Assembly: GCF_963921235.1 (NCBI RefSeq)
Contig: NC_086108.1
Coordinates: forward strand, 9,548,001-9,612,000
Direction of reading: 5' to 3'
Source of the DNA: Mobula hypostoma
Taxonomy: Eukaryota
Length of the DNA stretch: 64,000 nucleotides
Every line of letters starts with the position of its first letter. Position 1 is the first letter of the stretch. Below the pieces are notes generated by a model. The model was not told the DNA's origin. It searched no databases and saw only the letters and a list, made by a program, of their open reading frames with translations. A program made the position numbers and the translations under genes. Of this stretch, positions 1 to 64,000 are shown in pieces.

Positions 1-504
1 CTCCTTTGAACTCTCTCCAATGTTAGTACATCCTTTCTTAGATAATGGACCCAAAAGTGCTCACAATACTCCAAGTGAGGCGTTAACAGTGCCTTATAAA
101 GCCTCAGCATTAGATCCTTGCTTTGATATTTTAGTCCCCTTGAAATGAATGCTAACATCGCATTTGCCTTTCTCCCCACCGACTTAACCTGCAAATTAAC
201 TTCCAGGGAATCCTGCACAAGGACAAGTTGACTCGCACTTAAATCCTTTACCGCTTCAGGATCGGCCTATTAGGACAGCACTTGTACAAGACTGGACTAT
301 AAGACATTAAATTCAGCCCATTGATTCTTGTCATTCCATCATGGCTGATTTATTACCCCTCTCCTGTCTTCTCCCTGCAACTATGAAGCCCTTACCAATT
401 AGAATCTGTCAAACCACTGCTTTAACTATATCTATGAAATAGGTGCAAAGTTCACATTTATTAACTAGTACTCAAAATAACAAGTGTATTGTAACAAATT
501 TTAT

Positions 505-782
505 TTACTTATTGAGTTACAGCGTGGAATAGCCCCATCCGAGGCTTCAAGCCGCACTGCCCAGCAATCCCTCAATTTAACCCTAGCCTAATCGCTGGAC
601 AGTTTACAATTAACCTACCAACCTGGTAGGTCTTTGGACTGTGGGAGGAAACCGGAGCATCTGGAGGAAACCCACAAGCTCACGGAGAAATCATACTAAC
701 TCCTTACAGGCAGCAGCAGGAATTGAACACGGATTGCCTGTACTGTAAAGCATTGTGCTAATCACTATGCTACCATGCCACC
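505..782 (-). mobile_element. tRNA-derived V-type SINE
   Basis: tRNA-like head and V-domain GGGTTTCCTCC...CTCCCACAGTCCAAAGAC. Other minus copies at ~2205-2458, 5590-5835, 10285-10525, 13640-13875, 45790-46270, 48685-48920, 52760-52940 and 58015-58240. Confidence 0.8.
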
Positions 783-865
783 TCAATGCCGGCAACATTA
801 AGTTACGGCGAGCTGGGCACAACACTTCTTTGTCAAAAACTTCAATAATTAAATGTCAACCTTAC

Positions 866-1381
866 CTGCACTAGTATTGCTTCCAATGTTGTTGATTGCG
901 GATGGCACTGACACAGATGTATGCAGAGGCAAATGCCCATTCTCACAGGTCATTGGCTTGTCCTGCCAGGCAGGAACAGTGACACACATGCCGCTGTCTG
1001 CTCGGTTCTGCCACTCATTCAGCTTGTCCTCAACGTTCTGTCTTTGATTTTGGTTGTACGCTCCTGTGTAGATAGAGTCTGCCCGCCCAACACCTGATGA
1101 GCTGTAGTTGCTCGACATGTGCTCCTCCAGGTGAGTTAGCCATAAGGCCAGGGAACTCCGGTCGTCCAGCGAGGTGGCAGGATGAATTAGTGCATAGGAC
1201 AGGAGCTGCCTACTCTCTTCTATAAACAGGTTGCTATCGATTGAGTAAGCCAGCACCTTTTGCAGCAGCTTCATGTACTCAGACTTTGCTTCTATATTCC
1301 CAGGCTGAAGTAGAGGAAGATGGGAAAGCAGCTGTAGAACAACCTTCTCCTTAGGGTCTTGATGCCATTGACTGATGAAAG
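866..1381 (-). CDS. SAMD4B: SAMD4B-like second coding exon, 516 nt: (A)[74 protein letters not shown]...[16 protein letters not shown]...[12 protein letters not shown]
   Basis: Acceptor TTTTTTTTTCAG| (AG at 1383-1382) and donor GCAG|GTAAGG (GT at 865-864). Phase 1/1, in frame with the upstream exon (G+CT = Ala). [19 protein letters not shown] and SVP.AIN.IGSN resemble SAMD4B more than SAMD4A (from memory of the human paralogues). Confidence 0.92.
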
Positions 1382-2574
1382 CTGAAAAAAAAATACAGTT
1401 ACTTAAATTTTCGGAAATAAATCACTTCCTGTCAAGTTTACTCTTCCACTTGCCTTCAGATATAACCTACAATCATTTCAATTACAGCTACAGTGGAGTA
1501 GGCCCAGTACATCCCTGGAGAGTAAAGCCCTCCAAACCATTGAGCACATCTATATGAACTGCTGTCATAGGAATGTAGCAGTCATCATCAGAGAACCCCA
1601 CCACCCAGGCCATGCTCTCCTCTTGCTGCTGCCAGCAGGTAGAAGGTACAGGAGCCTCAGGATGCACCACCAGATTCCAGAACAGTTACTACCCCACACC
1701 ATCAGGCTCTTGAACAAAGGAGATAACTACACTCACTTTCTCCATCACTGAGATGCTCCCACAACCAAACATCTCACTTTAAAGACTCTTTATCTCATGT
1801 TCTTGATACTTATTGCTATTTATTAATGTTTGCATTTGCACAGTTTCTGTCTTCTACACTCTGGATGATCTTTCATTGATCCTGTTATAGTTACTATTCT
1901 CTAGTGCCACAACTTTTGAACATTGCTTTGTCAGTCTGTTACTTAAATTATTTCATAAATTCTATTGTACTTCTTTATTTTCCTGTAAACGCCTGCAAAA
2001 ATGTATCTCAAGGTAGTATATAGCTATAGATATGTATTTTGAACTTTGAAATACATTGACCCGTGTGAGTGATCAAAGGTCAGTGGTTACAATGTGAACT
2101 CACACCTTCATCCTGTTGAGGGAAAGGTTATTGTTGAGCAGAAGATTGACAGATAAATGTTGAGCTTGGTTGCATTGCACATCAACATTCACCAGATTTT
2201 TAAAAAATTTATTGAGATACTGCGCAGAATACACCTTTCTAGCCCTTAGAGCTGCTCCACCCAGAAAGCCCCCCCATTTAATCCTAGCCTAATCATGAGA
2301 CAATTTACACTGTCTTGCCAACCGGTAAAACTTTGTACTGTGGGAGGAAACCACGCAATCGTGGGGAGAACATACAAAATCATTACAGGCCATGAAGGAA
2401 ATTGAACCCGGGTCGCTGCTACTGTAAAGCATTGTGCTAACCACTGTGCTACCGTGCCAGTTCAAGGGGTAAAGAAGGCTCAGAAGTAGTGGGCATGAGA
2501 GGCATGTGTCTCAAGGCCCTTCAGCTTGCTCATTGTATTAAATGTACCCTAAATATATCTTTGCAAAAACCTAT

Positions 2575-3743
2575 TTGCTGGAGGGATTTAGAGGTAGCAT
2601 CTGTGGAGGCAGAGAGATTGTTGATGTTTCACACTGGGACACTGTATCAGGATTGAGTGTATAGAAGAGAGATAGGATCCAGGTCAGGAAAGGTTGATAG
2701 ACACAAGTGAGGGGAAGGGAGAGGTGGAGACGGTGCCAGAGGCTGGGTGATGATTGGTGGAGACAGCACAGAGGAGTTGCAGAATGTGGAACCTGATAAG
2801 AAAGGAAGGCAATGAGTGAAATGAGATTAGAGAGATGGTGGTGAAGTGTGTGAGTAAAAGGTAGTCGGTCATTTCCGCCAGCTATGATGCAATGCCACCA
2901 GTTGCATCTTCCTCTCCCCGCCCTTTCTCAGGGACTGTGACTCCTTGGTTTTGTCATCACTCTACACTCATCCCTTCTTGCCCCAGGCAGTTTCACTTAC
3001 AATTGTAGGAGGTTTAACACTTGAGCCACCGCAAACTTAAACCAGGGGTTCCCAACCTTTTTTATGCCATGGACCATCTTTTCAATTGGGGCATAAATTT
3101 ATACGGACCTCCTCTAATCTTGTAGATTAGATTCAGTGCTCTTGATTTACCCTCCTCTACATCCATGAGGGGAGGGAACGACGATGAGACCAAGTGCAAA
3201 CTGGGTGACTATTTTGCCGAGCACCTGCAGACCTATCTGTGAGAGCAATCTTGAGCTGCAAATCGTAGCACCATTTTAATTTTTCTCTCCATGCAACACC
3301 AATCTTGTCTTCTGCCTCCTCCACTTCCAGGATGAGGCCAAACAGAGGAATGGCACCTTGGATTTTCACCTGCATAGCCTACAACCCAATAAAATGAAGG
3401 TTGATTCCTCTAATTTCAGGTAAGCTAACACCTCCTGTTGTCTTCTCTCCTCCTGATCTACACAGGCTCTCTCACTTAACCTTTCCTCTTCTCATCCAGC
3501 CCCATGTTAGCTGGTTTTCCCCCCTCCCCACCTGGCTCTATCTGCTTATCGCCCACATGCCATTAACTTCCTCCCACTGTTCCCATATACCCAGCCTTTC
3601 TATCTGATTTCATTCAGTACCTTTTCTCATCAGATTCCATCATCTGCCTTGGTCTCCATCAATCACCTGCCAGCCTCTGTCATTGCCTCTACCCTCCCTC
3701 CCCAGCTGGTTATCAACCTCTCCTCATCTAGATCCACCTATCA
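2575..3743. mobile_element. Old rearranged Penelope-like fragments, continuing at 4526-4670 after a Chapaev-like insertion
   Basis: Degenerate similarity to the GIY-YIG region and terminus. The host motif CCACCTATCA|CCTGCCAGC is split by the insertion. Confidence 0.6.
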
Positions 3744-4525
3744 CACTGGACAACAAAGATTTTGCATCCTGAATACTTTTGGGTGTATCTCATGGAGTTT
3801 GCACAGCTGATCATGAAAATCACCATGAAATTTCCTCATCATATACCATTTTTAAAAACATTGCCAATATTTATTTCAATTCATAATACAATCAGAAAAA
3901 CTGATTTTTATTGGTCTACAAATCAAACAGGTCATCAATGACAGGCAATTCGAAGAACTTCTAGTGGGGGACTGGAGAAAATTGCATGGAAGGCATTCAA
4001 GGATGTTGCTGAAAATTTTCTTGGCAACTACAGAGCACCAAACTACGTGCAGCTGGTTGACAACATGTTTCAAGCATACAAAACCTTGAAGTATAACATG
4101 TCACTAAAGATTCATTTTCTGCATTCCCATTTGGACTTCTTCCCTGTAAATTCTGGTACTGTCAGTAACGAGCATGGTGAAAGGTTTCACCAGGACATTG
4201 CGGTCATGGAGAAACGGTATCAGGGCAACTGGAATTCGTCAATGCTGGCTGAATATTGTTGGATACTTAAGCGTGAAGCTTCAAACACTAAGTACAAACA
4301 AAAAAAATAATCAAAACATATTTAGCTTAGTTGAACTATTGCAAAGTATCAGCACCATTATGCAATTAAACACATTATATTCAATAAAAGCTAATTTATT
4401 GTTCCTTCAAATTCCTACATGATACAAGTAGTCTGAAATTATATTTGTGTTCAGCGTCAAATAGCCTATCATAAACAAAAAAATTCTGAGGAAGCAACAC
4501 TTTGGAAAATAAATGCTATCCAGTG
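3744..4525 (+). mobile_element. Chapaev3-like (CMC) DNA transposon, internally deleted
   Basis: Termini CACTGGA...TCCAGTG and 3-bp TSD TCA (3741-43, 4526-28). Transposase C-terminal remnant MSLKIHFLHSHLDFF...SNEHGERFHQDI (ORF 4047-4310). Confidence 0.75.
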
Positions 4526-6021
4526 TCACCTGCCAGCTCCTGCGTCTACTTTTAAATTGGTTAGATCCTTCCTCATGCTGTCCTGATGTAGGGGCTTCAC
4601 CCAAAACATCAACCACCCCTTTGCCACCCCTCCCCCCACCAATGCTGCTTGACATGCTGATTTTCTCCAGAAGTTCCCCCCCCCACACGCTCCAGAGCCC
4701 ACTATCTGAAATCTGTTGCATCTCAATATACAATGGTAATACGTAGTAATCGTTCTGTAAGTGGCACATGCATTAACATATTTTACTGGATGCCTACTGG
4801 TATGAAGCATTGCCCACAGGAGTAGTTAATACCAAATCGAACCAATGACTAGTACAAGCACTGAAGCAATGATGCACCCTACCCCATGCTTAGCTATCTT
4901 TGTATAGTCTATTACCAACATATGGCAAGAAAATAGCATCTAAAAACCAGTATTAGTAAATATAACACAGAATTGGTGAATATAGTTAACCCATTTAGGA
5001 TGTTGGTGAACAATGGCAATTCAGGCTGAGGCACTTGATGTTGTGGTGCTCACTGAACTTCGCAAGGAACTTGCAGATGCTTCATCACCAGTCAAGCCTA
5101 CATCCTCAGGACGCAGTTATGTTTCTCTCTGGGAGTGCTTGCATTTATATAGCCCCCCTCTTTCACTTGCAACTCTCCTGACTGGCTATCCCTTCAGTTG
5201 ACCTCTGAATTCTATTGACTCGTGTTTTTCTGGCTCTTAGTGGTTCATAGATGGCGTTTATTTTAAAGCAGGTACGAGAATTTTTAGAAGAGTGGTTCCC
5301 TTTTGATAACTCCCTAAACAAACATATCAAAATAGATGCAAATGGCGGAAATTATAGTAGACACAATTATGATAATTTACCAAAATTATCTTGATCTTGA
5401 CAGAGTTGGTAAATGTGACATCATCCACGTTGGAATGAAAAATTAGAAGCATCACACACAAAATGCTGAAGACAGGTCAGGCACCTGCCAGCTCCTATGG
5501 AAATGTTTTGGGCTGAGGCCCTTCAGGACTCAAAAGTTAGTATTTTCTGCAATGGGAAGGAAACCAAAGGAACGTCTGCCTGTTGATCTATTTATTTATT
5601 GAGATACAGCATGGAATAGACCCTTCGAGCTGCAATTTCATCCCAGACTAATCATGCGACAATTTACAATGACCAATTAACCTACCAACTACTCCATCTT
5701 TGGACTGTGGGAGGAAACCAGAGCTCCTGAAGGAAACCCTCATGGTCACAGCAGAAAATATTACAGCCAGCAGCAAGAATTGAGCCCGGATCACTGTAAT
5801 TATAAAGCGTTGTGCTAATCGCTACACTATCGGACTACCTACTTCTTTGATACAAATCATTCTGTTCTTTGGAATGCAAAACTGTGATTGATTTCCACAC
5901 TAGAGAAGATTTGAAAAGCAACATGGCCGTATCAATTTTAGAATCTTGAATGCTTGGAATGTAATTTGTTATATTAAAACAAAGGAGAGTCTAACGGACA
6001 GAAGGTGTGTGACTAAATACA

Positions 6022-6300
6022 GTGCAGCACAGTGTTGTAGTGGTTAGCACAACACTTTACAGTACCAGTGACCCAGGTTCCATTCCTACCTTGGCCTGTA
6101 AGGAGTTTCTCCCTGTGACTGCATGGGTTTCCTCTGGGTGCTAAGGTTTCTTTCCACAGTCCAAAGGCGTATTGGTTGGTAGGTTAATTGGTTATTGTAA
6201 ATTGTTCCGTGATTAGGCTAGGGTTAAATCAAGGGACTGATTGCTGGGTGGCGTGGCTCAAAGGGCCTATACCACGCTGTATCTTAATCAATCAATAAAC
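6022..6300 (+). mobile_element. tRNA-derived V-type SINE
   Basis: Box A/B (GTAGTGGTTAG...GGTTCCATTCC) and V-domain. Other plus copies at ~15068-15340 and 56230-56470. Confidence 0.8.
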
Positions 6301-6814
6301 ACGATCTATAAATAAATATCTGTTCTCTTTCACAAAGCAAGTTCAAGCCGAAGGGGTCAAATGTCTTTGTCAGCAGAAACTTATGATTCAAGCTGACCTA
6401 CAGACCCAATCAGCATTTTCATTCAGACATGTTAAGCTGCAAAGTTTCAAACAGGCAATTTCACATTTAAAAAAGGAAGAGCAAGTACGAATGGAAATTC
6501 TGTATCCAAATATCAAAGCAGATCTAACTAGCAACAGTACCCCCCCCCCACCCCACCGAATCAGTCAAGGTCAGAATATGTACATCTCTGAACATACTGG
6601 TCAAATTGTTTCAAATACATAATTTAGTTATAAAACAGCTCAGTTTGAATTTTAAACAAAGATGATACAATGTAGCGGCGTGGGACAATGCACTGCTTGT
6701 AAAGCAATAACAATTAACTTTGTGAGCTTGACTATAATCGATGCATAAAGATCTGCCAGAGTAGAAAAGGTAAAACACAATGCAAGCTGTATTGGTCAGA
6801 ATGCAACAACAAAA

Positions 6815-8080
6815 TAGTGTAATTGGGACACACCAGGGCCAGTTCATTTTGAGCCATTAAGTGGCTGCCCCAATTAGCCTAAGTTTCATGGAAATAATTT
6901 AAAACAAGGCATAAAAGACAGAGACAAACTACATATTACAGAATAATAAATTTCTTATTTAAATGAAATACAGAACAAATTAGAGCACTATCGATACTAC
7001 AGTACTATAAAACTGTATTAGCTCCTAATAGTTAACAACAGAGGAATTCATCCAGTTCTTTAGATTGACTATAAATGGACAAAATCAGCACAGACACCTA
7101 GTGCAGATAATGGGCTGCCTTTATACAATGCTATCAGAGATTGCACCCTCCAAATCTTCATTTTCATTGTAACATTCAAGATGATTGACGATACCTTCAA
7201 ATTCTTTGTAGTTCCTAATTTGTCGAAGTAGTGAAATAGTTTTATTTTCTCTCACGGCCGTTTCTGGCATCTCCAAGCCTAAGTGCTCGAGTCCTCATAG
7301 AAGGATCAAAAGTGGAAAGAGTGAGCAATTTCAGATTCCTGGGTGTCAATATCTGTAAGGATCTATTCTGGACCAAACATTTTGATGCATCTACAAAGGG
7401 GCACAACAGGGACTACATTTCAATAGGAGTTTGAGGAAATTTGGTATGTCACCAAAACCACATGCACATTTCTACAGATGTACCATGCAGAGCATTCTAA
7501 CTGGCTATATCACCAACTGGTATGAGTGGGGGAGGGGGGGGACTGCACAGGATCGAATTAAGCTGCAGAAAGTTGTAAACTCAGTCAGCTCCACTTCTCA
7601 TGAACACTTATTTTGCACTACTTATTTAATTTGACGAATATATCACACACACCTACAGTTACTATTACATGTTGCATTGTACTGCTGCTGCAAAGACAAT
7701 AAATTTCACAACATGTGCTGGTGATATTAAACCTGATTCCAAATATGATTTTGCAGTGAGCAAAACTGTTCTGAATTGTCTTGCTGTTTATTTTTTGCCA
7801 ATTATCAGTGACAAAAATCACTGCTTTTTGAACATAAACACACACATACAACTGATGTTATTTAAAAATGGCTCGCTCTAGGCACAGAGTGTTGTCTAAC
7901 AGCCACACAAGTGCACTCAGCTGGCACTTATTATAAACTGTTCAGCGACGTCCTCCTGTCCCAATCAAGCAGCATAATGTCCCAAATAAATGAAGGGAAA
8001 CCTGGCTATTTTCGATTAAGTTTTTTGTCATTTAAGAGTTGCCCAAATCAAGTGGTTGCCCCGATTAACCGGAATCCACA
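6815..8080 (-). mobile_element. Tigger/pogo-like transposon remnant with a nested Rex1-like fragment (~7295-7740)
   Basis: TIR-like ends TAATTGGGAC... and ...CCGATTAACCGGAATCCAC. Transposase-like remnant VQKAVIFVTDNWQKINSKTIQNSFAHC. Confidence 0.6.
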
Positions 8081-8552
8081 GGACATCCCAAAGCACTTTA
8101 CCGCAAATGAGCTTTTCTACATTGGATCAAGACAAGCGTGTTTTAAATCCACATCAAGCTCCCCAAAACAGGAATGGATGGGCTAATCAAGACATATCCC
8201 AAAGCCCAATCAGATGAACTATAAAAAGGATCTCCAGTCAGGAGAAACACCCCCTGCATTGTCTCCTCTGTACCCACTGCACGACCTCAAGTTCTTACAG
8301 ACCCACTTTCTAAACAGTGGAAGTTCTAAACTAGGCTAAGTAAATTGCTGTTTCCCAAGAAATCATCTTTCCTCAGCAGGCAAACACTTTACACAATACT
8401 TCAAGTTGTGTCTTGAATACAAATAATGCTAAGATTTCTTATCCAAACAATCAACCCACTTTTACTGGAAGAGCCTTCTCATTCATACTTGCTTTCAGGG
8501 TGAATTTGAATATTTCCTCACGATACTTCCACCATTTTATCCAGGCACCCCA

Positions 8553-8760
8553 TTGCTATCCTTCAAGAGGACCACAACCTTGTCATCGTTTGGAGGCTTG
8601 CGTGCCTCAGTGACCAGAGAGCTATGTTGGCTGGATTCAGGGCTTTATGCTTTGGCTGTTGGCAGGGTCACTCATGCCAAACAGGTCAAAATGTAGAGGC
8701 CAGACTACTGGTCTTCAGGTTCAAGGTTCAGCTCAGGGCTAACAATCCTGACTGGTCAAA
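8553..8760 (+). mobile_element. RTE-like LINE 5' UTR fragment
   Basis: CCTTGTC...GCTTGCGTGCCTCA..GAGCTATG...GGGCTAACAA pattern recalled from RTE 5' ends; not verified by search. Confidence 0.45.
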
Positions 8761-9388
8761 CAATTATTTATTTTAAAAAGCACACAGAAAGAGCAACAAA
8801 CAATCCTTCTGCTTCTGAGTGCGACGGTATTCCTGAAAAATCCAGAAGAAGGAACCCTTCTTCGGTCATCAACTTCTGGATGGACCACTAAACTATATAT
8901 TTCATTTCTTTTATGTAGTTTATGTTTGTTTTTCATCTTGAATGTGATTCTGGAATCATTGGAGCCTGTGATTTACAGTTTGTAGAGTTTGGCTATTTTA
9001 GTGCACTGCAATCTCCAAGATTCTGGGAGGCAGAGGCAGCGTGTGGGAACCTCTCAGCGAGAAGGCTGCAAGACCGGGTGTGCGCCAATGCTTGACTTCA
9101 TTTTGCCGATTAAAGCTTCCTTTATTTGCCGACTGAAGCAATGAGGGAAACTGAAACAGTGAGACGAATGCAGAAGGTGAGTGCCAGCTGCTGCCTTTTT
9201 AAAATCGGTGGGGGATTGCTCTGCTGCCGGAGAGGGGAGATTACCTGTTGATCGCTGGTGGGATCGCTTGCTGCTAGACAGGAAAATGTTACCAAGGTTT
9301 TCTGCATTTTGAATGCGGACTATAGACTTCCCCCACCCCACCCTTTTAGTATTTTATATTCTGTATTTTTCACCTGATCTTTCTCTTT

Positions 9389-9390
<2 letters not shown>

Positions 9391-9434
<44 letters not shown>
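9391..9434 (+). repeat. (GT)n microsatellite followed by poly-G
   Basis: Directly visible. Confidence 0.97.
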
Positions 9435-9437
<3 letters not shown>

Positions 9438-10876
9438 GGGGGGGGGTCCAATGTACCTGTTCCGTTTTTGTCCTTTTTTTTGTAGGAAGGGGGGATTTGG
9501 GTATTGCTGATCTTTTCTTTCTTGGCTTTGTGGCTATCTGGAGAAGAGGAGTTTCAGAGTTGTATATTTTGATAATAAATGAACCTTTGAAATAACGAAT
9601 CCCATACATAGAAACATAGAGAATAGGTGCAGGAGTAGGCCATTCGGCCCTTCGAGCCTGCACCGCCATTTATTATGATCATGGCTGATCATCCAACTCA
9701 GAACCCCGCCCCAGCCTTCCCTCCATACCCCCTGACCCCCGTAGCCACAAGGGCCATATCTAACTCCCTCTTAAATATAGCCAATGTCTACCTTGTCTAC
9801 CTTTTAACTGCTGTAGGAACGTTCATGTTGGAAACCACAGTCCTTTGTTAATAATACTTTTTGTAAGATTTTCACTTTATAACAAAGTCACATACTTTGC
9901 ACACACTGACAGAAAATGGTATCGCAGCTCAACTGATGGTTTATCATCTTACTCATTTTTGATTGGCTCGGTATTAGCAAAATACCTACATGATGTAACT
10001 GCTTTGATTATGTAGCCTATTTAACTAATTTATCTACAAGGAACTTCTTTTAGCTTATCTATAAAAGTGACAGATCTTTCAGAAGCAGCACTTTGGCTTT
10101 CTTTATTCTTTTGTCTTACACCCCTCAGCATCATTTCTCAGCTCATTATTTAGTTTGCTTTGTATTTGTATGTTTGTTTGTACTCCAAAATAAACAGAAA
10201 TCTTGGAATTAAAACTGCTCATCATTCTTGACTCCCTCAAGAACTCCATGAATCAGGAGTTAAATGGAGATCCAACAATGTCTTAGTTATTTATTGAGAA
10301 ACAGCCCTTCGATCTGTGCCGCCCAGCAAACCCGTGATTTAATCCTAGCCTAATCATAGGACAATTTACAATGACAAATTAACCTACCAACTGGTAGGTC
10401 TTTGGACTAGGGGAGAAAACTCAAGCACCGGTGGAAACTCACGCGGTCACAGGGAGAACAGGGGATTGAATCCAGCTCACTGGTACAGTGAATTGTTGTG
10501 CTAACCCCTACACTACCGTGCCACCCCCCCCCCCCGACAACTGAACTATAAAGTCTGACCCTCTCTTGCACTCAGGTAATCCCCAGGAAAACCTGAAAGA
10601 ATGTCTAGTTCAGGGGTTCCCAACCTGGTCCACGGACCCCTCAGTTAATGATAGGGATCCACAGCATAAAAACTGTTGGGAACCTTTGCTCATATGGAGA
10701 GGGGGCTCCACATAAAATAAAAGATTTCAATGGTTGAAGACAGATAGAAGAAATTAAATTCATCAAATACAAAAAAGGAGAAAGGATTGCCACCATGAAG
10801 CAAGTTCAGTAAAATTAGAATTTTAAAACACCAATGTGTCATATACCAATGTAAAAAGATAAAATAACTGAAGATA

Positions 10877-11201
10877 CGAGGGGTGATTGATAAGTTCCTG
10901 GCTAAGGCAGAAGGAGTCAATTTTAGAAGACCTAGCACATTTATTTTTCTTACATTTACAAACTTAGCCCAGCCGCCGTGGAGCATATGGATCCCTTCTT
11001 TGTAGAAGTCGGCATCTTGGACTTCCAGGTGGTCCACAGCAGGGGTGATTGATAAGTTTGTGGCCTAAGGTAGAAGGAGATGAGTTATACAGCTCTCGTT
11101 ACATGCACGTGCAGTTCAACTCTGAGTGATTATGCAGAAAGTTTGAAGTTAAGAACTCATCTCCTTCTACCTTAGGCCACGAACTTATCAATCACCCCTT
11201 G
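10877..11201. mobile_element. Mariner-derived MITE
   Basis: TA-flanked TIRs CGAGGGGTGATTGATAAGTT / AACTTATCAATCACCCCTTG. Mariner C-terminal remnant FYKEGIHMLH..W.KFVN on the minus strand. Confidence 0.8.
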
Positions 11202-12760
11202 TAAGTCTATGTGCACATAGACTTTTAAGTGGAATGAAAAGCAATTACATTTTCTGCAATAGACAAGTTTTAAAGACATTCTGGAGAGAGTACAGCATAA
11301 ATTAGAGATAATATATCATTTTAAGTGCTATGATACAATATACAATTGGACCAATCAGTGATAGGCACAGCAAGCAAAAAAAAAAATCATGCTTGGAAAA
11401 AAGTTTCAAAAGTACTGATACAAATTTAGCAGAAATGCTGGAAACACTCAGCAGGTTAGACAGAGATAATACTTAGCTTGAAGAACCTTGATTCCAGTAT
11501 TTTGTTTCAGACTTCCAGCATCGACAGGATGTTTGCTATTGTGCAGGAAGATTATACCTTTTACTGAAAATCAGATTTGCAGGAATACTTTAATCAAGTA
11601 TTAGCAAAGAGACCATGATTATAACATTTACAAAAGTGGGGTTTGAAACAAAAAAAAATTCTACTCCATAACAATTTTCAAAAGTCTAGCTTCAGTAACC
11701 AGTTCTGTACATTAGTACAGACACACACAATCCTGATGAGGGGTCTCAGCCCAAAATGTCGACTGTACTCTTTTCCATAGCTGCTGCCTGGCCTGCTGAG
11801 TTCCTCCAGCATTTTGTTTGTGTGTTGCTTAGATTTCAAACATCTGTAGATTTTCTCAATACATTAGGACACTTGCTTTTACCATTTAATATTGGCTCAA
11901 TAGCTGAGAGCCTGGTATTTTCCTGTAAGAAAATAAATTGGAAAGCAGCTTCCAGCATTGGAGATCCCCATCACCCAGGTTATGCTCTCTTATTGCTGCT
12001 GCCATCAGGTAGAAGGTACAGGAGTCTCAGGACTCACACCAATAGGTTCAAGGACAGTCACTATGCCAAAACCATCAGGCTTTTTAATAAAAGGGGATAA
12101 CTACACTCACTTGCACATCCATTGAGATGTTCCTACAACTAATGATCTCACTTTAAAGACTATCTCATATTCTTCTTATTTATTTGCTGTTTATTTATAT
12201 TTGCATTTGCACAGTTTGTTGTCTTCTGCACTCTGGTTGATCTTTCATTAATCCTGTTATAGTTACTATTCTATAGATTTGCTGAGTACGCCTACAGAAA
12301 ATGAATCTCAGGTCTGTATATGGTGACATACACATACTTTGATAACAAAATTCTCTTTGAACTTTAAAAATTCATTATTTTGTGCAATAAGTCACCTTAA
12401 TGCACAATCTTTAACAAAACCCAAAATGGTTCAATGCGTCCATTTAATAACAGAGAACGTATACCGTATACAATGTGAAATTCTTACTCTTTGCATTCAA
12501 TCACAAAACAGAAGAAAACCCCAAATAATAAATGACAGAAAACTGTCGGAACCCCAAAGCCCCTTTTTCCCTTCTCATGCTCAAGCAGCAGAAAAGCATC
12601 AAACCTCCCCCTTCCCCCACTTATTCTCTCACATCCCAATATCTCTGGAAAACCCCTATACAACTTAATAAATCTACAGACCTATTGATCTTGATCTACA
12701 TATTAGATATTACCTGCCTTTATAGGCAGTGACAATGGTGAATGAATTTAAAATTTAGAG

Positions 12761-12810
12761 CAGGGGTTAATGGTAGGGGACCATGGCATAAAAAAGGTTG
12801 GGAACCCCTG
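12761..12810. mobile_element. hAT (Charlie-like) MITE, internally deleted
   Basis: CAGGGGTT...AACCCCTG with perfect 8-bp TSD ATTTAGAG. Confidence 0.8.
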
Positions 12811-15800
12811 ATTTAGAGGGTGGATTTTGTGTTTAAAGTACCTAGGCACATAAAATTTGTGGAGAAATGGACTTGAGGTACAGATTGACCATAAACCAAC
12901 AGTTCCACAACAGGCTTCAATGAATAATCTAATGTGTCAATCACAAACTATAATCTACAAGGAATGGCGCTACAGCTCCTTTGCAACCATTATGTTTTTA
13001 AGTAGGGGACAGACACTTCAATCTTCAGATAGGGTACTGTTAATGTGGCTCAGTTTTAACGACAGTCTATATGGTGGCTCTTAACTAAATGTCTTCCGGA
13101 AGCCTGTATGTACACCAACAGCATTCCCCTTGATCACCCTGTCAAGTTAAGGAGTTCTGCCTTTAACAAACCCAAACCAACTTTCTCTAAACAGCCAATG
13201 TTTGTCTGAGCTTTTCAGTCGCCATCTCTAAATTAATTGACTCTATGAGCAGTGAGTCATAGAGCACGGCAGCACAGAAACAGGCCCTGCAGCTCATCTA
13301 GTTCGTGTCAAACTATTGTGTTGCCTATTGCCATCGACCTCACCCGAACCATAGCGCTCCATATCCCTCCCATCCATATTTCTCTTAAATGTTGAAATCT
13401 AGCCTGAATCCACCATATCTACTGGCATCTTGCTCCACCCTCTTACTACCCTGTGAGTGAAGTTCCTCCCCAGGTTCCTCTTAAATATTTCACCTTTCAC
13501 TCTTAACCTATCACCTCTACTTCTAGTTTCACTGAACTTCAGTGGAAGAAGCCTGCTTGCACTTACCCTATCTATACCCTCAGTTCCATTTACCTTTATC
13601 AACTTCCCCTTATTCTCCATGATTTAATCCACAACCCATTTTAATTTATTTATACAGAAGATGTAGGTGACTGGTCCTTCTTGACCAACAACCCTACTCT
13701 GGAACTAATTATCCTACTAACCCGCGAGTCTTTGCAATGTGGAAGGAAACGAGAGCGCCCAAAGGAAACAGACTGTGTCAGGGGGAGAACGGACAAACTC
13801 CTCCCAGACAGTGGCAGAACTTAACCCAGGTTCCTGGCACTGCATTAGTGTTACTCTAAATGCTACTGCATCACCCCCAACCTTCAATATACAATTTTCC
13901 GATGTTTGAGCACTGCTCTGAACCTATGGATGTTCCAAAGATTAAGCCTACAGCTTTTTCATTTTAGCCAAGGAGACCAGATAATTTACCCACTTTGCAG
14001 TTACATTTTCTAGTAATTACCATGAAATTTTAGCCCATCTTGAATTTCAACAGCACCTTCCTTTGTCAAGATTACAGTAATACCATCTTCCTTGGGAAAG
14101 CCACAGTGCTCATTTAGTACCTCAGTTATGCCCTTTGCCTCTAAGAACATTTCTTTACTTGTAATTTGCAAAACCCTCAAGGGTTAGCTCCTAACACAGT
14201 GTAATTTGATCTCTGTCAAGTACTTGTTAAATCTTTCACAATGGAAATGCTGGCAGAAATTCCAGCCGTAAGATGTCAGATCAGTATGTGAACCAGAATC
14301 AGGTTTAATAATATCACCGGCATATGTCATGAAATTTGTAAACTTAGCAGCAGCAGTACAATGCAATACATGATAATATAGAAAGATAAATAAAAGAATT
14401 ACAGTAACTATATATGAAAGTTGCATAAATTAAAAATAGGGCAAAATGGAAAAAAGTAGTGAGGTAGTGTTCATAGGTTCAATGTCCATTTAGGAATCAG
14501 ATAGCAGAGAGGAAGAAGCTGTTCCAGATTTGCTGAGTGTGTGCCTTCAGGCTTCTGCACCTCCTTCCTGATGGTATCAATGAGAAGAGGACCTAGGTGA
14601 TGGGGATCCTTAATGATGGATGCCGCCTTTCTGAGGCATCGTTCTTTGAAGATGTCCTAGATACCATGGAGACAAGTACCCACGACGGAGCTGACTAATT
14701 TTACAACTATCTGTAGCTCCTTTCAATCCAGTATCCACCCCCCTCCCCATACCAGTGATTCACCAGTTAAAATGCTCTCCAAGGTACATCTGTAGAAGTT
14801 TTGAGTGTTTTAGGTGACATACCAAATCTCCTCAATCTCCTAATGTAATATAGCTGCTGTCATGCCTTCTTTATAGCTGCATTGGTGTTGGGTCTTCAGA
14901 AATGTTGCTGTCCAGGAACTATAAGAATCCAGGAATGTCAAAAGTATAATGGCTGAAGCAATTCATCCCATGACCTATTAACACAATATACTAAACTAAT
15001 AATTTTTTTCTTTATCTTTTCCTTTTTCAATTTCTTTAATTAATTTTTTGGCCCTAACAGCATCATAGGGTGGCACAGTAGCGTAGTGGTTAGCACAACG
15101 CTTTACGATATCAGCAATCCAGGTTCAATTCCAGCTGTTGTCTATAAAGTTTGTACGTCCTCCCCGTGACCGCATGGGTTGCCTCAGGGTACTCCTGTTT
15201 CCTTCCAAAGTCCAAAGACTTTGGTAGGTTAATTGGTCATTGTAAATTGTCCCATGATTAGGCCAGGATTAAATTGGGGGATTGCTAGGCAGCATGGCTC
15301 GAAGGGCCAGAAGGGCCTATTCAGCACTGTACATCAATATATAAGCTTTCACCCTAAATGCCAGTCCTCATACACTTTCACCACCCCAATCAGGAAGGCC
15401 TTAGGCATTCCAATATTTCCATCCAGCAGGTTAAGAGCACGATAGCACCTTCACTTTCTAATTAATCAGTATACATTCTGCATGTCATCTGAAACTTTGA
15501 GAAACTTCTACAGATGCACAGTGGAGAGCATCCAGACTGGTATGGAAACAGCAATGCCCAAGAATGGAAAAGGCTGCAGAAAGTAGTTGGTACAGCCCAT
15601 CACAGGCAAACCCATCCTACCTGTGAGCACATTTACAAGGATTCTGCTACAAGAAAACAGCATCCATCCTTAAGTACCCCCACCAGGCCTTGCTCTCTTC
15701 TCACTGCTGCCATCAGGAAGATGGTACATGAGCCTCAACTCCCACACCACCAGGTTCAGGAACAGTAAAAACCCTACAACCATCATGCTCCTGAAATGGT

Positions 15801-18800
15801 GTGGATAACTTCACTCTTGCTCTTTGTATTATGTATTTACATATTTATCTTATTTTGTACATTGTCGTCTGTCAGTCTGTGTGCATTGTGCTGTAGGTTT
15901 TTCTATGTTTTCTATCATTCCCTGGCCCCTCACAGCCTCATCTTCAAGTATTCAGTCCCTATACACTTTCACCATCCCAATCAGAAAGATCTTGGGGCTC
16001 TCCATTCCTTTCTATAACACGGATCTAACCAAATTCCATCTACTAATGATCAGGAATTTGTGATCTTGCTGAACAACAACATCTTTGATAACTCCCACTT
16101 TCTGCAAGTCAAAGGCAGAGCCATGGACACTTGCTTAGGCCCTAGCTCTGATCACTGTGGCCACCTGGAACTCCTAGTCAGAAGCCATTTTAAGTCTCCT
16201 CAGCATCCTCACACAATCCTGTCAGCTCTCAGTATTGTCCATTACAAAGTCAAGAGAGAGTACTGAATTCTTCAATTTCAGATAACCAGCTTCCCCTCTA
16301 CCCCTTCCATGTCTCCACCTTATCTAGATAGTTCCTTCTTCAAACACCAACCCCACCCCCATTCACTGTTTCTTCTCTTTATCTACCTAATCCAGGGATT
16401 CCCAACCTGGGGTTCACAGACCCTTTGCATCATGGTATCTACCCAATACATAGATTCCTCCTACTGGATCTCCTACTCTCTCCTGTTCTCATCTGCCCAC
16501 CCCATCTCTTATTTTGTTTCGCTTTCCTTTCCTACAAGGTTCAAAGTACATATACCATACACAACCAAAGAAACTATAGAATACCTGAGAAAACACACAC
16601 AAGACCAACAAACATCCAATGTGTGGAAAAACAATACACAGAACACAAACTGTAGAGTCACGGAAAGTGAAGCTGCAGCCACAGCCACGGAGTCCATTCA
16701 GTTCTGAGGCGAGTGAAGCTGGACCAGGAGCCCAGTGGCCACGCCTGCAGGGCCCTGCTCCGCAGGCCAATTCCCTGCTCAATCGCTAGCAGTAAAGAGG
16801 TTTCATATATGTCTTCAAAAAGTCAGTTATTGTCCTTACAGACTGAGAAGGAATTATACAAAGGAGAAAAGGAAATGGCACAGAAATTAAACAAACATTA
16901 TGCATGCTTTCCAGAAGAAAGAAAAGCTTGCAGAAAAAAGATCTGCAAATCTGAAGTAAATAAAGTCATAGAACCAAGATGTTTTTTGGGGGGGGTAGTG
17001 GGGATGGGGGTGAGATGAAGGAAGAGCACCCATTTAAGGGACTGATCATTTAAAGTGGTTTGTGGAAACATCCTCCAAGCGTAGTAAATCTTTGCCCAAG
17101 GGTGGAAAAAACCAGATCATTGGATCCTTTAAATATTGGGTGGACAGATATCTGAAGGATCAAAGACTCTGAAGGACAAGTGCCTTTGAACAAAAGGTAA
17201 TGGTTCAGCCCAGTACGTCATGGGTAAAGCCATTCCAACCTTGAGCACATCACCATGAAATACTGTCATAGGAAAGCAGCATTCATCAGAGATCCCCAAC
17301 ACACAGCTCATGCTCTTTTCTCGTTGCTGCCAACAGGTAGAAAGTACAAGAGCCTCAGGACTTGCACCACCATCAGGCTCTTGAACAAAGGGGATAATTT
17401 CACTCACTTGTCCATCCATTGAGATGTTTCCATAACCAATGATCTCATGCTGAGGACTCTTTAGTTATTTCAAGTTATCATTATTTATTGCTATTTATTT
17501 ATATTTGCATTTGCGCAAATGTCATACTGAACCTCCGCAGACTCCTGAGGAAGTAGAGGCTTTCTTTGCAATTGTACTTACGTGCTGGGTCCAGAACAGA
17601 TCCCCTGATATAATAGGCCCCCAGAAATTTAAAGTTGCTAATCCTCTTTACCTCTGATCCTTCCATGAGGACTGGCTCATGGACCACTGATTTCCCTCTC
17701 TGCAAGTCCTGAGTCATTCAGCTGGCATTTAATAATCTATGTCACTAGAGAATTTCGAATCTTCTACTACTCTTCTCAGTCATAAGTTGCATCTTCATTG
17801 AAAACTGTTCATGGGAAAGAGCAGCCATGTAAAAGAAAACTGTTAAAACCACTTTCACAATAAAAACCTGAAATCCTGAAAATTACTGACGAATGACCAC
17901 GTGACTTGTAACAACCTTCTAAACTTCTATAGATAAAAAATGTCCTGCTGCTTAAAAAAAGGAGTGATGAGTAACGGTGAAACATACAATTATCCTCTTC
18001 AGCATAAAAAAAGACCAGTAACCGATGCAATTCTACAGGAATCTGGGATCCTCGCTTATGTCAAGCAGTTAATTTGCTAATAGCAATTGTAGGTAATAAG
18101 TAGTTACGGTAGAAAGTTAGTATCCATGACAAGTTCCAGAGTGTAAAATTAAGAAAAAAATGCTTAACTCGTTGCCAATTTCATTGGGTTTTGGCAAGTC
18201 CACATATAGGTTGGTGTTGGGTTTATAATTTGAGCATCATTGGAACAGGAGTTATAGAACATAAAACAGTTCAGCACAGGAAAAAGCAGCATCCTGGTGA
18301 ACCCCTCCTGCACCCTCTCCAAAGCCTCAACATCCTTCCAACATTGGCGCGACTTCAACTGTATGCAATACTCCAAATGTGGTCTGACCAGTTTCATAAA
18401 GCTATGACAGCAACACAACCTCCTGACTTTTGAACTCAATGCCTTAACTAATAAAAGTGAGTATTCCATAAGCCTTCTTACCACCCTATCGATCTATGTA
18501 GCCACTTTCAAGGAGCTAAGAACTTGGAGACCAAGAGCTCTCTGCTCAGCAACACTTAAGGATCTCTGAACATTTGTGTAGAGGAAGTTATAATGGGCTT
18601 CACGGGTTCTGCCACAGAAGTGGGGAGCTGTAACATTTTATATCCAGAGCACCTAACTCCAGGGATATCACTTCCAATCACTTCTAAAGTACAGTTAGTG
18701 TTGCAATATTTAAATTAAAAGTTATTAAGAAAAATTATAGTAAACTCCAACAAAAACAACACAAGTGATACTGACTGTGGAATTAAAGGTCACAGAAATC

Positions 18801-20850
18801 TCCTGATTCTCTTTGGAACAGTTGAAGATCATTTAAAACTAGATTCTAAAAAGCCATAAGCCCATAAGATATAGGAGCAGAATTAAGCCATTTGGCCCGA
18901 CAAGTCTTCTCTGCCTTCATCATTTCATCTCAGCACCAATTTCTTGCCTTCTCCCCGTAATCCTTCATGCCCTGACCAATTAAGAGTCCATCTTGATTAC
19001 CATAAATAAGTTAATAAAATATAGGTTCATTTATGGCTAATTTATTATCCCTCTCAACCCCATTCTCCTGCCTTCACAGCCATTTGTGACAATGAATTCC
19101 ACAGATTCACCACCCTCTGGGGATGTCCTTCAATTCTGAGGATGTGCTCTGTGACTCACCCAATCATAGCTATGACAGCAATAATATGTAATTAATGTTA
19201 ATGTTTGAGATACTAAGGATTTTCTTTCTAAATCAAGTAAAAAAAATGGAAAAAAGGTTCAGCAAGTAGATTAGTTCCAGAGAATACTACTTGGCCCAAA
19301 GAATACTAAGGCTTTCAGAATCAGATTAGGTTTAATATCACTGGCAGAATTTTGTCATCTTTGCTGCAGCAGTACAATGCAATGAATAATAAGAGAAAAA
19401 TGTGAATTACAGTCCCTTTTTCACACATATATTAAATAGTTCAATTAAATTAGTACAAAAATATAAATTTAAAAAAGTAATGAGGTAGGGTTCATGGGTT
19501 CAATGTCCATTCAGAAAATCCGATGGCAGAGGGGAAGAATCTGTTTATGAATCGTTAAGTGTGTGCCTTCAGGCTTCTGTACCTCCTTCCTGATGGTAGC
19601 AATGAGAAGAGGGCATAGCCTGGGTGATTGTTAATGCCTTTTTGAAGCATTGCTCCTTGAAGATGTCCTGGATACTATGGAGGCCAGTGCCCATGATGAG
19701 TTGATTAAGTGTACAACTCTCTGCAGCTTACTTCAGACAGTTGTTCAGACCAGACAGTGATGCAGTCAGTTAAAACACTCCCATACAATCTTTTATTCAC
19801 ACCCACACAGGGCAGACCAGGTCTCAGTTTACCCTTTCAGTTGAATTAAACGGCGACTCCTTTATTTGCATCTTTGGAAACAGCTCTATTTCTATCTTTA
19901 ATATCTTTATTTTTCCCTTTCAAGGTTCTTATGAAGACCCTGACCTGGAGTTACATGCTGACTTCGGCTCTTTGTGAGAATGGGACCCCCTCTCGGGGAT
20001 TCATAACTGGCTGTTGTTCGGCACACTAAGGTCTCAGCCTAAGAGTCCGGTTCAGATTTGTAAGCCTAAGATCTCGGGTCTCTGGATACATGAACCTTTA
20101 AATTGCAAGAATTTCAAGTCAGGTATGGTGTGGCACTGCACAGGATTGAAATCAACTGCTGAGAGTTGTAAACTCAGTCAGCTCCATCATGGGTAGTATC
20201 CCAAGAGATCTTCAAGGAGTGATGCCTCAGAAAGGCAGTGTCCGTCGTTAAGGATCCCCATCAGTCAGGTCTTGCCCTTTTCTCATTCTCAGGAAGGAGG
20301 TACAGAAGGCACCCACTTAGTGATTCAGGAACAGCTTTCTCCCCTCTGTTATCCAATTTCTAAATGGGCATTGAACCCATGAACGTTACCTCCTTACTTT
20401 ATAAATTTCTGTGCTTACACTATTTATTTTAACTAGTTAATATACATAGTTTATATTGCATACTGCAATAGTTTCTTTTCTATATTTATCATGTATCACA
20501 TTGTACTGCTGCCACAAAGTCAACAAATTTCAAAACATATGCCAGTGTTACTAAACCCGATTCTGATTTAGGTTGAAAAGAGCCTGGTGATTCTACAAAT
20601 GAAAATCTGTACTTGTTAGTATTCTGCAAAATTCTACAAACTTTATGACAGAAGGACAATCATAGTGCACTGGTTCAATCTGAAAAGTTTCACTTGATCC
20701 TCTGCAATGGAGAAGTTTTAAAAAGTAACATTACAGATTGTATAGAAATAAATTGTTGCAATCTTCATATAGTATATCCTCCAAAGTTTTAAAATAGCTG
20801 AATTCTGCACTGTCATGACATGCAACAAAGCAGGTCAGATTTTACTGAAG

Positions 20851-22946
20851 CAACACACAAAGTTGCTGGTGAACGCAGCAGGCCAAGCAGCATCTGTAGG
20901 AATAGGTGCAGTCAACGTTTCAGGCTGAGACCCTTCGTCAGGACTAACTGAAGGAAGAGTGAGTAAGGGATTTGAAAGTTGGAGGGGGAGGGGGAGATCC
21001 AAAATGATAGGAGAAGACAGGATGGGGAGGGATGGAGCCAAGAGCTGGACAGGTGATAGGCAAAAGGGGAAAGGGGATACGAGAGGATCATGGGACAGAA
21101 GGTCCGGGAAGAAAGACGGGGGGGGGGGACCCAGAGGATGGGCGAGAGGTATATTCAGAGGGACAGAGGGAGAAAAAGGAGAGTGAGAGAAAGAATGTGC
21201 ATAAAAATGAGTAACAGATGGGGTACGAGGGGGAGGTGGGGCCTTAGCTGAAGTTAGAGAAGTCGATGTTCATGCCATCAGGTTGGAGGCTACCCAGACG
21301 GAATATAAGGTGTTGTTCCTCCAACCTGAGTGTGGCTTCATCTTTACAGTAGAGGAGGCCGTGGATAGACATGTCAGAATGGGAATGGGATGTGGAATTA
21401 AAATGTGTGGCCACTGGGAGATCCTGCTTTCTCTAGCGGACAGAGCGTAGATGTTCAGCAAAGCGGTCTCCCAGTCTGCGTTGGGTCTCGCTAATATATA
21501 AAAGGCCACATCGGGAGCACCGGACGCAGTATATCACCCCAGTCGACTCACAGGTGAAGTGTTGCCTCACCTGGAAGGACTGTCTGGGGCCCTGAATGGT
21601 GGTAAGGGAGGAAGTGTAAGGGCATGTGTAGCACTTGTTCCGCTTACACGGATAAGTGCCAGGAGGAAGATTAGTGGGGAGGGATGGGGGGGACAAATGG
21701 ACAAGGCAGTTGTGTAGGGAGCGATCCCTGCGGAATGCAAAGAGAGGCGGGGAGGGAAAGATGTGCTTAGTGGTAGGATCCCGTTGGAGGTGGCGGAAGT
21801 TACGGAGAATAATATATTGGACCCGGAGGCTGGTGGGGTGGTAGGTGAGGACCAGGTGAACCCTATTCCTAGTGGGGAGGCGGGAGGATGGAGTGAGAGC
21901 AGATGTACGTGAAATGGGGGAGATGCGTTTAAGAGCAGAGTTGATAGTGGAGGAAGGGAAGCCCCTTTCTTTAAAAAAGGAAGACATCTCCCTCGTCCTA
22001 GAATGAAAAGCCTCATCCTGAGAGCAGATGCGGCGGAGACGGAGGAATTGCGATAAGGGGATGGCGTTTTTGAAAGAGACAGGGTGAGAAGAGGAATAGT
22101 CCAGATAGCTGTGAGAGTCAGTAGGCTTATAGTAGACATCAGTGGATAAGCTGTCTCCAGAGACAGAGACAGAAAGATCTAGAAAGGGGAGGGAGGTGTC
22201 GGAAATGGACCAGGTAAACTTGAGGGCAGGGTGAAAGTTGGAGGCAAAGTTAATAAAGTCGACGAGTTCTGCATGTGTGCAGGAAGCAGCGCCAATGCAG
22301 TCGTCGATGTAGGGAAGGAAAAGTGGGGGACAGATACCAGAATAGGCACGGAACATAGATTGTTCCACAAACCCAACAAAAAGGCAGGCATAGCTAGGAC
22401 CCATATGGGTGCCCATAGCTACACCTTTAGTTTGGAGGAAGTGGGAGGAGCCAAAGGAGAAATTATTAAGAGTAAGGACTAATTCCATTAGACGGAGCAG
22501 AGTGGTGGTAGAGGGGAACTGATTAGGTCTGGAATCCAAAAAGAAGCGTAGAGCTTTGAGACCTTAAAAGTTCCTTTTAAGGTCCCTGGCCCCCACCGCT
22601 TTATTTTCACCATGGATGTCCAGTCCTTATATACTTCCATTCCCCATCAGGAACCGAACTCATTTCTGCATACCTCGACACTGTTTTATCACCCCTTGTT
22701 CAATCTCTTCCGACCTATGTTCGTGACACTTCTCACGCTCTTAAACTTTTCGATGATTTTAAGTTCCCTGGCCCCCACCACTTTATTTTCACCATGGATG
22801 TCCAGTCCTTATATACTTCCATCCCCCATCAGGAAGGTCTCAAAGATCTATGCTTCTTTTTGGATTCCAGACCTAATCAGTTCCCCTCTAGCATCTGCAT
22901 TCCCCTCTAGCATCTAACATTCCAGCATCTGCAGAATTCCTGTTGT
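20851..22946 (-). mobile_element. Penelope-like retroelement (RT + GIY-YIG endonuclease), 5'-truncated, with inverted 5' segment
   Basis: ORF 22539-21433 has RT motifs QTKGVAMG and YIDD and GIY-YIG-like VIY...LYISET. After one in-frame TAG the frame continues to TAA at 21244. 16-bp TSD TCAGATTTTACTGAAG at 20835-20850 and 22947-22962. Confidence 0.9.
20909..20946 (-). ncRNA. Minimal hammerhead ribozyme motif (Penelope-associated)
   Basis: UAGUC CUGACGA AGG GUCUCAG CCU GAAA C GUU GACUG: core CUGANGA/GAAA, stems I and II present, palindromic AACGUU in place of stem III. Confidence 0.7.
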
Positions 22947-23609
22947 TCAGATTTTACTGAAGGAACCTTTTGGTACACAAAGTAACTCTAATGAAAATAC
23001 TGAGGCCGCAAACTCATATAAGATTTTTGAAAGCTGAAAATCCTTTGTACAAGCAAGGCAAACCGAAATAAAGGTTTTATTTACACCCCAGGAACAAACA
23101 CAATTTCTCAGCTCCACATATAGGTGGGCTCACTTTACCTTTTGTTGCCTTTTCAACATCATGTCCCAAAGTCAACAAATATTTTTCATTATTGAAAAAC
23201 AGGCTGTGCCACATAAGGTGATAGCAAACTTTGTTCATAGACAGAACTAGCAACTGAAAAGAAAGAAAACCGAATTGTTTCCTGTGAAAACCTTTAACCA
23301 AAATAAAACGAGCCGTTATAAACTGATTGGGGCATATACACTCCTCAGTGGCCATTTTATTAGTACAGGAGTGGAACATTGCATGGTCTTCCGCTGGTTC
23401 AAGGTTTGACATATTGCGCATTCAGAGATGCTCTTCTGCCCGTCACTGTGGTAATGTGTGGTTATTTGAGTTACTGTCGCCTACCTGTCAGCTTGAACCA
23501 GTTTGGCCATTCCCCTCTGACCTCTCATTTACAAGGTGTTTTCACCCACAGAAATGCCACTCACTGGATGTCTTTCTGTTTCTCCCTCCAGTTACTATAA
23601 ACTCTAGAG

Positions 23610-23689
23610 CAGGGGTTCCCAACGTGGGGTCCACAGACCCCTTAGTTAATGGTAGGGGCCCATGGCATAAAAAAAGTTGGGAACTGCTG
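23610..23689. mobile_element. hAT (Charlie-like) ~80-bp MITE
   Basis: TIR CAGGGGTTCCCAAC with TSD CTCTAGAG/CTCCAGAG. Further copies near 10611, 35711, 36010 and 62726. Confidence 0.8.
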
Positions 23690-23894
23690 CTCCAGAGACG
23701 ATTACATGTGAAAACCCCAGAAGGTCAGCCGTTTGAGATACTCAAACCACCCTGTTTGGCTCAACAGTCATTCCATGGTCAAGGTCACTCAGGTCACACC
23801 TTCTCCATTTTCTGAACAACCGGACCTCTTGACCACGTGTGCATGCTTTTACACATTGAGTTGCTGCCACATGATTAGCTAATCAGACTTTGGC

Positions 23895-24416
23895 TTTTCG
23901 TTCCATCTGCCAAGAACAGAACTTCTGAGTGGCCAACCCAAGCATTTTAATTCCAATTCCCATTCCGACATGCCAGTCCATGGTCTCCTCTTATACCAAG
24001 ATGATGCCACACTCCAGATGGAGGTGCAACATCTTATATTCCTTCTGGATACCCTCCAACTTGATCGCATGAAAATAGATTTCTCCTTCTGGTTAAAAAA
24101 TTCCCTGCCCATCCCCTTTTTGGCCTCTTACCTCTTCCCACCTGCCTAGTACCTCCCCCTGGGTCCCCTCCTCCTCCTCTTTCTCCCATAGTCCACTCTC
24201 CTCTCCCATCAGATTTCTTCCTCTCCAACCTTTCCCACCCTCCTGGCTTTATCCATCACTTTCCAGCTACCCTCTTTCCATTCCCCCTCATTTTACTCAG
24301 GCATCTTCCTCCTTCCCTTCCAGACCTGAAGGAGGGTCTCGGCCTGAAACATTGACTGTTTATTTCCATAGATGCTGCTTGTCCTGCTGAGTTCCTCCAG
24401 CATTTTGTGTGTGTTG
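23895..24416 (+). mobile_element. Penelope-like 3' fragment nested in a Tc1-like MITE
   Basis: Reverse-complement similarity to 20851-21420. Mutated hammerhead at 24321-24358. Confidence 0.75.
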
Positions 24417-25689
24417 ATTAGATATTTGCAATAACAAGCAGGTGTACAGGTGCTCCTAATAAAGTGGCCACTGTGTACAATTATAGGAAAATAGCATTAA
24501 GATTGATGTATTATTCAATAGAACTGAACATTTCCCTGTTGTGCAGTAAAACTCACTCTAGACATGACAAAAATAGAAGGCCACCTGGCCCTAAGCCAGA
24601 TAATCTACAGAAATCTATTCCTGTAGTCTGTAACTAATCATTTACCTCAGCATCACAACCCACATGCAAAGAACCTGGAAAGACATCGAGGACTAATAAT
24701 GAAAGTTGAGTGTAAAGTTTGATCTCTGAGACTGCCAGCATTTAAAGATTTACTACCAGTGATTGAGGGAAGTATAAGGAATCAGAAGCTCACTTAAAAT
24801 GGCAACTTGTCAGATGGTGGCATAGGATATTATAATTTATTTCCCCACTTGCACCCTTCTGCCGTTCAGCCTGAATGGATTTAATTAGCAAAATATTAAC
24901 TACAATTATCCGAAGACTTAAAATCTAAGAAACTATTTAAATGAAAAATCCAACAGCCAAGTTAAATTGTCCTAACAATATAGAAGGGTTTTATCTTTTA
25001 TTTGTAACAGTATATAGATATTGAATGCACCAGCAATGAGTAGGTGGTGAGAATTCTATAATTAGTCTCACCAGTGTTATACCAGGCATCACAGCCTGAT
25101 ATGGAAAGACAATGCCTTTGAACAGAAAATCGACAAAAGGTAGTGGATTTGGCCAGTACATCATGGGTAAAGCCCTCCCAACCATTGAGCACATTGACAT
25201 AAAACGCTGTCGCAGGAAAACAGCATCCATTATCAGAGATCTTCACAACCCAGGCCATGCTCTTTTCTCATTGCTGCCTCAGGACTTGCACCACCAGGTT
25301 CAAAAACAGTTACTACCCTCAATTATCAGGCTCTTGAATAAAATGAAATAACTACACTCACTTGCCATTCCATTGAGATAATCTCTCAACAAATGATCTC
25401 ACTTTAAGGACTCCATCTCTTTATCTCATGCTCATGTTATTTATCATTATTCACTTAATATTTGCAGTTTATTCTCTTCTGCACTCTGGTTGATCTTTAT
25501 CTGATCCTTTTATAGTTACTATTCTATAAATTTGCTGAGTATGCCCGCAGAAAAAGGTATCCCAGGGTTGTAAGTGGTGACATACATGTACTCTGATAAT
25601 AAAATTTACTTCGAATTTTTCAGTGCTAGGATCTTTTGCCTGACCTTCACTCGGTCTCCACAGGAAATTCAAATGTGTGGATTGGGTCA

Positions 25690-26132
25690 CTTTTGAGTGT
25701 ATCTTTAGGACATTGGGTGCTGATCATGAAAACCACCATGACATTTCCCTATCATGTACCTTTTTTTTTTGGAAATTGTCTATATTTGTTACTTGAATTC
25801 ATAATTCAAGTCAGAATAACTGATGCCAAGATTAAGGAAGGCATTTTTGTTGGTCCACAAATCAAACAGATCATCAATGACAGGTAATTCAAAGAATTTC
25901 TAGTGGGACCTGAGAATAAAATATTTTTAGTTTAGTTGAACTACCGCAAAGGGTCAGTGCCATTAGACAATTAAATGCATTATATTCAATAAAAGTTAAT
26001 TTCTTGTTTCTCCAAATTCCTGTGTGATACAGGTAGCTTGAAATTATATTAGTATTCAGTTTCAAGCGGTCTAACATAAACAAAAAAAAATTATGAGGAA
26101 GCAGACTTCTGAAACAATTTGTTGTCCCCTGT
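25690..26132 (+). mobile_element. Chapaev3-like shorter deletion derivative
   Basis: Colinear similarity to 3775-3975 and 4315-4525. Remnant ITDAKIKEGIFVGPQIKQIIND. Confidence 0.7.
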
Positions 26133-27189
26133 AAGTAGATCACAGTTGTTCCTTACTTGAATTTACTTTTCTGGTTCAGTAATATTTAATGCCCTGTGTA
26201 ACAAAGTGCAATTTTCAGCCCAAACTTTTCAAAACATCTCCCAGTCTCAGCAGCAATCTTCAACAAGCTATTGTTGCACTCCAGAGATCCCACTGCATCA
26301 TTCTGAAGATTAGATCATCCAGCAAGGCTGCCTAGTATTCATTCTTCAACCATTATCACTAAAACAAGGTTACTCCTCTCTTTGCTGCATTGAGGATTGG
26401 GCCGTGGGTCTGCTTCAGGCTTGGTGTCTATGGACTCAGTTTTGTTCTAAATGCTATTTATTGTCTGCATGATTTGTTCCCCCCCCCCCGCACATTGGGT
26501 GTGTGTTGGTCTCTTTTTTTTTAAATGGGTTCTTTTGGGTTTCTTTGTTTTGATGCTGCCTGCAAGGAGAAGAATCTCAAGGTTGTAGAATGTACACATG
26601 CTTTGATAGTAAATGTACTATGAACCCGAACATTAACTACTTCTGGGAATCAGTAGTGTCCAAATTGACAAGCATTTTGGCAAGATCGTACCTAATGATA
26701 ACCAAAAAGCAGCATTTGAGTTAAGACAGTAGATCTCCATTTAGTGTACGAGGCCACCCAGGTATTAAGTACCACATACACACAAATAAGCAATTAGCAG
26801 GTCAGTGTGATGATTTGCCAGCTGCTGTGGGTACCTTCTGCCAGGAGGGAAGAGGGTATTTTTGCACGCCTTCTCTCCCCACCAGAGTCTACAGAACAGA
26901 CTGACTCATTGGATAAGGGGTGGAAGGGGAGCAGTGAGTTGGTAGCTGCTCTTCCCAACAGTGCTCAGCTGGAGGGGATTGAGAAGTGATCACCAATAGC
27001 TCATACTGCTCCAACCACATCGATGGCATGGCCAATAAAGCACACTAACACCTCTACTTCCTCAGAAAGCTAAAGATACTTAACATGCCCTCTGACCCTC
27101 ACTAATTTTTAATCAATGTCTAGGAGCCATGTATCTATTTTCTATCTGCACTATATTTTCGGGTTACATGTTTATTATGTTTATGATAA

Positions 27190-29646
27190 CACTGGGCAAA
27201 TTTTTCAAAAGTGTTGCTTCAATTTTTTTTTGTTTCTTGAAGCTGAACATAAATAATTTCAGACTACTTGTATCACGTAGGAATTTAGAGAAACAAGCAA
27301 TTAACTTTTATTGAATAGCATGTGTTTAATTTTCTAACGGCACTGATGCTTCAACTAAGATAAAAATGTTTTGTTGATGATTTTTGTTTGTACTCGGTGT
27401 CTGAGGCTTCACGCTTAAAACAGCCAGCATTGATGGATTCCAGTTGCCCTGATACCGTTTCTCCATGACCGCAATGTCCTGGTGAAACCTTTCACCATGC
27501 TCGTCACTGACAGTGCCAAGATTTGCATCGAAGAAGTCTAAATGGGAATGCAGAAAATGAATCTTCAGTAACATGTTGCACTTCATGGTTTTGTATGGCT
27601 GAAGCATGTTGTCAACCAGCTGCAAGTAGTTTGGCGCTCTGCAGTTGTTATGTACCCCTAGAGTTCATATTTTCTGTGGACTATCACTTGGGGGGGGGAG
27701 AGGAAGGGGGGGGAGAGAGAGGGGGGAGAGAGAAGGGGGGGAGAGAGAAGGGGGAGAGAGAAGGGGGGGAGAGAGAAGGGGGGGAGAGAGAAGGGGGGAG
27801 AGAGAAGGGGGAGAGAGAAGGGGGGAGAGAGAAGGGGGGAGAGAGAGGGGGGGAGAGAAGGGGGGAGAGAGAAGGGGGAGAGAGAAGGGGGGGAGAGAGA
27901 AGGGGGGAGAGAGAAGGGGGGAGAGAGAAGGGGGGAGAGAAGGGGGGAGAGAGAAGGGGGGAGAGAGAAGGGGGAGAGAGAAGGGGGAGAGAGAAGGGGG
28001 AGAGAGAAGGGGGAGAGAGAAGGGGGAGAGAGAAGGGGGGAGAGAGAAGGGGGAGAGAGAAGGGGGAGAGAGAAGGGGGAGAGAGAAGGGGGAGAGAGAA
28101 GGGGGAGAGAGAAGGGGGGAGAGAGAAGGGGGAGAGAGAAGGGGGAGAGAGAAGGGGGAGAGAGAAGGGGGAGAGAGAAGGGGGAGAGAGAAGGGGGGAG
28201 AGAGAAGGGGGGAGAGAGAAGGGGGGAGAGAGAAGGGGGAGAGAGAAGGGGGAGAGAGAAGGGGGAGAGAGAAGGGGGAGAGAGAAGGGGGGAGAGAGAA
28301 GGGGGGAGAGAGAAGGGGGGAGAGAGAAGGGGGGAGAGAGAAGGGGGGAGAGAGAAGGGGGGAGAGAGAAGGGGGGAGAGAGAAGGGGGGAGAGAGAAGG
28401 GGGAGAGAGAAGGGGGAGAGAGAAGGGGGGAGAGAGAAGGGGGAGAGAGAAGGGGGGAGAGAGAAGGGGGGAGAGAGAAGGGGGGAGAGAGAGAGGGGGA
28501 GAGAGAAGGGGGAGAGAGAAGGGGGAGAGAGAAGGGGGAGAGAGAAGGGGGAGAGAGAAGGGGGGAGAGAGAAGGGGGGAGAGAGAAGGGGGAGAGAGAA
28601 GGGGGGAGAGAGAAGGGGGGAGAGAGAAGGGGGGAGAGAGAAGGGGGAGAGAGAAGGGGGAGAGAGAAGGGGGGAGAGAGAAGGGGGAGAGAGAAGGGGG
28701 GAGAGAGAAGGGGGGAGAGAGAAGGGGGAGAGAGAAGGGGGGAGAGAGAAGGGGGGAGAGAGAAGGGGGGAGAGAGAAGGGGGAGAGAGAAGGGGGAGAG
28801 AGAAGGGGGGAGAGAGAAGGGGGGAGAGAGAAGGGGGAGAGAGAAGGGGGAGAGAGAAGGGGGGAGAGAGAAGGGGGGAGAGAGAAGGGGGAGAGAGAAG
28901 GGGGAGAGAGAAGGGGGAGAGAGAAGGGGGAGAGAGAAGGGGGGAGAGAGAAGGGGGAGAGAAGGGGAGAGAGAAGGGGGAGAGAGAAGGGGGGTGAGAG
29001 AAGGGGGGAGAGAGAAGAGGGAGAGAAAAGGGGGAGAGAGAAGGGGGAGAGAGAAGGGGGAGAGAGAAGGGGGAGAGAGAAGGGGGGAGAGAGAAGGGGG
29101 AGAGAGAAGGGGGGAGAGAGAAGGGGGAGAGAGAAGGGGGAGAGAGAAGGGGGAGAGAGAAGGGGGAGAGAGAAGGGGGAGAGAGAAGGGGGGAGAGAGA
29201 AGGGGGAGAGAGAAGGGGGAGAGAGAAGGGGGAGAGAGAAGGGGGAGAGAGAAGGGGGGAGAGAGAAGGGGGAGAGAGAAGGGGGGAGAGAGAAGGGGGA
29301 GAGAGAAGGGGGGAGAGAGAAGGGGGGAGAGAGAAGGGGGGAGAGAGAAGGGGGGAGAGAGAAGGGGGGAGAGAGAAGGGGGGAGAGAGAAGGGGGGTAT
29401 TTGATAGACAATCGATGTTATGGTTTCTCTGCAGTGTGTTTACTTTTTACAAGGACAGTTACAGACACAGAGAAGCACATACTCAGAGTCAAGATGGATT
29501 CGATCAATGAAAGACACCAGTGAGTGAGGTCCTGGTTTAAACTTTCAGTAGCCTGGAAAGGGGTGAGTTAAGATCATGATCAGCACCCCAAAATCCTCAA
29601 GATACACCCAAAAATATTCAGGAAGCAAAATCTTCGCTGTCCAGTG
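27190..29646 (-). mobile_element. Chapaev3-like transposon interrupted by a purine satellite
   Basis: CACTGG at 27190 and CCAGTG ending at 29646, flanked by TAA/TAG. ORF 27625-27326 is near-identical to the 4047-4310 remnant. Confidence 0.75.
27690..29397 (+). repeat. 1.7-kb homopurine minisatellite (G5-6 AGAGAGAA)n, 13-14-bp unit
   Basis: Directly visible. All purine on the + strand except a T at ~28995. Confidence 0.98.
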
Positions 29647-30289
29647 TAGTTGGTCATGTGGGTGGGTGTGTGGTAGAAGCAAAGAGTTTTAGTTACATTT
29701 TCATGCTTTTGTCTTTAGTTCTGTTGAGCTAAGGCAGTGAACTAGAGGTGATTTTTTTGCTTAGTGCTTAATTTATGCTTACAATTGCTTCAGTTAGCTT
29801 AATTACTTCAAAAAAAGCTTAAATATGTTTAGTACACTAAGACTATTTTGGTATATCACTAGTTTTAGCTTCATTAGTTTTTAAATTGTTCCAAGATTGT
29901 TTTGCTAGTTTCTGAATAAAGGATTCAGCGTATTCTTCAATTTTGGAGCCTTGTTATCGGATTGGATCAAAGACGCATCACATAGAATTACCCCCCTCCC
30001 CCACCCATCAAGCGGTGTCGGTTTGTTCTCACCACCTACTCATCAATGGTACAACCTCAGCCTTGCACTCGATGTGAGCAGGACCAAGGAACTAACCGGT
30101 GGCAGGGGGAGGAGGTAGACTCCCATGTATTCAAGATCTGCCCTGGGTCCAACACATTGATTCAATAATGAAGAAGCCACACTAGCAGCTCTACGTCATT
30201 AACAGTTGGAGAAAATATGGTACATCACCAAGAACTTGCAAGCTTCTATAGATGTATGGTGAAGAGCATTTTGACTGTTTGCATGTCGG

Positions 30290-30850
30290 CTTGGACTGAG
30301 GTTCTTTAACATCTGCCGGACGATGCTGAGGATGTTCTACAAGTCTGTGGAGGCCAGTGCCATCATATTTGCTGTTGTGTGTTGGGGCAGCAGGCTGAGG
30401 ATAGCAGACACCAACAGAATCAACAAACTCATTCGTAAGGCCAGTGATGTTGTGGGGATGGAACTGGACTCTCTGACGGTGGTGTCTGAAAAGAGGATGC
30501 TGTCCAAGTTGCATGCCATCTTGGTCAATGTCTCCCATCCACTACATAATGTACTGGGTGGGCACAGGAGTACATTCAGCCAGAGATTCATTCCACCGAG
30601 ATGCAACACAGAGCGTCATAGGAAGTCATTCCTGTCTGTGGCCATCAAACTTTACAACTCCTCCCTTGGAGGGTCAGACACCCTGAGCCAATAGGCTGGT
30701 CCTGGACTTATTTCATAATTTACTGGCAGAATTTACATATTACTATTTAACTATTTATGGTTCTATTACTATTTATTATTTATGGTGCAACTGTAATGAA
30801 AACCAATCTCCCCCTGGGATCAATGAAGTATGACTATGACTATGACTATA
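30290..30850 (+). mobile_element. Young Rex1/Babar-like LINE 3' fragment nested in an older Rex1-like copy
   Basis: Open ORF MLRMFYKSVEASAIIFAVVCWG...RKSFLSVAIKLYN and (TATGAC)n tail. Confidence 0.8.
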
Positions 30851-31105
30851 GATGTTCCAATGTACAAGATCAGAAGAGGCTGCAGATGGTTGTAGACTCA
30901 GCCAGCGCCATCACAAACACAACCCTCCCCACCAATGAGGTCATCTCCAACAGGCCATGTCTCAAGACCGAAGCATCCATCATTAAGGGCCCCCACCACG
31001 TAGCACATGCCCTCTTCTCGTTACTACTACTCACTGATTCAGGAAAGCTTCTTCCTTTCTGTCAGATTTCTGAATGGCCCATGAACACCATCTCCTTTTC
31101 CTTTG

Positions 31106-31675
31106 TGTAGGGTTCTCAGTAATACTCATCGTAATGTTAATTGTTAAGGCTGACAAAATGGCTTCTCTGTACTGTTAACTGCTGAGTAAGGGGTTCTCTG
31201 TAGCAGCATGTTTGGGTTATAATTAGTGATAATGGGACTTGTATTCATTTGCTAGCCAATGGAAGTCATGTTATTCTATCTGTATGTGCAGGAACCGGAG
31301 GAGAAGTGCGGGCTTTTGGTCGAGGAGAAGAGGTCGGACGTGAGTCGAGCGCTCTGGTAGATCACCGGGAGTGATCCCAGCTGAGGGTCGATGGAGTTCA
31401 GAGGATATCGACGGGAGGAACGGATACGGAATTTCGTGAACTCCAACGAATTATTTGTGCACAAAATTTATTGATTTGGCGCCTTTATTTTATTTGTTTC
31501 CACTAACCCATCACTGAGAAATCATTATAAAGTGTAATCATTTACTTGCCTATTGTGTACTGACTGATATTTTATGTCGTGGGCTTGTACCAGGGTGCGA
31601 TCACACAGTATCCACACCAACGCGATTACAGAGTTGGCGGGGTCAACGGCAGTCAATTGGGGCACAGTCGCTACA
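31106..31675. mobile_element. Solo LTR (570 bp)
   Basis: TGTAG...CTACA inverted termini with 4-bp TSD TTTG (31102-05, 31676-79), inside a Rex1-like 3' UTR. Confidence 0.7.
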
Positions 31676-32345
31676 TTTGCACTGTTTCGTAATTTATAGT
31701 AATTTTTGTCTTTGCATTAATTTCACATCCTATACAACAGTGATAATAAATCTGATTCAGATATGACAACTGCTCTGCCCATGACTACATAAAACTGCGC
31801 AGTGCTCGAAGACATGCAGAACTGTGAATGCTACAGCACAGTGCAGGCCCTTTGGCCCATGACATTGTGTTGACCTTTTAATCTACTCTAAAATTAATCT
31901 AACCTTTCCCTCCTGCGTAACCCTACATTTTCCTATTACTCATGTGCCTTTCTAAGAGTCTCTTAAATGTCCCTAATGTATCTGCCTCTACCACCATCTC
32001 TGGCAGGGAATTCTATGCACCCACCAGTCCCTGTGTTAAAAACAAAACTTACCTGACAACCCCGCTGTATCTTCCTCCAATCACCTTAAAGTTATGACCC
32101 CCTGTATTAGCCACTTCCACCGTGCAAAAAAGTCTCTAGCCATCCACTCTATGCCTCTTACCTTGTACACCTCTATTAAGTCACCTCTCAGAGAGGAAAG
32201 CCCTAGCTCATTTAACCTACCCTTATGAGACATGCTCTCTAATCCAGGCAGCATCCTGGCAAATCTCCTCTGCACTCTCTCTAAAGCTTCCACATCCTTC
32301 ATTCCTGTAATAACATCACAGCACATCATGAAAAGCAGCCTCCCC

Positions 32346-32651
32346 CGGGCCGGCTGGTGGCGCAATGACATCAGTGCCGGACTCTGGAACGGCGGTTCCC
32401 GGGTTCAAGCCCAGTCGGGGCCACTCCCAAGTACACTTTCCATCCATGCTGGGTTGAGTGTCGAGATCGCAACTTGACCTCGTAAAATAAAGGGAAAAAT
32501 ACTGCAAACTGTCTGTGTGAGGAGTGGCACGCAACACAGTCTCTCTCTCTCGCTTTGTGCCTTGTAAAGGCATGAAAAAGACATCGTACTGCCAACATCA
32601 CACACGCACGCAGACGCACAGATGCACATGCACACACATGCCAAAACAAAA
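32346..32651 (+). mobile_element. tRNA-derived SINE (second family)
   Basis: Box A TGGCGCAATG, box B GGTTCAAGCCC, (CA/CG)-rich then A-rich tail. Perfect 16-bp TSD GAAAAGCAGCCTCCCC (32330-45, 32652-67). Confidence 0.8.
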
Positions 32652-33359
32652 GAAAAGCAGCCTCCCCGTCATGGACTCTGTCTTCACTTCTTGCTACCTC
32701 AGTAGAGTTACCAGCATTAAAAACCCCACCAACCCCCAGACATTGTTTCTTCCCCCCCACCCTTCATCGAGTGGAAGATTAAAAGCTTGACAGTGAATAC
32801 AGTTCTACCACACTGTCATAAGACTCTTGAACGGTTCCCAAGAGTGATAAGGTGGACTCTCAACATCAATCTACCTCCTATAAGACCAATATAGGAAGCA
32901 GAATTAGACCATTTGGCCATCAAGTCTGCTCCACCATTTCATCATGGCTGATCCATTTCCCTCTCAGGTCCAATTTCCTATAAGACCCCATGGCCTTATT
33001 ATGCAATCTTATTGTTTTAAGATGCATTACCTCAATGCATCACTGTAATGAATTGATCTGCGTGAATGGTGCACAAATCAAGATTTCCTTCAATGTACTT
33101 CAGTAATTAACCAATTTTCCACACCTGCTTGCCCTTCCAGCTTAATTGTTTCCAGGATCCTCTTTCAGCTTATGGACAGTTCCCAGGAAGTGAACCCTTA
33201 TCATATTTGGGAAATTCCCGTATCAAGTTAACTACTACTTTCCAATTTTAATTATCTGTTTACCACATTAAAGCATGTCGATCTAGTTTATCATCAACAT
33301 AAATGTGCATATTAACTACAAAATAAAGGAAAGACGAGACAAAATAAAATTATTAGGCT

Positions 33360-34412
33360 TATGCAACATACACAAAATGCTGGAGGAACACAGCAGGTCA
33401 GACAGCATCTATGGAGAGGAATAAACAGAAGGGAGAAAGGAAGGGGAATATACCAGATAAGGAAGGTGAGTGGAGAGGAAGGAGGAAGGCTGGAAAGTGA
33501 TTGGTGAAGCCAGGTGGGTGGGAAAAAGTCAAGAGCTGGAGAGGAAGGAATCTGATAGGAGAGAAGAGCAGACCATAGGATAAAGGGAAAGGGGAACCAC
33601 GAGGGAAGCAACAGGTAGATGAGAAGCAGAAGGTCAGAGTGGGCAATAGATGGGGGAGGAGGAGGGAATGGGGGTAATTTTTTATTGGAAGGATAATTTG
33701 ATGTTCATGCCATTAGGTTGAAGGATACCCATACAGAATACACAGTGTTGCTCTTCCACCCTGAGGGTGGCCTCATCTTGGCAAAAGAGGCGGCCACAGA
33801 GCGACATGTCAGTAAGGGAGTGAGAATGGGAATTAAAATGTTTGACCACGGGGAAGTCCTGGTTGTGGCAGATGGTACAGAAGTGCTCAACGAAGCATTC
33901 TCTTAATTTATGAAAGGTCACCAATGTAGAGGAGGCCGCTGGAAGCACCGGACACAATCAACAACCCCAGTTGATTCGCAGGTGACTGTTTGGGGTCCTG
34001 AATGGAGGTGAGGGAGGCGGTATATGGGCAGGTGTACACTTAGGCTAATTGCAGGGATAAGTGCTGGAAGGGAGCGATCCCTGCTGAAAGCGGGTGCGGA
34101 GGGGGGCAGAGAGGTAAAGATACATTTAGTGGTAGGGTCCTTTTGAAGATGATGAAAGTTGTGGAGGATAATGTTTTTGATCCGGAGGCTGATAGGGTGG
34201 TATGCAAGGTCAAGAGAGACTCCATCACTATTATCACAACAGGAAGATAGGGTGAGTGCAGATATATGGGAAATGAAGAAGATACGGGCGAGGGCAGCAT
34301 CAACAGGAGGGAAACCTTGTTCTTTAGAAGAGGAGGACATCTCTGATATCCCGGAATGGAAAGCTACATCCTGAGAACACATGCAGCGGAAGCGAAGAAA
34401 CTGACAAAAGGA
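33360..34412 (-). mobile_element. Decayed Penelope-like 3' fragment
   Basis: Frameshifted homology to the 21.2-22.1 kb copy (CSQDVAFHS, HFNSHSH, EEQH..F.MG.LQPNGMNI). Confidence 0.8.
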
Positions 34413-36676
34413 ATTCGGGTTATGATTGACACCCAGAAGGTTTTGTATGAAGATAAATGTCAGGAGCTACACACATCAAGGACAAAGCACTGATCATTAT
34501 AATGAATAATCAAAAAGCAAAACATAATATGCAGAACTGTTCACAATTTTACAAGGAACTGGAGTACAACACTTGAAAATATTTTCAATTACAACTACCT
34601 CACTAGCATTGAAGGCTTGAAATTAGTTTGCACAAACTTGTTTAGTGTTAAATTCTAGTTTTTTCCCCGACATCTGCATTAATTTCATTGGATTTAAACT
34701 AGATCCCCATTTCAAAAAGAAATAAAAACTTGAATAATTTGCCACCTGACTATTTGGAAAACACTGATTCCCACGCTCCCCAGTACTAAAGTACTAAACT
34801 TTAAATACCTCGGTGTTATTTCGGAGAATCTATCCTGGGCCCAGAAAGCAAGTGTAATTGCAAAGAAAGCACAGCAGTACATCTACTTCCTTAGGAGTTT
34901 ATGGAGATTTGGCATGAGATCTAAAGCTTTGACAAACTTCTATAGTGTAGTGGAGAGTATACTGACTAGCTGCATCCTAGTCTGGTATGGAAACACCAAT
35001 GCCCTTGAAAGAAAAATCCTACAAAAAGTAGTGGATACGGCCCAGACCATCACAGGCAAGCCCTCCCCACTACCGAATACATCTACATGAAACACTATCG
35101 TAGGAAAACAGCATCCATCATCAGGGATCCTCACTACTCAGGTCATGCTCTCTTCTTGCTGCTGCGATCAGGAAGAAGGTACAAGAGCCTCAGGACTCGC
35201 TCCACTAGATTCAGGAACACTTATTACCCTTCAACCATCAGGCTCTTGAATCAAAAGGGATGAGTTCACTTTCCCCATCACTGAAATGTTCCCACAGCCA
35301 ATAAACTCAGTTTCAAGGCTCTTCCTTTCATGTTCCTGATATCTATTGCTTATTTATTATTTCTTTTTTTTTGTACTTGCAGTTTGTTGTCTTCTACATT
35401 CTGGATGAATGCCCAAAATGACTCTGTCATGGTTATTATTTGATAGATTTTCTTCTGGGCATAATAAATGAAGTTTACTTTAAACTTACTGGGGCCCACA
35501 CTAATTTTAAACTTACTAGGCGCACCAGAAAGTAATGTGTAATATCAAAAAAAAAGTCAATTAAAAATATTTCGAGTATACTAGTACATCCATTAGTCTG
35601 GAAAATCTTCCAGTCTGGAATCAAATTTGCCAGTGCCCTAAATCAGAGTTATACTGTACTAAGATCAGAGAAACCAGTTACAACTTTTCTCAAGAGGGCT
35701 CTTGACAGAGCAAGGGTGCCCAACCTAGGGACCACAGATCCCTCAGATAATGGTACAGGTCCATAGCATAAAAAGGCTGGATCCCCTGTCTTAGAGGAAG
35801 AGGTAAGAAGCTTTCTTTAGAAGAATTGATCAGGTTCTTCTCTGACATCTGCAGTTATTACAGTCCCCTAGTTTTAAATCACCAGATGGTAAAGTGCTAG
35901 AATTCTGGCCTACTATTATGTCCTTTAACTCTAGGTGTAGGACTCTAAACTTTTCCAACCTGAGTACTAATAACATAGCAATGACTGAAAAGAGAATGTT
36001 TCCACTTCACAGGGGATCCCAACCTTTTTTTTTTAACGCCATGGACCCCTATCGTTAATCGAAGGGTCTGTAAACCCAAGGCCGGGAACCCCTGAGAACC
36101 CATGGGAAGAGAAAAAAGGTTAATTTTTCAGGACCATGATATTTCCACCATCAGGTTATCAACTAAGAGAGGGTGTAAAAGTAGCTTACCAGGATGCTGC
36201 CTGGTTCAGATGGCACGTGCTATCATGAGAGGCTGGATAAATCTCCATTGTTTTCTTGGGAGTACTGAAAACTGAGGGGAGATCTGATAGAGGTTCGTAA
36301 GAGGCATAAGTAGAGAGGACAGAGAGTATCTGTTTCCCAGGGTTGAACTATCTAATACCAGAGGGCATGCATTGAAGGTGAGAGGGGGTAGGTTCAAAGG
36401 GGTTGTGAGGGGTAAGTTCTTTACTCAGAGTGGTGGATGGCTGGAATGCGCTGCCCAATATGGTGGTAGAGGCAAATACATGAGAGGTTTTTAAGAGACA
36501 TTTGGATAGGCACATGAATATAAGGAACATAGAGGGATATGCACATGGTATAGGTATGAAGCATTAATGTTCGGGTGTTTTTGATTTACTTTTTAGCCTG
36601 TTCCTGTGCTGTATGACACAAACTCCATTAATACCTTTCCTCTTGATGAGCTTTTCCAGATTACCAACCTCTACAG

Positions 36677-36758
36677 CAGGGGTTCCCAACCTGGGGTTCA
36701 CAGACCCTTGGTTAATGGTACGAGTCCATGGCATAAAAAAAAAGATTGGGAACCCTTG
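36677..36758. mobile_element. hAT (Charlie-like) ~80-bp MITE
   Basis: Same TIRs; TSD CTCTACAG/CTCTATGG. Confidence 0.75.
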
Positions 36759-37344
36759 CTCTATGGTATTTTACTCCTTTCAACAGAAAAACCTTAAATT
36801 TTACTTTTAAAAAAACAAGCCAAATAAAGGTCTAAAAGTATGTCAACTAACACTCAGTTGCAATACTGTTACCCAAGTGAGGTAGTCAAATTTCAAATAA
36901 ACACTAGGATGTTGAGCTCACAAACCAACTTGTCAGTTCTGCACTGCATGGAACTGGCAAACTGTCATCTTCTCACACCCCAAAGATGTGCAGGTTAGTA
37001 ACTTCATTGGCCACTATAAATTGCTCTCTACAGTCAGTGAGCAGTAGAATCCTGGGAAAGTATGGAGGATGTCAGGAGAATTAAAGTATGAATGTATGAT
37101 GGGATGTTAGTGAGAGCAGAATGTGGGACATGGGACTGTTTCGAAACTGTATTTCTATTACAAAAATGTTGACAGATTTCTGAACTTTACAGCCTTTCCC
37201 ACTGCCTCCCATTAAATGCAGAGGAGCTCCCTCTCCCCTCCGCCACATTAGTAACTACAGTATACATAGAAAAAAAAGTTCTCCATGATAAACCCACACC
37301 ATAGTGAAACCTTTGGGCTGGGAAGAGCTGTTAAAAATATAATC

Positions 37345-37952
37345 ACAAGAAAGTCTTCAGATGCTGGAACACTAGAGCAACACACACAAAACGCTGGAGT
37401 AACTCAGCAGGTCAGGGAAAATCTATGGAAATGAATAGACAGTCAACGTTTCAGGCCTAAACCCTTCTTCAGGACTGAGAAGGAAGGGGAAAAGACACCA
37501 GAATAAAAAGCTGAGGGGAAGGAAAGGAGGCTAAGAAGAAGGTGAAGGTGAGGGTGGGAAAGGCTGAAGAGGAAGGAATCTGATGAGAGGAAATTGGACC
37601 ACAGGAGAAAGGGAAGGAGGATGGGACTCGGGGGACAGGCAGGTGAAAAGAAGTGAAAGGTTAGAGTGGGAATAGAGGGGGGTGGGATTAATTCTTTTTA
37701 ACTGGAAGGTGGTCGATACTCATGCCACCAGGTTGGAGGCTATCCAGATAGAATATAAGGTGTCGCTTCACAGCCCTGAGGGTGGCCTCATCTTGACACA
37801 AGAGGAGGCCATGGACCGGCATGTCAGAACGGGAATGCGAATTGGAATTAAAATGTTTGGGAAGTCCCGCTTGAGGTGGATGGAGCGGAGGTGCTCGACA
37901 AAGCAGTCCCCCAATTTACATCGGGTTTCACCAAAGTAGAGGAGGCCGCATC
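37345..37952 (-). mobile_element. Penelope-like 3' fragment with terminal repeat
   Basis: Similar to 20851-21510; carries the hammerhead at 37440-37477. Confidence 0.8.
37440..37477 (-). ncRNA. Minimal hammerhead ribozyme motif (Penelope-associated)
   Basis: CAGUC CUGAAGA AGG GUUUAGG CCU GAAA C GUU GACUG: perfect 5-bp stem I and intact core. Confidence 0.7.
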
Positions 37953-39066
37953 AGGATAGCCTGTTTTCATTTCCCCCTCCAAACAGACTACAGTATTCAA
38001 GCAGTATGTCAACACTGTCCATTCCATGAGATGTCCCACACTCAACATGCCAGTAAAGGGATAGCTCTGAGTTCCGTAGCTCAGTGAGGAGTGGATGCAT
38101 TACTTGACCCAAAGTAGTCTTTGGGGTTCTGCAAGTCTGTGTCTTTATTGATGTTTTGCTGCACACTTGAGTGCTCGGTGGGAGGTGCTGATGCCTTTTT
38201 GCAGGTGGGGGAGGGGGGTTTGCTGCTTTGCTGCTGCTTGTGCGTGGAAGGGGGAGCTGGGGGAGGGGCTTTGGGGTTCTAACATTTGACTGTCATTCAT
38301 TCTTTAGGGCACTCCTCTGTTTTTGTGAATGTTTGTGAAGAAAAGGAACTTCAGGATGTATATTGTGTGACAAATGTACCTATTGAAACCAAACCAACAA
38401 CAACCTCTCAGGGAACCACCTTAAAATAAGTCATGGGGCAACTAATGGCAGAAGGGATCTTGGTAGAGGGCAGCGATGTGTGCCAAGAAAACCACCAGTG
38501 ACATACCTGCTATGACGATCCTTTTTTTTTAAAATTTTAATTCTAGCAGCTCTCCAGTTCCTGAGGACACATCCCAGGTTAGCAGTGATTACAAATTGCC
38601 CATTATATCCTGAAGGTGCAACAGCAAATACAGCTTAAATTTCACTTTTCTGACCAGAAATTGCATTAGGACCACCTGACCTTATAAAAGAGCACTGTAG
38701 AAATTGCACAAGCAAATAAAAACAGATGCCGGAAATCCAAAATAGACTGAAGGGTTGGCACTTCAGTGGGACTGGCAGCATCTGTCACAAACGGAGCAAA
38801 CACCACGAGGCGGTGACCTCCCATCAAAAGGTCACCATCCCACAGGGGTCGCATTGTGGGTCAATTCACAGCGATCAGACAGGGGGATCCAGTAGCCCAG
38901 TGCAGCGGCTGTTTCACTGCCTGCCTTGATCAATCTTTCCAGGATCTTCTGTCATTTTTTCTATTGAAATGCATAGTTTTAAAAGCTTTAAATAGTATGA
39001 ATAATGTCCTTATTGCAGTAGAGGATAATGCTTTATCAGTGATCTGGCTGATAAAACAGGACAATC

Positions 39067-39200
39067 AATCACTGTATTTATTTGATTATTAATACACAAT
39101 GTTGAACTTTAAATCCCAGTTTGAAAAAGAAGAAATCACTGTATTTATTTGATTATTAATACACAATGTTGAACTTTAAATCCCAGTTTGAAAAAGAAGA
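39067..39200 (+). repeat. Perfect 67-bp tandem duplication
   Basis: 39067-39133 is identical to 39134-39200. Confidence 0.95.
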
Positions 39201-39325
39201 ATTCATTGTACAATTCCTTGTTCTCCTGTAACCTGGACATCACTCTAGATCCATGCCTGGAAACTGCAAAGCACAACCTGAGTACCCAATGCTGAGTGGG
39301 TCAACCACACAAAGCCATTTGACAT

Positions 39326-40634
39326 AGTCAAAGAAAAGCTCAGTCTATCTAATCCATGCTGAACCATCTAAACTCCCTACTCCCATCAACCTACACCTGG
39401 ACCATAGTCCTCCATACCCCTACCATCCGTGTACCTATCCAAACTTCTCTTAAAAGTTGAAATCAAGCTCATATACAACACTTTGGCTGGCAGCTCGTTC
39501 CAAACTCTCACCACCCTGAGTGAAGTTTCCCCCTCATGTTCCACTTCTGCTTTTCACCTTTTACCTTTAGCCCATAATCTCTGGTCGTAGTCCATTCCAA
39601 CCTCAGTGGAAAAAGCCAGCTTGCATCAACCCTATCTATTCCTCTCAATTTTAAGGCCTCTATCAAATCTCTATATTCCAAGGAATAAAATCCTAATCTA
39701 TTCAATCGTTCCTTACAACTCAGATCCTCCAGAACCAGCAACATCCTTATAAATTTTCTCCGTACTCTTTCAATCTTATTTACATCTTTCCCTCAGATAT
39801 GTGACCAAAACTGCACACAATATCCCAGATTAGGCCTAACCAATGTCGTATACAACCTCAACATAATATCCCACCTCATTCTCAATAGTTTGATTTATAA
39901 AGGCTAATATGCTAAAAGCTTTCTTTACAACCCTATCTACATGTGCCGCCACTTTCTTTCAACAAATTATGGACCTGCATTCTACCACACTCCCCAGTGC
40001 CCTACAGTTCACTATACATGAATTACCCAGGTTGGTCCTACTGAAGTGCAACTCCTCGTACTTGTCTGCATTAAATTCTACTAGGCTTTTTTTTTCCAGC
40101 TGGTTCAGATCCCCCTGCAAGTCAGCAATCCATTACACCCCCATTCCTGGTGTCATCTGCAAATTTGCTGATCCAGTTAACCACATTAACATCCAGATCA
40201 CTGATACAGATGACACACAATAAAGGACCCAGTACCGATCCCTGCGGTACTCCACTAGTCACAGGCCTCCAGTCAGAGAGGCAACCACATACCATCACTT
40301 TTTGGCTTCTCCCACAAAGACGATGTCTGATCTGGTTTACTACCTCATCTTGAATGCCCAGCATCTGAACCTTCTTGACCAACCTTCCATGAGGGACCTT
40401 GTCAAATACCCTGCTCAAGTCCATGTCGACAACATCCACTGCCTTGCCATCATCCACTTTCCTAGTAACTTCATCAAAAAATCTATAAGACTGGTTAGAC
40501 AAGATCAAACACGCACAAAGCCATGTTGACTATCACTAACTAGTCCACATCTATCCAAATACTTATATATCCAGTCCTTAGAACATCTAATAATTGTCCC
40601 ACAGACTCACCGGCCTATAATTTCCTGGTTTGTT
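39326..40634 (-). mobile_element. CR1 LINE 3' fragment (RT)
   Basis: VDVVDMDLSRVFDKVPH...SGVPQGSVLGPLL...SKFADDT (ORF 40508-40122). Confidence 0.9.
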
Positions 40635-41124
40635 TTCATTATACAACTCCTTGTACCCCTGTAACCCAGACATCAGTTTAGAAACATGTCTGCAAACAGC
40701 AAAGCATAAACAGAGTACCCGATACTGTGTGGGTCAACCACACGATACCATCTGACATCATTAACATGGATGCCATTCGACAGATTTCAACTACCCTCGG
40801 GGGAGGGCAGAGCTTCAATAAAACTACACCTATGGAATAACCTAGTAAAGAAAGATAATGTCAAAAACAACAGTGGAAACTGCAGGCTAAAAGCAAAAGC
40901 GATGTCTGGGGTTATGGGTGAACACTGAGTGATGCTTTACACTGCTATTTCAACAAGCTGACAGTAAAATCAGAGAGTGGATGAATCCAAGTGCAGAGCA
41001 AAGGGCCAAGCCCATCCAGCTCCCACAAGAATTGCAATTTGGCAAGGCAGAATATCCAAAATTCACTAGACTTGGTCACATTGCATCAACATCTCTACTT
41101 TACCACTTTAGAGTTATTACTGTC

Positions 41125-41500
41125 CTATACAGGAGCTGGCAGAGTGGAGATAGGTTTCTATCAAAGGAGGTGCAAGACGCCCTTCCCTCTGATATCCTGC
41201 AGGTCACTCTTGGGCAAGGTGTATCACCTGCTTAGCCACCACCCTCCCCCCCACCGATCAGGGTCATGGCAGCAGGTGGTGGATGGTTGTGTGAGCAGCC
41301 GGTGTACATCACAAGCTTTGATTATGTGATCAATGACACACGGCTGGAGAGTATTGATGATGGTAGGATCACCTGTCTTGTAAAGACACTGCGCAGAAGG
41401 CAACAATGGCAAAGTACTTCTGTTGAAAAAGTCACCAAGAACAATCACGGACATGGAAAACAACGATCACCAATATCGTATGATACGGCACATAACAAAC
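41125..41500 (+). mobile_element. Short interspersed repeat (possibly RTE-related)
   Basis: Reverse-complement match to 42035-42400. Confidence 0.6.
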
Positions 41501-42034
41501 AAACAAACATCTGTAGCAAAATACACAAAGCAAAACAGTGTCAGCCATTGCTGAAGTAGACTTCAGGATAGATTGAAACTGTGCTGGATTAAAGTGGCGG
41601 GGCCCAGGCTCGAGAACAAAAAATGAACTGACATTTAGCCAACTTAAGTGCTGAGCCAGATTAAAAGATTAAGGCATTGAAGCCAAGGGTAGAGGACAAA
41701 CCATTGTTGAGCTCTCTACTCCATGTCAGCCCGTCCCATAGCCTGCATCTGATCCACCTCTACCATTGGGTGTGAGGTGCAGGTGTCTCAACCGACTGCA
41801 CTCACCTCAGCACTGACCTGGTTCTATGGCTATGGACTCATTTTTGGGGACCACTGATTGCGTTTCTGTGTATTACTGTCTACTGGTTTTATTGTTTGCA
41901 CGGTTTGTTCTTTTTAATAACCCCCGGCACATTGGATGTTTGTGTCTTTGTTGTGTGAGGTTTATCATGGATTTTATTGTTTCTGTTTTATGTCTGCCTG
42001 CAAGGAGATGAATCTTAAGGTTGTATATGATATA

Positions 42035-42400
42035 CATCATCATCATCATGACGCGGGTGATCATGGTCTTTCCATGTTCTTGACTAATTTTTCTATACAA
42101 GTGGTTTACTATTGCCTTTTTCTGGGCGGTCTCTTTACAAGAAAGGTGACTCTAGCCAGTATCAATACTCTTCAGAGATTGTCTGCCTGGCATTAATGGT
42201 CATATAACCAGGACTTATCATATACATCAGCTGGTCATACGACCACTCATCACCTGCTTCCACGGCTGTATGTGACCCTAACTGGGTGGGGGCTAAGCAG
42301 GTGCTACACCTTGCCCAAGAGTGACTTGCAAGCTTGCAGAAGACAGGAGTGCCTTCCACCTCCTTTGGTAGAGATGCATCTCCACCCCGGCACCCATACA
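42035..42400 (-). mobile_element. Short interspersed repeat (possibly RTE-related) with (ATG)n tail
   Basis: Inverted copy of 41125-41500; (CAT)n at ~42035-42050. Confidence 0.6.
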
Positions 42401-42501
42401 GGGTACTTTGATAATAGTACTCTGAAAACAGTTCTCACATATTAATACAAAAATATCAGACTTTTAATTACATCAAGGATAGGTTGACAGAGGCTACTCA
42501 C

Positions 42502-42697
42502 CAGCATCATTGGCCTCTCCCTCCAGTATGTGGATTTCAGTGCAATCGGCCAGCGAGTGCTCCAAACAAATCTGAAGAAATCGAGCCTGGGTTCGACTAA
42601 CCCTCTTCAGCAGAGATAGCAAGGCCACCGTCTGTTCGCATTCATTCCACCCCTTGAACCACCCAGCTAACACACCAACTTGATCCCGAAACATCAT
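42502..42697 (-). CDS. SAMD4B: Smaug homologue (SAMD4B-like), first coding exon, 196 nt: [65 protein letters not shown]
   Basis: Translation matches the conserved N-terminus of vertebrate SAMD4A/B. ATG at 42697-42695 (context ATC ATG A). Donor GCT G|GTGAGT with intron starting at 42501, phase 1. Confidence 0.93.
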
Positions 42698-42940
42698 GAT
42701 CGCAAACCCGCACGATTGTCTGTCTCTTTTCTTCGGGCACCCCAACGCCGAGAGGAGAACATCACATGTTTCCAGTCTGCGGAGCGATATTGTAGCCTTT
42801 GAAGCAGTAGGTGTATTTTCTGTCAAAACATTTTTTTTGAATGAAGGGATCCAAATAATTCCCCTCCCTTGCTTCGACTCACGTCCCCACCCACCCACCC
42901 CCTCCCCCCAGATACAGTAGTCTGGGAGAACTACTCAACA
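42698..42940 (-). other. SAMD4B: 5' UTR part of the first coding exon
   Basis: Strong minus-strand acceptor TTGTTTCTCTGTCCTGTTTCCAG| (AG at 42942-42941). A second acceptor at 43057-43056 could extend the exon. Confidence 0.6.
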
Positions 42941-44904
42941 CTGGAAACAGGACAGAGAAACAACTTCAGGCAACTTCTAGCAGGAGACCGTCGTAAACTC
43001 GGTACTTGCTTATTTTTTTCCTCTTGTTTCTTGCAGTTAGGGCTTCATGTTGTCACTAAAAAGACAAAAAAAAGAAATAACAAATACACAAGCATACTTT
43101 TGCAGCCAATTTTCCGTATTTCTTCTTCGCCCTTCCCCATCTACTCAGCCACTGTTTTTATTCCAGGCATCTGTGAATACCATTCTGAACAAACCATTAA
43201 ATTACTAACCACCTGGAAAACACTCTCACTTTTCTCAGACTTGTGGATCTCAAATAGGGAACCAGAATGAGACGATGTGAATCAGTTCTCTGTCACTCAG
43301 TGTTGCTTTCAGTCTGCCTCCCCTGCCCCACCCACTCCCAGCATTACCCAGTTTACAGATCTAACAGTTCAATAGTCAGAATGTTTCCCAAGAAAAAATG
43401 CAACCCGCAGCAGCCACACCACCACCCCAGAATCCAGCAGCCCAGGCCCATCTGGAGCAGTTATTAAGCCAAGAACTGAAGTTCCATCAATGTATGACAT
43501 CAGCGCTAAAGCCACCCACATCTGGATTGCATTAGCATGCAGAGCACTCAGTGCTGGCACTCACTGGATACAAAAAGAACTCTGCACAAAGTGGAAATTC
43601 ATTTCAATAGTGCTACCACAAAAGGAAACAGAACATTCGATCAGGGACCTGACCATACAGAGAAAAAAAGACCTACTTTTAGTTCAAAGTTATAATGTTA
43701 TTAATAATTCCACTTGAACTTTGAAATGCATTGCAATAAATCTGCAGTTGTTCCATTAACAGCTGAACTATAGGACCCAAGATTTGCAATGTTTGATTCA
43801 TTCTCAGTTGGTCAGAAGGGCTCAGGGTGGGGTGGGGGGAGAAGAAGAGAAACTACAAGGGTCAAGGAACACATGACTAAAATGTGCTCGCTAACATAAT
43901 TTAGTATTGTGCCCAGGTAGATCTCTGATACGAATGGACAGTACCACGAGGGAGGTCATAGGAAACTGGAGTGAAGGCAATCGTAGGGCTGCCTCCAACA
44001 GAAGTTCCCGAATTTAGTCACCTGACAAAGGAAATGCCCAGAGTCACTTTAGCATGATTCCTACTGGCAAATTTGGTTGGACAGCTACATCACTCCAAAA
44101 TAAGTACTTCAGTATGCATGGAAGAAAATTCAAAGCCACCTTTAAAAAACAAACACAGGCGACTTTCCTGTTTTGTGGTCCACCGCTCTCCAAGCTGCCT
44201 CACTCACAATTGAATTTCTTTGTGAGCACCCTACTGGCTTCAATAATAAACTGTGTCTATTTAAAACCTTCTTATTCTGCAAGTCTGTTCTTCAGATTCG
44301 CTAGTCTGCAACACTGCGAGCCATGAGGCCAAGAGTGTGAAATGTTTCTGTACAAAAGAGAAGTCGATGAAGGCAGAGACGCAGAAAAATACTGTTCCAT
44401 CAGCAAACAAACTGCTTAATTTCAGAGACATATACTTGGACATTTCTGTACAGGGATTGCTTGTCCCATTATTGATAAAGCACTATACATATGCCCTATA
44501 GTTGTTACTTAAACAGTATTACAAGACCACTGCAGTCCTGATGAAGGGTCTTAGCCCAAAACATGGACTGTATTTTCTTTTCCATCAATGCTGCCTGGCA
44601 CTGCTGAGTTCCTCCAGCATATTGTGTGTGTTATACAGGTAGTCTCACCGTAAGTTTAGAACCAAACCACAGTTTAGGAACATTGATTCCAATTCCTACT
44701 TTGAGGCAAGTTACCTAATCAGAGTGGGGAAGTTTACAGGCCAGCAAAGAAAATAATCTGGGTATCCATCAGGTAAAAAGTGCAAATTTGCAGAAGTTCC
44801 TTCTTTAGTTTTATAAATCCTGCTTGAAAAGTGTTAAAATAATTATCAGCTGAGGGCAAAAATACAAATGGCTGCAAGGTCTACAGATACTGAATAATTT
44901 GACA

Positions 44905-45700
44905 TTAGTTAGGACAGGAAAACCAGAAGTCCGTGAGCCAGTCCTCATCGGAGGACCAGAGGTGGTAAGAGTCAGCAACTTTAAATTCCTGGGTGTTAAT
45001 AATTCAGAAGACCTGTCCTGGACCCAACATGCAAGTACGATCGAAGCAAGCATGGCAGCATCTCTATTTCCTCAGGAATTTGTGGAAATTTGGAATGGCA
45101 TCTAAAGCTTTGACAAACTTCTACAAGTATAAAATGGAGTGTGTTTTGACTGGCTACATCATGGCCTGGTATGGAAACACCAATGCCTTTGTACAGAAAA
45201 TCCTACAAAAAGAAGTGGATTTGGCCCTTTACCACAGGTAAAGCCCATGACTCTATTCATCTACACATCTACATGAAACATTGTTATAGGAAGCATCCAT
45301 CATCAAGAATCCCCACCACCCAGGACACGCTCTCTTCTCGCTGCTGCCATCAGGTAGAAGGTACAGGAGCCTCAGGACTCACACCATCAGGTTCATGAAC
45401 AGTTACTACCCCTCAACCATCAGGTTCTTGATTAAAAGGGGATAACTACACTCACTTGCCCCATCATTGAAATGTTCCCACAATCAATGATCTCTTTTTA
45501 AGGACTATTTCCCTTGTTATCGCATGCTCTCGTTATTTATTGCTATTTATTTATATTTGTACACACTCTGGTCGATCTTTCAGCAATCCTGTTAGTTACT
45601 ATTCTATAGATTTGCTGAGTATGCCCAAAAGAAAATGAATCTCTGGGTTATATGTGGTGACAAATGTAGTTTGATAATAAAATTTACTTTGAACTTCAAA
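44905..45700 (+). mobile_element. Rex1/Babar-like LINE 3' fragment (abundant family)
   Basis: NFKFLGV..SEDLSW, LTNFY...WYGN, LLPSGRRYRS. Related copies at ~1490-2050, 11940-12365, 14290-14920, 15480-15900, 17180-17720, 19320-19780, 20110-20570, 25060-25620, 34790-35480 and 58350-59095. Confidence 0.8.
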
Positions 45701-46439
45701 CAGTAAAGATTAAAGATTAGCTTCATTTGTCACACTTACATTGAAACATCAAATCATACAGCAAAATGCCTTGTTTGCGTCAACAACCAACACAGTTAGA
45801 ATGTTTCACCAACAAAGCCAGCCCACAACTTACTAACCCTAACTTGTACATCTCTGGAATGTGGGAGGAAACCTGAGCATCCGGAGAAAACCCACGTGGT
45901 CATGTGGAAACGTACAAACTCCTTATGGATAGTAGCGGCAACTGAATTCCGATTGCCGGCTCTGTAAAGCGTGATGTGAACTGCTTCACTATCGTGCCAC
46001 TCTTGCAACAAATGAATCAGGACTCACTAGATAATTGTAAGTTTGTTTATTTATTTATTGAGTCAGTGCAGAATCTGCCCTTCCAGCCTTCAAGCTATGC
46101 CATCAAGCAATACCCCGATTTAACCCTAGCCTAATCACAGGACAATATACAATGACTATTTAACCAATCAACTGGTATGTCTTTGGACTGTGGGAAGAAA
46201 CCAAAGCACATAGAGACAACCCACGTGGTATGGGGAGAACGTACAAACTCCTTACAGTAGATGGCGGGAAATGATGGACTATTTAACCAAACAAGAGTAT
46301 ACATCTACCCTTGATTCAGCATGATTGGCAGGGCATTTCAATGCAGAGCTGGAGCAAATCAAATAGGTTCAAGTATAGTGCTACAGGTACTGCATACCAA
46401 TGGATAAGCACCAATAAAAATTACTTGTAGTACAAGCAG

Positions 46440-47220
46440 ATGAATAGAGTCATGGAGTAATAGAAAAAAGTATAGCACCGAAACATGCCCTTTAGTCTAT
46501 GCTGATCCATTTAACTTGCCTACTCCCAGCAACCTGCACTGGGACCATAGCCCTCGATACCCCTACCTAGCCAAACTTCTCTTAAACATTGAAATCAAGC
46601 TCGCATGCAGCACTTGCACTGGCAGCTCATTCCACACTCTCACCACCCTCTGAGTGAAGAAGCTTCACCTCATGTTTCCTTAAACCTTTCACTTTTCATT
46701 CTTAGCCCATAACCTCTGGTCGTAGTCCCACCCAACCTCAGTAGAGAAAGTTGCTTGCATTTACCATATCTAGACCCCTCATAATTTTGTATACTTCAAT
46801 CAAATCTCCTCTCAATCTTTTACGCTCCAAGGAATAAAGTCCTAATCTATTCCATCTTTCCTTATAACTCAGGTCCTCCAGACCCAGTAACATCCTCAGA
46901 TTTTCTCTTCACTCTTTCAACCTTATTTACATCTTTCCTGTAGGTAGGTGACCAAAACTGCACACAATGTTCCAAATTAGGTCTCACCAACATCTTATAC
47001 AACTTCAACATCCCATCTCTTCTCAATACTTTGATCTATGAAGGTCAATGTACCAAAAGCTTTCTTTACAACGCCATCTAACTGTGACGCCACTTTCAAC
47101 ATGGACCTGTATTCCCAGATCACTTTGTTCTAACGCACTCCTCAATGCCCTACCATTCACTGTGTAAGACTCATCCTGATTGGTCCTACCGAAGTACAAC
47201 ACCTCACACTTGTCTGCATC
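46440..47220 (-). mobile_element. CR1 LINE 3' fragment
   Basis: Similar to 39330-40080. Other CR1 pieces at ~1-225, 9605-9786, 13255-13620, 18270-18570, 31820-32300, 36165-36600, 53540-54150, 57245-57995 and 63680-64000. Confidence 0.8.
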
Positions 47221-47229
47221 ATGCGGTGT

Positions 47230-48070
47230 ATAGAGACAGATTGATCCCAAAGGAAATTAAGAGTGTTATAGTAGCATTCCAAGTACACAGATATAAGTAT
47301 TAGAAAAATAGAAAAAAATAAAAAATAAGTTACCACAAACAGTCTAACAGGAGGGAGTCATCACTTGCCCGGCTATAGGTTGACTCATTTTAGAGCCTAA
47401 TGGTCAAGGGTAAGAATGACCTCATATAGTGTTCTTTGGAGCAGCGCAGTTGTCTTAGTCTATTACTAAAACGGCTCCTCTGTTCAGCCAAGGTGATTGT
47501 AGGCATGCAGAGGGCAAGAAATATTGTCCAGAATTGCCAGGATTTTCCGTAAGGACCTTTGTTCTACCAAAGCCTCCAGTGTGTCCAGTTTGACTCCTAT
47601 AACAGAGCCAGGGTTTCTAATCAGCTTATTGAGCCTGTTTGCATCACCCGTGTTGATGACAGTACCCCAGCACACCACTGCATAGAAAATTGTACTGGCT
47701 TCAACAGACTGGTAGAACATGTGAGGGAGAAGCCTGCATACTCCAAAGGACTTCAGTCTCCTCAGGAAGTAGAGACCACTCTGAGCCTTCCTGCACACAG
47801 TCTCTGTGCTGGTGCTCCATTCAAGTCTGTCATCCAGGTACACCCCCAGGTACTTATAGGTGCTCACCACATCCATGTCCTCACCATCAACAGTAACAAG
47901 GAGCAATGCAGGCTTAGTCTTCCTAAAGTCCATCACCATCTCCTTTGTCTTACCAATGCTGAGCTGCAGATGATTCAGTTTGCACCATTTTTCAAAGTCC
48001 TCCACCAGGGCCCTGCATTCATCCTCCCACCCTCCTTTTATACACCCAACTATTGCTGTGTCAGAATTTC
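47230..48070 (-). mobile_element. Rex1/Babar-like LINE RT C-terminal fragment
   Basis: DTAIVGCI...KTKEMVMDFRK...YKYLGV...YFLRRLKSFGV (ORF 48149-47484). Confidence 0.85.
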
Positions 48071-51000
48071 TGCAAATGACATGACTCAGTGTTGTCTTGT
48101 TGAATATTGGCATAAAGGCTCTGCTTCCACTGACCTTACATATAGACAATAAGGACCATACTATCTACAGTGAGGAGTGAAAGTCACCTCATTTACTCAA
48201 TAAAATGTCAAGGCTACCTTCCTAAATTCCAAAGAGACAATTAAGTTAGATAATGGAAAATGGCACAGATTAAGGTTGTAATTCATCTGCAATACACTAC
48301 CAGTGTTGCAGACATTAAACATTTCTTCTTTACTAACAGTCTTTGGACAGAGGTGAGTTGGACTTCTAATTGTACATGCTTCCAAGAATGCAGCATAATA
48401 ATATATAGACCTAGACTATTGATCCGGAGAAACAATGAATCCCAACAGCACAGCTGGTGAGTTCAAATTCAATCTGGAGCAGAAAGTAATGTCCATGACA
48501 CTACTGGATTTCTTTTGCAACAATCCACTTTAACAAAGTTATTCACAGGCCTGAGAGAGGTTCCAGGCCCAATGTGGTTGATTCTTGACAGATATCATCT
48601 GGATTGCTACTGGTTCAAGGAGCAGTTAGAGGATGAAGAATGGTGCCATTATCTCACCGACAGAAGTGAAGTTCCTTTAAAAATTTATTGAGATAGAGCG
48701 CAGAAAAGGTTCTTTGGGTTTTTTTGAGTTGCGTGCCCAGCAATCCCCGATATAAACCTAGCCTAATTACAGAACAATTTACAATGACCTATCAACCTAC
48801 CAACTGGTACGTCTTTGGACTGTGGGAGGAAACCTACGCGGTCACAGGGAGAACGTACAAACTCCATACAAGCAGCTGCTGTACTGTAAAGTGTTGTGCT
48901 AACCACTACGCTACTGTGCCTACATTCATTGCAATACACACAAAATGCTGGAGGAATACAGTGAGTGAGACACTCTTACTCCTCCCCTGTGACACTTCGA
49001 CCATGTGCTCACCAAGACTCGCTGCCACAGCCATGTATTACCTTTCCTACCTACTGCCTCCCATCTTACTTCATCCCCACTTGCCCCCATCCACCTGGCT
49101 TCACCTTTCACCTTCCAGTTTGTCCTCCTTCACCTCCCTCATCTTCTTGTTCTGGCATCTTCCCCCTTCCTTTTTAGCCCTGAAGAAGGGTCTCGGCCTG
49201 AAAACTTCAAATGTTTGCTCATTTCCATGGATGCTGCCTGAGCTGCCGAGTTCCTCCAGCATTTTGTGTGTTGCTGTGTTCCAGCATCGGCAGAATCTGT
49301 GTTTATATGCACATTCATCTATGATCTAATTCCATTTAAAAATGGGCAGCATAACAGTATGTCATACCACCAGCCTGCTCTTGTAACTCGGGTTTGATCC
49401 TAACTGTGTGTACGCTCTACACTCCACCTATTCTCCGACACTGGTTTCCTCTGGGTGCTCCTGCTTCTTCAGAATCAGAATTAGCTTTAGTACCACTGGC
49501 ATACATTGTGAAATTTGTTGTCTTTGCAACAACAGTACTATACAATACATAATAGCAAAAACTGAATTACAGTAAATATATACAAGACCATGAGATATAG
49601 GAGCAGAATTAGGTCATTCAGCCCATCGAGTCTGTTCTGCCATTTCATCATTGCTGATCCATTCACCCTATCAGCCCCAATCTCCTGCCTTCTCTGTATA
49701 TCCCTTCATGGCCTGACTGATCAAGAATCTATCAACCTCTGCCTTCAATATACCACATGACTTTGCCTCCACAACCACCTACGGCAATGAATTCCACAGA
49801 TTCACCACTCTCTGGCCAAAGAAATTCCTCCTCATCTCCATTCAAAAAGGACGTCCCTCTACTCTCTATAAAATACTTAAATTAAATAAGTAGTGAGGTA
49901 CTGTTCTTGAGTTCAGTGCCCATTCAGAAATCGGACGGTATAGGGAAAGAAGCTGTTCCTGAATTGTTGAGTTTGTGCCTTCTGGCTTCTGTACCTTCTC
50001 CCTGATGGTAGCAATGAGAACAGAGCATGTCCTGGGTGATGGGGATCCTTAATGGTGGTTGTCAGATTAACTTGCCGCTCTAAACTACACCTAGTGTAGT
50101 GGGTGGCAGGAGAACTGGAGTGAGCCGATAGGAAAGAAAAATAGGTTATAGGGGAATGAGCGAGGAAATGGGGCCGACAGGAATGCTCCTGCAACTGGCA
50201 AAAACTCAGTGGGCAGAGTGCCCTATGCTGTAAGGAAATATGGAAAATTTGAACAAGTGAAAATTTGCAAAAGTACTTAAGTGCACATAACTTACTGCAC
50301 TTGTCGGAAAGCTATACACATTTGGGTCTGGTTTTCGAAGTTTAAAAAAAAAGTAAATCTGAATTCTACCTCTCCAACCAAGTGTCTGGAAGTTGTAGCA
50401 AGAAAAGTGCTATTGTTACATGCCAGAAAACCAAAAGCCACAGCATCAGTGACACGGACTTCAGAAACAAATACTTGTTGGTAGCCCTTTGATGGCACAC
50501 TATAATTCACAGGAGATCAACAGGAACACTAGCCCATTCTCGGCCCGAAACGTCGACCATACTTCTTCCCAGAGATGCTGCCTGGCCTGCTGCGTTCACC
50601 AGCAACTTTTGTATATGTTGCTTGAAATTCCAGCATCTGCAGATTTCCTTGTGTTTCCATTTTTCTCCTTCTTGGGCTAGTGTGGCAATGAAGGCAAGCA
50701 GCTAGCTAGACACCACTCCATCTTGCCTCACTCTCCCACACAGACAGTAATACTAAAAGCAATGCACCAGAGTAAATTAAATTGTGAACAGAGAGCAATA
50801 CCCCTCTCCAGTTAGACCAAAGAACACAGGAGCAGTATCAGGCTATTGAGTTTGCTCCCCCTTCAAAACATGAGTGATTTATTATCCCTTTCAAACTCAT
50901 TCTCCTGCCTTCGCCCCATAACCTTCAACACCCTCTTCCAGTACTTGTGGTAGTGATGGAATTAGATATCCAAAATGGAACAGATCAGCTGCAATGGCTG

Positions 51001-51725
51001 TTGTATGAAGAAAGAAAGGAGGAACAGCTAATTAAAACTCCTAATTAAAGAGGAAATAGAGGCTCACATATCAAAATTATGCAGTCCCTTGCCACATAAT
51101 TTTGGGATTCAGGACTAGAGAAAGGGAAGGCAACATAAATGCTCAGGGCAGCCTCACAATTCCTTTCCAATCTCGTCCTAGATCTATAGTTGTAAGGAAA
51201 AGTTTTTGAACACTGCCTTTACCTGGTTTTCTGCATTAATCACTCATAAAATGTGGTCTGATCTTCATGCAAGTCACAATAATAGACAAACAAAATCTGC
51301 CTAAACTAATAACACACAAACAATTGTACTTTTCAGGTCTTTGTTGAACACACTGAGAAACACAGAATCCCCAATCTAGGGGAATGCATGGACACAATAC
51401 TGATCCCTTCTCTCCAACACAATCACTATTATTGATGACTAGTCTATCACCAAGTATGCCAGAAATGATTAATTTTTCATGTGTTAGTGCTTGCACAAAT
51501 GTACATCTTCAACAAGTTGGGGCACGAGACCAGAGGCATAGCTCTCACACTGATTTGCTTCTTGAAAGGGAGAACCCGGGAGACACTCATTGAGTCTTGC
51601 TGAGCACCAAAAAGGACAGACACTGGGTAAAAATCCCCTACATCTCCTACCCAGTCCGTATGTTGAAATACACAGGGATCCAAAAGTTTAGTATCTGTTA
51701 GTGATAAAGAGAAAACTATCTAGTT

Positions 51726-51811
51726 CTGGAGTTCCCAACCTGGGATCCACTGACTCTTCAGTTAATGGTAGGGATCTATGGCATAGCGTAAAAGAAGGTT
51801 GGGAATCTCTG
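51726..51811. mobile_element. hAT (Charlie-like) ~80-bp MITE
   Basis: Degenerate TIRs; TSD ATCTAGTT/ATCTAGTC. Confidence 0.7.
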
Positions 51812-54561
51812 ATCTAGTCTCAACTTTACAAGTGCCATGATTATGAATGTAGTGTAAAGGAGAGATGCGCTGTGGGCAATTCACAACTTTAAGCCCAAGT
51901 GCTTATTACACTCTCAAAAAGAAAAAGAATGTAGTATGCAGCATAGATTTGAATTTGCAAACTGCAGATTTAGAACAGGCATCGGGTATTTCTTTACACA
52001 GTAGGGTGACTAAACAACTCAAGGGAGTTCTGATCTTGACTCAAATTCTATAAAAGGATATGATACCAGGATGCCAAAAGCACGAGACCACACTAGATGA
52101 AGATAGCAGTCAAGTGATGCTCCTAACTGGAAAAGGCAGAGTTGTCTATTATCCCCAGTGTATCAACCAGCATATTTTGTGTTTGCAGGACTTTTCATCA
52201 TGACTGAAGTTGAACAAGCCACAATCAGATCAATACGAATACTGCTCTTCAGTCTGTTCTTCATGCCAAGGGTCAGGAGATAAAAAACTTTCCCGAGGAA
52301 GATTCCACCCCACTTTAGAGACTTAAATGCAGGCAACCCCTCCCCAACACAGAACCTACTACCCCTCTAATTCTTAACCGAAGTAATAATGTGTTGAGAC
52401 ATCTTTAGCTCAGTATAAATTTTAAACTAATGCTCTAACTAGTTAGTAGTTGTCATGGCATTATTTATAGAGAAATGGACCATTTAATACTTACTTAACT
52501 TAAATCAGCAAGATGCTTGATATCAAAGCAAGTGTGCGTGAACTAGCTACTACGTTACAACAGTGTCTTCACTTCAAACATTACCTGATGGAAAAATGGT
52601 TTTGGGACTTCAAGTTTTGTGATAAACTTGTTCATTTCAAATACAATTCCCATCAGCTCAAACAGCACTTTTCAACGCTATGCATGCTTCCATATGCACC
52701 TTGCAGCAATGGTCCGCAAGCAGATAATATTGGCACCGGAATGTGTGACGATATTTCTTATTTATTTGCTGAGATACGGTGCAGAACAGGCCCTTCAAGC
52801 CCCAATTTAACCCCAGCTTAATCACAGGACAATTTACAATGACCAATTAACCTACCAACTGGTGTGTCTTTAGACTGTGGGAGGACACCACAGAAAACCT
52901 CCTCGGTCACAGGCAGAATCTAAAAACTCCTTACAGGCAGCCCCCACCACATCTTGCATGTCAAAAACACTAGAAAGTATGCAGATGCTGGAAATCCAGA
53001 GCAACACATACAGAATGCCAGAGGAACTCTGCATGCCAGGCAGCAACTATGGAAAAGAGCAAACAATCGATGTTTCAGGCCAAGACCCTTCATCAGGACT
53101 GCATGCCTTGATGAAAGGTCTCTACCTGAGACATCTACATCTTGTGTATGCTCGTTGTAAATGCAATCACCACATTTCACTGTATATGCTAATGTGTTAA
53201 ATTAATCTGAATCTAAATGCTAGTTTGGATTCTAAATCTGAATCTTCCCTTCCCACAAGCAAACCTCACTGCAATACCACACTATGATCTTCAGGATGGG
53301 AAAATCTAATGAATGAGACAGAGCAGTACATTATGAATCACTGGTTCAAGTCATCAGCTCTCCTGCCAGCATTCCACTCACTCATCTCATTACTAATCTG
53401 TATCAATGATTCAATCTGCACTAACACCCACTGCAGATTAAAAGTTTTAATTTTTTAACTTTGCTGTGCTTCAATCTTAAAATATCACCCTTTGAATGCC
53501 TTTTAGTCCTTGTGTAACCCACCAAAAACAATAGCTTACCTAGAGTCATAAAGTCAGAGTCTAGTCCATGCCAAACCATTTAAACTGCCTACTCCCATCC
53601 AACCACACCAGCACTATAACCCTCCATACCTCAACCATCCATATACCTATCCAAACTTCTTTTACGCTGGCAGCTCATTCTATACTTTCACCTCTCTGAG
53701 TTCCCCCTCATGTTCCCCTTGAACATTTCACCTCTCACCCTTAACCCATGACCTCTGGTTGTAGTTTCACCCATTCTCAGTGGAAAATGCCTTCTTGCAT
53801 TTAACCTATCTAACATTTAACTCATAATATTGTATACCTCTACCAACTCTCCTCTCAATCTCCTACATTCCAAGAATGGAATCCTAACCTATTCAATCAT
53901 CCCTTATACCTCAGGTCTTCCAGACCCAGCAACATCCTTGTAAATTTTCTCTGTACTCTTTCAGCCTTATTTACATCTTTCCTGTAGGTAGGTGACCAAA
54001 ACTGAAACAATACTCCAAAATAGGCCTCACCAACATGAACATGACATCCCATCTCCTGTACTCAATACTTTGATTTATGAAGGCCGAAGTGCCAAAAGTA
54101 TTCTTTATGACTGTATCCACCTGTGATGCCATATTCAATTAATTATGGACATATTACAACATTAACCTGTTATGGAACTGAGCTATAAATGGTTTGTTTG
54201 ATTTTAGTATTAATAGATCTCAACAAGTTGACAAAAATGCTGCAACGTGTTTTGATTCAGGAAGAAGGAACAGGAGCCTCAGGACTTGCATCATCAGGTT
54301 CAGGAACAGTTCTACCCCTCACCTATCAGGATCTTGAACCAAAGGGGATAGCTTCACTTGCCCCATCATTGAAATATGCCCACAACCTGTGGACTCACTT
54401 CCAAGAACTCTTTATCAATATTTATTGATTATTTATTTATTATTTCTTCTTTTTGTATTTGTAGTTTGTTGTCTTATGCACCCTGGTTGAATGCTCTAGT
54501 TGAGTGGCCTTTCATTGATTCTGTTATGGTTATTATTCTATGGATTTGAGTATGGTCTATA

Positions 54562-56198
54562 CAGGTTCCCCCGCCATCCGAAGGTAGAGCGTTCCTAGGA
54601 AATGGTTCATAAGCCGGAATGTCGTAAAGCGAAGAAGCAATTACCATTTATTTATATGAAAAATTTGTGAGCGTTCGCAGACCCAAAAATAACCTACCAA
54701 ATCATGCCAAATAATAGATAAAACCTAAAATAACAGTAACATATAGTAAAAGCAGGAATGATATGATAAATACACAGCCTATATAAGGTAGAAATACTTC
54801 TCTACAAACATTGCCTGCACTGCTCTCTGTACCAAAAATCTCACGCAAGCGCTCTTAGCAAAAACACGGTGCAAGCGCTCTAAAAAACACTCTCTCCAGT
54901 AACCTTTAAGCTATGAAGCTGCCAAATCATACCAAATAACACATAAAAATACACAGCCTATATAAAGTAGAAATAATGTATGTACAGTGTGGTATCACTT
55001 ACCGGAATCGAGAAGTCAGCGCTCAACACACTGTTGATGGTGTAGGCTGAGTCGTTGGAGGTTGGGGTGGTGCAGTGGTCCCCACCCTCCAGGCCGCCGA
55101 TACCGATCCGCGAAGAATGCAGGGGTACAGCGATGGCCGGAACGCACCTAGCACATCTTTAAGAAAAAAGCTGAAATAAACAAGCTAATTAATTAGGTGC
55201 CGTCCAGCATGTAAATGTCAGCCCAGATCAGAGGCAACGCAATCGGCAATCGCCTCTGATCTGGGCCAACATTTACGTGCCGGGCGGCACCTAATTAATT
55301 AGCTTGTTTATTTCAGCTTTTTTCTTAAAGAAGTGCTGGGTGCGCCCCGGCCACCGCTGCATTCTCCACAAATAGGTATCTGTCCGTGGCCCGGGGGTTG
55401 GGGTGGTGGGACACTGCGGTGTCGTCTGTTTCCATCAGGGCAGGCAGGTCATCTTCTTCTATGTCTGCCTGCCTCGATGTCGAAGGTTGAGGTTCATTGT
55501 CTGCTGTGGCTGATGTGGAAGGCTTGAAAAACGACAGTATATTGACTGCTAGCCTTGCACATTTTTCTATCATACAGTTCTTCGCATGCACTCAGACCAT
55601 CCTGCAAATATGCCCTAAACCGATGTACCCTTTCAAAATTAAAGTCATACTTTATCATTGCAGCGAAAATCTCACGCAGTTGCTTCACGTTCAGTTCCTG
55701 GACGACTTCTCCTCGGTCCGTTAGCTACTGCATTTGGTTCAATTGTTATCCTTTCCTCTTCCAATTGCATCAGCTCTTCATCTATCAGTTCTTGGTCATG
55801 GGATGCCAAAACCTCTTCAACATCATCTTCGTCAACTTCCATAAGCCAAACTCACTTTGTCCTTACTTCTTTCACCAAGATTGAAACGCTTAATTACAGT
55901 ATGTCTAGTTTTACGCTAAGCGTAACACCCTTATGAGCTCTTTTAGGCTTTTCCGATATCTTAGAACCCATCTTGCAAACGGCTGCTCACAGGCACGTGT
56001 TTAAGCAATGCCGGCGAGAATGCCGTTCCGAATCCGGGGGAGGAGCGACTGCTCAGGGCGCGCGCTGCTTTTTTTTGTGCGTTGCCTTTTCTCGTAACAG
56101 TGAAAACACCTTCTGTTAGCGAAAACAGGGAACTAATGTAGGTCTTTCATAGCAGTGAGGTTTCGTAAAGCGAACGTTCGAAAAGCGGGGAACACCTG
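54562..56198 (-). mobile_element. Tigger/pogo-like DNA transposon, internally deleted
   Basis: TA|CAGGTTCCCCCGC ... GCGGGGAACACCTG|TA. Transposase C-terminal-like remnants at 55325-55870. Confidence 0.8.
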
Positions 56199-59100
56199 TA
56201 TATATTTTTGGAATCACTCAAAATTATTAATTTCACAACTCGTATCCCACACTGCATGTAAGGATTTTGGATGTTCTCCCAGTAACCACTCGAGTTTCCT
56301 CCGGATGCGCCACCACCCGCCCCCCCCCCCACAGTCTAAATACATATCGGTTGGTAGGATAATTGGTCATTGCAAATTGTCCCGTGATTAAGCCAAGGTT
56401 AAATCGGGGACTGCAGGGTGGTGTGGCTCGAAGGGCCAGAAGGACCAATTTTGCCTATATCTCAATAAAGAAACACATCCCTCCCTCCAGTTTGGGACAT
56501 TACTAATAGATAATTTGGTGGCCTTGTTTAGGCCAAAGTAAAAACAAAGCTATATACCCTATCCTAATCATGACAATTCAGTGATGTACCAGCAAAAAAA
56601 ATAAGTTCTCAGGCATAACAAACACACTAGGTTAATGAACCTTAATCCTCTCCTACTATTAAATAATGTTTCCTTTTGCAAACTCCAACTGAAACTTCCT
56701 TCTCTGCCAGAACTCCACCTCAAACTCAAGTTCAAGACAGTTACAGACAATTCTTGGGATCAAAGAATTCACAGCTCACACCAATCAAGTTTGACTGTCA
56801 TAGAACAGCTGACAAGAGAAACAGAAACGGACACGCAGCTTCTGAGATTTGACATGCACTGTTTAGGCAATACGAAGGAAGACTTACAACGAACTGCCTG
56901 CCATTGATGTGCAATTGTCAAAATGGGAAGGCATGATGGTCACCCAGCAGCATCCCTGGTGTGGACCCAACATTAATTTGAAGTCACTAAATACTCCTGA
57001 AAAATTATGACGGCACGAAGTATTTCCTGCAACACACACAAATACTGAACACAAACAGCGCACAGAACTTCTCAGATTGTTCAAATAGGTAAAGGTGGGA
57101 AAAAGGCAAGAGGTAATTCAGCAGATTCAGTCAAAATTAAAGTATCCATAAATGTTATTTAAGATATTTCCAACACTTACGTTTTCCGGTATGAGTTGAA
57201 ACATAAAAGCAGTCACTTACAACACCAGTATTTATTTATTGAGATAGAACATAGACCAGTACAGCACAGGAACAGGCCCTTCTGCCCACAATGTTGTTCC
57301 AAACCAACTAAAACGCAAATCAGAAACACCCAAACACTAATCCCTCCTATCTACACAGATGTCCACATCCTTCTATCTTCCTTACATCCACCTGCCTATC
57401 CAAATGTCTCTTAAAAGTCTCCAATATATTGGCCTCTACCACCGTACAATGCTGTGCCTTCCAGGCACACACCACTCTGAGTTAAAAAAAACTTACTCCT
57501 CACATCCCCTTTGAACTTTCCCCCTCTCATCTTCAATGCATGGTATTAGACATTTCAACCCTGGGAAACAGATAAACCCTGTCTATGTCTCTCATAATCT
57601 TATAAACCTCTGCTCCGACACTCCAGAGAAAACAACCCAAGTTTATCCAGCCTCTCATGATAGCACAAGCCCTCTAAACCAGGCAGCATCCCGGTAAACC
57701 TCTTCTGCACCCTCTCCAAAGCCTCAACATCCTTCCTACGGTGGGTCGACCAGAACAGTTACTCCAGATGTGGCCTAACCAGAGTTTTATAAAATTGCAA
57801 CATAACCTCTTGACTTTTGAACTCAATGCCTTGATTAATAAAAGCAAGCATTCCATAAGCCTTCTTAGCCACCCTATCGACCTGCGTAGCCATTTTCAAG
57901 GAGCTATGAATCTGGATCCTAAGATCTTTCTGCTCAGCAACACTGTTAAGTGTCTTTCTCTACTAAGGTGCAATACCTCACATTCAACTGTGTTAAAACT
58001 CAGTGGGAATCAGCCTTTCTGAGCCATACTGCCCTGCAATCCCCTGATTAACCAAAGCCTAATCACAGGACAATTTACAATGACCAATTGATCTGCCAAC
58101 CAGTATGTCTTTGGACTGAGAGGGGAAGCCCACACTGTCACGGGGAGAATGTACAAACTCCTCTGGGCAGCAGCAGGAGTTGAATCTAGGTTGTCGGTAT
58201 AGTAAAGCATTACGCTAACCACTAAGCTGCTGTGCTGGCTGCCCCTAGTTAACACCCCTTAGCAGAGGATTTTAATCGAAGGTCTAGTTTTTAGGATTCC
58301 ATCTCACAGATTAGCATAGTGGCTAGCACAGTAGTGTAGTGGTTAGCAGAATGCTCTACCCAGTACAGGAGAGAGTTATATCTGCTGGTTGAGTGATGTT
58401 GCAGTAACAACCTTGCACTGATCATCAGTAAGACCAAACAACCGATTGTGGACTTCAGAAAGGGTAAGACGAGTGAACATACACCAGTCCTCAGAGTGGG
58501 ATCAGACGTGGAAAGTGTAAGTAATTTCTCGTTCCTGGGTGTCAATATCTCTGAGAATCTATCCTGGGTCCAATATCCTGGTGCAGCTCCAAAGGAGGTA
58601 CAATAGCAGCTATGTTTCATTAGGAGTTTGAAAAGATTTGGTATATCACCAAAAACACTTGCAAATGTCTACAGAAGAGCATTATAACTGTCTGGTATGT
58701 GGGGAGGGGGGCTACAGCATAGGATCAAAGCGGGCTGCAGAAAATTGTAAACGTAAGTCAGCCCCATCACGGGCACTACCCTCCATAGTATCCAGGACAT
58801 CTTCAAAGAGTGACGCTTCAAAAAGGGGAATCCATTATTAAGGACCCCCATCACTCAGAAAATGCCTATTCTCATTGCTGCCATCAGGAAGGAGGTACAG
58901 GAGCCTGAAAGCACATACTCAGTGATTCAGGAATAGCTTCTGATCCTCTGCCATCTGATTTCTGAATGGACATTGAACCAATGAACATGAATATATATTT
59001 AACAGTGTTTTGTCATGCATTGCATTGTACTGCTCCTGCAAAGACAACAAATTTCACAACATATACCATTGATATTCCACCTAATTTTGATTCTGGTGAA

Positions 59101-60131
59101 TGTGAAATTTGTTGCCACAGCTGGCTGTGGAGGCCAAGTCATTGGGTATATTTAAGGCAGAGGTTAATAGTCAGAGAAAGGAGATTGGGGCCGAGGGGAA
59201 GGGATCAGCCTCAATGAAATGACAGAATAAACCTGATGAACTGAATGGCTTAACTCTGCTCTGATAGTTAATGGTTTCATTTGATATCAGAGAATGTATG
59301 CAATATACAACCTGAAATTCTTATTCTTCACAGACATCCATGAAACAGAAGAAAACCCAGAGAATGAATAACCAATGTTAGAATCCCAAAGCTTTTCCTC
59401 CCCCCTACAAGCAGCACAAAACATCAACCCTGCTCCACTCCCCAACAGTATAATGGACATAAATACAGAAAAGATAAAGATTTGACAGAAAGCATTCTCA
59501 AAAAGCCCGGCTTACTCACTAAATGTCTACAGGAGTCTATTCCACCAATGAGTCATGCCCGTAACAGGTTGTCACATACAGAAATAATAACTCCACTCCA
59601 TTAGGTCAAAAATAAAGATGAGAAACAACTGCAATCTTATTTTTTGGGCTGTGCGAAGGGACAGAAGACAGAATAAGTGCAGGGAGGGAGAGGGTGAGAC
59701 AGACAGAAAAGAGATACTGGTAGCCGAGCTGACAAGATTCAGGGGGCTGGGATAAGAATAAGGGAAAGGGACCAGCAGGATCCCCCTCTGAGGGAGGATT
59801 TTTTAAACCTTAAACCCCCTCCCTCACCTCGCCCTTCCACCCAAATGGCGGGCTGCCTCCTCCCACCCTCCCTCAGTCCACAGGACCACCCTGACCCACC
59901 CGGGACACAACCGCCAGCCCCTCAGTACCAATTCCAGGTGATGCCCGAGGCCTACCTCCCCTCCTCCTCCTCCTCCTCCTCCTCAGGCAAATCCCTCAGG
60001 GATAACAAACGTCAGCCAATCGGCCCGGCTCCGGTCCCACTCGACAACCCGCTCCCTGAACATCCAGTCACAAAACCACCCCGGCCCACGCCCGCCAGCC
60101 GTCGAATCTTCTCGATCGCCCCGGCTCTCAC

Positions 60132-60240
60132 CTGGGGGGAGGGGGGGCCTTCCCCGATTCCAGAAAGGCCCGGGCGACAGCGGCAGAGAGAGAAAAAAAT
60201 CCGCCGAGGGAAAACTCCGGCCCCACTAACTTGAACGGCC
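60132..60240 (-). other. SAMD4B: Probable non-coding first exon of SAMD4B (5' end approximate)
   Basis: Consensus donor CCCAG|GTGAGA (GT at 60131-60130) inside the only CpG-rich non-repeat region, just downstream of CCAAT boxes. No transcript evidence. Confidence 0.55.
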
Positions 60241-60420
60241 GCCGCTCATCGGCCCTCATTGGTCGCCTCATGTCACCTCCCCCTCCTGTCCTCCTGTTCG
60301 ATTGGGTCATCCATCTGTCAATGAAAGGCGCACGTCAAACACGTTCGGTTGCAGTTGCACTGGAATGGGAGAGACGGGACATGACGTACATGTGCACCGG
60401 ATGTACGTTTGTGTTGCTTT

Positions 60421-60445
60421 CGCAGTGCAAGCTGGGTATTGTAGT
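60421..60445 (-). promoter_or_regulatory. ZNF143/Staf binding site with ACTACA extension
   Basis: Minus strand reads ACTACAATACCCAGCTTGCACTGCG, matching the known ACTACAnn(T/A)CCCA...TGCAnYGCG promoter motif. Confidence 0.75.
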
Positions 60446-60744
60446 TCTAAATCCTGACAACGTGTATTTAACTAGCAACCCAAGGTAATTGCACACTCTC
60501 AGGGCCATCACCGAAATATTATAATTTAGAGAAATAATTGGTCAGGTGATAAGAAGTTTGATAAGACAGACAGGAATTAAAGGAACAAGGTCACAGGGGG
60601 TAGTGGCAAGAATAGGCTATTTGGCCCCTCTGTCAATTATTCAGATCGTGTCCTGGGGTCCTCTTTCTAAGCAAACCCATATAACCTATGCCTGTCTTTT
60701 CATGTTCCAAGCCCTCCTCAATAATACTCCCCTACTCTTTCTGC

Positions 60745-62550
60745 TGTAGGTAACATAATTGGGAGAACTATATGTAATTAACAACCACCAACATTTAGTT
60801 GGGGTTTCACTTTGAGAGCCTGGTCCGACGTGATGACGTTATTAGTTTTAGTGTATTTTTGTGTGTAGGGTTTGGATTCAATAAAATGTGTTACAGGTTT
60901 CATTAAACATAAAACGCCACACTTCCACTTTGTTTTATTTGGTGACTCTGATACTCTAGGATGATTCCAGAGTTATTGAACATGATGGTCAACGCAGTTA
61001 CTTTGAAACTGACAGAGTTTTGGGAGCAAAATGCTGTTGCTGGTTTATACAAGCTAAGGCCCAGTTCACTCTGCAAGAAATCACTGCAGACCCCACCAAA
61101 TTCTTCTATGTGGAGGCGCCCTTCAGCAAACCCACTGCTGCGAGAGTGGTGAGTCTCGCCTGAACACGATAAATACTGATCACTGAAAACTCACCTTTTA
61201 CAGACTTTTGGACTATCGGAGCCTGAGCGCGCTAAACAGTTGCTCTCCTTGCCCAGCCTTGGCGATGGTAAACCATCGGAGCTGATGGACCACATGCTGT
61301 CTCTCCTGGGAAATCACCACCTTGGTTTTATTTTTAAAATGCTGCCGCAAATGCCTAACCAAGTTTGCATAGCCCTCTCTAATGCACCCGTGGAGCTTGC
61401 TAAAATGGTTGACAGTTTACACTCAGCCAGGCAACAGTGCATCATTCCTCCTCCTTTCTCTCCCTCAATAAGCCCAGTCAGCAAGGCCCCCAGCATAAGG
61501 ATGCCCACAGCTGCGAAACAGAGAATGCCAGGTCTAGGAAGTGCCAACCACCTTGCATCTTCGACAGTGCCAGCGCATGGGGTCATCAGAGCTCTGTGAA
61601 CACCGCGGGTTCCAACTACGAGGGTCGTCTATTGTTCATTACGGACACTCTTTCAGGGTGAAGCTTCCTGTGTGACACGGGTGCCCTAGTGAGTGTGCTG
61701 CCCGCATCACCTATTGATGAGGAGGGAAAGAGTGACGAAACCTCGCTGGAGGCCACCAGCTGCAGCAGGCTGCAGACTTACGGGACATGACATGTTACAC
61801 TCTGCTTCAGTGGGCGATGTTACACATGGGAACTTGTCCTGACTAAAGAGGCTAGACTTCTGCTGGGTGCAGATTTCCTGTGTGCCCTAGGACTGTTAGT
61901 CGATCTTAACAACTGCAGCTTGTGGACGTCAGGGCATTACCCTGATCCCAGTAAGTTCCCCGCAAAGACTCTGCCAAGCACGTACACCACTGCATGTGAA
62001 TTTACTCGACTGCTGGGTGAATTCCCAAACCTCACCAAGCCCACATTCTCCACTGCAGTCGCAAAACATAGAGGTGAGCACCACATTCCCACAACTGGCC
62101 CGTCAGTCCAGGCCCACGCGCGTAGACTGGGCCCAGAAAAGCTGGCAACTGTGAGGGCTGAGTTTGCCAACATGGAAAGAGTTATTGAGGTCTGCACCCC
62201 CGATTGTTAACTGGTCCCACACATCCAAGACTTTTTGGCACCCATGGATCGTAGGACCCAAGGCAGGTGGCTCGTCTGAGCTCCAGACAGGCTCACAATC
62301 CTGGTTTTAGTGAATTCTGGGGGGCGGGGGAGCTGTGTTGGGTAACGTAATTGGGAGAAATCTCCATAAATCATAACCACCGACATCGAGTTGGGTTTCA
62401 CTTTAAGAGGCTGGTCTGATGTGATGTTATTACGTAAGACGTTTTAGTGCATCTTTGTGTGTAGGTTTTGAAGTTCAGTAAAATGAGTTACAAGTTTCAG
62501 TGAATATAAGACACCTCACTTTGCTTTATTTTTGCGAAAACCTGCGTTGC
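60745..62550 (+). mobile_element. Gypsy/Ty3 LTR retrotransposon, internally deleted and decayed
   Basis: Diverged LTRs at ~60745-60939 and ~62334-62550. PBS-like TGGTGACTCTGA at 60940 (tRNA-Trp-like). Gag remnants NAVTLKLTEFW and LGDGKPSELMDHML. Protease FLCDTGA (DTGA at 61674-61685). Pre-RT ARRLGPEKL. PPT GGGGGGCGGGGGAG at 62319-62332. Confidence 0.85.
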
Positions 62551-62920
62551 GCTAATTGACGCCTGCATTGGTGCTGCTTCGTGCACCCATGCTGAACTTG
62601 ACAATTTCATCAGCTTTGCCTCCAACCTCCACTCTGCCCTTAAACTCAGTTAGTCCATTCCTGGACACTTCTCTCCCCTTTCTCGATTTCTCTGTCTCCA
62701 CCTCTGGAGGCAAACTGTCTGCCGCAGGGGATCCCAACTGATTTTATGCCACGGACTTACACCATTAAACAGGGGGTCCGTGGACTCCTGGTCTACTAAT
62801 ATCTTTTATAAAACTATGGCTATCGTGACCATACCTCTTCCCACCCTGTCTCCTGTAACAATGCTATTTCCTTCTCTCAGTTCTTCCGACTCTGCCGTAT
62901 TTGTTCCCAGGATGAGGCTT

Positions 62921-63250
62921 TTCCAAGGTTACACATTGTATCGGAGGGATAGGAAGGTAGGCAGGGGGGGCGACGTAGCTCTCCTGGTAAAGAATGGCAT
63001 CAAATCAGTCGAAAGATGTGATATAGGATCGGAAGATGCTGAATCCTTGTGGGCTGAGTTAAGAAACAGCAAGGGTAAAAGGACCCTGATGGCAGTTATA
63101 CACAGGCCTTCAAACAGTAGCTGGGAGGTAGACCACAGATTACAACAGGAAATAGAAAAGGCAGGTCAAAAGGGCAATGTTATGATAGTCATGGGAGAGT
63201 TCAACATACAAATCGATTGGGAAAATCAGGTTGGAAATGGATCTCAAGAT
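62921..63250 (+). mobile_element. CR1 ORF2 AP-endonuclease fragment
   Basis: QGYTLYRRDR..GRGGDVALLVK...ESLWAELRN.KG...IHRP...VMGEFN..IDW. Confidence 0.8.
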
Positions 63251-64000
63251 TCTGGTTCAGAATCAGAATCAGGTTTATTATCACCGGCATGTGACGTGAA
63301 ATTTGTTAACTTAGCAGTAGCAGCAGCAGTTCAATGCAGTACATAATCTAGCAGAGAAAAAATAATAAATAAAATAATAATAACAATAAATAAACAAATA
63401 AATCAATTACGTATATTGAATAGATTAAAAGAAAAAACGTGCAAAAACAGAAATACTGTGTATTTAAAAGAAGTGAGGTAGTGTCCATTTGGGAATGGGA
63501 TGGCAGAGGGGAACAGGCTGCCCCTGAATCACTGAGTGTGTGCCTTCAGGCTCCTGTATCTCCTCCCTTCTGATCCTCCCCAAAATAAAATAACTGATGT
63601 TAGATTTTATTCTTGAGCTGTGGCCCAACCAGAGTTTTATGGTTCACTACTATTTCCCTAAAATGTACCCAGCCCTATTTAGGGTCATAGCATCATGGAG
63701 TCTAGAACGGAAACAGGCCATTTGGCCCATCTGGTCCAAACCAGAGTACTTAAACTGCACCTGGACCATAACCCTCCATACCCCTACCATCCATGTACCT
63801 ATCCAAACTTCTCTTAAATATTGAAATCGAGTTCACACGCACCACTTACACTGGCAGCTTGTTCCACACTCTCACCACCCACAGAGTGAAGAAGTTTCCC
63901 CTCATGATCTCCTTAAACTTTTTACCTTTCACCCTTAACCCATGACTTTCCTCCATCTTCTATATTCCAAGGAATAAAATCCTAACCTATTCAATCTTTC

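Follow-up and report, generated by a model that had tools for sequence, protein, structure and literature searches.

Within a 64,000-nt window (the whole stretch of DNA that was analysed), a SAMD4B-like gene has a long first coding intron that contains two sense-oriented minimal hammerhead ribozymes (min-HHRs), here called c1 and c2, and these are very probably passengers, each of them the hammerhead module of a Penelope-like element (PLE) that inserted independently and in 5'-truncated form. On this explanation, the module would belong to the PLE, as part of either its terminal repeat or its 3' region, and both insertions would have landed in the sense orientation of the intron by happenstance. 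The two copies would be drifting neutrally in the host intron and may have kept the consensus by luck, their neighbours having lost it mostly at CpG positions. Cleavage of the host pre-mRNA would most likely be nil or negligible, with no regulatory role, and cis cleavage of the host transcript by c1 and c2 is unsupported and unlikely.

Both motifs lie on the minus strand. The first (c1, 20946-20909) reads UAGUC-CUGACGA-AGGGUCUCAGCCU-GAAA-CGUU-GACUG and the second (c2, 37477-37440) reads CAGUC-CUGAAGA-AGGGUUUAGGCCU-GAAA-CGUU-GACUG, so that the core is CUGACGA...GAAA in c1 and CUGAAGA...GAAA in c2. The invariant core is complete in each (C3, U4, G5, A6, G8 and A9; G12, A13 and A14; A15.1; U16.1; and U as H17). 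Helix I, which is formed by UAGUC/GACUG in c1 and CAGUC/GACUG in c2, has 5 bp in both, and helix II is short (3-4 bp, depending on the register). Helix III is represented by ACGU, in which A15.1, C15.2, G16.2 and U16.1 are contiguous and no loop is present; consequently, only an intermolecular or long-range helix III is possible, and neither motif closes helix III as a monomer. Complementarity also exists between c1 and c2 in their helix I strands, and a heterodimer is therefore sterically possible. Cleavage is predicted between 20914 and 20913 in c1 and between 37445 and 37444 in c2, in both cases after U17, which is permitted by the NUH rule. The sequence-only reading had described two loopless, dimer-type minimal hammerheads at these positions, and the cores, helices and placement of the cut sites were all borne out.

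The core pattern CTGANGAN{4,30}GAAACGTT matches exactly two sites in the 64,000-nt window, c1 and c2, with none expected in the window on the basis of 100 shuffles. A covariance model (CM R1) trained on 30 other genomic copies scored c1 at 66.8 bits (E 5e-19) and c2 at 44.2 bits (E 1e-11). No Rfam family matched in the whole window at the gathering score, and no hammerhead family matched in 501-nt windows around c1 and c2 even at E <= 10. This silence, the one observation that would favour c1 and c2 being chance look-alikes rather than hammerheads, is read as the curated models having no coverage of loopless minimal forms and not as evidence against the motif; the class was likewise detected by a relaxed descriptor of its own in PMC4209133. 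A chance origin is extremely improbable, being refuted by the shuffles, by the covariance model and by a reversed-pattern control, which gave 9 matches genome-wide in comparison to 87,093 for the true pattern. Moreover, the position of the motif is fixed within the PLE tail across copies, in an architecture that corresponds to that of the published class (PMC4209133). As copies of a repeat, c1 and c2 are not chance matches.

The elements that carry the motifs are recognizable at both sites. PLE copy 1 (20849..22626, minus strand) is 5'-truncated and retains an ORF remnant corresponding to aa ~343/367-801 of ~803, which includes the C-terminal part of the reverse transcriptase (RT), the linker and the GIY-YIG domain, and is interrupted by a single in-frame stop at 21433-21435. 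The ORF at 21433-22563 (minus strand) is 53% identical to aa 370-741 of P0006 (E 3e-143), an 806-aa protein with RVT_1 and GIY-YIG domains. In the 3' tail of copy 1, c1 lies some 65 nt short of the element end and about 310 nt past the ORF remnant. Copy 1 is abutted by an inverted 5' PLE RT fragment (22576..22901, plus strand, aa ~295-403), and the arms at 22506-22565 and 22834-22893 are 95% complementary; an inverted 5' fragment of this kind has been described for PLEs (PMC8557442). PLE copy 2 (37370..37950, minus strand), also 5'-truncated, consists of a GIY-YIG remnant (37718-37950) and a 3' tail with c2. The earlier assignment of the motifs to PLEs is thus upheld, since tblastn places RT/GIY-YIG remnants directly upstream of both and the arrangement is that reported in PMC4209133. 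A Pfam search of the window's own PLE ORF pieces returned nothing at E <= 1. Full-length homologues do have RVT_1 and GIY-YIG, and the PLE identity consequently rests on alignment to them. Neither insertion is a pLTR-ORF-pLTR unit, and a tandem second copy, with two pLTRs approximately 3 kb apart, was found at neither site; the closest intact same-strand partner of each motif is the other one, 16.5 kb away.

Further PLE copies are scattered over the window. Two lie antisense within the intron: c3 (23883..24425, plus strand), a 3' fragment 3.3 kb from c1 with a GIY-YIG remnant and a decayed hammerhead at 24319-24361 (35.8 bits), and c5 (11675..11840, plus strand), a short copy whose decayed hammerhead is changed at G12 and C15.2 (41.7 bits). 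The sense strand also contains c9 (33355..34427, minus strand), an old remnant covering aa ~536-819 with a tail that lacks the hammerhead segment, and c10 (5440..5590, minus strand), a partial, decayed copy (10.8 bits). Outside the intron, c8 (52990..53155, minus strand) has one visible defect, ACAU for ACGU (46.4 bits), and a partial inverted neighbour at 53109-53135 (plus strand), while c6 (44480..44640) and c7 (49120..49280), both on the plus strand, are decayed, and c4 (50480..50640, plus strand) is missing the 5' half of the motif.

The host gene encodes a Smaug/SAMD4B-like protein on the minus strand. Its first coding exon (42500..42697) specifies aa 1-66, including a Vts1-like domain, and the next coding exon (870..1385) specifies aa 65-236. 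These boundaries, as mapped by tblastn, delimit an intron of approximately 41.1 kb (1386..42499) and confirm that c1 and c2 both lie in sense within one intron of this gene. A comparison covering 29600-42800 identified RNA-like contigs of 7.6-9.0 kb with 0 differences across 42502-42800, these contigs being derived from runs that are only presumed to be RNA and revealing neither RNA starts or ends nor strand. No contig among those listed spans 37440-37477 and no begin or end points were recorded, neither of which bears on cleavage. A tandem repeat is present at 27935-28492, between c1 and c2.

The co-occurrence of two sense copies in one intron is within expectation for this genome and indicates no enrichment. 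The exact core-pattern matches correspond to a density of about 25 per Mb, or one per ~40 kb, and 66,592 matches have a 4-bp helix I (0 in the control). The number of sense copies expected per 41.1 kb is 0.39-0.52, which gives a probability of 0.06-0.09 for two or more, and same-strand neighbours at intervals of up to 16.57 kb account for 19 of the 98 intervals sampled, as compared to a Poisson expectation of 18.7%. GUU forms make up 10,632 of the 87,093 motifs (4 in the control). For GUU forms only, two in one intron would have P about 0.002, but this was rejected as a sign of enrichment, since GUU is a post-hoc feature that is explained by CpG decay of GUC. With at least 87,000 sequence-intact min-HHRs, and about 19% of same-strand neighbours at most 16.6 kb apart, very many long introns should hold at least two sense copies. 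A single locus is of little weight, representing two among tens of thousands of minimal hammerheads that retroelements carry, a class known since 2014. The set of at least 87,093 core-intact motifs constitutes a good natural data set for the study of possible PLE hammerhead cleavage in vivo and of possible selection against intact sense intronic copies.

Judged by comparison with other copies, c1 and c2 are both decaying relics. Only these two of the seven full-length motif matches in the window are intact, the other five having decayed. Relative to the 43-nt variant that is commonest in the family, the first has two differences, both at CpG positions, and it appears to be a fairly young insertion. 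The second shares only 75-81% identity with its best relatives, 1 of its 11 closest relatives is intact, and it belongs to an old subfamily and is probably itself an old copy. Both have GUU, whereas all 30 of the sampled family copies have GUC. The median identity among sampled genomic copies is 92-96%, and this abundance of young copies implies that the PLE protein may be expressed in this genome. Position 11.1 is U in c1, in c2 and in the commonest family variant, which would give either a G.U wobble or, in a shifted register, an A-U pair; variants with C11.1 coexist in the genome with those having U11.1, and family variants that end in GCCC before GAAA favour the register with an extra A. 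The origin of U11.1 as a decay product of C11.1 was ruled out, as U11.1 is already present in the variant that is both commonest and youngest in the family.

According to a proposal in the literature, PLE transcripts may be processed by a domain-swapped dimer, in which helix III would be formed by ACGU/ACGU and both helix I duplexes would be made between copies. Lunse, Weinberg and Breaker are said to have dealt with dimer cleavage by this class in 2017. The sequence-only reading had held that c1 and c2 could form such a pair in cis and, by cuts after GUU, alter the processing of the SAMD4B-like transcript. That the two share the palindrome and lie 16.5 kb apart in the same intron was confirmed, both are in sense with intact cores and cross-complementary helix I strands, every known sequence requirement is satisfied, and dimer cleavage has been reported for the class (PMC4209133). 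A rough ideal-chain estimate gives an effective concentration of about 0.1-1 uM for encounters in cis over the 16.5 kb, which, set against the approximately uM dimer affinity implied by folding, is not a negligible value.

Nevertheless, a cis pair of c1 and c2, joined over 16.5 kb by ACGU and by exchange of helix I strands, with consequences for the host transcript, is very improbable, and this part of the earlier claim was not sustained. Same-strand pairs at such spacing are commonplace and occur at the Poisson rate, so that c1 and c2 have no specificity as a pair, and they are decaying relics with a CpG-derived GUU. Splicing need not suffer from ribozyme cuts within an intron, the exons being kept tethered to Pol II. 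By nearest-neighbour folding, which takes no account of tertiary contacts in the hammerhead core or of protein chaperones, the explicit double-hammerhead structure has an energy of -11.9 to -12.5 kcal/mol, as compared with -18.5 in total for the two separate monomers and -27.0 for an alternative dimer. Modelled in this way, the double-hammerhead fold is thermodynamically disfavoured, and in the native context of +-100 nt the probability of helix I or helix II is about 0, the motif bases being predicted to be sequestered by the flanks. The antisense copies in the same intron, c3 and c5, would be far stronger pairing partners and hence competitors in the pre-mRNA, with predicted duplex energies of -160.6 and -197.7 versus about -69 for shuffled controls. 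Published activity is also low or protein-dependent: single min-HHRs are inactive and dimers have low activity (PMC4209133), while the hammerhead of an Anolis PLE (PAc) cleaves only when the element protein is present, and RNA-seq reads neither begin nor end at its cut site (PMC11167929).

The protein dependence of the Anolis element leaves room for another possibility, namely that c1 or c2 is cut sporadically with the help of a PLE protein, by dimerization with one another or with any of the many further nuclear RNAs that bear the motif, with no measurable effect on the host gene. Motif-bearing copies are very abundant, and young copies point to recent PLE activity. Such sporadic cutting would be inconsequential, as the intron will be degraded in any case. 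The arguments from folding and from antisense competitors apply equally here, as do the RNA-seq data on the PAc cut site, and sporadic cutting is considered unlikely. A more general and highly doubtful variant is that double hammerheads chaperoned by the PLE protein over kilobases are a genome-wide means of co-transcriptional intron cleavage, of which the SAMD4B-like intron would be one instance. If this were true, chaperoned intron cleavage would impose a fitness cost or provide a regulatory input, and intact copies would be expected to show a biased orientation. The passenger explanation remains the preferred one.

Among hammerheads in which helix III is too weak in the monomer, those of newt satellite 2 and Schistosoma Sm-alpha (Forster et al. 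1988, cited in PMC4209133) are active via a double hammerhead formed from two copies in one transcript. These satellites have a helix III of 1-2 bp with a small loop, as well as loop-loop tertiary contacts, and their copies, arranged as short tandem repeats, lie within a few hundred nt of one another, whereas c1 and c2 have neither loop 3 nor tertiary loops and are separated by 16.5 kb. The amniote intronic hammerheads of RECK, CTCL and DTNB (De la Pena & Garcia-Robles 2010, as related in PMC6155905) similarly occupy the sense strand of introns in protein-coding genes and likewise probably descend from retroelement hammerheads. They are canonical, competent as monomers and shared by birds and mammals at orthologous positions; in contrast, c1 and c2 are minimal, do not adopt the fold as monomers and are recognizable members of a repeat family that is decaying at CpG sites.

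The Poseidon element PAc of Anolis carolinensis is closer, as it is an EN+ PLE from a vertebrate and its hammerhead has no helix III (PMC11167929). Unlike c1 and c2, the PAc motif lies in the upstream pLTR, where it overlaps the start of the ORF, and its cleavage has been assayed, the element protein being required for cleavage and cleavage being dispensable for insertion in vitro. The closest resemblance is to the PLE min-HHRs of Cervera & De la Pena 2014 (PMC4209133), which are of type I and in which helix I is open and 4-5 bp long, one additional nucleotide follows A9, 15.2-16.2 is palindromic and helix III lacks a loop. They similarly occupy a terminal position in elements with RT and GIY-YIG, reach massive copy numbers and occur mostly as single 5'-truncated insertions, with inverted pairs lying close together. 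Differences include U11.1 in c1, c2 and the commonest variant, in place of the highly conserved G10.1-C11.1 of the class, and U17, in place of the C17 of their own family. By location, helix I, the extra nucleotide, the palindrome and copy number, c1 and c2 nevertheless belong to this class, G10.1-C11.1 and a tandem second copy being the class features that they lack, and their family, with at least 87,093 copies, is about tenfold more numerous than the approximately 9,000 reported in Xenopus (PMC4209133).

The two minimal hammerhead motifs on the minus strand, at 20946-20909 (copy 1) and 37477-37440 (copy 2), were read directly as UAGUC CUGACGA AGGGUCUCAGCCU GAAA CGUU GACUG and CAGUC CUGAAGA AGGGUUUAGGCCU GAAA CGUU GACUG, respectively. 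All invariant hammerhead positions (C3 U4 G5 A6 G8 A9, G12 A13 A14, A15.1, U16.1 and H17 = U) are kept in both, as is a 5 bp helix I, composed of a U.G and four Watson–Crick pairs in copy 1 and of five Watson–Crick pairs in copy 2. The sequence-only reading, which had reported two intact motifs here with cut sites at 20914/20913 and 37445/37444, was therefore correct and well made in its observation of the motifs, and the cut sites follow from hammerhead numbering. It also rightly described stem III as unable to close in a monomer, since the contiguous A15.1 C15.2 G16.2 U16.1 of each copy leaves no loop. At 20914 and 37445, U17 extends the palindrome ACGU to AACGUU, in which A14 and U17 could also pair in a dimer; such pairing would stabilise the duplex, yet tie up a base of the core as well as the one at the cleavage site. 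Searches with minimal-hammerhead descriptors likewise recovered the motifs: the pattern CTGANGAN{4,30}GAAACGTT matched copies 1 and 2 only in the 64-kb window (0 expected from 100 shuffles), and a covariance model built from 30 other motif copies of the same genome scored them at 66.8 and 44.2 bits. Rfam curated models gave no match in the window at the gathering score, and none around either copy at E <= 10.

Both motifs were confirmed to lie in the sense strand of a single intron of ~41.1 kb, flanked by exons mapped by tblastn at 42697-42500(-) (aa 1–66) and 1385-870(-) (aa 65–236). A Vts1-like domain is present in the ORF at 42497-42934(-). The coding part of this ORF, 67 residues long, shows a 97–98 % match to chondrichthyan proteins named 'protein Smaug homolog 1-like' and also matches SAMD4B entries of Callorhinchus. 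For the second exon, identity is 92–95 % with the 'Smaug 1-like' paralogue of sharks, 85 % with Callorhinchus SAMD4B and only ~61 % with the other shark paralogue, which makes the SAMD4B label reasonable. Contigs of 7.6–9.0 kb, drawn from four runs of a single study and only tentatively taken to be RNA, cover 42502-42800 with 0 differences, consistent with a spliced, expressed mRNA. The match of these contigs to the window stops at 42502, at most 2 nt from the tblastn boundary of exon 1. At 27693-29397, the intron also holds ~126 tandem copies of a 13-nt purine unit (GGGGGAGAGAGAA-like; 95 % matches) over 1.7 kb. None of the six reading frames of this array is interrupted by a stop, and on the gene strand it would be a 1.7-kb polypyrimidine tract. 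Among five ORFs of transposon debris (40125-40529(-), 7386-7631(+), 34734-35087(+), 44969-45238(+) and 47487-48164(-)), one matches the reverse-transcriptase domain RVT_1 (E 2e-12) and four match Pfam ALKBH8_N (E 1e-6 to 2e-4), the latter probably representing another repeat family and not a gene.

Both sites are copies of the same repeat, and sequence comparison places each hammerhead in the 3' tail of a Penelope-like element (PLE) of the endonuclease-bearing type, truncated at its 5' end. The ORF upstream of site 1 (21433-22563(-)) is 53 % identical (E 3e-143) to residues 370–741 of an 806-aa protein with RVT_1 (291–479) and GIY-YIG (708–751) domains; it has 161 longer homologues at E <= 0.001, and RVT_1 with GIY-YIG recurs in the precomputed Pfam annotations of the best 120 of these 161. 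Mapping by tblastn with three full-length homologues identified a PLE remnant (aa ~343–801) at 22563/22626-21256(-), a GIY-YIG remnant at 37950-37718(-) and further PLE fragments at 34427-33688(-), 22576-22901(+), 15976-16146(+) and 62552-62922(+). As such remnants lie directly upstream of both sites, the hammerheads are regarded as PLE 3'-tail modules, and the earlier attribution to these elements is upheld by the remnants together with the ORF alignment. Comparison with 30 random genomic copies placed the 3' end of the element ~60–70 nt beyond the motif, while their upstream extent, from 0 to >1,400 nt, bears the signature of variable 5' truncation. Copy 1 carries an inverted 5' fragment (arms 22506-22565 / 22834-22893, 95 % complementary), a feature described as typical of PLE insertions (PMC8557442). 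In three short decayed copies (c5 at window 11726, and those at 44531 and 53103), the start of family homology all but coincides with the 5' strand of helix I, and several of the 30 random copies likewise begin 0–20 nt from the motif; a favoured site of truncation or initiation could account for this, as could a non-autonomous short derivative.

Seven full-length and three partial motif copies were found in the window (blastn and covariance model), and all core positions are kept only in copies 1 and 2. Substitutions in the other full-length copies are concentrated at CpG sites and include ACGU to ACAU or AUGU and, in the G12 context, CCG to CCA; A9 is replaced by G in c3, a decayed copy antisense to the intron. 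Copy 1 is a member of the dominant family, with a median identity of 92 % to the copies sampled; compared with the commonest natural variant (43 nt) it has two differences, both at CpG positions, one being C17 to U. Copy 2 is old, sharing 75–81 % identity over 381 nt with its best genomic relatives (40 of 7,155 candidates scored); the motif is intact in 1 of its 11 closest relatives. Retention of 1/11 elsewhere and 2/7 in the window is the expected remainder of neutral decay for a ~38-nt motif, and motif retention among the window copies and the relatives of copy 2 gave no sign of selection on either locus.

The abundance of the motif was established in the 3.48-Gb assembly that contains the window, with the reversed pattern as control. 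The pattern CTGANGAN{10,16}GAAACGTYGAC yielded 43,470 + 43,623 = 87,093 matches (control 9), and this pattern with a 4-bp helix I gave 66,592 (control 0); the GUU form alone gave 10,632 (control 4). At a density of 19–25 motifs per Mb, 0.39–0.52 sense copies are expected per 41.1-kb intron, with a probability of 0.06–0.09 for at least two. Among the first 100 matches listed, spanning 3.65 Mb of one contig (C1), 19 of 98 same-strand neighbour intervals were <=16.57 kb, with 18.7 % expected under Poisson, and 10 adjacent opposite-strand pairs lay <=1.5 kb apart; close opposite-strand pairs have been noted for Schistosoma too (PMC4209133). Given this density and Poisson-like spacing, two same-strand motifs at such a distance are the background state of the genome. 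The load of at least 87,093 motifs (~25 per Mb) and their high likeness suggest a large, fairly recent PLE or PLE-derived expansion. The commonest variant retains all CpGs, and sampled copies are 92–96 % alike. Intact or near-intact motifs often form very close head-to-head inverted pairs, 40–90 bp apart, as at 109233(-)/109307(+), 1935492(-)/1935548(+) and 2546805(-)/2546844(+) of contig C1 and at 53061-53103(-)/53109-53135(+) in the window; such pairs represent the extreme of the arrangement in which PLE insertions are inverted and 5'-truncated. The locus itself is of low interest; more useful is the genome-wide total of at least 87,000 intact motifs, with which in vivo activity could feasibly be tested through orientation bias.

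The proposal that copies 1 and 2 pair in cis across 16.5 kb and cut the host pre-mRNA after GUU is unsupported and very unlikely, in view of the background spacing, the neutral-decay retention, a disfavoured double-hammerhead fold and weak published activity. All sequence requirements are satisfied, and the helix I strands are cross-complementary, so that a heterodimer is possible in principle; from its topology, the double hammerhead would be a domain swap in which helix III (ACGU/ACGU, 4 bp) and both helix I duplexes form between the two copies. The effective cis concentration, inferred from a rough ideal-chain estimate, would be ~0.1–1 uM, not far below the ~uM affinity implied by the cofold ensemble, and the genome is rich in young copies, so PLE protein may be present. 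However, the explicit double-hammerhead structure of copy 2 with copy 1 scored -11.9 to -12.5 kcal/mol (nearest-neighbour parameters), compared with -18.5 in total for two separate monomers and -27.0 kcal/mol for an alternative extended dimer, and within ±100 nt of native context each copy had a probability of ~0 of forming helix I or helix II in the predicted ensemble. Moreover, c3 (3.3 kb from copy 1) and a second antisense-oriented decayed copy, c5, share the intron, and their pre-mRNA complements would form duplexes with copies 1 and 2 at -142 to -198 kcal/mol; shuffled partners reach ~-69 and copy 1 with copy 2 -43.5 kcal/mol. These energies leave out tertiary structure and proteins, and thus lower the odds of cis cleavage without reducing them to nothing. 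Minimal hammerheads of PLEs did not cleave when single; constructs with two or three units were weakly active, for the most part at non-physiological Mg2+ (PMC4209133). In a study of the Anolis Poseidon element, its hammerhead cleaved only after addition of the element protein and was dispensable for insertion in vitro, and public RNA-seq contained no reads starting or stopping at the cut site (PMC11167929). A 2019 review again presents a tandem layout as thought necessary for dimer cleavage (PMC6765202). This literature points the same way as the folding, against cleavage of the intron by copies 1 and 2.

In location, the length of helix I, the additional nucleotide following A9, the palindromic 15.2–16.2 pair and copy-number behaviour, copies 1 and 2 agree with the minimal hammerhead class of PLEs. 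They differ in having U11.1 where the class has C11.1, a family trait, since it is common to the commonest family variant, and U17 where the class has C17, which is a decay product; they are also without a nearby tandem partner. They do not resemble the intronic hammerheads conserved in amniotes, which are canonical, monomer-competent and positionally conserved (PMC6155905). According to a 2026 preprint in which one chondrichthyan was sampled, tandem animal retrozymes derive from PLE terminal repeats (pLTRs) and are depleted from Xenopus introns (10.64898/2026.07.22.740005). A limited literature search found no earlier description of this shark PLE hammerhead family, its matches being a paper that uses 'shark' solely for the motif's shape and an unrelated review on cell tracking; copies 1 and 2 are newly found members of the already known PLE minimal hammerhead class.
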